From: Octopus sinensis
Lineage: Eukaryota
DNA length: 64,000 nucleotides
Direction: 5' to 3'
Assembly: GCF_006345805.1 (NCBI RefSeq)
Contig: NC_042998.1
Span: 115,940,001-116,004,000 of the forward strand
In this document: positions 1 through 64,000 of the stretch, piece by piece
How the letters are laid out: every line of letters begins with the position of its first letter
How positions within the stretch are numbered: position 1 is the stretch's first letter
The notes under the pieces: model-generated
What the model saw: the letters and a program-made list of their open reading frames with translations, nothing else
Databases searched by the model: none
Told to the model about the DNA's origin: nothing
Translations under genes and position numbers: made by a program

Positions 1-751
1 AAGCTGTCACATAGTTCTGTATTTTTATGTGCAGCCAGTCATTATAAAATTGTAACAATTACAAGGTGTACTTATCTGGTGTTGATCTACAATTATATCT
101 TTCAAACTTATTAATATTCGTAAGTCGCAGCTGCTTACAGACATACAGTAACGGACGGCGGGGTCTAGATTTGCAACGGCTGTTAACGTACGAGCAACAC
201 AAGAAGCTGTTTGGGAATCTGTAGTCTCTTGCCTGCGAAGCGACGCCAACATTCGATTAAGTAACCCCATCTCATTACTTGATTCTTTATTTTGTCGGCC
301 ATTACAGGTGAAGGTATTTTCATTTGTACTGGCTGATAACAACCTCAACCTCACTTGAATGATATCAAGGACGTAGTAAGTGATGATAGTGGTGGTGGTG
401 GGTGTCTGTCATTGGACATTGACCATTCTTTTGTTCGATCAACTGAATCCTCTGTTTCAAAATTAATATGTAAGTAACTAAAAATTCCATCGACACGTGA
501 ACCTTTAACGTAATTCTAATGTAAAATCAGCCTGATGAAGTATGTGATAAAACTGCCCCTTTCGAATTGCATATAATCTGGTGGATGAACTTATGTACAG
601 TTTCTGACAACCTAATCTTCGGAAATTATAGATCTATCCTAGATTATGGAGAAAGGGTTTATCACAAGATGAGACAGTGATATCGAATGAGATACGTCAT
701 GGTTGCGAAGAATACTTTTTAATCATTCGGCCATACTGCACCTAGACAGTG

Positions 752-821
<70 letters not shown>

Positions 822-826
822 TATAC
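752..826. repeat. (TA)n microsatellite
   Basis: Direct reading. Confidence 0.95.
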
Positions 827-1574
827 AAAATGGGACAAGAACGCAAAACATCCAGACAGTTAGGTGATACATAAAAGGGACAACAAAACGTCCAGATAGA
901 CGATGCAAAGAAACAAGGACAAGTCATTCGGAGTTTTCTTTCCGCAGTCGTGTTCCAGATTATCGTTGCAATTTTGGCTGATTATCCTCGAGATTGCTCC
1001 AATCTGGCCAGCCCCAAGAAAAACTAAGCTAAGAGCATTAGATATTTGGGAAGAAAGAAGCGAATGTATACAAAAAGAAGGTCGGAAAAAAAATGGACAA
1101 TGTTATACAAATACAATAAAAATGATAATAAAAATTATAACAGGACATAAAAACAGGTGTCATTCGACTAAGGACGAATTGAATTAAGCTGGCGTGTGTG
1201 GAAATAAAGCCATACGGCAGAAATACAAGATTTCACAGGCACAGAGAAGAATATCGATGTTGCACGGACGACAGCCGAACCAAGAAAGAAAGATCAGGCT
1301 TGGCCGAACACCGGTGATACATATAGGGGAGAGAGCGCTAGCACTCTTCATGTAGTGAGTTTTAATTGAAGCAGAAAGAGATGAAGAAGTGATGAAAGAA
1401 CAGTTGCATATTTGGCAGGCACTATTTAATACAGTTCATTGTGAATTAATATGATACTAAGTCATACGTAAGTTAAATATGCAGAGGTTTAAGAAATAGC
1501 ATAACTAATTATGAAATCATTTTGAAATACTATGAATATGCACTCAATAGACAAAATTAATGCTATTGCTGTTG

Positions 1575-1800
1575 CTTTGCTCAAGAAGATTCTAACCTGC
1601 TAGTGGCTGAGCACTCCACAAACACATGTACCCTTACCGTAGTTTACAGGGTGTGACAAGCAGATATTATTCATTCATGTCAGCTGAGTGAACTGGAGCA
1701 GCGGAAAATGAAGTGTCTTGCTGAAGAGACACAATACGTCGCCAGAAATTGAACTCTTACGATCGTAAGCCGAATGCATTAACCAGTAAGCCATGCGCCT
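1575..1800 (-). mobile_element. tRNA-derived SINE (decayed)
   Basis: Reverse complement of 1735-1800 gives a tRNA-like head with A-box (tggcttactgg) and B-box (gagttcaat) like motifs. Confidence 0.6.
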
Positions 1801-3224
1801 TTACCATATATGTATATATATGTGTGTGTGTGTGTGTGTTTGTGTTTGTGTGTACGCATCTAGTGGTTATTACTGCATGATTTGCAACAGCTTCTGTTTC
1901 ATAAATTGTACTAATAATATTATGGTCGACAATAAGCTATGGTAAAAGCCCCTTCTCCAAAGTGAGATCAAAATCGCTACCATTTTAACATAACTACTAT
2001 ATTAAAAATGTATTCTACCCCCTCTCTCTCCTTGTCTTTCTCTCTCTCATTGAATGCGTTACATTCAGCTTAAGTGGATTGATGCTACACTATTTAAAGC
2101 TTTTTAACAGAACAAATCTAATGAATAACAATTATCTGTTTTGTGAGGAGAAAAAGTTTGCTTAAGGGTTAATTAAGGTCAAGAAAGATTCGAGATCAAC
2201 TAAATTTGCATGCATTATATTTAATTATGTATCGAATGGAAACTCAAAATTTTTAGCATGTTGAATGAAAAGTTTAGATATATTTCAGTATTGCTGTAGT
2301 TCCTCAATTAGCTGTATAAAAATAATTTAATTCACACTGCTTCATACAGAAAGTTACAGTCAAAAAAGCAGCAGATACATTTCGAAATTGCAAGTCTTTA
2401 GAACTCTTCATCTCGCATTGGCATGCAGCTTGGCACTCAGTGAACAATAACATCACTTTCTCAATGTATTAATTCAATGCATTAAAATAAAATGATACAC
2501 AATATCGAGTGACTGTCGAAAATATAACTGAATAAGCTAAATTAAACCTCGAATAATGGATTCCTCTCATTTGCTGGCATATCGATGTCTGAGAGAATTT
2601 TATACTTTTATCTGTCTTAAGTTTGGTTTATTCATTGTGAAACATTTTCTTCTATGCAATACAGGAACCTCAATAAAACACAATTATCAATACATCTATT
2701 CACAAATAGAAATATCCAATTTTATTCAAATCTCAAGACCACTTCAAGTTGTTATTTTATCTTCATTTTATATTTTGTATACTTTTCTGTTTTATTTCAT
2801 ATTTATAGACAGTCTACTGACCTGGCTGGCAGGTTAAAGAAACCTGTAGTACTTCATAGATTGCGTGCATAGATATTGATTGTTTAACTAAATCTAACTT
2901 AAGTGGTTCATGCAAATAAAAATATTTTGCAAGAAAAATATATTTCTGGCTCAAAAGTAGATTGAGATGGTATTTATCATGTAATATGTACATGACTCTA
3001 GATTGAAAATGTCTTCTTTTCGAAATTACGGGTCATATTAATTTACACTCTTTGTGTACCTTCAGTGATTAAAAAACCCTATAGCATTGCAATACAGTTT
3101 ATCATTTATGTGCGCGCGCCCACACATAATTTGTAGGGTGAATATACAGACTCGGATAGGCTAAGATAAGAACAATGTAAATCAACAGCTAAATGCGTAA
3201 AATAAGAAATGCATAAAAAAGCAA

Positions 3225-3296
3225 TATAATAATAACAACAATAACAACAACAACAACAGCAACAACAACAATAATAATAACAACAACAACAACAAC

Positions 3297-3336
<40 letters not shown>

Positions 3337-3356
3337 TAATAATAATAATAATAATA
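3225..3356. repeat. (CAA)n/(TAA)n compound microsatellite
   Basis: Direct reading. Confidence 0.95.
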
Positions 3357-3479
3357 GCTGTCGAAGAGAAAACATGATGTTGGTTGGTATGAATTTTATT
3401 GCTAATTTAGGGAGCAATTCCGAACCTCTCTTTAATCGGAATAATTTGTGTTCTGATAGCGTAGGTGTGATATTAAAGA

Positions 3480-4500
3480 ATGTAAATTCAAATTATGTTA
3501 TTTTGACGTGCCTAGTCCCACTCTTATATTGCAAGTTAGCTTTTGGTTTCTAGTTCACTGCATCTCCACACTCCGGATATTTACAGTATCTGGATGTCTG
3601 TCTTCTGCATACTTTTGTGCATTGGAACATTGTCCTGGGTATGTTGGTTTGCAAAAGCATTCTGCTATTCAGGGATGTGGCTACAGATTGGCAAGAGTAT
3701 TTGAGAACAACAACATAGTTTTCTATTTTCAGTGAATTAGACAAACGCTGACCGTTTTTATTTCTCCGTTATGATTGGCCAGCGGCGAAGCTGCGAAATA
3801 TATATTGGAAAACAGGCATTGTCTCAGAGTGAAGTCAGCTCTTGTTATTATCACAGGAATTTCAAACATCGTTTTGCACGACCTTAACCAATTCTCCACC
3901 TGCTCTTCGTAATTTCATAACCTGATATCAATCCAATTTTGCTGAGTTCATTTTATTTTCGTTTCCATTTATTTATCCTTGATACTATCCATCAGGGTAT
4001 CAGCAGAAATCAAGGTTTTATTTTAATCCTACCAAACCCTCCTTCTGACGAGCATTTGATTCACAATATATGGCGTGACTGCGACACATCTGGTCTTTCG
4101 AGGAGCAAAATAGTTCACAACTATAGAGCAAGTCAGACTATGTAAGTATTCAAAGTTAATGTCGATAAAGATCTTCGACTTCTTAAAGAAATGGAATTGG
4201 ACCCGCTCTGAAACTGAAACTGGGCAGGTTTAAGGAGCTTTTAGCTGTCGGTTATTCTCTATCCAATTGCTCTTTGTGGAGGATCGTAAAGGTTTCATGT
4301 TATGGATCAGTCTCAAAGTTTGGGTCAGTACGCTACGTTGTCCATGTATCACCACAACTGTGCCATGTTGCTATATCTTAAAGAGTATTAGATATTGTTT
4401 GCCAAAAAGCCCATCCGTCATAAACATTCTAAAAGGATTTCATCTTGCTTACAGAGAACCTGTTAGTTTTACAAATATCTTCAACTATGTTATGACCCTA
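3480..4500 (-). mobile_element. Highly decayed R2-like (RLE-type) non-LTR retrotransposon fragment (RT to zinc-knuckle region)
   Basis: Manual translation across stops and frameshifts gives KQD..NPF.MFM.DGL (QGDPLSP-like), YMDNVAY (Y.DD-like), GGFG and a later C.YPEC...RHVK segment resembling the R2 CCHC/RH region. Confidence 0.4.
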
Positions 4501-5026
4501 ATTGGTAACAACTTTGCACACATTTTTAATCAAATCCATTTTACGGTTCAGATCTCCACAAATATCTTAATAATTACGTCCTTATCACATAATCTTAATA
4601 CTTACTTTTCACTTTACTTTTCGAATTACTTCCTCTTATTAAATTAATTGAACCTTTCTTTACTTTCTCCCTTCAAATAACATATCCTCAGATTTCGTAC
4701 TAATTAGATATATTAACACCATTTGATTAGTTTTAATTACATATCAATTTCATATCTTAGACGCTGTTGATTTAAATATATAGATAAAGTATTGATTCTA
4801 TTTTCCGTAGTTCACAAACATATTTCACCGCATTTTCTTCAAAGAAAGAAAGCAAGTTATAATAAAGTTTCTCTTTATGTTTTCTTAATTCGTCACCCTA
4901 AAAGATATAAAATGATATGATATACCTTTTCTGATTATCCTTTGAGGTATGTTCTCAAATACACTTCCCTAATTAAAATATTTAGCTTAAATCACCGAAA
5001 CATTGTGACCGTTTCTCTTTTACATT

Positions 5027-5930
5027 CAGGTTGTTCTGGCTAAATTTGACAGTTAGCCTAAAAGGATTATAAAACACAATATCCCATCCAAGAATAAAAA
5101 GTATTTGTAAAAAATCAAAAAATGTCAACTAGATTATGGGATAAGAGATAATAGTTTATTCGAAATACCCGCCCTCACCTTCTAGCTCAGCTTCAAGACA
5201 GGTCCGGGTCCCAGCATATGCGTTTCTCACTGTGTCCTAGGGAAGATATTTTAAAGCCCCCTTGATCTTGGCCACCATCTTGCCCTTTGTGTTGCAGGCA
5301 GACCGGTTGGTGTCTTTCACAACCACGCATAGTTATCAAAGGGATTATAATCGGTGGAATTATGAGGCAAGAAATTGGAGCTGGTGAAGTTCTGGAAATG
5401 CTCTCACAACCACTTCTGACTCTTTCCAGAGATATGGTAAGGAGCCGAATCCTCCTGCCACATATATGGTAATCTAGCAGCAACCCTCTTCTGTCAGGAT
5501 TTCACCATAGTCTATAGCAGTTTCATATAGCCGTCTGAAGTGGGTCTAAGGCCCTGTTCATATATGAAGGGAACAGCCCAGCGTGCGAACGAAGTCAGAA
5601 CGTCTGCCGCGTCCTTTCTTACTGGCTTCATATTCTCCGTTGCAGTTATCCACTTCACGTCTTACAGCCTTTACATTGTTCACAAGCATTGTGAGTAGTC
5701 ATGATGTCAGCAACTTGATACATTTGGAATCATCATGATACAAGTAACTCTTTTCCAATGTTCAGATAGCTTCTAGTCCTCCACATTAATTAACTGTTTC
5801 ACTTTAACAATTTTACTCTTTATGCTCACCAACGTCGTTGGCTGTTCACCAATACACCAAACCGTTTCCGAAAAAAAAAAAAACGAAAGGGAGATATGCA
5901 AAAATCATTAAATTTTGCTCGACTGCCTTG
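5027..5930 (-). mobile_element. Internally deleted, decayed maT (DD37D) Tc1/mariner-superfamily transposon
   Basis: Minus-strand translation PFIYEQGLR..SDGY.KLL...RVAARLPYMWQEDSAPYHISGKSQKWL*EHFQNFTSSNFLPHNSTDYNPFD has 37 residues between the last two Asp, then KDTNRSACNTK...EGEGGYFE*. Degenerate TIRs near 5027 (caggttgttctggctaaatttgac) and 5930. Confidence 0.75.
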
Positions 5931-7562
5931 TATTCTGCGTGACGCACACTCCTAGATTTAAATTAATCAAAGTTGTTTTAATACATGTCATTACAACTCC
6001 TTAATATATATGTACTAATCTTCTACTGCCACGTATATGCTTTATGTCCCTTATTTGAGATGTCTTCTTAAAAAATATTCACACAACGTTTTTGATTAAA
6101 TTCCTTTATTAATATTTTCTTACTCCAATATTCTAACCTCCTTGATTGATAGTTCAATATTGCCATTTTACCTCTTTAATCCAAATTAATTCAGGGAGAT
6201 GCTTGAAGCAACACTGTCTTCATATTCCAGATTTTATGTATTTCATACATCTATAGATTTGAATTAATCCTTAGTGCTTCAATACATTTTAGCTGTAACT
6301 CATTAATCTGCCCTTTCTGTTTAATTAATGAGATGTATTAATTTAATTTAAAAGCAATCTTTTAACAAATCCCTCTTCAGTCATGCTAAACGGCTTTAAA
6401 TCATTATGCATTGGTTAATGTAGTCGAAGGTAACATAGTTCCTGAAAGCCGTTATGGCTGTGATTAGAATGCGTTTGTTGTTAGGGCAGTCCAGTCGAAC
6501 ATGCCAAAACAACATTAACCATGTCTATCGATCGAGATATCCTTCGAGCTCTGCTTAACTAGCTGATGTGTTGTTGTCTGTAAATTTCTGTATTGAAATG
6601 TCTATTTTTTTTGTATTATTTTGAAACAATTCAGCTTAACCATACACCTGTTTAGATGAGACACTTAAATCAATATGTTCATATCTCATTTCCAAACATC
6701 CCCTCTCTTCTAGATGTTAATTACACAAAACAAAACATTTTCTCTGTAGCTTAATCTATTTTATCATATTTATAAATTTAAATTTATTAATGCCTCCTTA
6801 TAATATTATGCTTTTATTATTGAATATGGTAAGAATTTATTTCGCGCCACGTAAATTATGTCCCTCGGGCTAAACTCTATAATGGTATACAGCTTCACAA
6901 ATGCCATTTCTGACTTTTAAGCCACCTTTAAATATCTATCATGAATATCTGTATATTCTTAATTCCAAGAAAAAAACAGAACAATATAAGTAGAAATAGA
7001 CTGACTGAAGAATGACGTACAGTTTCTTGATAAGTAGAGAAACTAGTGGGAAAGTAACAATCTGTCCTTCTTCAGTCCATTATATCCAGCTATATTTTGC
7101 TTGTATTCCTTACAGAATCTTTATTCCGATTTTTTTTACACGCAGGTTTTATTACCAAATATATATTCTAAAACTACCATAACGTAATACATTTTTTGAA
7201 AATGATCTTGAATGATAAAGTCAGCTATAGTTACCTACCGTCCCTAAGAATCAGCAATGCCTAGCTACCTTCCTTAAGAACATCAATGATGTGGAACGAA
7301 GGAATCTTCGTCAACATAGCTCGTCCTTGTAAAATTTTAGTGAACACTCTCTCAAGTAGCACCAAACGTCTTTAAAAGTATACACCTTTTTTCTTTTACT
7401 GAAGTCCAAGGTATATGACTTCTGAAGAACGTGATAACTATGCTTCGAAAGTCTTTGTTGAGAAGTCTACCCTTTTGAGTATGTGATGGAGTCGAACAAA
7501 ATCAATAAAAATACCAATTTTTCCTGTCTGAGTGAACGTGCTGCTTAACTGGTAGATGTATA

Positions 7563-8068
7563 TCTATATATATAAAACTCTAGTTGTGTGAGTGTCTGAC
7601 CCCTTCGATTTAGATTCCTAACTCCTCCCACATTTTGCGGTGCAGTTTAACCAAATTCGGGTATCTTATAGTCGTGATTCATATCGAGCCCGTCTGGCTA
7701 TTAGCGCGCGTCAATGATGAGTCTACGATTTTAAAAATAATTTAACATCATTTTTTATTCCATTTTAATGCATAAAATGCATCGTATGTCGATGGCGGCG
7801 GAGTTGGCGTCCACGCTCACAGCTGCACCTGTTTGCTTCCCCCCCTTTCCTCCCTCGTGAAGCTGTGGGGAAGGGAGTGTAAAGAAATCAACGTCGTAAT
7901 GCGTTGTGAAGGAAACCAGCGTTCTTTTAGAACAACGACTTCATGGCTTGAAGACACTAAAACAAAAATGGCTAAGAAAGCCCGAATTTATAAGGGAAGT
8001 AACTCTCTAAAAATGCTTATATAGTTATTTCCCTTACAAACCCGAGCAACGCCGGGCGATACTGCTAG
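7563..8068 (+). mobile_element. Non-autonomous Helitron-type element
   Basis: Begins TC(TATATATATAAAA) after an A and ends CTAG before a T. GC hairpin cccg...cggg at 8041-8056 lies about 9 nt upstream of CTAG. No TSD. Confidence 0.7.
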
Positions 8069-8101
<33 letters not shown>

Positions 8102-8365
8102 TATATATATACCTGTAAAATTCTACATTGAAATTTAATAATTAAATTCTCCACGCCCATCGTCAAAATATAGTTACAAAGCCAAATACAGTCTCCATAT
8201 TTTTTTTATTCATTTCTCATACAAGCTAGGATGATAAACATTACTTTTTGAAGCATCATACTGCCATACTGTTATGTGCAATTCTTAACATGCTGTATGT
8301 GTTTCCTTTGTAGTTTGTGTTTAAATTTCAAAAAATGTTATAAATTTACTCATGATTGATTTCTT

Positions 8366-8407
<42 letters not shown>

Positions 8408-8927
8408 AAGAACATACTTACTGTCAGATCTAACAGATCAGAACGGAGAGGTGTTACATGTGAGTTTTGTTTCGTTAATATTGATTTCTTATAATTGCAC
8501 AATATATAGAGGAGAAGGAGGAGGACGACAGTCGATCGAATACATTCTTTTACAAAGTTTGTGCTCATTGAATCGGACATAGGATGGATGCAAAAAATTC
8601 GATATCGATGATATTTGAAATTAGGACAAGAAACTTAGAAACAAAATATTATTAGGCAGTTTAGTCGACACTCTACTTTTTCTGTTAAACTACTGCTTCC
8701 GTTGTTTCTTGAAAAATGACGTAATTCCTAAAATGGTAAAATAGGTTGAGGTGATGTATTTCTAACATTCACGTTTTATCGAATTTTTTATCATTCTCTC
8801 ATTCCTTATCTCCTCTTTGTCACTCTAGTAACATTTGAGCTGAAGAATTTACTGGATTATTAGAGAAAAAATAAACTGGAACGTGTCTTATATGTACTCC
8901 CATAGTTCGTATGAGAAACCTGATTAG

Positions 8928-9092
8928 GGTGCCGAGCTGGCAAGATCGTTAACACGCCCGGCAAAATGCTCAGCGATATTTTGTTCATCATTACGTTCAA
9001 GTTCAAATTCCGCTGAGGTCGACTTTGTCTTTCATCCTTTCGAGGTAGATAAAATAAGTACCAGTAAAGCTCTGGCATCGATGTAATCGACT
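8928..9092 (+). mobile_element. tRNA-derived SINE family B
   Basis: gagctggca...gttcaaattccgctgaggtcgactttgtctttcatcctttcgaggtagataaaataagtacc; the same core recurs at 36.1, 47.6 and 48.0 kb. Confidence 0.75.
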
Positions 9093-12000
9093 ATCACCTT
9101 CTCTACTTTCTATAGTAGAAAGGAATATGAGAAATATGATGTATTTCTTTTTTCACAACATGAGACAAAAGACTAATACAATTCATATTCATTCATAATG
9201 TGCTAAATTCCGACATTCATAGCTATCTTTAGGGGGTACTGGAAAATGTTCTTGATCAAGTGCTTTGGGCGACAACATTGATTGCATTTCACAATACATT
9301 TTGCACAATATCAGCCATAAGAATGCTCTTCGAAGTTGAAACATTGATCATTCGGCGAAGACACATTAACGACTTGTCAGCTGTGACGATTATACACAGA
9401 GTACTAGAAGGTTTTGCTCAACATATCTTATTTTATGAAACCGAACAAATGTTTAAATTATGTTAGGCAACATTTTTCTTGTATTAGACATAATCTGGAA
9501 ATATTCACCCGTAAATAGACAAAAGATGACATGAATGCTAGAACAGAAAATTGCAGTTTGAAAGTGTGGAAAATTATATCTTTTGTTTACCCCGAAGGAA
9601 AATATAGTGCTTCGTAAAGCAGGAAAACCATTTCCTGATAAACATTAAAAGAAGAAAAACAGAATCAGCTGAATCGTAATACAATGGTAAAATACTAATT
9701 AAATTATGAGAAGCAACAGCTCTGCTTGATTTTCGAAAATATATTAATATTTTTATAAGTATTCGCATAGACGTTCCTTCAGATATGTTGAATGTTTCCA
9801 TTTAGATTCTATAAATTAAATTTCAACTTTAGAATACACAAACGTCATGAAATATTGTCAACTCATCTGGGATTTAGCTAAGGAGTATTTAGTCATCATA
9901 GCATTGACCGTTTTATAGGGAAATTTATAATTTAGTGAAAAATAATTGAATGCAGCAATTGTGAGATTTACTCTTTATTTTAAGGATTGCCTGTCCCAGA
10001 CAGGAAAACAATATGCCTCTCGGTAACCTCTTGCACTACTTTTTGTTTTAAATTCGAATGAGAACGAGGTGGAGGCTACCCTTCATTCTTCGTAGGACGA
10101 TAAAATGAGTTGCACCCAGAAAGATAAATTCAAGAGTTTCGTCCGGACGTTTGAAAAAGATACGCGTAAATTAGAAACTATGACTTTTAATATATTCTGT
10201 ACGTTGTTTGAATGAATTTCGCATAGAAGTCACAAATATGATGCCACACTGTTCTTATGCTAGTTACTTCCTAACAACGATCATGCCTAACAAACACGGA
10301 TAGTTGATATATCTGCGTGTATATACTAGTTTTGCTGGCTCGTATTTATCATTCAATTACGGTAGTAGTTGAATAATATTCTTAAGGTCGCAATTTACTC
10401 AAAAGTAGCATTTTCAGAGTTTGTCGCTAATTCAGTTCATAACCACATTGAAAACCGTTAATACTTTTGAAAAGAACTGGTATATAGCTATATTTTGGCA
10501 TAAAACGATTGAGATTTGGTCAGTAGAAAAAAGTTTACATCAAAATTTGTAGCAACGTTATAGGAGAGTAAGTAACGCCACTAATCAAGTTTAGATCTAA
10601 ATAACTTTTTATTTCAAAAGCAAAATGTGTTTATCATGGCTTCAATGATAGAAGAAAACATGGATATTGTCATAGATTTAGCTCCAAGCAACAAAAAATT
10701 GTATAAAAGTTGGTGATGTAAAATATGAAAAAAAGCAAAAAAATTGGATGTAAGTATAATTTATTTTAAGAACAAACTATATTTTAACGAAGCTTAAATG
10801 ATAGAGCTCAATTCAAAGAATGTCATGGTATCAATCTCATGCAATGAAGTTTTAAAAGAAAAAAAATTATGAGTATTTGTCTCTCGAATTTGACGGTATA
10901 GTTCTGTACTTTTTTATGAGCATAGTTCTATAAGGGACTTTTAAAATATGTCACCGGTATCATTGGGGTAAGGAAAAAATTATCAACGACACCGCTAATG
11001 GACACATTAACACATTATTACTTACAATAATAGCAGAGCGTGTAAAAAAACATGGATTAGATGGGAAACTGCGAGCAAGGGAGATAATATTCTTAAGATT
11101 TTAAATCTGAAAAAGTACAGGACAAGTTATTAGACTTGTAAAAGTTCAGGACAAGATTTAGAATTATATATTTCTCATTCTGCAAAGACCTTCACAATTC
11201 AAACATTGAAAGGATGCCGACAAAACAGTACTGTGGCCGTTTTAGGTGGTTTTGAATAGACCAAAGTGAAATTTTGGCAGGTCGATGCGTTACTTTAGTT
11301 GTCATTTGCAATATAAAGTGGAGAATGATAAACGACTACTAAGTGAATACCTTTGATATTCAAAATTTCATTTATCGTACAGAAAAATATGCAATCAACA
11401 GATGTGATGTACTGTATAAGAGATACTAAAAGTATGCTAAGACGTGCATGCACTTCACTAAGTCCTAAATACCATATACGAATAAACTAAATGCAGCAGT
11501 TATGTTACTGTCCCCACCCCACAAAAAATATATATACCACACTGTTCCAGAGAAAAATTCCCGACTTAAATGTTTTGTTATTACGCAAACAGGAAACCAT
11601 TCAAAACGCTGAAATCATTTTTCACTAAAGCGTTGCTCTGCATCGCCTACGAAGCAAATCCACGGAAGGTTAATTACTTGCTGAGGGTTCAGTAGCTGGG
11701 CATTAAGATATATGACACTTGACAGTGAATTTAATAACTTGACAATCCGTTATTCTGAAATTAGCATCCTAGTTGCGCAAAGCTTATTGAACATTTGGAA
11801 TAATTGCAAAAGTATTTACTTGGAACTTGTCCAAATATTGCATCTCTAATCTCTAGGTAACAGCGTTAAAATAACTATGTAGATTATCTCCAAAGTGCTG
11901 CATATTACACTGGCATACGAAATTAAACGAATAGGAGAGATAGGCTCGTTCATAGTTCTTTTGGAAGTATCTTTACAGTATCTTTACAGAACAGTTTGGT

Positions 12001-12384
12001 ATTTACGAACAATTGATGCTGTCAAGAGGTAGGCTCCGAAACCGCGCGCATTCTCTCCTGATGACCCCATATACTTGCTGGCTTCCAGTATGCGGAGTTC
12101 TCGACTGGTAGCACTTGCATATGCAAGTTGTTTGCAAGACATCTAAGACCTTGAGGAAGGTAGCCATTGACAGACCAGAAAGGCGGTTAGGCATCTTGGG
12201 AAGACAAGAGGACGGCTCGGAAGGACGAGTGGACAATAGGAAAGACTATCGACACCAGGAAAGACTGGCGGACTTGCATTTCTCGCCTTTGTAATATGTT
12301 GTAACAAATACGAATGAGAATGACAGCCCCACGATTGACCGAGAGGCAGGGGTCGAGAATCAATCAAATACAGTTAACACGGAA

Positions 12385-13070
12385 ATGACCTTCGATATGA
12401 GTACGGCTATTCATTCGAACAGCGAACGAAGGGCGAATAACTTTGGATGCAAGCTGTGCTGTAGCACCTTTGCAACTGTGTATGGCTTGAAGATGCATCA
12501 GGAAAATACTTATGAGAAGATGACAGAGCAGTGTGGATCATCTGATCGGATCGTAAAACAGGTAGCAAATCATCTCCGGACTCAAATTACAGCAGATCGA
12601 TAAATGTTACAGCAAAGACCTCTTCCCGTCAGGAAACTGCAAATTATGAAACTGGTGCATCAGATAGTACTCGGAGGAAACCGACCGATATTTTATCAAA
12701 ATGACAGATTAAAATGACTGATAATGGGAAAGGGAAATATAGAGAGTTTGGAAACAAGGTATGTCGAGCTCTTTACAAAATGACAGGCTCTGCAGGAGAG
12801 AAACTGGGAAAATTAACAAACTCAATTTACGATACAGGAAAGGAATTATTTGGAGTGAAAGAGAGTATCTGATTAGCGAAAGGAAAGTGTGGACCAAACA
12901 GGAGGATCAGGAAAATGAAACAGTTGAGGAAGGAAAAGGCCAGCATAAAAAAGCGATAGAAATGTGCTACATATGATGAAAAACCTAGCCTCGCACTGCT
13001 GTATGATGATTTGAAAAGGAAATATCGTTATGTGCAACAACATATCCGCCGCAATCATTACATCAATTTA
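12385..13070 (+). mobile_element. Decayed 5' part of an R2-like non-LTR retrotransposon (C2H2 zinc finger plus Myb-like motif)
   Basis: FGCKLCCSTFATVYGLKMHQ is C-x2-C...F.T..GL..H, and KVWTKQEDQE is a Myb-like WT.EE motif; this is the N-terminal domain order of R2-group elements. Disrupted by stops and frameshifts. 11940-12385 may be its 5' UTR. Confidence 0.55.
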
Positions 13071-13321
13071 AATGCAGAGCAATTCTCTGCATTTAAATAT
13101 CATGTACTGATGTCCAAGGTCATTTCCGTGTTAAGTGGGTTTGATTGATTCTCGACTCCCGACTCTTGGTCAATCGTGGGGCTGTCATTCTCATTTGTAT
13201 CTGTTACAACATGATATCTAAATATCATGTGTTGATATGTCACAAACTATGGAGACTCGGCATAACTAGGAAATTGGAGAGTGGTTGCATGACTTCTTAA
13301 ATGACAGGAGTCAGTGCATAG

Positions 13322-13525
13322 ATGTGTGTTTGTATATGTTTGTGTTTCTGTGTTTGTCCCTCCATCATCGCTTGACAACCGATGGTGGTGCCTTTACGTC
13401 CCCGTAACTTAACGCTTCAACAAAAGAGAACAAAAGGATAAATCCTGGGGTCTATTTCCTCGACTAAAGGCGGTGCTCAAGCATGGCCGCAGACAAATGA
13501 CTGAGTGAAGTAAAAGAATAAAAGA
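13322..13525 (+). mobile_element. SINE family A, 3' part
   Basis: gcttgacaaccgatg.tggtg...cgactaaaggcggtgctc.agcatggccgcag shared with the 57.8 kb copy. Confidence 0.8.
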
Positions 13526-13574
13526 ACAATCTATATGTACATAATATATATATCAATATATATATCCATATCTA

Positions 13575-13607
<33 letters not shown>

Positions 13608-14539
13608 ATATATATATAATATATATATATATATTCACGCAATATTACATAAATTCCCAAATATATTTACTTGTAAAACGATAAATTCGATTAAACTGAA
13701 GTTACTTTTTCATTTTACTTGTGTTGTAAGACTTGCTAATAAAAATATAGAAATAGAAATAAACTTTCTCTCGAACTTCAAACAGCTATAAGTTTTGTGA
13801 GATCATATATTGTTCTTGATACACGACAAAATAATAAAATTCTTTTATAATGTTTTTGAATTGCTTATTTATTGATTTCGCCGAAGTTCTGGAAATGCAA
13901 TAAGTATTGGATATTAGCTCAGAAACACAAACTCCTAGATTTACTGACCAATCAACAACTAACACTAAGTTTCTTGTAGCAAAAAAACGAAAGCTATTAT
14001 ATTTGAAACATACATAATGATAGAGGTCGACTGATTGATTGACTTGTCTTCAGTTTGATTTTGTGTGATCAATGTCTTTCATAAAATTTGATTTTGTGTT
14101 GCAACTCTCAGTTCTTTGAATTTTGTGCGTCATTCATTGCATACTCACACTCCGAGTTTCCTGATTATCAGTGTACGCGAAAACCAGTAAAAGCAATAAA
14201 TATTTACACTATATTGTTATTACTTCGGATACGCTCAACAGATTAAATTGTTGGAAAAAATATTCCTTACGGCGGGCTACAATAAGTAACCTTAGATACC
14301 GACAAGCCTCCTGTCGGTCTCTAATAACATTGTTATCTAAAGTAGTACTATGCTAGGTTTTATGCCTATTTCCTCTATCAATTTGTTCAAATCTTTAGGG
14401 ATAGCTCTTAAAACACCTATAACTATAGGGTTACATTTTACTCGCATTTTCTGTTGTCTTTGTAACTCAATAGCTATTTTACCGTTTTCTCTATAGCTCT
14501 CATATTGACTTTTTCATCATTTGGTTTTGTAAAGTCAAT

Positions 14540-15064
14540 TATCTCTTCTTCCAACTGTTAAAAACGGAGGAAGATCCGTGATGATCTACGGGGCTATATC
14601 TTCGAAATCCGCCGGCCCAATTGTTTTCATTCATGGCAGAATTAATATTGAAGACTATTGAAGCATTATATCTGATCAAATTTCTTCCGATGTTTGTGGA
14701 CCTGTTTCCGGAGGGAAATGCAAACTTTCAGGATGATAATGCACCAATTCACACAGCTAAAGTTGTTACTGAATGGCACGAGGAACATTTTAGTGCAGTT
14801 GAACATCATATCTGGCCACCACAGTCCCCAGATCTCAATATTATTGAATATTTATGGTGAATTTTAGAAAAGCAAGTAAGGAGTCATCATCATTACAAGA
14901 ACTGGCGACTGTTTTAGCAGAAGAATGGACAAAAATTCCTTTAGAAACAATTAAAACTTTGTACGAGTTCATACCTCGTAGAATTCAATCTGTAATTACT
15001 GCCAAAGGGTGTCCTAAATTTGTTTGAAATTTTACGGTGTTTCCATTATTTTTTCCAACCCCTG
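14540..15064 (+). mobile_element. 3' fragment of a Tc1-like transposon with D36E spacing
   Basis: [18 protein letters not shown]...[10 protein letters not shown]...[12 protein letters not shown]. Right TIR ...attttttccaacccctg is followed by TA. Confidence 0.87.
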
Positions 15065-15245
15065 TATATTTAAATGATAAACTTGTGGAAACGTTTACAG
15101 ATGTTTACAGTTCCAATGATGGATTGAGTCTGTAGACTTCGAATTAGCATTCTCCTTTCTGGGTTTGAGAAGCCTAATTACTTAACACTGGCATTTAAGC
15201 AGTGTGTTACATATCCCTGGACCCTAATTATGTATGCTTGTATCT

Positions 15246-15537
15246 TCTATGTTTTTATTATTATATATCTTCCACTGAAGAGGGAACCGGTTTTCAACAA
15301 AGATACAAGCCTTCATCTTTGGGATGTACTTAACACAGACAAATTCACATTTGAAACTTCAGAAAGGTCATGCATATTTTTACTGTTCAACTCAGAGAGT
15401 GGACTTAATGTACGAATCAGCCGGTTAACTTCTCTTTCTAGAAATCCCAGTTTATCCAGATTCTCCCTTAAGCATTTACTAACAAAACCTTGTGCTCCAA
15501 ATATTATTGGTATGTATATGAATTCATGGTCTGGATA
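15246..15537 (-). mobile_element. 5'-truncated 3' end of an R4/Dong-like LINE (same family as 61879-63917)
   Basis: Aligns by eye with 61900-62180 (cttccactga...aacaaagat.caa...aaattcacattt...aagcatttactaacaaa...tctggata). Truncated end abuts (TATG)n. Confidence 0.75.
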
Positions 15538-16005
15538 TGTATGTATGTATGTATGTATGTAAACAGAAAAAACAGCCAGCTAGCAAGATAGATGACAATA
15601 GAGATATAAATATATTGATATGCACGAACTTATATTATCAAAATGTTAACTGGATAACAAGACAGAGATACATGTCTTTGATTAGGTAATCAATGCAGTT
15701 CCAACGGAAAGTTGTGTAGCGTCGAACCTTCAATGAATAAACCAATATTGAATCGTCTCAATGACCCTCTCTTATAATAACCTCTTCACTGAAGGACTGT
15801 TGAGAGGGCCAGAGAGAGGGAGAGAGAGGGAGAGAGAGATAAAGATATATATAGAGAGTGATGTTTATAAGTTTGTCCTGATTGATAATTAGGACGATAA
15901 ATGTGGACGTTCGTAAAATAGATACGATTATTTTTTTTTTGATTGTGAAATATGATATAAATGAACGTATACAATAAAATTATAAAATTGTAAAGAAAAA
16001 CATAC

Positions 16006-16231
16006 CTCTAGGGGTTGCGATCCCGTATCCCTTAGAGTCTAGACGCCCACCCACCTGCATAAGTTCACAGTTTCTTTGCACGTTGTAGTCGATAATTGCC
16101 GACTCACCCAGGTAGGCGTAGTTACCCTTTAGAACACGGTCAATACCCTCTTGAGAGGAATTAACAAACACGCTTGGATCTGTAGAATCCATTACGTGCC
16201 ACATTCTTTGAAATATTGGAATTTTAGAGGT
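16006..16231 (-). CDS. Ionotropic glutamate receptor (kainate-type) internal exon: S2 ligand-binding lobe
   Basis: [14 protein letters not shown]...[48 protein letters not shown](G) matches the iGluR S2 motifs ([26 protein letters not shown]). Acceptor ctttgcag|ACC, donor AGAG|gtatgt; 226 nt. Confidence 0.97.
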
Positions 16232-16613
16232 CTGCAAAGAAAAATACATGAATATAAACGACAGAAATGAGAAGCATACATATAACATGGTAACAAACAG
16301 CTCAATTACATAGCAATTTTCAGTAAATCTAATGTGTCACATTCAGGTGTTGTAATATAATTATGAAATATGCAATATCCAGTTGGTTATATTATTCCCT
16401 GTAATAAAGAAGTTTGAAAAGATATTGCAGAAAAATATGATTGTTTTGACGGCTTATTTTACTCAACTGTATGTTGTCAAACACACGCACTCGAACACAC
16501 ACACACACGCACACACAAAGAGACAGACAAGTACACACTCACATATAAATATCTAGCAGCAGAAACGGAGTAACTCAAGGCCTTCGTGTTGCGTGCGTTA
16601 GCACTTATCAAGC

Positions 16614-16654
<41 letters not shown>

Positions 16655-16983
16655 TGCGATGGTTTCGTTAAGCAGTGTCGATTTTTACATTACTGTAAAT
16701 AATAAGCTTTATAAGCTTAAAGATTATAGCGATCACCGCGCAATGACTCTAATAATGGGGCATATAAGCCCTCGACAGAAAAAAAAATGGTTTTCACGTA
16801 CGCGTGGGACTCTTTGTTCACGCATCCAAGGTGTGCTACCGATTTCACCAACACATCAACCTGCTTTTTTTTTCACTGAGATTTAAAAACTATAATTAGT
16901 TCATAGTTGTTTTTGTAAACAAACTTTCATGTGCTTGCACTGCGATTGTTTTGTTAAGCAGTGTCGATTTTTACAATTAAAGT

Positions 16984-17363
16984 TGGAGTGGTTGTGTGGC
17001 AAGAAGCTTGTTTCATTATCACATGGTTTCCGTGACTTCTTGGTCAAGTGCCTTCTACTACAGCCTCAGGCCGAGCAAAGCCTTTTGAGTGGATTTGGTA
17101 GACGGAAACTGAAAGAAGCCCGTTGTATATATATATGTATTTATACGTATGTATGTGTGTGTGTCTGTATTTGTTCCCCCACTATCGCTTGAAAACTGAT
17201 GCTGGTGTGTTAACGTCCCCGTAACTTAGCGGTTCGGCAAAAGTGTCCAATAGAATAAGTAATAAGCTTACAAAGATTAAGTCTGGGGGTAGTTTTCTTC
17301 GACTAAAGGCGGTGATCCAGCATAACCGCAGTCAAATGTGTGAATGAGTAAACGAGTAAAAGA

Positions 17364-17364
<1 letters not shown>
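16984..17364 (+). mobile_element. SINE family A, near full length
   Basis: ggagtggttgtgtgg...gagtggatttggtagacggaaactgaaagaagcc...cttagcggttcggcaaaag...cgactaaaggcggtg. Confidence 0.85.
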
Positions 17365-17444
<80 letters not shown>

Positions 17445-17655
17445 CATACATACATTCATACACAGATATATATATATATAAAATAGAAATATTTCTATTT
17501 CTAAGTCTCTCTAAAGGAGAAGACTACGGCATCGGTACTGGATATTAATAGTTATCGCCTCTAGCTAACTATGTGACACACGTGTCCAGTATAATCTTCG
17601 AACACGGGAGGTCAGCCACTTCCCCTTGCTAGTACCGAAATCGATATATATATAA

Positions 17656-17692
<37 letters not shown>

Positions 17693-18769
17693 AGAAGTAT
17701 GAGACATCTGTAAAAAATATACTTGGGTTAAAGTGTTTGACTCAACCCTTGAAGATAGTGCCCCAGCCTCCCCTCAGTCGAATGGCAGTTATTTTACATT
17801 GTATATAAGAAATCCATGTTAAATCACAATTTGAAGACAAAACTATCGGTATTGTCTATCATGATTAAGTCATTACAACAATTAAATCGCAGTTACAGAG
17901 TGTCCCAGAATTAAGTGTCTATTTCAGTGGAATCAGGTAAATTTAAAAAACAAACAACTAGCCGAATTTTATGTAAAACAAATAGATTTATGAACATTAC
18001 ATCAAGACTTTATTGATAATTTTCGACATGTGCCCTTAAAAATTTAAAATCTATACTCAGCGCTGCGAAACACTTTTTGAAGCATTCCAGGAGTTATCTC
18101 CAGCAACTGCTAACTGAAAGCCTTCTTCAAGTTCAATTCCATCCGGGAGATGGAGTAGAGAAAATGTTTTCAGCCAATGAAAGCAAAACAACACAAAACA
18201 AACACCCACCAAAAGACCCCCAAAAAACACACATCTCTCGTGGACAGATTAGCGGAATCCAACAGCAATAAAACTAAACTTACAAATTCTCCAATTTTAC
18301 TGTATTTTGAGATGTATAAAATAAGGTGGAAATTTGTTGACCGACCTTCAAAATTATCATCAGTTGTAGAAAAGCTACATTGTTAGAGAGGATGTTTATA
18401 TTTAACCTATTTTGTTGTGAAATAATGTTAGTCTTTTGTATTGTACATATACACTATGAGGCTGTAAAAAAAAAAAACAACGTCTGATATAATAATTGAG
18501 AAACCCTACCCGAAGAGATACATAACTGATTAAATTTCTTTAAGTCTGTGTTTACAATTTTATATGATCGTTTGAAAGTTCTTTTATGATTATTATTTGG
18601 GAAAAGAGTGTTTACGGAAAACAAAAATCATTGAACATTATAATTCTTTACACTTGAGTTAACAGGAAATAATCCCATTTGAAAATACTGTAAAGAAACC
18701 GGATTGTTGACTTGTTCAAAAGAGTTAGTATGATATAAAAGATAAAAATATAAAATGTATAATTTATTT

Positions 18770-19075
18770 GTTGCAGTCATTGGGTTGTGGCCATGCTGGG
18801 GCACCGCCTTTAAGGGTTTTAACCAAAAATATCGACCTCTGTAATTACTTTTTAAGCCTGATATTTATTGTATCGGTCTCTTATGGCGAAATGCAAACTT
18901 ACGAGAACGTAAATAAACCAACACTGATTGTTAAGCAGTGGTGGGGGACAATCAGATTGACAGACATATACATATATATATGGCGGGCTTCTTTCAATTT
19001 CTGTCTACCAAATCCACTCATAAATTTTTGGAGAGCTCAGAGCTGGAGTAGGAGAGAACTGAGCCAAGGAACTTG
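18770..19075 (-). mobile_element. SINE family A, partial
   Basis: ggccatgctggggcaccgcc...ctaccaaatccactca, the reverse complement of family A. Confidence 0.75.
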
Positions 19076-19685
19076 AATGCAAATTTTTATAGGCGTAGTT
19101 TTAACTACGCCTATAAAAATATTAAATTGTAATGATATTAAACAAAACAATATCTTACTTACATCTTATTACTATTTCAACGGTACTATCACGAGCGGTA
19201 CAAGTCACCCTGTGTCGCACTGTATCTCAAGAATGATTCAGATATCTGAATGCATCTTATATTTTGTAAATTGCAAGTGAAGAGTAGCTCAGGATGCTTG
19301 TGGTATTACGTGGAATACACATGCAACTACATGTGTTCTACCCATTCATTGGGCTTAAAATATTTAAACTGACAAACCATTTACATATTTATTATTTTAC
19401 AATTGAATGTTGTAAGCCCTTCACATGTCGCTCATTTGATTATCTCACTCTCTTTCATATATAATGTCACACACCCGAATTTCTTTCTACAATGTCTTCT
19501 GCAGACTTTTACTTCTCTTCAAGCTAGCACGGCTTTCAATTTATTACATTCTTACAAACCCACTAAAACTTTAACTTATTATTTTTTATAGAATACAGTA
19601 TTTCATAACTTATTTCATATCTATTTCTGACGATTGAAAAAAAGAAAGAAGAAACTGAAATCAATATTTCTGAATTGGCTGATAC

Positions 19686-19726
<41 letters not shown>

Positions 19727-19974
19727 CACATGAAATGTTGTGGAGTATTATTTTTTCCAAGCGGTTTCGTGTACGATTGTGAGTGATTCGGACAGAATTG
19801 ATTTTATCATTGTAGAAATTAAAATACACATACTTTGCTATATATAAATAGAATAGCTTTCATTTTATTTGTGTATTAATAAAATAAGTTATTTGATATC
19901 AAAGATTTTAATCCTAAGACTATTATCCACTTACTGACAATTTACGTCATTGGATCGCAATGATATGCATACAT

Positions 19975-20565
<591 letters not shown>

Positions 20566-20574
20566 TATATTTTT

Positions 20575-20775
20575 TCTTTTATGTGTTTTAGTCATTTGAC
20601 TGCATTCATGCTGGACCACCGTTTTCAATCGAACAAATCAACTCCCCAGGACTTATTCTTTGTATGCCTGGTAATTATTCTATCGTTGTCTCTTGTCGAA
20701 CCGTTAAGTTACGGGAACGTAAACCCTCCAGCATCGGTTGTCAAGCGATGGTGGAGGACATACACAGACACACAA
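20575..20775 (-). mobile_element. SINE family A, 3' part
   Basis: gtcatttgactgc...catgctgg...cagcatcggttgtcaagcgatg. Confidence 0.75.
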
Positions 20776-20798
20776 ATATACACCCCCATATATATACC

Positions 20799-20830
<32 letters not shown>

Positions 20831-20831
20831 C

Positions 20832-20862
<31 letters not shown>

Positions 20863-20894
20863 CATATATATATACATATATATATACACCCATC

Positions 20895-20941
<47 letters not shown>

Positions 20942-21287
20942 ATATATACATACACACACACGTATGCACGCTAATATGAGAATGTGGGAATGTGTGCTCA
21001 ACACCGCTTTATTGAATAAATATTCTTTATTTTAAAATTAACAAGGCTAGTATTAGTTTCATGTCGAGCAATATCAGCAATTATCCAGCCTCCGACGAGG
21101 CTTGGAGAAGTTTGGATAAAATAACTGATTATACAGATCAAGGGAAACAACTCCTAATTGTTTTCTCTGCATCATTTCTGATCACGTTCAAATTTATAAT
21201 CATAAATATGAATACCTATGTATAAGCTCATGTACATCCATGCAGAATATCCATGTAGAATGTGTACACACTGCCCCCCACACTCTG

Positions 21288-21339
<52 letters not shown>

Positions 21340-21429
21340 CTGCGTCATGCATTTTGCTTGCGTTTGAGGGTGCGCATAACTTTTCCCATTTGCACCTATG
21401 TGCACATAATTACTGTGCGTCACATACAT

Positions 21430-21940
21430 TTCACATATTTTGACCTAAAACGTCTTCGATAGAGTTGTTAATTAATGGAATTGTTAATGTCATTAACGAA
21501 TTGTTTTCCGATTGGTGGTTAGGTTCTTTGGCAATATATGAGTTCTCTTTATTTGTTTTGTTGCACGGTAAAAATTTTCCTGTATTGAGGCTCATGTTCA
21601 TGTCTAGAAAATTATCTTCTTTAAAGTTAGTATTAATTTTAGTTCTTAGGTTTAGTTGGATAAATATTTTGCACAATTTTCTTCTTATCTTATCGATATC
21701 GTGTCCATTTTTGTTATAAAGCACTCAAAAGTCTCGCCGCTGTATATAGCAGGCGCGTTTCCATTATGTGTGCTGATAAATCTACCCTCAAAAAGGCTGC
21801 ATAAACTACAATGCTGCATTAGAAAGATTTGACTATAAGAGTAGTATAAATTATACTGAATCAAACGTAGATGGACTAAGAAGACGCACAGGCAGAGGAA
21901 ACTCTTATAGTAGAATCCCTCGTATAGTATGAACACAGTC
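21430..21940 (-). mobile_element. Penelope-like element reverse transcriptase fragment (decayed)
   Basis: IDKIRRKLCKIF.QLNL..KI.TN.K..NFLDMNMSL.TGKF.P.NK.N....YI...PNH resembles the Penelope RT C-terminal core (NFLDVTL...KP...SNHP). Confidence 0.65.
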
Positions 21941-21949
21941 ACTAGAATG

Positions 21950-22480
21950 GCCTAAAACTCAAAGATAACCTCTTTCCTCCCCCGCATAAATACCACAATT
22001 TCTTCGGCAGACATATGGTTAAAGTTATTTACAATTTTATCCCCATATAGTGTCAATTATATTCAGTCACGTTAAAAATAATATCCCGTAAAAGACCTGT
22101 AATTTTAGGTCCCCGGATAGCTGTTCCTTGAAGAAACAACTCACGTGTAAGGCCAACATTATGCATTTGAAGAGAATAACAAAACCCGATATAGAAATGG
22201 CGGGAAGCATCTTCAAAGATGGATATTAGCAGTATTCGGCTTCTTTCATTGAAAACAATAAAATACACACACTATGTTATCTAGCATGATATGGGCATTT
22301 AAAAGAGATGGTCATGAATAACTTCAAGATATACTGGCGTATTATAGCTACGGCCGGCAAATATAAAGTGCAGCAAAATGCGGGATTTGCATCAGCGAAA
22401 ACTTAAACATCATAACATGAACAGTGAACGATTTAAATATTATGGGTGAAACTTTCTTCCACTGCATGCATAAGGAAGAA
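21950..22480 (+). mobile_element. Penelope-like element C-terminal/GIY-YIG endonuclease fragment (decayed)
   Basis: Pieces FPPPHKYHNFFGRHMVKVIY, KTCNFRSPDSCSL, FK.GY...SF, NFKIYWRII...KY and KCGICISE.L.II...LN...E.FFHCMHK match the PLE endonuclease region in the expected order. Confidence 0.65.
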
Positions 22481-22797
22481 GTCACACATCGAAAGTTCAA
22501 GGATGACCCTTCACCAAATTTTCCAGCATACCCAACCTGGATAAGTTTCTCTCTGAACATCAAGTTTATGCATCATATAAATATTACGCATAAAAGACAC
22601 ATATCCCCGTAACTTTAAGATGAAATCCATTATTATACACCTATGTGTGAATTAAACACATTCATCACATCACAAGATATGCATAAACCCATCAAGACAC
22701 AAACGAATGAATATACAAATCCATGGACCAAATTTGGCGTTAAAAATCATGCGAATCTCCACAATAATGTGGGGACAAACTGACACGAACTAAATGC

Positions 22798-22830
<33 letters not shown>

Positions 22831-23176
22831 CTTGCGTGTATGTGTGTGTGTGTGTGTGCTTGTATGTGTGTGTAAGTGTGTGCGTACATATTCTGCATGG
22901 ATATTCTGCACGAATGTACATTTGCATATGAATGTGTATTCATATCTATATTATAAATATGAATGCGACCAGAACTAATGGAAGAGAGATATCGGGTGTT
23001 GTTTCCCGTAATGTGTACATTTACTTGTTTATTCCTCAATCCCATACAGCCTCGTGTAGCTTCGCTGCATTCTCATGCAAGATGGAGACGAGTAGCAACG
23101 TCCCAATATAACGGGGCTGATAATTGTTAAGAATTGTTGGGCATGAAATCAATGGTAACCTTGTTAACGAATTAGA

Positions 23177-23306
23177 TATTGTATGTATGTATGTATGTAC
23201 GTATTTATGTATGTATGTATTTATGTATGTATGTATGTATTTATGTATGTATGTATTTATGTATGTATGTATTTATGTATGCATGTATGTATATATACAT
23301 ACATAC

Positions 23307-23347
<41 letters not shown>

Positions 23348-23361
23348 TATAATATATATAT

Positions 23362-23457
<96 letters not shown>

Positions 23458-23465
23458 TATATATA
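23177..23465. repeat. (TATG)n then (TA)n compound microsatellite
   Basis: Direct reading. Confidence 0.95.
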
Positions 23466-24198
23466 AGCAAGGAAAAATTGTAAAATGGCAGAATGCTAAA
23501 TTGAAAGTACAATTTTTCCTTGCTTATCATTTCTCCACGTGCGGTTAACACAACCTCACCATTTATTGATCTATATATATATATTCATCAATGAATTCAA
23601 ATCCGTACCCATACGTAGCAGTTTTTACATGTGTAACTAGCTAACTACAGATTTTAGTTTCACCTCTACTTATCATTTCGTTTGCAGCGTATATCTTCAA
23701 ACATTGAATTCTTTCTGGTTGTTTATATACTGGCAGAGAAATTGCAAATTCTGACTATAATAAATGTAATTTAACTTCATATTCTGTGAATATTTTATTA
23801 AATCATATTGAACACAACATAACGCAGAATAATTATGCCAATAGTATGTGGACATTACAATATAATTCAAGCATACATAAATAAGCATTTGAAAGATAAA
23901 ATTTGAAGCCAAAGAACACATCGTTTCCTGATTTGCTAGGGTGTTGAACTAGAGACAAGTTGATATATTAGCGTTTGAATGCAATTTTGTAACATTGGAA
24001 GTCCGCTTTATAAAATGACAATGCTTGTTATTCCAAGAGAAATGTTATTAAAAATCATAAATCTATTTTGATTCATGACTGAATATATCTACAGCATATT
24101 TGAATGACATAAACATTAAGCAGAATACCATGTATTGTATTATTCAAGTGTGTTAGAATTGAACAGAAAGTAGGAAAGAGACAGAGAAAGGGAGAGAT

Positions 24199-24246
<48 letters not shown>

Positions 24247-24369
24247 TGAGCAAAGAAAAGAAGGAGAGTGAGGGAGTGCGTGTCTTTTTATTCCAGAGAC
24301 ATTCGAAATAAATCTACATTTTTATAGCGACATAAAAGTCCTAACAATATAAAAGCTCAGTGAACTTAC

Positions 24370-24587
24370 CTTGAAAAAAGTCATTGTTGATCCACCATAT
24401 AAAGTGCCGTATTTTATATCACTTTGTTTAGCTAGGTCATCTGCTCGCTCAATGGGTGAAGTCATCCGCTCCACAGTGAGAAAAGCGGCCAGATTGGCAG
24501 TGTAGGACGATATCATGATCAGTGTGAAAAACCACCACGTACCACTGACTAGTCTTGTAGAAATAGCTCTCGGAGAGAATTCGCAGC
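24370..24587 (-). CDS. Ionotropic glutamate receptor (kainate-type) internal exon: M3 gate and start of S2
   Basis: (G)[72 protein letters not shown] contains the invariant SYTANLAAF and the kainate-like STMTFF. Acceptor tctatttcag|GC, donor AAG|gtaagt; 218 nt, phase 1 to 0, in frame with the neighbouring exons. Confidence 0.98.
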
Positions 24588-25067
24588 CTGAAATAGAATA
24601 CAAAACGGTAGGAAAAGAGCATCGAGAAGAAAAGCAAATAGAAAAGCTTATTAAGTCTACAATATGTTATTTCTATATGCTTCTTGCTGCTTCTTGCTGC
24701 TGCTTGCGTTTACTCCCATCAAAACTCGAAGAAATGCCCTTCTAATTTTGAGGATGGTCACTAACGATGCAAGAGAGATTTGTTTTTTAGTTCATATTCA
24801 TCAAATGACCACGCAGAAGGAGCCTTATAATGGTTACAGCCGCTTGAATGTAACCATGGTGAAGCAGCGCCAAGTTAGTATTTGAGTGTATGTGAAAGGT
24901 ACGGGACTGGCATATGCATATATCTGTATAAATGTATATATATATGTATATGAATGCATACACACACAGTCATGTTCGTGTGTACACATAAATACTCGGT
25001 GAACGAATTAGTCTCATTTTCCACACAAACATACAGAAACCCCCACACACCGTGTATTGATGAAATC

Positions 25068-25245
25068 TTCGAGTCAAGACCCGGTGATTTCTACCTTCAA
25101 GGCATTGACAATCTAGTGGAACGTTGGCAAGAAGTCGTGAACAATGAAGGAGGATATATTATTGACTGATTTGTTAAAATTGCTGATAAAAAATCAAATT
25201 AAAATAAGTGGAAGGAAAGGAACGAATTCATCTGACAACCCAATA
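25068..25245 (+). mobile_element. Mariner transposon 3' remnant
   Basis: FESRPGDFYLQGIDNLVERWQEVVNNEGGYIID* is a typical mariner C-terminus, followed by the TIR-like end gacaacccaata. Confidence 0.72.
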
Positions 25246-25417
25246 TAATATATACTGCTTAGCACCAATCAGAAAGCAATAAAATCCTGTAATCCAACCC
25301 TCTCCGTCTTAACGGCTGTCTACTCCATCTATAAAAATAACTCGATAAAGCTCGATCAATAGAAGCCCTTATACAATAAATTATTCTCTTGTTATCACAT
25401 TATCTTTTAGGCTTATA

Positions 25418-25665
25418 CAGGGTGTTCGGGCTAAATTTGACGATTTTTTATGTCTCCTTTTCTCAGAATCCACTTGATGTATTGGTGAACAGTCAACAGC
25501 GTTGGATAACATATAAAGTGAAGTTGTAGAAAATTGAAGTTGAGAAAAAGTCAGCTGGTATGGAGCCGTATTGAGGTTTCTGGAGAATGTGAGGGCGGTT
25601 ACTTTGAATAAACTGTTATCTCCCGGCCATTATCTAGTTGATAGTTTTTGATTTGTTGAAATAGC
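25418..25665 (+). mobile_element. Short deletion derivative of the same maT family as 5027-5930
   Basis: TA|cagggtgttcgggctaaatttgac TIR, shared 5' sequence (tattggtgaacag.caac), then a jump to the C-terminal EGGYFE* and shared 3' UTR (aataaact.ttatct...atctagttga). Confidence 0.6.
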
Positions 25666-25761
25666 GTATTTTTGATGAGATATTTTGTTTTGAATCCCTG
25701 TTTGTTGCTTGATAAAATGTACTATCGTGCCAATGTATGTGAGAGCAAGAGAGAGAATGAA

Positions 25762-25794
<33 letters not shown>

Positions 25795-26150
25795 AAGGGA
25801 GAGAGAGAAAGAGAAAGAGAGAGAGAGCGATTGTGTGTAGTTTAGGGTAAAGAATTGTGTTTTCTTCTTGTTCTGCAAACTGTCCAATTTAATCCGAAAA
25901 ATTTGTATTAGTATCATCAATTACGTGATGGCTAAATATGGAACTAAATGCTAAGATGATATTGCACATTCACGTAGAACAGGAATTGCATATATTAACA
26001 ACATGTAGAATTCGAAACTAACAATAATACGATTTTGAAATGGTTAATATACTGCGAATTATCTGAATGACGAAACAGATAGGAAAGGAAGTGTAGTATT
26101 CTTTGTCTCTCTGTCTGTCTCTCTCTTTCTCTCTCTGTCTCTCTCTCTCA

Positions 26151-26185
<35 letters not shown>

Positions 26186-26599
26186 AAAAAACTTACAAAC
26201 AAAAATATATGCCAAGTTACATAGCCACATATAACGCAAACACAGACACATTTACTTGTGGAAGTACACATAATAACTTTAGAAACAAAAAGATATGCCA
26301 AGCTACATAATCACATATGATACACACACACACACTCACATACACAGAGATGTATATAACACACAGGTTCATATAAAATATTTGTATTTGCAACTAAAAG
26401 GCAAATCAGAGTTTACCAAAATTTAACTTGGCAGAGACTATTTATATTTCATACGTTAAAAAAAATTCGAAATGTCACAGCATTGCAGTTATTATTTTGA
26501 CGATAAAGCATTCACTTTATTTATTTACTGCAGGGTCGGGGTGTAGCAATGCAACCTTTTATTCATTTCTAAAACTTCATGTGTCCAAATATGCACGCA

Positions 26600-26639
26600 C
26601 AGAAATGACACACACACAAGCACACATATTCACATACGC

Positions 26640-26729
<90 letters not shown>

Positions 26730-26874
26730 ATATATATATATATTATATATACACACATATATATATATATATATATACACATATATATATATACACACAT
26801 ATATATATATATATACATACATATATATATACACACAGACGTACACACACACACAAACACACAAACACACACAT

Positions 26875-26912
<38 letters not shown>

Positions 26913-27056
26913 TTATATATATATATGGGCATACGAATGCACAATGAGATATAACCAAATGTAAAAATGCACAAAACTCTGGAAAGTTAGCCTATTGGAT
27001 TTATAAACTGAGACTTACATATCTATATGTAAACATACGTAAGAAAGAGTGTACAA

Positions 27057-27105
<49 letters not shown>
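26600..27105. repeat. Compound (TA)n/(CA)n microsatellite cluster
   Basis: Direct reading. Confidence 0.9.
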
Positions 27106-27111
<6 letters not shown>

Positions 27112-27393
27112 TATTCGTTTGAAGATGATGACTTGCTTTTGCTGCTTGTCTGCGTTTCTCGCTGATATGCATTCGTTCAGGTGACAGAGATTTTCTGAGC
27201 GAAACCATGCAAGCGAAAAATTTATAACGTATAAATAAACTCTGCCAAATATATTAAATGCTTACGAACACATACGTACCTCTGCAGCTCTGCATACATA
27301 CACGCACACTCTCACCACCCACTTATCAACATATACCTAAACGTATTTGTATATAGGTATAAATGTGCGTGCCCGCGCGTGTATATAAATCTA

Positions 27394-27428
<35 letters not shown>

Positions 27429-27866
27429 ACATGCACACAGTGCTAGCAATGTATGTATGTATCTACATGTATATATACATACACACATACATACACACAT
27501 ACTTATATATATATATTCGTATATGACACCATAATACACTCTAACGGACTCTGCATGCCGATGCAAAAGAAATTTATCATAATCCCAACTACAAACGCAC
27601 ATAAAAGTGCCTATAGTCACAAACTTTAGTATTACTCCTACACCCGCTGGCTATTGATTAGAACTTTACAAGAAGGACAAGAGAAAATGCAGAACAAACA
27701 AATATTTTAGCTAAGAGCCACAATACACAAACCACAACGGCACTGTATAATACAACGAACCAGCACTTACAAAATATCTTGCAAGTGTACATCTGTCCGC
27801 TGAAATGAAAGCAAATATTGGAAGAACACGAGCACGTTCCCTGAAGCTCACAAAGTATGTATGGAA

Positions 27867-27969
<103 letters not shown>

Positions 27970-30177
27970 TGTGTGTGTATGTATGTGTGTGTTTGTGTGT
28001 GTGAGTGTGTCCATCAGTGTATATGTTTGTATATATTCATGTGTCTTTTTATTTATATTGCTAAATAAATCATCATAATGTTTCAATAAATTTTATTTCT
28101 ATATTTTGTACATCGGAATACTTAAATATAAACGGTTACTTATGCAATTCTTGATTGAAGATTTACAGTAATTTTTGGTTAGTTCGGTAACTAATAACGA
28201 AATTTTGATGAATATTATAGATACAATTATAATGATAATCATCAGCACTATATTCCATTTTATTCCTTTTGCTCATGTTGGCAATGCTTTGGGTGATAAC
28301 ACTAATGAGATATTTCTGCAAATATCGAACGCTTCGCACATACCATATTTCTTCAGGCTAAACAAGAATTTAAAATTAAATCTAGGTACCACTTAAATGA
28401 TCTGTCTGATTGGTAATATAATACATATCAGTTTATGAAATCGTAGAACCTCATAATATACAAGTAAATTAAAGTCGGCATAACTTTGCTTCTTGCTGCT
28501 AAATGATGTGTTGCTGATCGGTGATAAAATATATCAATTCAGAATCAATAAGTCAAGCATCGTTACTTACACCCACCAATTCAATTTATTTAGAATTTCA
28601 AGATAGTCATTAGTTAAACTAACTTACAACATATTCAACGTGTAAATATATTGAAAATTAGCCTCTGGCTTCAAGTATTTATCCTCAGGTTACATATTAT
28701 GGTCATACCAATAGTAAAGACTCCTCTAATGTACTAATCACTTATTGAAACTTACAATGCGCAACATTATATGTAGCTGTTTAGGCGATACTAAAAGACA
28801 ACCACTATTTACTTTATATTTCAAAATATTACTAAGTATAAACAAATCACAAAAAAAATGAAAAAAAAAACTGCTGATGCAAGATAATATTTATTGCAAA
28901 ATTCTGTGTGATGTGGATTTAAAAAGAAAATTGAATTAAGTATCAATGAATACTGTGTAGTAAATATTGTTATATGTATGAGTAAGAATCATAATAAATT
29001 TCAAATTATATTTAAAAAGTCCGAAATATTACTCTTCAATTGAGGATATAGGTCTCAGTGGGTATAATAGTCACGCAAAACAAAAACAATCTCAAAGTTG
29101 TTTATTGTATCATAAAATTAGAAATAAATTACTAAAATTGCTTTCGAACAAATTTTCATTCGTCGGTTGTCAGACATTTCTGCAATTTTATTTTATTTCG
29201 TTGAAAAATGTTGTATCATGAAACGTTTGAAAAGGAAAAATATGCAGTGTAGTATCAAAAGATGTTTTTGAAGTACTGTGGAAGACTACTGTTGAATTTC
29301 GATTCTAACAGCTGTATTAATAATGGTTGCAATAATTGATAAAATGAAAGAGAATAATTTCAATGAAATCGATTTAAGATTCTCCTTATCTTATTTCTTT
29401 AAAGGAGAACAGAAAACATAGCACAAATACAAAATTATTTTGATTAATCGAATCAAACACGATTTAATAGAAAGAAGAAAAAGACAAATTTATTGAATTG
29501 ATTGCATGAATTTCCAATAATGTGATGTAAATTATATGTAACATAAAAAAGTACTAGTTTGTTTTTCATATATTGCTTACTTCCGTTTGAAATAACTGTA
29601 TTGTTTGCATGTAGTTGAAGTATATGCTTAATAAACGATGTATACAAAATATCAATGCCTTCGATAGCTATTATTCTTAATCTCTCTTATTTACTATCTA
29701 TATAAAACACACAAACATGACTATACAGAGAGCAAAATGTAAATGTATCAATAATATATATATATATATATATATATTGAAACATCAGCGACTTTTCAAT
29801 TACTGCTTTCCTAAACAAGTGGCGTCGGAATTTGAATCTGTATGTAGTTGCTAGCGCATTTATGATGCTGATGACCCCATAAGTAGCACAACGCACATCC
29901 AGATACCCAACGCGACTGCTGGACGATTTTCGTCTACTACTAATATATTTTTGTGTTATCTAACACATTACGTTCATAAAACACATCGCTGCACCAATAC
30001 AACTATTAGTTTGTATTTCTGTGTTGTGTTTTCATGAAGTACAATGCGGAGAATTTAATCTAATACAGCTTCTGTTACTGCACGTAACTTATATATAAAT
30101 ACATAAATACATGCATACAAATTTATTAAATTGATTCTATGAAATTGCAATAATAGTAAAATACACACACACACATA

Positions 30178-30211
<34 letters not shown>

Positions 30212-30290
30212 CATACATGTATATGTGTGTGTGTGTGTGTGAGAGAGAGTATATATGTATATACATACATATATATGTACACACACGCAC

Positions 30291-30323
<33 letters not shown>

Positions 30324-30819
30324 AATGAGTGAAAGTATGTGTGTGTGTATGTGTGTGTGAGTATATAAATTTACATGACCAAAAATATACTACTCAATAC
30401 ATCAGCAGAACAGAGTATATAGTTTGGGGTTTAGTAGTAAGAGTGAATGCGAAAGAACCGAACTTTTAATTGGCGGTTCATGCTCTTGCTTATCTTCAAC
30501 ATGTCTTTAAGATTTCGTTACGTTATAGCAAAATGAAAATTTCGACTTTTAGGCGTCCAGTATGTCTATCCTTGTATTGAAAGAAAAACAAGGGGAGAAA
30601 AAGGAAGAATTCAATAATGGGGCAATTTAAAAACGGAATGATTTGATAGACAAGTTTTTGCAACTGTCTTCCATATCTTAATCAAGTGATAAAATTGTAT
30701 ACGCTTAGAATATATCGCTCCATTTTATCATACTGACGTAGCATTGACAATATTTGTCAATGAGAATACTTTTAAAAACTATAAATAATTCTTCCATTTA
30801 TTATATATATATATATATG

Positions 30820-30854
<35 letters not shown>

Positions 30855-31039
30855 CTGTATGTATATATGCAAATTGCCATGCTGTAATAGACAGTATATT
30901 CACTGTTTTGAGTTGGACAAAAATAATGGAATCACCTTGCATCATAATTTTCAAATATCTATAAAGCCGCCAAAAGCTTGTTTATTTTTATGGTTTTTGA
31001 TTCATTATTAATGTTGCTTAATATGTTTTGATAAAATTG

Positions 31040-31996
31040 CTGTTTCTTTTCAGATATCATCAGAAAAAAGGTAATTAAAATTCATAAAAATGAGAGATCT
31101 GTCGGACTTTCAAAGAGGTCAAATTGTTTGTGCTCTTATGGCCAGCGCTTGCGTAACGAAAACAGCCGAAATATTTGGTGCACCAAGAAGTACTGTCTCG
31201 AAAGTAATGACAGTCTTTGAGAAAGAGAGAAAACCTCTTTGTCGAAACAAGACTCCGGAAGAAAACCACGATTTTCAGATAGGGACTGTCGGACTCTTAC
31301 GAGAATTTTCAGAAAGGATCACAAAAATATAGCTCCCAAAATTACTGCGGAGCTCAATGACTACCGCGAGAAAACAGTTTCCACAAAATCTGCTCGCCGG
31401 GCGCTGCAGAAAGCCGGATTTCCCGGTAGGGCAGCAATCAGAAAACCACCACTTTCAAAAGCAAACGTTGCAAAGCGTTTAAAGTGGAGTAAAAATCTAC
31501 AGAATTGGTCCCTACAGCTGTGGGAAAGTGTTATTTTCTTGGACGACTCATCCGTTGCCTAATTTCCGACCACTGGCCGAGTATATGGGCAGAGGCAACC
31601 AAAAGAAGCATTGCACCCAGACTATCTTCTTCCAACTGTTAAACATGGAGGAGGATCTGTTATGATCGGGGGTGGGTTGGGGGTTATATCTTGGAATTCC
31701 GTCGGCCCGGTGGTTTCCCTTCATGGCAGAATGAATAGCCAACACTATGGAATATGTATGGTGCATTTTAGAAAAACAAGTAAGGAGTCGATATCCTCCA
31801 GCTTCATCACCACAAGAAGGGGTGACTGTGTTAGCTGAAGAATGAACAAAAATTCCTTTGGAAACAATTCAAACTTTGTACTAGTCCATACCTCGTAGAA
31901 TTCAAGCTGTAACTACTACCAAAGGCAATCCTACCCCATATTAAAATAAATTTGTTTGAAATTTTAAGTTGTTTCCATTATTTTGTATAACCCCTG
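31040..31996 (+). mobile_element. Tc1-like transposon, frameshifted and internally deleted (same family as 14540-15064)
   Basis: MRDLSDFQRGQIV...SGRKP.FSDRD.R.L.R...AAIRKP.LS..N..KRL.W...W..VIF.D.S...PTVKHGGGSVMI. The deletion removes the QDN/SPDLN segment. Right TIR ...cccctg plus TA at 31996-31998. Confidence 0.9.
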
Positions 31997-33513
31997 TATA
32001 TTTAAAGTATATATTTAGTGTATTTCTGTTTTATTTGCGTGAGACTTCTAGGTGACTTACAGAAGAGCCGTTACAAATATTGTTACAAAATATGATTGGC
32101 TCTTGGCAGAAAGTTTAGCAGTTAGATGCATTCAGACCAAAAATTCAATCAGGTGATAATGTGATACATTGGTAATCTTCATCCCATGATTCCGTTTTAC
32201 TATCTTCCATTTCCCCAGCACTTAGTGAAAAAGCACATAGTCGCTACGCTATTAATTCTGCTAAAGCCATAAAAACATGCATAATATTAGTCACCGTACT
32301 GTATGTTTATTATTCATACATTTATAACTTAAGAAACGAATAAAGTACCAGTAATAAACTTCTATTCAATTCAATCATATAGGAATTTTCTTGACTATAT
32401 GAGCCCTCTGTTTATTCGAAATAAACCAATGTACAATGGTATAAAACACGCTGCAACCATTAAAACACAAACTGAAATTATGAGAAGTATTTATAGAAGA
32501 ATTTGATTGAATTAAAATTGATTAGGGCCACAACTACGGAAAAATCTAATTTTTCAAAAAGAAAACGATATGGATTAGAAATTATTTTCAAATAGTAACA
32601 CTGTATGCTGCAGTAAAGCATTAATGCTCTACTGGAATTTGATACATTCCTGCTTTCCATGAAGAGAAAAATACTGATTTCCTCAAAAATTGATCAATAT
32701 CTAGTGTGTGCTTACTTTATCTCTAGTTTAGCCTCTTCTGGTTTACAGTATGCTACACATATTCTGCACCCACCACACTATTTTGCATTCTATACTTCAC
32801 TCCTATGACGCATTATCTTCACTGTCATTGTATAGTCGTTAACACATCCTAAACTATGTTCGCTCTACTGTTTTTGTTTATAGGAAAGCATAGTCATATA
32901 TACATATATTATGCATATAGATGCATATACATGGAATATATACGAGTTTATGTATGGTTATATCAGAGTACGACTGAAACTTATCGCAAGAATGTCCTCG
33001 GCATTTGAAGTTGTGCCAAAACTATTTTTGTAAACAAGTAGAATTAATAATAGTAATGAGAAAACAATTCCTTTGTATTTACAAATATAATTCAAACAAA
33101 AGTGACAAGTGGGAAAAGTTAAATAAACGAAGAATGAATTATGGTATTAAAGGTTGGGTCCTTGCTATTGAAGTTATATATATCTGAACATGTTCCAAAT
33201 TTACTGAGTTTCCTTAGCGAAGCGTCATCAACATAGAGTAACATGGAACAGAACTAGTTAAATCGTTTAAAGCTTTGGTTTGCGGAACTCAATGCATGGA
33301 GATAATATAGTTAAAAGGTAAAAAATATATCATACATCATGTGATAGGAACATAATGTTTTCTAATCAATTGAAATATTTTAATTCAGTGGATTTAAATA
33401 GATGTATTCTAATCATACACGCACACATATTTACATGCATGTATATATGCATATATGTATATACACATATATAAGTACATATATGTATACACATGAAGAT
33501 ATATATATATAAT

Positions 33514-33569
<56 letters not shown>

Positions 33570-34842
33570 TCCTATGCACATATATGAGTGCCTGTGCGCT
33601 CAAGCGTATATATTTATATGCATTTATTTAAATACACACAAACAAATACGTATATTCGTAGGTCTGTGTGTGTATTCAGGTTTTCATATCTATATGTGTA
33701 TCATGTTTGAGTTGTTTTCGAAACACTGCATGAGAGAGTGGGACGGTGAGTGATAGTGAGAGAGAAAGACAGAGGGAGAGAGGGGGAGAGAGAGACAGAC
33801 TAATAGAAAGAGAAAAATGTCGTATTTAGGCTTGCGCTTGTTGAAAGCATTTATCATATATTCCCATAGGATTAGGTTGCTTTTTGTTGGTTTCCGAAAG
33901 CCAGGGTTACAGATTTACATTTTCATTATTATACTCACATTTGTAAACGTTGCACGAACTTTGAGCATCTTGTTCGGAAATAATTTGGCACTTTAAACGG
34001 AATGGGAAACCATCCGTTTTGATATATGCTGCTGTTCAGTGGCTTGTACTTTTTTTGTGTTGCTTTTCATTAATCTGACACAAAATGTGTGCGTTTATGT
34101 ATGTACGTGCATACACACACATGTACACACATACATTTACATATGTACACATATACATGTAAACGTCCGCAAACATATATATATATATATATACACAGAT
34201 ATATTTATATGCATATATATGTATACGTGCACACAAATATAGCGTTCGCAGTTTCTTGGCGCTATGATGAATCTCTTGAGCTAAGTAAAGGTTAACAGTT
34301 TATCCATAAAAAAACGTAACATAAAATACATTAGAAAAGTGAGCAAATCAACTTTCGCATTATTCTTCGTTCAGAGATGAAAATATCCTATCAGTCACAC
34401 TGTCTGGGATGTCGATAGCAGTATTATACATAAGAGGTGATAAAAAAATAACCATTTAGATAAATATACTACGGCTTCTGCTGAATAAGTCCAGTTCCGT
34501 GTTTTCATACTAGTCATTACAATTAAGTCGTAGTGTACTTTAGTGCTAGGTCAAATGAATATAAACAGAAGGTAGTTTTTCCCCTGATAGAAGACTTATA
34601 TTTGAAGATTAACATGCTGCACTTGAGTAGTATTTCTAAAATTTTCGATTGCGAATAAAGATTATAAAAATCAGATCATTTATTACAGGAGATCTGTAAT
34701 AAAGACGAACGGCAACTGGAAGCATCGAAAGTGTACGAAGGGAAATGAGAAAAAGAAAATCATAGAAAACAATAAAAATATAGTCAGAAATATTAAATTT
34801 CTAAATATCTCATAGAGATATGTACGGTGGTGGAGCGACATA

Positions 34843-35210
34843 GTGGTTGTATACTGTCAACTTAACGTGACAGTAAGGGAATTACACCACCGCTGTTTAG
34901 CCCTAGGAAGCGTCGACGCTTCCTGTCGGCCTCGACACATTTCCTGTGTCCTTATATATTTACGAAGGGAAGACAAATACCCTTCAGCTAGCAGGCCTCT
35001 GCTACTCTAGACCGATGATGGGCAAAGACCCTGAAACATGCGTGTCTCTAGATGCAGGCCTAGCTGTTGGGGGTATTTGTCTCCCCTTCGTAAATATATA
35101 AGGACACAGGAAATGTGTCGAGGCGGACAGGAAGCGTCGATGCTTCCTAGGGCTAAACAGCGGTGGTGTAATTCCCTTACTGCCACGTTAAGTTGACAGT
35201 ATACAACCAC
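34843..35210. mobile_element. Long-TIR MITE / foldback element with TA target duplication
   Basis: 34843-34982 and 35071-35210 are inverted copies with 4 mismatches in 140 bp by manual alignment. TA on both flanks; no ORF. Confidence 0.85.
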
Positions 35211-36084
35211 TATATAATAAAAATATAAGGTAAGTTAAAGTATAAAGGGAAGCCTCCAAGGAGTTCGAGATGCAAAAAACGGTATCTATCACTTCCTTTC
35301 ATTCCGATGTTCAGTCTATATCTTTCTTTCGTATTTACATACAATAAGAACACACAAACACGCGCGCGCACACACATACATATATACACCAATATACACA
35401 CATACAAACACAGTCAAGTACTGATGTAGTAGATACACAAATATAGCAAAACAGTCCCTCATTCTTCCCAGAATCCAGACCTTACTCCCTGTAGCATTTG
35501 ATCGCTTCCCAAGCTGAAAAATGTCCCCAGAGGCAGTCGTTTTGAACACATTGAAAAGATGAAGGCTGTGGCAAAGGCCCTAGATACCTTCAATTTCAAG
35601 GACATGAGGCATTCACGAAGTGACTGAAGTGCTACAACAAACGCATTGAGGTTAAGCAATACTACTTTGAAGGAGGTTAGAGTACTGTATTGTTTTGCGA
35701 TTAATAAACGCCTCTCCCGAAAAAGTCTCGAGCGCTACTACGTGTTCTCTCAATTGAGCTTATCTAGCTTTTACTTACTGACTTTATATGTAAATATACA
35801 TAGATGTATGCATTAAAAAATTTTAAACACATGTTTTTCATATTTTCCGTCAACAAATACCCAATTTCAATATCATTATAAAGTCATCGGGTACATACAC
35901 ATCTCAATAATTTTGAAAGATATCATTCAAGATATTGCTTGTTTTTGCATTGCGTTAGAAACTGTGAGTGAGAAGGCAAAGTGATTTCTTCTCCAGTAAG
36001 CTACATTGTTTTAAATTAATGGGAAATGTTGGGGTTTAACATATTATAGCGTGACATATAGATCAATTGAGGTTCATAAATATG

Positions 36085-36260
36085 AATTTGGACACAAGGC
36101 CAGCAATTTAGGAGGAGGGCGTAAGTCGATTATATCGGCTCCAAAGTTCAACTACAGCTTTTTTTTATCTACTCAGAAAGAATGAAAGGGAAAGTCGAAC
36201 TCAGGCGGCAAAGACGCGTAAAATGTAGAAAAGCATTCCGCCCGGCGTCACATTAATTCT
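36085..36260 (-). mobile_element. SINE family B, decayed
   Basis: ggacacaaggccagcaattt...gaatgaaagggaaagtcgaac, the reverse complement of the family B core. Confidence 0.6.
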
Positions 36261-39200
36261 TTGACAAAATTCATATTTCTGTCGCAGGTGACATTTTGTA
36301 TGACATGGCTTCTTTCTTTATTATTATTTTGGTTGCAATTTAACCAATGCAGCTAATTATGTCTAAGATTGATAAATAATAAACTATAAAGTTACTTCAA
36401 AGTCATACTTACATGCAGCAATATTTTGTCATATCATTTATCAGCTAAGAATTATTTCTTCAAATTCCTTGAATTTCTTTTATGTAGTGCAATATGGAAC
36501 AACTTAGCAATTATTAGGAACTTTGATTAATTCCATGTTGTCAGCGAAAGTAAACTAGGCCCACTTCAAACGTCATATTTTTGCATGCATTTCTGCTTTT
36601 AAGCAATCAGGTATTACTAACATCCAATTTACAAAAATCGTTAAGCTTAAACGTAAAGCAAGACGTTATTACCAATGTCAATGAAATTAGCAAACATTCC
36701 ACTCTCTGAATTTCTATCGCCTTTCGAATGAAGAAACTCCTGAGAACGTAAAACACTAGCATATCTTATGAAAGTAAGAAAATCACTTCGGTTCTAAAGA
36801 TGTTAAATTATATATAAAAAAGAAATAAATGAAATATTTCTCTGAATTACACAGTATTAATAAATCCTTCAGAATCGTGGATTGCATTATAGCATGTAGA
36901 TACACATAGAATTGACACAAACGCAGCCCATCCCACTTTTGAATCAGGTAAAGATCCAGGATGCGACCGGTCCATACTATAAGTCAGAAATGCACCAAAT
37001 ACTCGACTGGTACATTTTTATCGACCCCGAAATAATTAAATCCAATTTGGCTGCCTTACCACCCTTGTAAAAAAGACATTGATTTCTAACATTGACTCAA
37101 TTCTACACAGTTGTGTGGAGTAATATAATCGATTTTATCGATTCCAGTAAAAAGGTATATTCGATCGAAACCTGAATAACGAAAAACAAAGTCAAATTTG
37201 GTGGAACCTGCATTCTGAATGTACAGAAATGTAACTAAATACCGTAATGCATTTACAAGCGCTTCAATAATTCTACTAACATTCTCAGACAAGTAAAAAA
37301 AAATCCAATCAGGCTCCGGTTCGGAAATTTGTGAGTATATGAGTAGTGGATGAAAGTTTTCTAGTACTTGATTAGTTCATCATTTCATCGACCTGGGAAG
37401 GATGAAATGCTAGATCTTAAATGAGGAAGACGGGGACTTTCAATCATATCAACCATTTTACTTGACTGATTCAATATTTTTCGACCTTAGAAAAGTGAAT
37501 GATAAAGTCGACCTCGCTGCAATTGAGCTCAGAACGTAATGAGCTGCCAATAAATAACAGATGGAATTTTGTGAGAAGGCTTACCGATCCTGTCAGTGTC
37601 ATCGTAATAGTAATAGTTGTCCACTTTGACACCAGGTCACCAGAACTTTTGCAATATTCTGTTAAGTGAATCACAGACACATGAAAAGCAATAATGACCA
37701 CTGTAGGATACGAACCGTAACAAATAGCTCAAGATATTTTTCATACGCTCTACCGATGTTGCCCATGTCATTGAAATATTAAAGTATGAAGAATAAACAA
37801 GTGAATATCAAAATGATGGAACAAGAATGAAATATGGGGAAATAATACAGCTGGATGCAAAATGAGCAACTTGACACAAACTACAGAGAAGAAAGGGTGC
37901 AAAATCTTATGAAATGAGGCAAAGGTTGAATGTTTTCAAAGATCATAACATCTAAAGAGTTTCTTGAAGGAAGAAACGAAAGAAAAAGGAAATGAGAGGC
38001 AAATTTTAACTATCGAAAAATTAACGTTTATTGTTATTTCGAGAATTGCTATAATGCCGGTCAGTATCGATGGGAAGGAATGTAAAGTAATCGCTTTTGT
38101 TTGAATGGTTTTTTTTTTACCTGTTCTTATTCTTCGTAAATCTTTTCTTTGAAATCACTATAATTGCAAGTGAATAGTAATGCCTCTTAATGTAATGTAT
38201 TAAGAAAATCATTGACTGTAATCGTTTCGATTATTTTTCAAAATCAATCTACAAGATTCTCGCTGATTGAACCATTATTAACAATGAGAATGATTAAGTG
38301 AAGTAGCCAATATTGATTAATTTAAAGAGAAGAAAACAAATTTGGACATATTGTTCAATTAATTGACCTGAACCAGTTACTGGTACTTATTACTATGTGT
38401 ACCATAAGACTGTGAAAATCATTAAAACTGTGCTAAAATGTATAAGAAATATGCATCGATGAAGTCTTTCCGGTTGTTGATACAGTTAAAGAAAAACACT
38501 CTAAATATGATCGTTTCGTATTCCTCACTAGGATTACGTAATGCATATTCTTACTTTTGAATAAGTAACCTAAAGGCATTTCACAAGGGCTAATGCTTTC
38601 TTCATATAACTGAAATATAAATATGCTGAAACATGATGAGATATAAATAGGCCTGTTTCAAACAATGTACTATCCATTTATAAGACATTTGAAATTGAGA
38701 ATATTTGATATTTGTTGATTCCCACGCAGATGTTTTAGGCCGTATGTATATTGAATTGGAAGGTCCATGGTACTAATAATTTAGGTATAATTTAGGTCTG
38801 TGTAATAGAACAACAGTTGAATATGATCTAAGTTAGATTCACTTTTGATAACATAGCTTTATTAATCGATGTTGCTAATGCACATGTCCCCTAATATGTA
38901 TATAACATCATAACTCTTAGAAATGAAAGTTTTCATTTAATATGTTCAAAAATCTTTTTTTTTTTACTTTGGGATTTTCAAGCTAATCAAAACTGAAGGG
39001 ATTTCATTTAGCGTTTGTTTGTTTTTATCATTTAATATTTATTTGTTTTTTCATCATAGTATGTTTAATGAAAACTTGTATAATTATATCTAAAGGAGGG
39101 CATATGCAAATTACGGATTTAATCGCATTAATTTAGACATGTTTAATAATAACTGTTGATTTTTCAAAATACCTAATGGCTTCCAAAACTGTTTCACAGC

Positions 39201-40261
39201 TTAAAATTACAAACTACCGCCATCTTACTTTTCCGTATTTTTGAGTGATATTATTCGCATATTTTCAATGATAGAGTGTAATGTTGCTGGTCGGGCTAAA
39301 TCAAGTTCTTACAAATCACGCTCTTTTCTCTGTTGTGTTTATTGTTTAATGATTAAATGTTTACCGCACGTGAGTTGGGTATGTGTACATTTACAGCGAG
39401 GACAATCGGTTTATTTCTGTTAAACAAAGCGGAGCTGCTTTTCATATCCCGATTGTCATTTGTTTAAGGTCAGGTTTCTACAGGTTTTAATGCCGTTTCA
39501 ATTAAATTTTACGGCAATTTTTCGTTTGATAAAGTATATATTTACGTCAAAGTTTTCTGGATATCAAATATAAACGTTAAATACATTAATCTTTGTTCAT
39601 GAAGTTTATGTAAAGTGAATGTTTCAAGTAATACATATATTTGACGTTAACTTACTCTTGTGCAAATTTCTCCTAATGGAAGAGGAAAACATTTTATTCA
39701 TAATTGTCATATAGGCCTATATATTTATATTTTAAAACCATGGTAAAATGTTTGAGTTAGAATTTCATTGTTCTTTCATGCGTAGTTCTTATTGATGATA
39801 GAAATAAAGTTACCCAAAATGGAATTTATGGAGTTTCCTGTTGAGTGTTGATTTTTGAAAAAAAAAATAAAAAAAAGAAAATAAGCTGTTTGTGAGTCAA
39901 ATATTTCCTTCCAAGGTTAAACTAAAAGCTCCGTTTCTAGAATCATGCGATATTTAAAAAAAAATCAAATAAAAATAACAAAGGATAATGAAACAAATAA
40001 ACAAAACACATAACGAAAAAGTAGCACAGAAAGAAAAAAAAACAGCAATCAATCTTATACACATGCGAGATAGAATACCACATATTGTAACGGAAATTTA
40101 AATTCAATCTTAAATACAAACAAGACTGCAAACATTGAGTGAATTGTAGAAGTCAACTGCACCGATAAAACAGAGAAAGAAGAATGTTATTAAAGCCTTT
40201 TAAAAGTAAATCTCGCTACTGTAGCTTACGTACATAAATTTGTGTATATTCTTATATTCTT

Positions 40262-40455
40262 TTACTGTTACAGTCATTTGACTGCGGCCATGCTGGAGCA
40301 CCGCATTTAGTCGAATCAAATCGACCCCACGACTTACTGTTTGTAAGCCTAATACTTATTCTATCGGTATCTTTTACCGAACCGCTAAGTTACGGGAGCC
40401 TAAACACACCAGCATCGGTTGTCAAGCGATGTTCGGGGAACAAACACAGATACAC

Positions 40456-40500
<45 letters not shown>

Positions 40501-40679
40501 TTATATACATATATGCGACAGGCTTCTTTCAGTTTCCGTCTACCAAATCCACTCACAAGGCTTTGGTCGGCTCGAGGCATTAGTAGAAGACACGTGCCCA
40601 AGATGCCACGCAGTGGAACTGAATCTGGAACCATGTGGTTGGTAAGCAAGCTACTTACCACACAGCCACTCCTGCGCCT
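40262..40679 (-). mobile_element. SINE family A, full length
   Basis: Reverse complement of the 57806-58232 copy along its whole length. Confidence 0.88.
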
Positions 40680-42003
40680 GTATATAATATGTATAATATA
40701 AAATAATTATTACATGCATACACACACACACACTCATACACACACACAGACACACCACACACACACGAACACACACACACATACACACATTCACGTATGG
40801 AAATTGTAAAATTTTGGTGCTATTTATTCAACATTACAGGAGTTTCATTTGCTAATAGGAATTACAACGTTTTACATGTTAAATAAACATGTAAGGAATT
40901 CCCTTTTAGAAACAGAAGGGAAATACCCTAAGTACCTACACAATATATACATAATGAACATTCCAGTCGTTAGACGACGCGTAATGGTTCTGCACATGTC
41001 ACGTGTCAGAAACGAAATGCTAGCAGAGCAACATGAAAGGAAACGTTTGGATCAAGAAAACAACGCTACACCCAGTCAGGGAATCGAAATCACGATCTGG
41101 CGATCGTAAATGCATCTTCACAATATACATATGTGTGTGTGCTTGTATGTGTGTGTGCGTGTTTGTTCTGTAGCTCAAAGAGGAAAAGAAGTACGTTTTG
41201 ACCGGTATTTCAAAGTGCTGGCAGAGGTTTGGCACCTACAATGTATAGAAATGAAAGCTTCACGTTAGACACTCTGACAATTCTGCCAAAACACTGTCCT
41301 TGGTGAGTTCGCTGTTTATCGACCCAGAAATTATGAAAAACAATGGTGACGCCACGGAAGTAGAAGTGTGCACAGGGAAATTTGGAATAATTACCATGAA
41401 ACCTTGTATCCAACAATCTAACGATCCTGACTATTCAATACACACAAACACACACACACACATATATATATTTAAAAATATCTTTATGTATAAATGTAAG
41501 ATCCAGGGATCGAGGTGTAGGAAGTAAAAGAAAGTTAACTTCAAGCAATCCATAATAAATATAGAAAAACAACTTTCAGGGACAATAGTAGTTTATTGAG
41601 GCGGAAGGTTGTGGATAAGTTACTTTCATATTCCACGGTAGGTGAATGGGGTTACTGGGTGTGCGAATACAAATACAAGAATTACGGAATGGTGTAGGTA
41701 AGATCCGGGCTACATGTTTTTCATTGAGAGCGGAACCTCAGAAGTGGAAAAAATCCAAGCGAGGTGTATACTATCGGCTACTCTTCATGCATGTCTTTAT
41801 AGCTCGTCTGCGTATTGTTTATAGCTTTTGTACTATATGTGCATCAACATATACCCCCTTGCAACAATGTAACCTTTAATTTTATCAAGATATCCTTGCC
41901 CTGAAAAGTAGCCGGTGGTATACACCTCCCTTGGATTTTTATCACTTTTGAGGTCCACTCGCTGCGAACCTTATGCAGCCCGGATCTTACCTACTCCATT
42001 CTG

Positions 42004-42094
<91 letters not shown>

Positions 42095-42408
42095 ATACGT
42101 ATGGTGCAAAAGTTATAAATAATACGCAGACGAGCTAAAAAGACACAGTGTATTATAGTTTTACGCTCAGGAAAAATCAAAGGGAAAGTCTTTTCCATTT
42201 CGAGCATACGATCTTTTACAGAAAGACTCGACGAGAATATAAAGCATGGCGAGAGAAAAGAACAAATGTGTCTCAAACGATCACCGTGTGCTAAAATGAC
42301 CGAAGAAAGGAAAGGATACCAAGGTGTGAGTTGTAATGAAGGAAATGTAGTTGGTGATATACCTTTGTCACACATGCAACATATAGATGGATATATATAT
42401 ATATATAT

Positions 42409-42449
<41 letters not shown>

Positions 42450-44229
42450 CGGACAGACAGACAAGCAGACAGACAGACAGGCAGGCTGGCAGGCAGACAG
42501 ACAGATAGACAGACGGATAGGCAGTTACATACATTGCCTGTGAAGTACCACAGAGGTTACTCTCGAATTCGAGTTGAAATCATAGGAGAAAACATTGGAT
42601 AGATGTGCGCCTCGTAGGAGCAAGCCTATCATTCTGCTATTGCGATCCAAGCATACTGATAACGTAGCCATTACAGTTTTATATCTAAAACATTTTGAAA
42701 GAAGAAACATTGTACATGCGGAGTCCAACGGACGGCTATAAGTAAAAAGAAACGATTGATGCCAAACGCTACACAGCAAAATATATGAAATAATATAGAA
42801 GTGAATAGAAAATGTCAATTACGACAAATTTAGAACAATGGATTTCAAGAAGAAAAAAAATACGCCCCAATCCTCAAGGAATAGTAGAACATTTTCCGAC
42901 ATAGATTTACCTACTGGCATTTCAATTGTAATTTATATTCTATACGTGAAATGGAAAGCATTTTATTTGCATAGTAAAATGCAGAATTTTTAAATGGAAG
43001 CTAACATTTGAGAGACAGAAAATCACTGGAAACAATGGGAAATATTTTATAGAATTATTTTGCAACATCAAAAGCAAGCTAGAGGGAAAAGCGAATGATG
43101 TCCTCATATAGACGAGTATGTACTCCCACTCTCTCTGGAGGGGTACGTCAGTTAAATGACTGAAGAATCCACATTACAATGCAAAATTCACGAGTTTTTG
43201 TATATAAATTAACGCACATTACACATATGCATATACATACACATAGACACACACACTTACACATACACTTACACACACATACGCATACACACATGCACGC
43301 ATATATACAGTATTTCCTATGTGTACAGTTAGATGTATTACTGCTATTGGTGAATTTAAATGTTCCATATTGAACATCATTTTCCACTCCACTTCATGCA
43401 AAGTGGTATGGATGATATTGTATTTAGTAGTATTGATGGTTATGATAGACAAAAGGAATATGGTAAACAACATTATGTAATAAAATGTTATCATGAAAAA
43501 CCATTGTGGATCTGAATCCAAATGCAATATGTAAATCCACTGAAGGGGAAGTAAACAGCTACAATGTCCAAATACGCGTATGGAACAAATGGTATATACT
43601 ACATCTTGTAATTATCATATTCTTTAATCACACAATTTATTATATTCTTTAATCACACGATTATGAAATATGGAAGCCAAACATAGGTACAACATGAAAT
43701 AATTAAATGTGATGCACAGACGATTGGATAGATTCCTCTTTAGTATATTATGCTTATTTGTCTCAGATTAGGTCTAAAGTAAATTGCATGTAGATTTGAA
43801 TTCCGAATGTAAGATTTGAATTCAGAACTGAGCCAATAGGAGAAGTATACTTGAAGATATAAAACAATAAATAACTGTTTATCTTCGTCATCAGTTCCAC
43901 TGCATGACGCTTTGGGAAAGTGTTTTCCACCATATTCTTGGTTTGAATAGTACCTTGCAAATGAGATGCATGCACGCAGTACGTACATATATAAGTACCT
44001 AATTATTTTAGACTTGGTGTACACCGGCTAGTATGCCGATTGAAGCACGTTCACTTTTTGCGTTTACCAGGTGTCATCGGCAGTATAGTTGTAACAGTTA
44101 CTGAATTCCTCCGTGTCTACTGTCTCTTTCTCTCATATGTTATGTATAAGTACCTACAAATACACGTTATCTTTAAGGTATGTCAGCCAGCTATTTTGGG
44201 GTTGTATTGAAAAATGGAATGTTGTTAGG

Positions 44230-44650
44230 AAGAAGGTAATTCCTGAGGTCACAGTTGACACGCAACACGTTGCTTTCTTCGCTTTTTAGCACTGCTGTTG
44301 TTTAGTAAATGTAGTCTGAGATATATTATACGACACTCGGAGGCTATCTGCACTAATCTTGAGCCTCTACCTTAGACAGAGCCTGTCGATTTCCCAGTTT
44401 CTATGGATATTTCCATTTGACGCCAATTTCTGGCGGGTTTTAATGTTTATGGAGTAGGTTTTCTTTCAGACCATTCAAGTATCTCAAATGTTGATATCAG
44501 TACTGGTACTGAAAATGCATTGTGAGATAATGTTGCATGAATGAATGCATATCATATTTTCCTAAGTCTAGTAGTGTAATGTTCTTGGTCACTTTGTTCA
44601 TAGTACCTTCATAGGATACATATTTTTTTAATTAATACCCAGGTATTTGT
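44230..44650 (-). mobile_element. Decayed internal fragment of an R4/Dong-like LINE
   Basis: SYEGTMNK...HNAFSVPVLISTF.ILEW...KTRQKLASNGNIHRN..IDRL parallels the post-RT region of the 61.9-63.9 kb copy (HNAFAVLVLLPTFGIL). Confidence 0.55.
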
Positions 44651-44833
44651 GGCATTCATTATGCGAAATAGGAGACAAAGTATACGCTCGTTGTTTGTAA
44701 AAGAAAAAATGAGACTGTTACTGATTTTGGCTGGAGTAGTCGGGGTAACAACGATTTAAAGTGTTTTCTATATTTGATTCGAGTCGAACATTCTGGAACT
44801 ATGGAGTACTTCTTAGCTGATACGATATATATA

Positions 44834-44878
<45 letters not shown>

Positions 44879-44879
44879 A

Positions 44880-45340
44880 GAGTAACGAAGCTAAAGCACG
44901 AAGAGTAAAGCGCTTTGCACAAATTGATCTTGAACGCTGATGTGCATACACACTAATTTTTAACGTTCTGGCTGACTTCCGCTGTTTCCAGCAGTGCTTG
45001 GAAGGAAGGTGTGTCGCGTGTAATCGTCGCATTGACCATGACAGAGTAAGCTGAGCAGAGAATCCCCAAATTTTGCCAAAAGCTTGGTGACATCTGCTCA
45101 GAGGCCTACACAAAGTTTTCAGAAAGTCTTCTTCGTTCTCGACAAAATCAAGGAGAACTTGTGCAACTGAAACCCGAGAGTATTTTTGGTCAGCTAAAAG
45201 CAGTTTTGGTACAAACTTGGCAAACACACGTCTCATACCCAAATCTTCAGTGAAAATGGTGTGAACTGAAACGTAACTTGTCTGTACAGCCTTTAATATC
45301 ACACGGATAATGGTTCGACTATTATAATATAATGCCATGC
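44880..45340. mobile_element. Rearranged mariner remnant (N-terminus on +, WVPHEL-region segment on -)
   Basis: + strand MTE*AEQRI.KFCQKLGD..SEAY; - strand VHTIFTEDLGMRRVFAKFVPKLL.ADQK..RVSVAQ.LL...ENEEDFL. Confidence 0.68.
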
Positions 45341-47574
45341 TTGTATCAAAATAAATATATAAATAATACTATATAATATACTTATATCAAAATAACTTTC
45401 ATGAACTAGTTATCATATATATTATCATTAACCATTTCAAATATTTGAACATCAACCGCATATACCAAAATATATATATATTTTTCGATTATTTTGAATT
45501 TGAACAAAAGAATGTGTGGTACTTCCATTGGTTCTGTCAAACGGTGTTTGCAGTTAATTATGTACTGTTTTATATCTTTTATCATTTACTAGCTTCAGTA
45601 GTTGGACTACGGCCAGACTAGGACACCGCTTTCCAAGGCTTTAAACGAACAACAGAACTCCAGTACTTATGCTATTTCATACTATTCTGGCACATATTCG
45701 TCCGTCCCTTTTGCTGGACCGCTAGATAACGGGAACGCTAGCAAATGAGCTCCGTTTTTAGCTCGTGATTAAGAGGTAAATTTATTTTCTTGTAAATGAT
45801 TTAGTCAGACAACGAGACTATTCGATGGAAGGGAAGCACGAATATTGGTCACAAACGGAAATTCACCAAAAGTTACAACGAAATGGTTGTATTAATTCTT
45901 TTCTACAATAGGCACAAGACCTGAAATTTTGGGCAGGGGTTAGTCGATTACACCGACTCCACTGCTCCACGGGTACTTGTCGCTAACCACTTTGCCCGGC
46001 GTAGTAATAATTTTGCCGTTGACCGCTGTGATGGTAAAATTAATTAACACTTTTAAACTGTAAGTTAATTAAAAGTGAATACTAAATTAAATAGAAAGCA
46101 AATATAAGTTAAATAAAGATATCAATATTCTTATATAAATATACTACATATCACTGTACAAATAAGCTATACTGTTAAGTATATTTTATGGCAGACTAGA
46201 TTAAATTAGCTCACTATGATAATTAAAAATAAATATATTTTGTTTTATATCATTTAAAGTATTGGATCTAAGTTCAAGAAATTGACCGTTTTTAATGTTA
46301 AAATCAGGAAATGATAGGAGAAAGTAGTTAAAGTATATAAAAAGTTTTAGATTGTAAATAAAATTCCATTGAAAAAATATAATATAGATAAATTCCATAG
46401 GGAACAGCGTGTTGGGAATATAAAGATTAGACCAATAGATAGTATTGAATAACAGTAATTTTCAAATATGCTTAAAATGTGAAAAGACCACACATAAAAG
46501 CTTATGAATCTTAGTTTAATCACATTTTCTAATTACACATCAAAATAGTTTCTATCTTAACGAAATATAATGAAACCTAAACAAAATCACAAATATATAG
46601 AAGCGTATACACATATGCATTGGCATACTAAAAAAGTACGCTGTATACACGTATACATAGATACATACATACATACATACATATACACACAAATACACAC
46701 ACATACATATACATATATACTTGCGTGTGTGTGTGTATGTGTGTGCGTACATGTATGTATGTGTGCATGGATGCACGTGTGTATATATACATATGTATGC
46801 ATGTATGTGTGCGTATTTGCGTAAATATAATTAAGTGTGAAAAATTTTATGATACGGTTTTATCTATACAATATTGTTTGAAAGTGTATCTTTTCAGTGT
46901 GTGTGTACTGGTGTGTTTTTCATTAGCGATATGTAAGCATCTGAAACCATAAAGTTTTATTGAAATTCTTCAAATCTTGACATGATTTATTTACTGATGT
47001 TCTCGAAAAGGAGAAAAAATACGTTGAAAATATAAAAAATACTATGAAATAACGTAGAAGAAAAAAGAAGGAAAGAATTAGGAGAAATAGAAAAAGGGAA
47101 GCGGAAGTAGGTCAGATGAAGACAAGTTCTTTTTACAATACTGCATCGAGAAGAAATTATTTCAATATACAACCACCAACAGAACAACAACAACTACGAA
47201 AATGAAAATAAAAACAAAAAATTATACTGGCTAACAATATTGCGTTACGTGGAAATCTTAAAACACGGAACAAAATATTTTGTAAGGATTCCTTTGTAAC
47301 TGATTCTCTCTGAAAATATCAGATTTCTCTGAATAAACTGAAGTCTATAATTTCAGACTAAGAACGAGTGTTAAGCAAATGGGACGGATATTTCTGGTTC
47401 TGAACTTAAAATTATTGTCACATAATGTATATTTTCAAAACCAATTATGCTGTGAAGAATATTGTAGTTTTGAAATGTTTACGCGTAGAATAGAACGTCT
47501 GATTAATTAGTAATTAGCGTAATTACTAGTGAACTTAGATTGGCAGAAACGGTAAAGAGGTGTCAGAAACGTTA

Positions 47575-47810
47575 AGGCGGCGAGCTGGCAGAAACGTTAG
47601 CACGCCAGGCGAAATGCTTAGCGGTATTTCATCTGCCGCTACGTTCTGAGTTCAAATTCTGCCGAGGTCGTTTTTTCTTTCATCCTTTTGGGGTCGATTA
47701 AATAATTACCAGGTACGCACTGGGATCGATATAATCGACTTAATACGTTTATCTGTCCTTGCTTTTCCCCTCTGTGTGCAGCCCCTTGTGGGCAGTAAAG
47801 CAATAAGAAA
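47575..47810 (+). mobile_element. SINE family B
   Basis: aaggcggcgagctggcagaaacgttagcacgccaggcg...gagttcaaattctgccgaggtcg...catccttttggggtcgat. Confidence 0.8.
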
Positions 47811-47959
47811 GGGTAAAGAGCTGTACTGGATGGCTTGTAGCAGTTAAGTACGTTTCTCTACGATCTCAATCTACAATTAGCTTATATCGACCTTTGTATC
47901 ATTTCTCACACGAGAAAGTAAGTGAAATAAGGATGACAAGCAATATCGTATTAGTACTC

Positions 47960-48185
47960 TTGCTAGAAGCAGTTCTTTCAAATTTTGGCACAAGACCGGT
48001 AATTTTAGGGATGGGTGTTAGTCGAATAGGTGGACCCTAATTCTTGAGTGGTACTTTATTTTATTGACCCCGAAAGGATAAAAGGCAAGGTTGACCTCGG
48101 TGAATTTGAACTTAGAACGTAAAACTAGAAATGATGCCGCTAAGAATTTTGTCCTCGTGCTACCAATTCTGTCAGCTCACCACTT
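47960..48185 (-). mobile_element. SINE family B, inverted relative to the 47575 copy
   Basis: ggtactttattttattgaccccgaaaggataaaaggcaaggttgacctcggtgaatttgaac. Confidence 0.75.
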
Positions 48186-49606
48186 TATTCCTGCAAGAAG
48201 TAATGACCAAATCTTCAAAAAATCATGAGTTATTCTCTTAAGAAAGAAAGAACAAACTGGATAGTGTAGTCTTTCAATGTATTTCGTAAATCAGCTAAAT
48301 GTTAAACAACAACAACAGAAATATATATAAAATAACGTCAAATTACTAGCTTACAATCTTCTGACCTGCTCCCAACGTCAGATTAATAATACTTTGTTTT
48401 GTTTGACATATACGCAAATCAAAGATTACAAATAGCAATGTCTTCATGGAGAAAACAGAGAGGAAAATCATCCATGTTTTATACAGCTCCTAATGCGTCA
48501 TGTATGTACCATTATAAAATTGTAGAATGTATTACAATGTATGAAAACATCATGGACATATAACAAAATGTTCTGAGCTTCTGACTGCGTGCATTACATT
48601 ATTGCGTTTTATTAGGTTTTTATTCCTATTCTTGTTGGGATTAATTGCAATTTTCATTCCTAGAAGTCAAATCCTTTGGGAGATTGTACTAACACTTTTG
48701 TCCACAAGGATATTTTACCTTTTACGTTTTATTATTTTTTCATACGAATTGTGGCTTGTTTATTAGTTCCGTTATTTTCTATTTCTAAGTTTGGAATAGA
48801 TTTGGAACGCTTTTATTGTTTACCACAAGGTCATACTTGATCGATCTGATATTTCATCAATTGTGCTCCTGTCATTTCATCCTATTGTTTTTGACTTCTT
48901 TCAAGGACTTCATATTTAAATATGTAGAACTAGAGTAACGGTTGATAGGGATGTAGCCGCTAAATCCAGCAGGTCGAGCGTCTGCATACAATTTCTTTCT
49001 TTGATGGTTTTATATATTTTTTTTACTCAAATAATACTCATAATATAATCAAAACAATAAAAATCATACAGGGTTCGATTTTTGTTCTTCCTCCAGCGAT
49101 TTTAATACATAATAGTAGTAGATAATCGTTTGCAGGATCATAAATTAGTTAATCTCTACTCTTCTGAAATGTCGGAATCTGTGTGCCAAGGTACAAATTA
49201 ATAAAAAAGCATACTCTGAGGGATTCTGTTATGCTATTTTGAGTGAAATACCATATTTTCCAGTAGTATTTCATTCAGCTAGGCACGATTTTATTTTCTT
49301 AAACCGAGAATATAGTTTTTTTTTTTACTGGGGGAATACAAACTAAGACCACAAATACAGAGTAAGAAAGATTTCTTGCTGTAACAAAGCACAAAAGCAC
49401 TGTTATCGATACTGAGAAAGTGAGAGAGAGAGAGAGGGGGGAGAGAGAAAGAGAAAATTATGAAGATTTACAACACAAATTGCCATACATACATACATAC
49501 ACACATACATAATACATACATACCTACATACATATATATGTATATATATATAGAGAGAGAAAGTGTGTTCGCATAAAAGTATAGAGTTACACACACACAT
49601 ACACAA

Positions 49607-49643
<37 letters not shown>

Positions 49644-49716
49644 CAAGTATACAAAACATATAAGACTATATGTATTGATATATCTATCTATCTATATATA
49701 TGTGTGTGTGTGAGTG

Positions 49717-49785
<69 letters not shown>

Positions 49786-51630
49786 TTATGCATATGTGTA
49801 TATTTGAATGGCTATGCTTATACACACGTACACACACACAGACACATATATATATAGAGAGGAGAGAGAGCCTGGTTTGGTGTGTATATGCATATGTTAA
49901 CTAACTGAATAGAAAGACAATGTGAAATCCCCTGATACTTAGCAGCGTAGAAAATGTTTTTACCAATCAATTATTAGAAAAACATATTGATCTTGTGATG
50001 AAAAGTAAATAAGTTAATTGTAGTTGTCCTGTAAACTAAGAAAAACAAGTAGTCGTATTGAATGAATCTCATTTGCAGTTCGATAAATGCCAAAACAAAA
50101 ATATTCATTGAGGCATTTACAAATTACAAGGATTTCAATACATGGTAGTATTTCTATACTAAATTGTTACATTATAGTAGAAAATAATATATTATGTTCT
50201 GGATTTTTCTTGAACTACTGGCTGTTTTTTTTTACCACAAAGCCAAACACGAGAATAGCAGTATCAATGATATTTTACTACTTTTAGAGCTCTTGAAAGA
50301 TAAGTTTTTGTTAGAGAAGGAACGACAGCGTCTATGCCTGTTTTTATGCCTCTGAGATTGGAAGAAGAGAAGGAAAAATGCAGCTGCCCAACAAAAAAAG
50401 ACGGCTCGAATGTTTTCAACATAGTAGACATCTCAAAGGGTACATACAGTTTCTATCGAACAAACTACTCGCAGAAATTTCTGCCGAAATTTCTGTTGTG
50501 GTAAAAGACGATATTTAACCAAAATGCTACACAATGTGGTCAATGCTATCGAAGTGGAGGTATTTGCCAGTAAACTAAACTTCCTAACCACACAGTCAAA
50601 CCTGTACCCAAGCTGTACAATAAATATACATTAACATCACTGGATTTGGTCAAAGGCAACTAATTCAACCCTAAAGATATTTTCAATAGATGTGTTGTAG
50701 TCTCCAACAACTTTTCAAAATGAAAAAGCTGAAGTAGTTCTATGAACAACAGAAGCAAAACGAATAGAAAAATAGTCTATTTATTAAACCAATGAATTAC
50801 ATTTTATGGAAAATATTGGTTCATTCAATAGATACAAAGGCTGATTGTCAGAATATTTGAATATACCTTTTTAAATGGTTGCATGAAATGTTTCAAACAA
50901 CTTTGCATCGATATGACCAACAACAAAGTTCAGTGGTAAAATCTAACATAAAGAATATCAATGGTTAATCACACTCAAGCAATCAATGATTAAGGTTCTA
51001 TGTGTTCGTTCATGCCTTTTAGAAATAGCAGACAGGTTCATTCACACAGCAACGTAGTGACTTAAAAAATATATAAACGTTAGAAGATACGAACTTGGTT
51101 AAACTCTATCTGAAACAAAACAAGACAGAAAGAGCAAATCTGGAACGCAGCTGATCATAGGTCCACTAAATAAGGATAACCTAGTGCGCAACAACATTAA
51201 GTAATATGAAGTATAGCAACGGTAGCCGAATCTATTTAAAACACTTAGTGGCCATGAGCCTATAGAAAGATCTTGTCAACGAATCTGATCGTAAAAGCAA
51301 TGGAAGTCTAGAATTATTGTTGTTGTTGTTATTATTATTTAGCCCTATGTTTTTTGAAGATATCTACTTACAAAAGGCTCTAGCTGTTGCGTTCTGTCAA
51401 CTTCTAGTTGACCGAACGGATGTATAGAGTTTCTAAAGTTGCTGTAATGAAGTGTTAAATTTATAAATGTAATATGTTGTTAGAAGAATATGTATGAACG
51501 TTAGCCTTTTACACAGGAAATGAACTGTGGAGAGGCTTGGGGAACAATAGCATTGACAGCAGACGAATGAAGCGTTGCATTTAAACTTTTCTGGCGCAAC
51601 AGATAAACAACAGATATAGGCCAGTGAAAG

Positions 51631-51704
<74 letters not shown>

Positions 51705-52682
51705 GCTCCTGTCTTTTAAGGCAAAGAAATATTAGTACATGAACTTTCAGGAAAAAGATATCTTGAAATTCTGACACAAGCTTGGGTAACATTTATTTAG
51801 TGAAAAGAGATGCTTATCTTCTCTATAGATTTTGAAATGTTGGTGTTGAGAGAACTGGGTCTGTAGTGGGGAGAACATTTAATTTATGCTAGCAATTTAC
51901 ATTTCGGCCAGGTCAAAGTTACAAATGCTAAAGCAAGAAATTAAATATCCAAAAACTTGATGGCATAGGTGTACGCCAATTGTCAGCTACTAAATGCTAG
52001 TGGTTGCCAAGACAACTGGTGTAGGAATTCTGGTTACTCAGAAGTGCAAATGAATAGCACAGGGTGGCGGTTTCTCTGGATCTTGTAAAGACAAATAACT
52101 GTGCGTTCTACTGACCCATTAAAACAGAAGATTAATTATTGACTGCAAGAACCAATGCTTATTGAGTTCTGATCAATGCAAATCAATTTCTGCAAAAGTT
52201 AATGAATTCTACACATGTGAAGACTGAGACAAATAATTCTGTTTAAATATAGCATATTCATATGCAGCGGGGTATGGAGATGGTAGAAAGCGCCATTGAT
52301 TTTTAATAAATTCCACAAAGTTAAGCCTTTGACCGAGATTAATTTTCCAGTTGAGCCGATTATTTCATTAATTTCTGAAACATCGATTTTACTCAATAAC
52401 CCGGAAAGTGGTAGGTGCTATCAGACACACTTGCTCCCAACATGCTTCACGAAGACGAAATCACTGATGGTGTCTGAAGAATAATTAAATGCAGCAGAAC
52501 ATTATCATTATAGAAGTGATGGTTGAGGAAATACAATGATGCGCTAGACATTTTAACTGCATGTAGGTCGACATCCTATTATCAGCATTCCGCAACATAT
52601 CTAGAATAATTTGTTCAGTCGTTCATCCATGTTTCAAAGCTTTATATATATATATATATATAATATATATATATATAACTAT

Positions 52683-52759
<77 letters not shown>

Positions 52760-53622
52760 ATATATACATACATATACCTACCTATCTACCTACCTACCTA
52801 CCTACCTACCTACCTACATACATACATACACCAAGCAACTATATGCAAACAGATAAAATGGAATAAGTTATTTTCCTATAAAAATTGCCTTAATACATAG
52901 TCAAAAATATTCAGCATTTTGATTTTCGAAATCCATAATTCCTGCAGCTTGATTCTAGTGATAATATTTTCTTGGTTTCTTTCTTATTTTATCAATAAAT
53001 TTCAAAAATGAGCATATACATATTTATTTGCAGACACACTGGCTGGGTTAATGTATGTTCTCTGTAATTAGGAATTCCACGTATTGATTGGCATCTCCAT
53101 TATGTACATGTTTACTGAGAACGACTACATTATATCAATTCACACATATACAATTACATTTCCATATTTATCTCATCATAAAGAATTATATACACTTTGT
53201 GCAGCGAATTAAGTCCTACGCTAACTGTTCAACACTGAATACATTTGTCAAAAGCTGCGAAAGTAAAAACAAACGTATAGTATCTAGATTTAGTCTGTTA
53301 TATTAAAAATATAGCTTCGAATGAGAGTGATGTATCACTATCAAACTAGAAAAACCGCAAGTTACGAAAATGAGTATGAAGTGTACATGAAAGACGAAAT
53401 TACACCCTCTGGCACGCACTGGAATATATAGCTGAACGCATATTTACACAAAAAGTATATATACTTAGAAACAAGCTACAATCAACAATGGTGTGACTGA
53501 GTTTATGAATATAGACATAAAGAAGCATCGTCAGAAGTATGGATATACGCATGCATACGTATACACACTTACGCATATATATATCTTGTACACAAGCATA
53601 CACACAAACACACACACATATG

Positions 53623-53663
<41 letters not shown>

Positions 53664-53745
53664 GTTTATGTATACATGTATATATCTTTATAAATATGTA
53701 TATGTATATGTGTGTTTTATAAGTATATTTATGCCTACATATGTC

Positions 53746-53779
<34 letters not shown>

Positions 53780-54559
53780 ATATATATAAATATATATATA
53801 TGTGTGTGTGTGTGTGTATGTATATACATGTGTGTGCGATTATGTTTCTATATCTGTTTGAAAGCAATATATGTGGCCATGCGTGCTTCTGCTCGTAAAT
53901 ATTTATAATGCTAACTGGGAAGAAACAACATGAATAGAAAAGTGAAAGCTAGATTTGATTTATACGACATTTTCAGGTGATGACAATCATTTATAGCCAT
54001 AATGAAGATTGAATAGCTTCTAAAAATATTATATAAAAAGCATTCTTGGAAAGAAATTAAAACCTCCAGAAAACAAAATATATTTAAAGTGTAGAAACAC
54101 GATATCTATAATAAACAACTTTAACTGTGGCCCTTACACTTTCTCCTCTGTCTCACTGTCTCTGTCTTTGCCTTTCTTTTTCTCTCACAGTGGGTACACA
54201 TATATGTGTCAATATGAGTATATGTATCTATGTATATATATATATCTATGTATATATACATATGTGTGCGTGTGTGTGTGTGAAATAATCACGACGTGTC
54301 TGCTCCAGTATGATCTTACATGAGATGAGAAAATAGTCGAAAGAACTAAAGAATATACTGATATAATAATAAATAGTTGGCAATGGTAATGAACAAGGTA
54401 CAAAGCAGCACCGGACTGAGAGTAGAATTTTGCATGCATTCCCTAGACCGAGAATCCATCAGAGTTCTCTTTTCCTAGCCACTAACGTGTGCGTATTAGG
54501 AGAGGACGAAAGCCTCTTTTCTGTGCATCGTTCGCGAAGTGAAGTCTCACATACTCTCA

Positions 54560-54883
54560 TTCAAACATACACGCACTCACACACTCGAATACACACTCAC
54601 ACACACACACTCGCATACACACACCCCCACACCCCCACACACGCATAAACACACACACACACATACACACACACAGACACATGTATGTAAGTATGTATGA
54701 AATGCAGTTATGTCCTGCGCTAGCTGTGATTTACGCAAACCATATAACGAAGTAAGTATACACACAGACATGTGCGCTCGCACATACACATGTATATAAA
54801 TATATATTTATGCATATGTATATATGTACATATTTTTGTACAGATACACACACACACAAACATACACACACGCACACATATAC

Positions 54884-54942
<59 letters not shown>

Positions 54943-54948
54943 ATATAT

Positions 54949-55033
<85 letters not shown>

Positions 55034-55035
55034 AA
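54560..55035. repeat. (CA)n/(TA)n compound microsatellite cluster
   Basis: Direct reading. Confidence 0.9.
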
Positions 55036-56163
55036 ATATTATTGGTGAATTGAAGAAATGGAGCTGAACGAAGATTGAACAGAAATCGTTTTATTTCATT
55101 CTACACGTGTTTCGAAAGGCACAATTTACCAAAATCCGATTGAATAATGAGACCATATTGTGTCTTTCTCTTCAGGAAGAAATAGGAAATCCGTTGGAAA
55201 AAACAAAAACAGAACAGAGGCGGAGCAAAACAAATCGAACTAGGCTCCTAAGAGCCCATGGCAAAACTGTTTATCAGTGTATGTTGAGAACCGGTGGCTG
55301 AAGATTTTAACGGGTCAGGCAGCGGTCAATCATGTGGGTGAGGGTGTGTAGATGTTCTTTGTGACCGAGAATAAAGTTCTGACTATTTAAGGAATATTGG
55401 ATGTTTTATAAGGGGCGAGAAGTAATCCAGCGATGTTTCAGAAAAACAGATCGTCTCGTTGCAACAGCTCAGCTACTGGAAGATCCTGGAAGGAATTGTA
55501 CCAAATTTTGGCACTGAAAGCTACACCAGTGCCAGAACGAGTCGACAGTGCACAGTCGCAAAGATGCCAACAATGCCATCGCGCTTCAGGAGTTAGAATT
55601 TCTAATCTCCTTACTCATCTATGGAAGGAACGTCTCTAAAAATCTCTCTCACTTATATTTTCAAATAACACTTATGGTCTTTAATTTTAGTTAATACCTA
55701 ACTGGACTCGCACATATCTTGCTTTCTCATAAGGATAAATTTGAATCTCCTAGTTCCTATTCTGTATTTGTTTTATCAAGTCATATGTAAAAAAAAGTTT
55801 ATACGTCTTGTACGGAAGAGTGCAGTGTTACATAATTTATTTAACGTAATCTAATTAATTCTATTACACCATGAATTTGCTATGAATTTTATATTGCTGT
55901 ACAAAACGATCGTCTGCATGAATTATAATTCTCTTATATATCTTAACACCTTCTCTTCTCTATTTTTATCAAAAGTGTTGAGTTTTATGGGATCTCATTC
56001 CGTAAATTCACAAGACACTATATACAAGTATTATTTTCATATTCACAATTTTACGCCAGTAAGCTAGCAGCAAAATATGAAGAATCTATATTAGAAAACT
56101 TCTTTTGGAAAACTCCAAATTAAAAGACGAATCTAATTGAATCTTTTTACACACACACAAACT

Positions 56164-56216
<53 letters not shown>

Positions 56217-56658
56217 ACGCTTTCTCTCTCTCTCTCACATAAATATATAGACAAACATATATATACATATAGATAAATACGCACACACATATAAATAGAT
56301 ATATATACATATAGATAAATACACACACACACACATATATATATATAAATGAATATATACATATATATATATATGCACTCATTTATATGCATATGCACGT
56401 ACATATGCGTTCTTATATATATATATATAATATATATAATATATATATATATATACATATATACATATGTATATAGATGTATACTTACACACACAGATAT
56501 GAATGCGATTCTGTATACCGACAAGTGTGTCAATATACTGTGTATGAGCTGTTGTGTATGAAATTGCTTATGTGCGTGCACTTGTGTTTTTTGTGTAAGT
56601 GTGTACATGTGCCGTTGTGGATATAAATGCAAAAGTAGCTTAGAACACGTACAGTCAC

Positions 56659-56839
56659 CTTGCCGCATCAACGAGCTGACAGTAAACCAGAGGCTGTTGA
56701 GAATTGTAAATTGGTTCTCCACCACATCAGAATCTGGGTTGCAAGGATGTGGGTTATACCATTCATAAGGACTGAAGCGAGCTAGTACGAACAGCATAAA
56801 ACTGACGCATAAGTAAGCTGCTACCACATATACCCAAAC
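56659..56839 (-). CDS. Ionotropic glutamate receptor (kainate-type) internal exon: M1, M1-M2 loop, M2 pore helix and Q/R site
   Basis: Translates [33 protein letters not shown]...[19 protein letters not shown](G). [13 protein letters not shown] and NS.WF...LM.QG are kainate/AMPA receptor hallmarks. Acceptor ctgttttacag|GTT, donor CAAG|gtgact; 181 nt, ends in phase 1. Confidence 0.97.
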
Positions 56840-57805
56840 CTGTAAAACAGAAATAGGAAAAGTACTAATATAAATTATTTATTACAAACATATGTGTATA
56901 ATAAAGCAATGAATGAATGAAAGAATGAACGAGAAAGCGAAATAGGTATCGATAAAAGTGAAGGAAGAATGAAAATGTAGGCGTTTAGAAATTAATTAGA
57001 ACGAGTGTTAGAATTAAAGAAGAAAATTAGAAATAGGTTTATTAGAAGAGCGAAATAGAAATTGTTTTGAAATGAAGGTATTCAGTTGGAATTATGTTTG
57101 TTGCTAGTTACACTGGCAATGTAGCTGATATGTGTCAATATTACAAATCATCAGGGAGACAGTTTAATGAGAGGAACGAAAGCGGAAGAACATGTTTTCT
57201 TGTCACTCCTTTATTTGCAAATGATTAAACATTCGTTTTATTGTTCTGCTTTACTACAATATCTTCTTCACACAGAAATCGTTTCTGAGAAATTATTTTC
57301 GAATCATATTTGTATTAATATCTCTAATCAGTGAAATATTTGCGCACAAAATAATAACCATTACTTGCCGGTGTGTGATTATGACTGACAATTTCGAGTA
57401 GATTTTACTTCGCTGAGGAGGTCTAATGCGGTCGAAATAGGTCGCGAATTATCACCAAGGTTCCATAGACTAAACATTCCTCCCACTCATACATATCTTT
57501 TTCATTCTGTTACAAATTTCATTAATTCGTTTCTCTCACTTTCTTTCTCATTACAAGTATATTTATTATTAAATAAGTTTATTTTGAATCAGTAAGTTCA
57601 GTAAAGAAACTTAATCTTAACTACACACACACGCACACACACGCACACACACACGCACACACACGCACACACACACGCACACACACGCACACACACACAC
57701 ACATACATACACACACTCACACTATTGTATGCTGATGCAGACAAGAAAAAAATAGTACTTAGAATATGAGTATATGTATATTTTTTATGAATATTTTATG
57801 AATAT

Positions 57806-57971
57806 AGGCGCAGGAGTGGCTGTGTGGTATGTAGCTTGCTAACCAACCACATGGTTCCGGGTTCAGTCCCACTGCGTGGCATCTTGGGCAAGTGTCTACT
57901 GCTATCGCCCCGGGCCGACCAATGCCTTGTGAGTGGATTTGGTAGACGGAAACTGAAAGAAGGTTGTCGTA

Positions 57972-58036
<65 letters not shown>

Positions 58037-58232
58037 ATGTGTGTATGTGTTTGTGTGTCTGTGTTTGTCCCCCTAGCATTGCTTGACAACCGATGCTGGT
58101 GTGTTTTCGTCCCCGTCATCTAGCGGTTCGGTAAAAGAGATCGATATAATAAGTCCTGGGGTCGATTTGCTCGACTAAAGGCGGTGCTCCAGCATGGCCG
58201 CAGTCAAATGACTGAAACAAGTAAAAAAAAAA
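57806..58232 (+). mobile_element. SINE family A, full length
   Basis: aggcgcaggagtggctgtgtgg (A-box-like), gggttcagtccc (B-box-like), internal microsatellite and conserved 3' tail. Confidence 0.9.
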
Positions 58233-58395
58233 ATTATTAGCAGTAACAGCGTGACTGAAGGTCTGAGAATTACATGCGTTGGCACTTACCAAACTTAGTT
58301 TGGTAAGTGCCAACGTACGAGACTCTCAGACTTTGAGTCATTCTATTAATACTACTAAATTTTAATCGAATATATTCTTTGATTTTTTTATATTC

Positions 58396-58722
58396 TTTTA
58401 CTTGTTTCAGACATTTGACTACGGCCATGCTGGAGCACCCCCATCAAGGATTTTACTCGAACAAATCGTTCCCAGGATTTATTTTTTAAGCTTAGTATTT
58501 ATTTTCTTGGTTTATTTTGCTGAACCGCTATGTTACGGGGACATAAACATACCCACACCGGTTGTCAAGCGTTGACAGGGGACAAACACAGGCACAAAGA
58601 CACACTCACATAGGTATATATATTCACACATACAGTGAGACTGAACGAGGAACTATGTGGTAGGGAAGCTGAACCTGGAACCATGTGGTCGGGATGCAAG
58701 CTACTTACCACACAGCCACGCC
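58396..58722 (-). mobile_element. SINE family A, tail-to-tail with the 57806 copy
   Basis: ttttacttgtttcag.catttgact.cggccatgctggagcacc...ctacttaccacacagccac.cct. Confidence 0.8.
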
Positions 58723-59644
58723 TGAACACACACACACATATTACCCTACTCAGTTTTTCCTTGCCCCTTTACACGGACACGCATATCTACAATAATATAG
58801 GTGAACCTTTGTGTGCGTCTGTGTGCATGTGTAATGGTCATTTGGGCTCTAACGGAGATTTTGTAAGTAGTGAAGTACTTAGCTCAGCTGTTATAAGTTT
58901 AACAAAGAATACAATAAATAAAAAAAAGTTGAGATTTTGAAATAAATTTACATATTTCTCATCCAACGACATTAAAGTAAAATTTATTTTGCTGCCTTCC
59001 ACATAGTTCACCAAATTTGATGCCAATAATTTTTCATACATTACAATTTCTTACTAAATTCTTTGTAGGAAATTTTTAATTAATTACAATTAATTTAAAA
59101 AATTCACTTGCACATTAATTTCACATTTTCCTCCCAAGTTACTTTCCGTTACTAAATTCTATTTTTTCTACAACTAAATAAATCCATGAACACATTATCT
59201 CTTGTTCAGTTACACGTCCCGTGTATCACCACTACAAATCTCTGAGACCTTTTTCAGCCTTTCTAACGAGGAAAACATCAGATTATTTCATCATGTGCAT
59301 CTGTTTCAAAACAAATTGTATTGAGAAAGAGCCCTTTCGAATTATAACTTCCAAATTAATTATCAGAAAAAATAAATCATGCATTCGATAGGCTCGTATA
59401 AAGCAACACATATGAAACATATGGCCATCTGTAATGAGTAAATTTAATTTCAAGTACTACATATTAATCACGATAGCTAATTGTGTTTTGAGACTTTCAT
59501 GAGAGTGGCTGCAAATATGTGTATATGTACGTATGTATGTGTGTATGTATCTATGTATGAATGTGTATGTATGTATATGTGTACATATACATGTGTACAC
59601 ATGTATATGTATATACAAGCGTGCATATTCATAAATCTACATCC

Positions 59645-59707
<63 letters not shown>

Positions 59708-60042
59708 AGTCTGTCTGTCTAATACTCTGTATTTCTGTCTGACTGTTTGTATATAAAAACATGCATATGCACGTGTATATATCGGTAGCAGTGTTGCTTC
59801 ACACCCCCATACAAATGTAGTGGCTAAAATATATAGGTGTAGCAAGCCCAATGTGTTAAGCCTATGTGTGCGTGTGTATAATACATGAAGACATAATAAG
59901 TCTTCATGTATTGTAACAAGTATATTAATAGATATATTACAATTATTTCTACAAGTCTTTCACTTTCGTTAGCGAGTGAGGACGTGTGAGAGAAGACTGT
60001 TTCATTAGATTGGTGGTGGTGTTGTGTTGGCAGTGGTAGTGT

Positions 60043-60165
<123 letters not shown>

Positions 60166-60633
60166 TAGATTTAAAGATTCGAAGTGAATGTTTAATGTGG
60201 GAGTTGGATGTGTTGCATTGTGTGTATGTGTGTCTATGTGTGTGTGTATGGAAGACGATGTTGTTATGGTGGTGAGAATAAGAAGAAGGAATTTCAGATT
60301 GAAGCGTGAAGCAAGAAGTTACAAATGCCTGAAGCTACACTAAATATGGCAGTTGTGCTTAGGTGGAGAACAAGCAAAGGTATTTGGAAATACGACAAAT
60401 TATTCGGATGTTAATCGAAATATTGTCATGGAATTCATCTTGTATAAAATAGGTAAATATGATAGTTAATAGAGTGTGAGGGCTCATTCCAGAGAAAGCT
60501 GATACGTATAAATTTTTACTTGAAATAAGGAGAAGAAAGAAAGACAGAGAGAGACAGTGAGAGAGAGAAAGAGATTGAGAGAGTGATGTCAATTGCAAAG
60601 ATAGTATCAAGTAAGGCAAACGATAGTATATAT

Positions 60634-60666
<33 letters not shown>

Positions 60667-61004
60667 CATACACACACACACAAACTCACAGGTGCTCACC
60701 CTCACACACACATACACACCCACACACATTATTCTTACCTATACACGCGTTTGCGCACTCTAGTTCAGCTGCGTCAACATCATTACGTCCCTTTCACTCA
60801 GCCTGTACTTAACGTTCATTTCATCATGTTGAACTGTTAGTCTCCTACACATATTTCTCTCTCTCTCTCCCTCTCTCTCACTCTCTCTTTTGTTCTCTCT
60901 ACATCTTTCGCCCTTTCAGTCTTTCTGTCAAAGACCGTGGGATCGAGACATGAAATACAGCTGCTTTTGATTCCTTCAGCTGTCTCCGTCATGTTTTCTG
61001 TAAA

Positions 61005-61050
61005 TGTGAACTGTATATATATATATATATATATATACATATATATATAC

Positions 61051-61100
<50 letters not shown>

Positions 61101-61143
61101 GTGTATATATATTTATAAATAAGGATAATATCGGTATTTAAAT

Positions 61144-61196
<53 letters not shown>

Positions 61197-61209
61197 ATAT
61201 AATATATAT

Positions 61210-61255
<46 letters not shown>
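61005..61255. repeat. (TA)n/(TCTA)n compound microsatellite
   Basis: Direct reading. Confidence 0.9.
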
Positions 61256-61837
61256 AGTGTGTTCAAAAGTATTACTTTATATTCGTGAAATATATATAAC
61301 ATGTAGTGTCGATATGCGCGTAAGTTGAAAAGTTAAATGTCTATAAATGTGAATCTTGGACTTTATGTAAATATATAAGCTTTGCATGTGAGTGTGTGTG
61401 AGAGCGTATCTCTATATACAGCATGTACAGATGATTTGTAACTATATTTGTATTATTTCATTAGATTTCTCTCCCCATCAAATCGACATTGTGTATACGG
61501 GTTCAGATTGTGCCACACGTTGAATGTCGAAGTGATCATAGAACAATGTGAGATTAATTTTTTGGCTGACGAACAAAAGTGCGCACGCGCAAGCACACAC
61601 ACTCATGCACGCGCGCATATATATTTACATAGGTAAGTGGCTTAGTGATTAGACTAATGATTGCTGGATGGTGGTTCGGGTCTGCGAGCAGCTAGTATGC
61701 AGAGTTCTTGTGCAAGGCACTTCATTTTACGTTCCTCTAGTCCATTTGTTAACGGAGTGGCATCATTCAGATGCAAAAACATGCGAGGTGTAATGTGAAT
61801 CGCTATGTATAAAAACACCTGATAGTCTGGTCATATG

Positions 61838-61871
<34 letters not shown>

Positions 61872-61878
61872 TGTATGT

Positions 61879-63917
61879 CTCTTTTATTTTTTAATTGATA
61901 TAAATCTTCCACTGAGGTGGGAGTTGCCGGTTTCCAACAAAGATGCAAAGCTCCATCTTTCGGATCTAGTTAATACAAACAAATTCACATTTGGAACTTG
62001 AGAAAAGTCTTGCATATCCTCGCTGTTCCATTCACAGATTGGACTTGTAATGTACGAATCAGCCAGTCAATTTCTCTTTCTGAAATTCCCCCTTTATCAA
62101 GATCTTCCTTTAAGCATTTACTAACAAATCCTATGCTCCAATTATTATTAGTATGAATATGAGTTCATAGTCTGGATACAGAAGCTGGAGGTTTCGAAGC
62201 AGTTGTCCATAGATTTCCTCTTTCTCTTTGATTTTCAAAGAGAGATTTATATCTGCAGGGCAGCTAACTCACATAATGGTACATATCTTTGCCTCTCTGT
62301 CCCAAACAATAATATCCAGCCTGTTATGCTTACATTTGAAAAAAGTTTTAATGGATCTATTCCACCAGTATTCCTTGAGTTGGTGTTAATGAATGTATTC
62401 CATAGCAGGTATTTTCTAAGTTTATTTCAGTACAGTCTTATTTGCGGAGAGCCTTATAAATTGTTTTAGCAACAACATCATGCCGCATCGAGACGTAGTA
62501 CCGTGACGACATTTTAGGACAGCTGGTAATAACATGCGTAGTGTCTTCTAGAGAAACATGATATAGCCTACACATGCGGTTGCACCTTGGTATTACAAGA
62601 GCATCACTGTCTCTCCCGTTCATCAGGTACTTTGTGGTAATCTCCTATTCCTGGATTGCAAACGCATAGCCTTCAAATTGTGAAGTGATGTGGTGGTCTT
62701 CTGTCCAAGAAAGGCTGCGCTTTGTGTCAATTCTACTGTCTTCAAGCTTCAGGGAAACATACCCATGCATAGTTTTATTTTTTTGCATGCTACGTGCTTT
62801 CCATCCAGGTCTTCTCTGAGATAAGAGAGCCCACCTGTTTTGAGGCTATATAGGAGATCATCAAGAGTGTTTCTTGAGTTCACTGCAAACTCGTTCAATG
62901 TTGCTCACTTCACGTTTCAGAAATGCGTTAATATATTTATTTTTGCTGCTGTTCTTTAGCCGTTGCTGCCTGAGTGATACCATGCGGCATTCTAAGGCCG
63001 TCTGCACTGATCGCAGGACTCTACCATATACATCTTTTCTTAGGTAGTGCTTGGCAATATCACAGTCTCTGTTGTTGTTGTCAGGATTTTGCAGGTTTTG
63101 AGACTTATGGAGTGGATTTCCTCTACAGAACAATTAAGTATGCCAAATGTTGGGAGCAGCACTAGTACTGCAAATGCATTGTGGGATATTGTTTTATTGT
63201 AAGAGAAGAGTTCCAACTGCCATATTTTCATAACTCTGGTGTTATATTCTCGGGCCACTCTATCTTTATTCACAGTGCTTTCATATGATACATTTTTGAT
63301 ACATTTTCATCTATGTTTAGGTACTTGCAACATGCTTTGTGTGGAATGAGAGAGATACAGAGACCGTTGATGCACAGGTTATGGGTTTGAGGGACTGACC
63401 TATCTTCGTTCTATAACCAAAGATGAACATTTTGTTTGGCCAAATTCCATGCCTATATCAGCTGAAAATGTTATTAACTCCAGTTGTTATTTTGCATTTT
63501 TAACACTTTTAGAATAAATCTTCAGGTCGTCTACAAAGAAAATATGAGTTACATTGATATTTCTGGCACTTGAAGATCCTAGCATGTAACAATTTGTTTT
63601 CTACAGTAGGAACGATAATGGATTCAGTGCCAAAATGAAAAGAAGTACAGAAAGACTATCTCCCTGCAATATTCCCTTTGTAATGCCCTTTGTAATGTAG
63701 TTGTCCATGACTTTGTAAGTCTTTCTATAGCAACAATTAAGGTAGTAGATATCTTTTGCCAGACGTAGACACTTCAAAAACCATGGATGAGGGATAGACT
63801 CGAATGCTTTCTTATAGTCAAGCCATGCTCTCCCAAGGCTTTTGCGTTGTTTTCTTACTTCAGAAAGTACAGCTATGTTTGTTAAAAGTTGTTCGGCACA
63901 TCCCCACACATCCGTCT
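61879..63917 (-). mobile_element. 5'-truncated R4/Dong-clade (RLE-type) non-LTR retrotransposon, inactivated
   Basis: RT motifs AWLDYKKAFESIPH, GILQGDSLSVLLFILALNPLS and THIFFVDDLKIY; zinc knuckle CRL....EDTTHVITSC...RHDVVAK; downstream PD-(D/E)xK-type endonuclease remnant (DIIVWD). Many stops and frameshifts. (TATG)n on both sides. Confidence 0.9.
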
Positions 63918-64000
63918 TGTATGTATGTATGTATGTATGTATGTATGTATGTATGTATGTATGTATGTATGTATGTATGCATGTATGTATGTATGTGTGT

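What the first reader, a model, noticed from the sequence alone, without database searches (positions are those of the whole stretch)
56663..56665. Pore Q/R site is hard-wired as Arg (CGG) in a kainate-type glutamate receptor
Seen: the M2 exon ends ATG CGG CAA G (LMRQG); the middle G is plus-strand c56664. Established: the family consensus is MQQG. Vertebrate GluA2/GluK1/GluK2 get R only by ADAR editing CAG to CIG, read as CGG, exactly the codon present here. R at this site removes Ca2+ permeability and polyamine block and lowers conductance. Genomic R has been reported in a few cases (to my knowledge hagfish and a teleost gria2 paralog), so the phenomenon is not unprecedented. Inference: this is a constitutively Ca2+-impermeable subunit, and the A-to-G change may have fixed a formerly edited site. 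That would be notable in cephalopods, where recoding is usually described as retained rather than fixed.
Basis: partly seen in the sequence, partly recalled or inferred. Interest (0 to 1): 0.8.

Follow-up and report, generated by a model that had tools for sequence, protein, structure and literature searches.

The report
Hard-wired pore arginine, octopus kainate receptor
An octopus glutamate-receptor gene carries in its DNA the pore arginine that vertebrates make only by RNA editing. The arginine is real, shared with argonauts and (in mRNA) cuttlefish, and one A-to-G change from other molluscs, but built-in arginines at this site occur in other animals, so this is a good new example and not a new phenomenon.

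Summary
On the minus strand, 56665..56663 is CGG (Arg) in ...SLMRQG, and it aligns with the Q/R-site Gln of GluK2 (E 5e-66). The window holds three exons (M1-M2, M3, S2) of a kainate-type subunit. Their 210 residues are identical in proteins annotated from the Octopus sinensis, O. bimaculoides, O. vulgaris and Argonauta hians genomes. An assembly error is therefore very unlikely.

Sepia esculenta mRNAs also read CGG (12 of 12 assemblies encode R). The gene sits inside the molluscan GluK2-like/Aplysia GluR7 orthogroup (NJ bootstrap 200/200), where every non-cephalopod has Q. Haliotis, Aplysia and Solemya genomic DNA read ATG CAG CAA G|gt, so the octopus codon differs by one A>G transition.

Two corrections. 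First, annotated octopod proteins and Sepia mRNAs use a donor 6 nt further 3'. This inserts Asp-Cys after MRQG, an insertion seen only in coleoids among 395 homologous pore loops. Second, nothing here shows a formerly edited intermediate: no relative with an edited CAG was found, and no ECS-like duplex.

Genome-encoded R or K at this site also occurs in hagfish, a killifish, insects, a barnacle, a spider and a mite. Low Ca2+ permeability is inferred by analogy only. Verdict: a new member of a known kind, of moderate interest.

The parts
56653..56839 (-). M1 plus pore-loop (M2) exon of a kainate-type iGluR subunit, as used in annotated octopod proteins (187 nt; ends ...ATG CGG CAA GGT GAC T)
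   Evidence: acceptor ttttacag|GTT at 56840/56839. The translation is identical to O. sinensis XP_036354915 and others, including MRQGD(C).
56663..56665 (-). [quoted passage not shown]
   Evidence: codon. (aligned with the first Q of MQQG in GluK2). (orthologues have CAG).
56657..56658 (-). It has C at +5 and is apparently bypassed.
   Evidence: the same position is the donor in Haliotis, Aplysia, Solemya and an unnamed mollusc. Octopod proteins and Sepia mRNAs read through it.
56651..56652 (-). GT of the donor actually implied by proteins and mRNAs (GACT|GTACGT). Using it adds 6 nt, which gives Asp-Cys.
   Evidence: MRQGDCCEF appears in all octopod models and in Sepia mRNA (GGT GAC TGT TGT GAG).
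24370..24587 (-). M3 exon: (C)[41 protein letters not shown]...TFFK, carrying the SYTANLAAF gate motif
16006..16231 (-). S2 (ligand-binding lobe) exon: [15 protein letters not shown]...GYGIATPR(E), including the ligand-binding Glu in YLGES

Best explanation
The window covers part of an octopod gene for a kainate-type ionotropic glutamate receptor subunit. It is the coleoid orthologue of the molluscan 'GluK2-like' gene (Aplysia GluR7). Its pore-loop apex residue, the Q/R site, is a genome-encoded arginine (CGG). The ancestral molluscan state is Gln encoded by CAG, and a single A>G transition produced CGG. That change was fixed before Octopus and Argonauta diverged. It probably predates the last common ancestor of coleoids, because cuttlefish mRNAs carry the same CGG. 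In the same lineage the 5' splice site moved 6 nt downstream, which inserted Asp-Cys directly after MRQG in the selectivity-filter stretch. Everything up to here is shown. What follows is inferred from GluA2 and GluK1/2 biophysics. A fixed positive charge at the narrowest point of the pore should lower Ca2+ permeability, relieve block by intracellular polyamines, and lower unitary conductance in every channel that contains this subunit. No ADAR activity and no Q/R switching would be needed. The subunit probably acts mainly in heteromers with Q-type subunits. How the extra Asp-Cys modifies this is unknown.
For: Codon and exon. Alignment of the R to the Q/R site of GluK2: (full-length octopus protein vs GluK2, E 2.8e-266, with a 2-residue gap in GluK2 opposite the inserted Asp-Cys). 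Domain set ANF_receptor + Lig_chan-Glu_bd + Lig_chan. The same 210 residues, including MRQGDCCEF, occur in four octopod genome annotations. Sepia esculenta transcript contigs (runs named in PMC9538352) have CGG in 4/4 contigs and R in 12/12 proteins, despite 118/631 nucleotide differences from octopus. Orthology: an NJ tree places the coleoid genes inside the molluscan clade, 200/200 bootstraps. All 12 non-cephalopod molluscan orthologues in that tree have MQQG. Genomic CAG with the donor directly after CAA G in Haliotis, Solemya and Aplysia. 78 of 78 genomic M2 exons from metagenome host DNA have Q (66 CAG, 12 CAA). The 10-residue spacer (Asp-Cys insertion) occurs only in the 21 coleoid sequences among 395 pore loops. 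The functional roles of the Q/R residue and the +4 acidic residue are established knowledge (summarised in PMC3753602 and bioRxiv 10.1101/2024.06.25.600656).
Against: No electrophysiology exists for this subunit. The Asp-Cys insertion shifts the conserved acidic residue from +4 to +6 and puts a new Asp at +3, so vertebrate R-form behaviour may not carry over. The Sepia data are mRNA only, so a genomic CAG edited to near 100% in decapodiforms is not excluded. The same Sepia mRNAs show high-level A/G recoding elsewhere (E659G in 10/12 assemblies). No Nautilus sequence was obtained, so 'coleoid' versus 'cephalopod' timing stays open. No raw reads of the window's own assembly were examined.
Confidence: 0.8

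Rival explanations
1. Fixation of an edited site. The coleoid ancestor had genomic CAG that ADAR edited to CIG, and the G was later hard-wired by an A>G substitution.
For: The ancestral codon was CAG, the same codon that vertebrates edit. The orthologous cuttlefish mRNA looks recoded at nearby pore positions: five variable sites among three same-species contigs are all A/G, including I611V, E622G and I645M, and E659G appears in 10/12 assemblies. At one of these positions (Ile/Val, ATT/GTT in Sepia) the octopus genome has Val (GTC), so a G-for-edited-A replacement is plausible in this gene.
Against: No species was found with CAG plus an A/G mismatch at this site. There is no ECS-like pairing partner: the local fold shows no duplex at the codon, and the best duplex along the ~40 kb of pre-mRNA in the window, -50 kcal/mol, falls within the range of shuffled queries (mean -44.6, sd 2.5, min -50.4). 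A direct A>G mutation needs no extra assumption. Shoshan et al. 2021 (PMC8382921) report that A>G substitution at strongly edited coleoid sites is suppressed, not favoured.
Confidence: 0.12
2. The site is hard-wired only in octopods. Cuttlefish and squid keep genomic CAG and edit it to near completion, so the Sepia CGG is an RNA-level G.
For: All Sepia sequences come from RNA-seq assemblies. The same mRNAs show a near-fixed A>G-type change in the otherwise invariant LTVERM motif. Exact codon identity (CGG) with octopus is also what full editing of CAG would give, while only 4 of 11 conserved Arg codons are identical between the two lineages.
Against: 12/12 assemblies encode R, whereas the other editing-like sites vary between assemblies. 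No genomic DNA from decapodiforms could be retrieved to test this.
Confidence: 0.15
3. Artefact: the G is an assembly or polishing error, or a private or heterozygous variant of the sequenced animal.
For: None beyond the general possibility. The window's own raw reads were not available.
Against: Proteins from four octopod genome annotations (O. sinensis, O. bimaculoides, O. vulgaris, Argonauta hians) all encode R at this site, and independent cuttlefish transcript assemblies from several sequencing runs read CGG.
Confidence: 0.01
4. Decaying or non-channel copy: the unusual pore loop (R plus a 2-residue insertion) marks a pseudogene or a subunit that no longer conducts.
For: Homomeric all-R AMPA and kainate channels conduct poorly (established). 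The pore loop carries several lineage-specific changes.
Against: A full-length open reading frame with all domains is present. There are 8 amino-acid differences against 118 nucleotide differences over 631 nt between octopus and Sepia, and 100% identity among octopods. The ligand-binding Arg and Glu and the SYTANLAAF motif are intact. The gene is transcribed in cuttlefish larvae. The CGG contains a CpG whose deamination on the opposite strand would give CAG, yet it is retained (inference).
Confidence: 0.03

Closest known systems
Vertebrate GluA2, GluK1 and GluK2 Q/R-site editing (ADAR2, intronic ECS)
   Same: Homologous position at the pore-loop apex. The same surrounding nucleotides (ATG C?G CAA GG). 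The translated codon is the same as the edited form (CGG). The expected biophysical effect of Arg is the same.
   Different: Here the G is in the genome. No CAG, no ECS-like duplex and no Q/R choice are present, so there is no developmental or regional regulation through ADAR. A two-residue insertion follows the site.
Genome-encoded Arg at the Q/R site in hagfish iGluRs (Eptatretus burgeri and Myxine glutinosa GluA-like MRQG; Myxine GluK2-like MRQG) and a killifish GluK1 (Nematolebias whitei)
   Same: A hard-wired MRQG in an AMPA- or kainate-class subunit whose relatives have Q.
   Different: These are independent events in vertebrate lineages. Those proteins lack the Asp-Cys insertion. I saw them only as database protein predictions.
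Arthropod kainate-type pore variants with Arg or Lys: LRQG in Apis, Pollicipes, Diatraea, Dendroctonus and Bactrocera; MRQS in Araneus; MKQG in Blomia
   Same: Protostome kainate-class subunits with a genome-encoded basic residue at the Q/R site.
   Different: These belong to different orthogroups. In several insects and one unnamed contig the R version sits next to a Q version as tandem M1-M2 exons. These are probably mutually exclusive exons, so the Q/R choice is kept by splicing. The octopus window holds only one copy of the exon.
Molluscan GluK2-like orthologues (Aplysia californica GluR7, Crassostrea gigas XP_034333627, Haliotis, Solemya, Liolophura, Lymnaea)
   Same: Same orthogroup, with 68-78% identity over the 208 residues encoded in the window. 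For the three whose genomic DNA was read (Haliotis, Aplysia, Solemya), the same exon start and ancestral donor position. Aplysia GluR7 is reported to account for most kainate-subtype gene expression in the Aplysia nervous system (PMC5225553).
   Different: All have MQQGCE..., i.e. Gln at the site and no insertion; the three read at DNA level (Haliotis, Aplysia, Solemya) encode that Gln as CAG.

Membership tests
Kainate-class ionotropic glutamate receptor subunit (AKDF subfamily) | Domain order: amino-terminal domain (ANF_receptor), S1/S2 ligand-binding domain, and a Lig_chan transmembrane domain with a re-entrant pore loop | tested here: met
   on the O. sinensis protein P0280, which is identical to the window over its 210 encoded residues: PF01094 5e-61, PF10613 4e-41, PF00060 2e-50. 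Only M1-M2, M3 and part of S2 lie inside the window.
Kainate-class ionotropic glutamate receptor subunit (AKDF subfamily) | SYTANLAAF gate motif in M3 | tested here: met
   ...[19 protein letters not shown], encoded at 24370..24587 (-).
Kainate-class ionotropic glutamate receptor subunit (AKDF subfamily) | Closer to GluK1-3 than to AMPA or GluK4/5 subunits | tested here: met
   GluK2 889 bits, GluK1 874, GluK3 836, GluK5 663, GluA1-4 about 580-612. In the tree, Anser GluK2 groups on the kainate-type side and hagfish GluA is the outgroup.
Kainate-class ionotropic glutamate receptor subunit (AKDF subfamily) | Residues that hold the amino-acid ligand: the S1 Arg and the S2 acidic residue | tested here: met
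   alignment: octopus sitYLREkvidf vs GluK2 titYVREkvidf, and [10 protein letters not shown] vs yallMESttie.
Kainate-class ionotropic glutamate receptor subunit (AKDF subfamily) | Gating by glutamate or kainate | not testable with these tools
   Needs expression and recording.
ADAR-edited Q/R-site subunits (GluA2/GluK1/GluK2 type) | Genomic CAG (Gln) at the site | tested here: not met
   the genomic codon is CGG.
ADAR-edited Q/R-site subunits (GluA2/GluK1/GluK2 type) | An editing-site complementary sequence that forms a duplex with the exon around the site | tested here: not met
   no duplex at the codon in the 401-nt fold; the inverted repeats nearby are microsatellites and do not involve the exon; the best duplex in the ~40 kb of pre-mRNA in the window is not better than shuffled queries.
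ADAR-edited Q/R-site subunits (GluA2/GluK1/GluK2 type) | A-in-DNA versus G-in-RNA mismatch at the site | not testable with these tools
   No reads were available. Octopod DNA has G. Sepia RNA has G, and Sepia DNA was not obtained.
Genome-encoded (hard-wired) Arg at the Q/R site | An Arg codon in genomic DNA, within an exon flanked by introns | tested here: met
   ag|GTT...ATG CGG CAA GGT GAC T|gtacgt, with introns of about 32 kb and 8 kb following.
Genome-encoded (hard-wired) Arg at the Q/R site | Reproducible across independent assemblies and species | tested here: met
   four octopod genome annotations; the same codon in Sepia mRNA.

The most novel reading that the evidence does not exclude
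The site records editing-to-genome assimilation in the lineage with the most extensive mRNA recoding known. Either the coleoid ancestor edited CAG here and later fixed the G, or decapodiforms still carry CAG edited to near 100% while octopods have hard-wired it. Combined with the coleoid-only Asp-Cys insertion in the selectivity filter, this could give a pore with permeation properties unlike any characterised AMPA or kainate receptor.
Probability: 0.12. Interest if true: 0.6.

Novelty: new member of a known kind. Interest (0 to 1): 0.35.

Why it matters
The Q/R site is the textbook case of functionally essential A-to-I recoding. Coleoid cephalopods are the animals that recode most. It is therefore instructive that, in this kainate-type subunit, they do not use editing at that site but encode the 'edited' residue in DNA, and have kept it across octopods and apparently cuttlefish.

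The finding gives a dated, single-nucleotide, lineage-specific Q-to-R switch with clear outgroups. That is useful for the debate over whether edited adenosines get replaced by genomic G (harm-permitting versus adaptive-diversity models). It also points to a previously unremarked two-residue insertion in the selectivity filter that can be tested by electrophysiology.

It does not reveal a new mechanism. The proteins are already in public annotation, and basic residues at this position occur in several other animal lineages.

Tried and rejected
1. Literature search for 'Q/R': the slash cannot be searched. Work-arounds found no paper that mentions the Q/R residue of a cephalopod kainate receptor. 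Ramos-Vicente 2018 and Greer 2017 include an Octopus kainate-type gene but do not discuss its pore residue.

2. The first protein search with the 133-aa peptide returned only short fragments, at most 80% identical, because targets appear limited to about 1.75 times the query length. Repeating the 208-aa peptide three times reached full-length proteins.

3. The search of 50%-identity representatives gave no close relative, only the range of residues found at the site.

4. Attempts to get genomic DNA for a decapodiform or Nautilus orthologue all failed. The exon-only protein search found no cephalopod ORF. A degenerate DNA pattern and a protein-guided scan of metagenome contigs found none. The Argonauta gene range is too long to return DNA. 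Liolophura and Mizuhopecten are not on record.

5. ECS hunt: the local fold, the inverted-repeat search and the RNAduplex scan over the ~40 kb of pre-mRNA in the window were all negative or not significant.

6. Alternative copy of the M1-M2 exon (mutually exclusive Q version) in the window: none. There is only one tblastn locus for this exon.

7. More exons in the window: none upstream of 56839 or downstream of 16006.

8. Rfam scan of the window: no match.

9. Structure prediction was considered and not run. A monomer model cannot show pore properties, and the fold is not in doubt at E 1e-266.

Full report
WHAT IS IN THE SEQUENCE

Read on the minus strand, the region 56839..56653 is an exon. 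It is preceded by ...ttttacag and reads GTT TGG ... TTG ATG CGG CAA GGT GAC T, followed by gtacgt.

The exon encodes [62 protein letters not shown]. Two further exons of the same gene lie downstream on the minus strand:
- 24587..24370 encodes M3 with SYTANLAAF.
- 16231..16006 encodes part of S2.

The introns between them are about 32 kb and 8 kb. tblastn with 270 homologues found no other exon of the gene and no second copy of the M1-M2 exon in the window.

IDENTITY OF THE GENE AND THE SITE

The M1-M3 peptide matches solved GluK2 structures at E 4.9e-66. The Arg lies opposite the first Gln of MQQG, which is the Q/R site.

A protein search reached full-length targets after the query was lengthened. 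It found a 922-aa protein, 'glutamate receptor ionotropic, kainate 2-like' of Octopus sinensis. The same 90% cluster holds proteins from O. bimaculoides, O. vulgaris and Argonauta hians. All four are identical to the window over the 210 residues it encodes.

The full-length protein aligns end to end with GluK2 (E 2.8e-266). It keeps the ligand-binding Arg and Glu and has the ANF_receptor, Lig_chan-Glu_bd and Lig_chan domains. The gene is therefore a kainate-type subunit, and the Arg is encoded in four octopod genome annotations. An assembly error is not a credible explanation.

A CORRECTION TO THE EXON END

All octopod proteins read MRQGDCCEF, not MRQGCEF. The GT immediately after CAA G (56658..56657) is the ancestral donor position. 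Haliotis, Solemya and Aplysia splice exactly there: ATG CAG CAA G|gt.

In the octopus that site reads GTGACT, with C at +5. The annotated products need the next in-frame GT, 6 nt downstream (GTACGT, at 56652..56651). Cuttlefish mRNAs contain the same six nucleotides (GGT GAC TGT TGT GAG), so the shift predates the split between octopods and decapodiforms.

The result is an Asp-Cys insertion directly after the Q/R-site motif. Only the 21 coleoid sequences have 10.

EVOLUTIONARY DIRECTION

A second cluster, about 95% identical, consists of RNA-seq contigs. Two of its runs are Sepia esculenta larval transcriptomes (PMC9538352). All four contigs examined read CGG, and all 12 proteins in the cluster have R. 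This holds despite 118/631 nucleotide differences from the octopus exons and only 85/189 identical synonymous-capable codons.

In a neighbour-joining tree of 35 full-length proteins, the coleoid genes fall inside the molluscan orthogroup. That group contains Aplysia GluR7, Crassostrea, Haliotis, Patella, Lymnaea, Solemya, Liolophura and others, and the grouping has 200/200 bootstrap support. Every non-cephalopod member has MQQGCE.... Genomic DNA of three of them reads CAG at the site. An unnamed mollusc contig reads CAA.

In 78 genomic M2 exons recovered from host DNA in metagenomes, the site is always Gln: 66 CAG and 12 CAA. Arg is therefore derived. It arose by one A>G transition from CAG, on the branch leading to coleoids or, at the latest, to octopods.

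R is not ancestral in molluscs.

WAS IT ONCE AN EDITED SITE?

I found nothing that shows this. No relative with CAG plus an RNA-level G was identified.

The pre-mRNA offers no convincing pairing partner for the exon end:
- The 401-nt local fold has no duplex over the codon.
- Nearby inverted repeats are TA/TG microsatellites.
- The best duplex for a 61-nt probe along the ~40 kb of pre-mRNA held in the window is -50 kcal/mol. Shuffled probes gave -44.6 +/- 2.5, with a best value of -50.4.

The idea is not absurd, however. The cuttlefish contigs from one species differ from each other only by A/G (5 of 5 sites). The sites include I611V in the pore helix, E622G just after the insertion, and I645M before SYTANLAAF. 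In addition, 10 of 12 assemblies carry Gly in place of the near-invariant Glu of LTVERM. That pattern looks like A-to-I recoding of this mRNA.

Where Sepia varies between ATT and GTT, the octopus genome has GTC (Val). Because the Sepia data are RNA only, a genomic CAG edited to completion in decapodiforms cannot be excluded. I put that at about 0.15, and the general 'assimilated edit' history at about 0.12. Shoshan et al. 2021 argue that A>G replacement of strongly edited coleoid sites is rarer than neutral expectation. A demonstrated case would therefore be of interest, but a plain mutation remains the default.

HOW UNUSUAL IS A HARD-WIRED BASIC RESIDUE HERE?

Database proteins predicted from genomes show:
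- MRQG in hagfish GluA-like proteins (Eptatretus, Myxine), in a Myxine GluK2-like protein and in a killifish GluK1.
- LRQG in bee, barnacle, moth, beetle and fly kainate-type proteins.
- MRQS in a spider.
- MKQG in a mite.

In sawfly and parasitoid-wasp gene models, and on one unnamed genomic contig, an R-type and a Q-type M1-M2 exon sit in tandem (also visible in the Ramos-Vicente alignment). This suggests a third route to Q/R diversity, by mutually exclusive exons. Within its own orthogroup, the coleoid gene is the only one with Arg.

LIKELY FUNCTION

This section is inferred, not shown. In GluA2 and GluK1/2 the Q/R residue sits at the tip of the re-entrant loop, at the narrowest part of the pore. 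Arg there lowers divalent permeability, removes polyamine block and lowers unitary conductance. The acidic residue four positions downstream contributes to polyamine binding (established; see PMC3753602 and bioRxiv 10.1101/2024.06.25.600656).

A subunit with a fixed Arg should impose these properties on any channel it joins, without dependence on ADAR. All-R homomers conduct poorly in vertebrates, so heteromeric assembly with Q-type subunits is the likelier role.

The Asp-Cys insertion moves the conserved Glu from +4 to +6 and places an Asp at +3. How this alters the filter is unknown. The phrase 'constitutively Ca2+-impermeable' should therefore be treated as a hypothesis.

Purifying selection is evident:
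- The 210 residues are 100% identical among octopods.
- There are 8 amino-acid differences against 118 nucleotide differences compared with Sepia.
- A CpG-containing codon is retained, although deamination on the opposite strand would revert it to CAG (this last point is inference).

VERDICT

'Hard-wired R' and 'one A>G step from CAG' are supported. The exon end is corrected by 6 nt, which reveals a coleoid-specific insertion. The 'formerly edited' history and the Ca2+ claim remain untested. The finding is a new member of a known kind and of moderate interest.

Noticed in passing
L001-L004 (Sepia transcript contigs); homologous to window 56839..16006 (-): Cuttlefish mRNAs of the orthologue differ from one another only at A/G positions. 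The sites include I611V (pore helix), E622G, I645M and K/R sites. 10 of 12 assemblies have Gly instead of the near-invariant Glu in [15 protein letters not shown]. This looks like dense A-to-I recoding around the pore. The octopus genome has GTC (Val), GAA, ATA and GAG at the four corresponding pore-region codons.
   Followed up: partly
window 56651-56659 (-): Two in-frame 5' splice sites lie 6 nt apart: CAAG|GTGACT, the ancestral position, and GACT|GTACGT, the one used in annotated products. Whether the upstream site is still used, giving a canonical-length pore loop, is unknown.
   Followed up: partly
P0293 (Diprion similis), P0316 (Leptopilina heterotoma), P0424 (unnamed genomic contig), P0422 (Dryococelus); also L044, L048, L049, L051: Arthropod kainate-type genes carry tandem duplicated M1-M2 exons. 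In several, one copy encodes Arg at the Q/R site (LRQG or MRQS) and the other Gln (MQQG). These are probably mutually exclusive exons that give a Q/R choice by splicing rather than by editing. Some gene models include both copies in one protein.
   Followed up: no
window 56147-56600 and many other stretches (e.g. 20700-20980, 26600-26960, 27700-27950, 42010-42100): There are long TA/TG/CA microsatellite tracts in the introns. They create stop-free 'ORFs' of 130-226 aa (YIYIYI..., HTHTHT...), including one that runs on from the M2 exon. These are artefacts of composition and not genes.
   Followed up: yes
window 44877-45338 (-): A 153-aa ORF lies in the 32-kb intron. From memory, its middle (…EDLGMRRVFAKFVPKLLLADQK…) resembles the N-terminal part of mariner-type transposases, so it may be a transposon relic. 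A Pfam scan gave no match at E <= 0.01.
   Followed up: partly
window 56827-56815 (-), M1: At the position of the GluK2 M1 I/V editing site, the octopus and cuttlefish proteins have a genome-encoded Val (VYVVAAY). At the Y/C site they have Tyr. Other molluscs have Met, Ile or Val at the first position, so this is probably ordinary variation.
   Followed up: no
L005 (Logan SRR29346471, unnamed mollusc): This genomic contig has the exon most similar to the coleoid one outside coleoids (93% identity). It reads ATG CAA CAG G|gtagga (Gln, CAA), and S1 is fused to the same exon. The species could not be identified. If it were Nautilus, it would date the Q-to-R change to the coleoid stem.
   Followed up: partly
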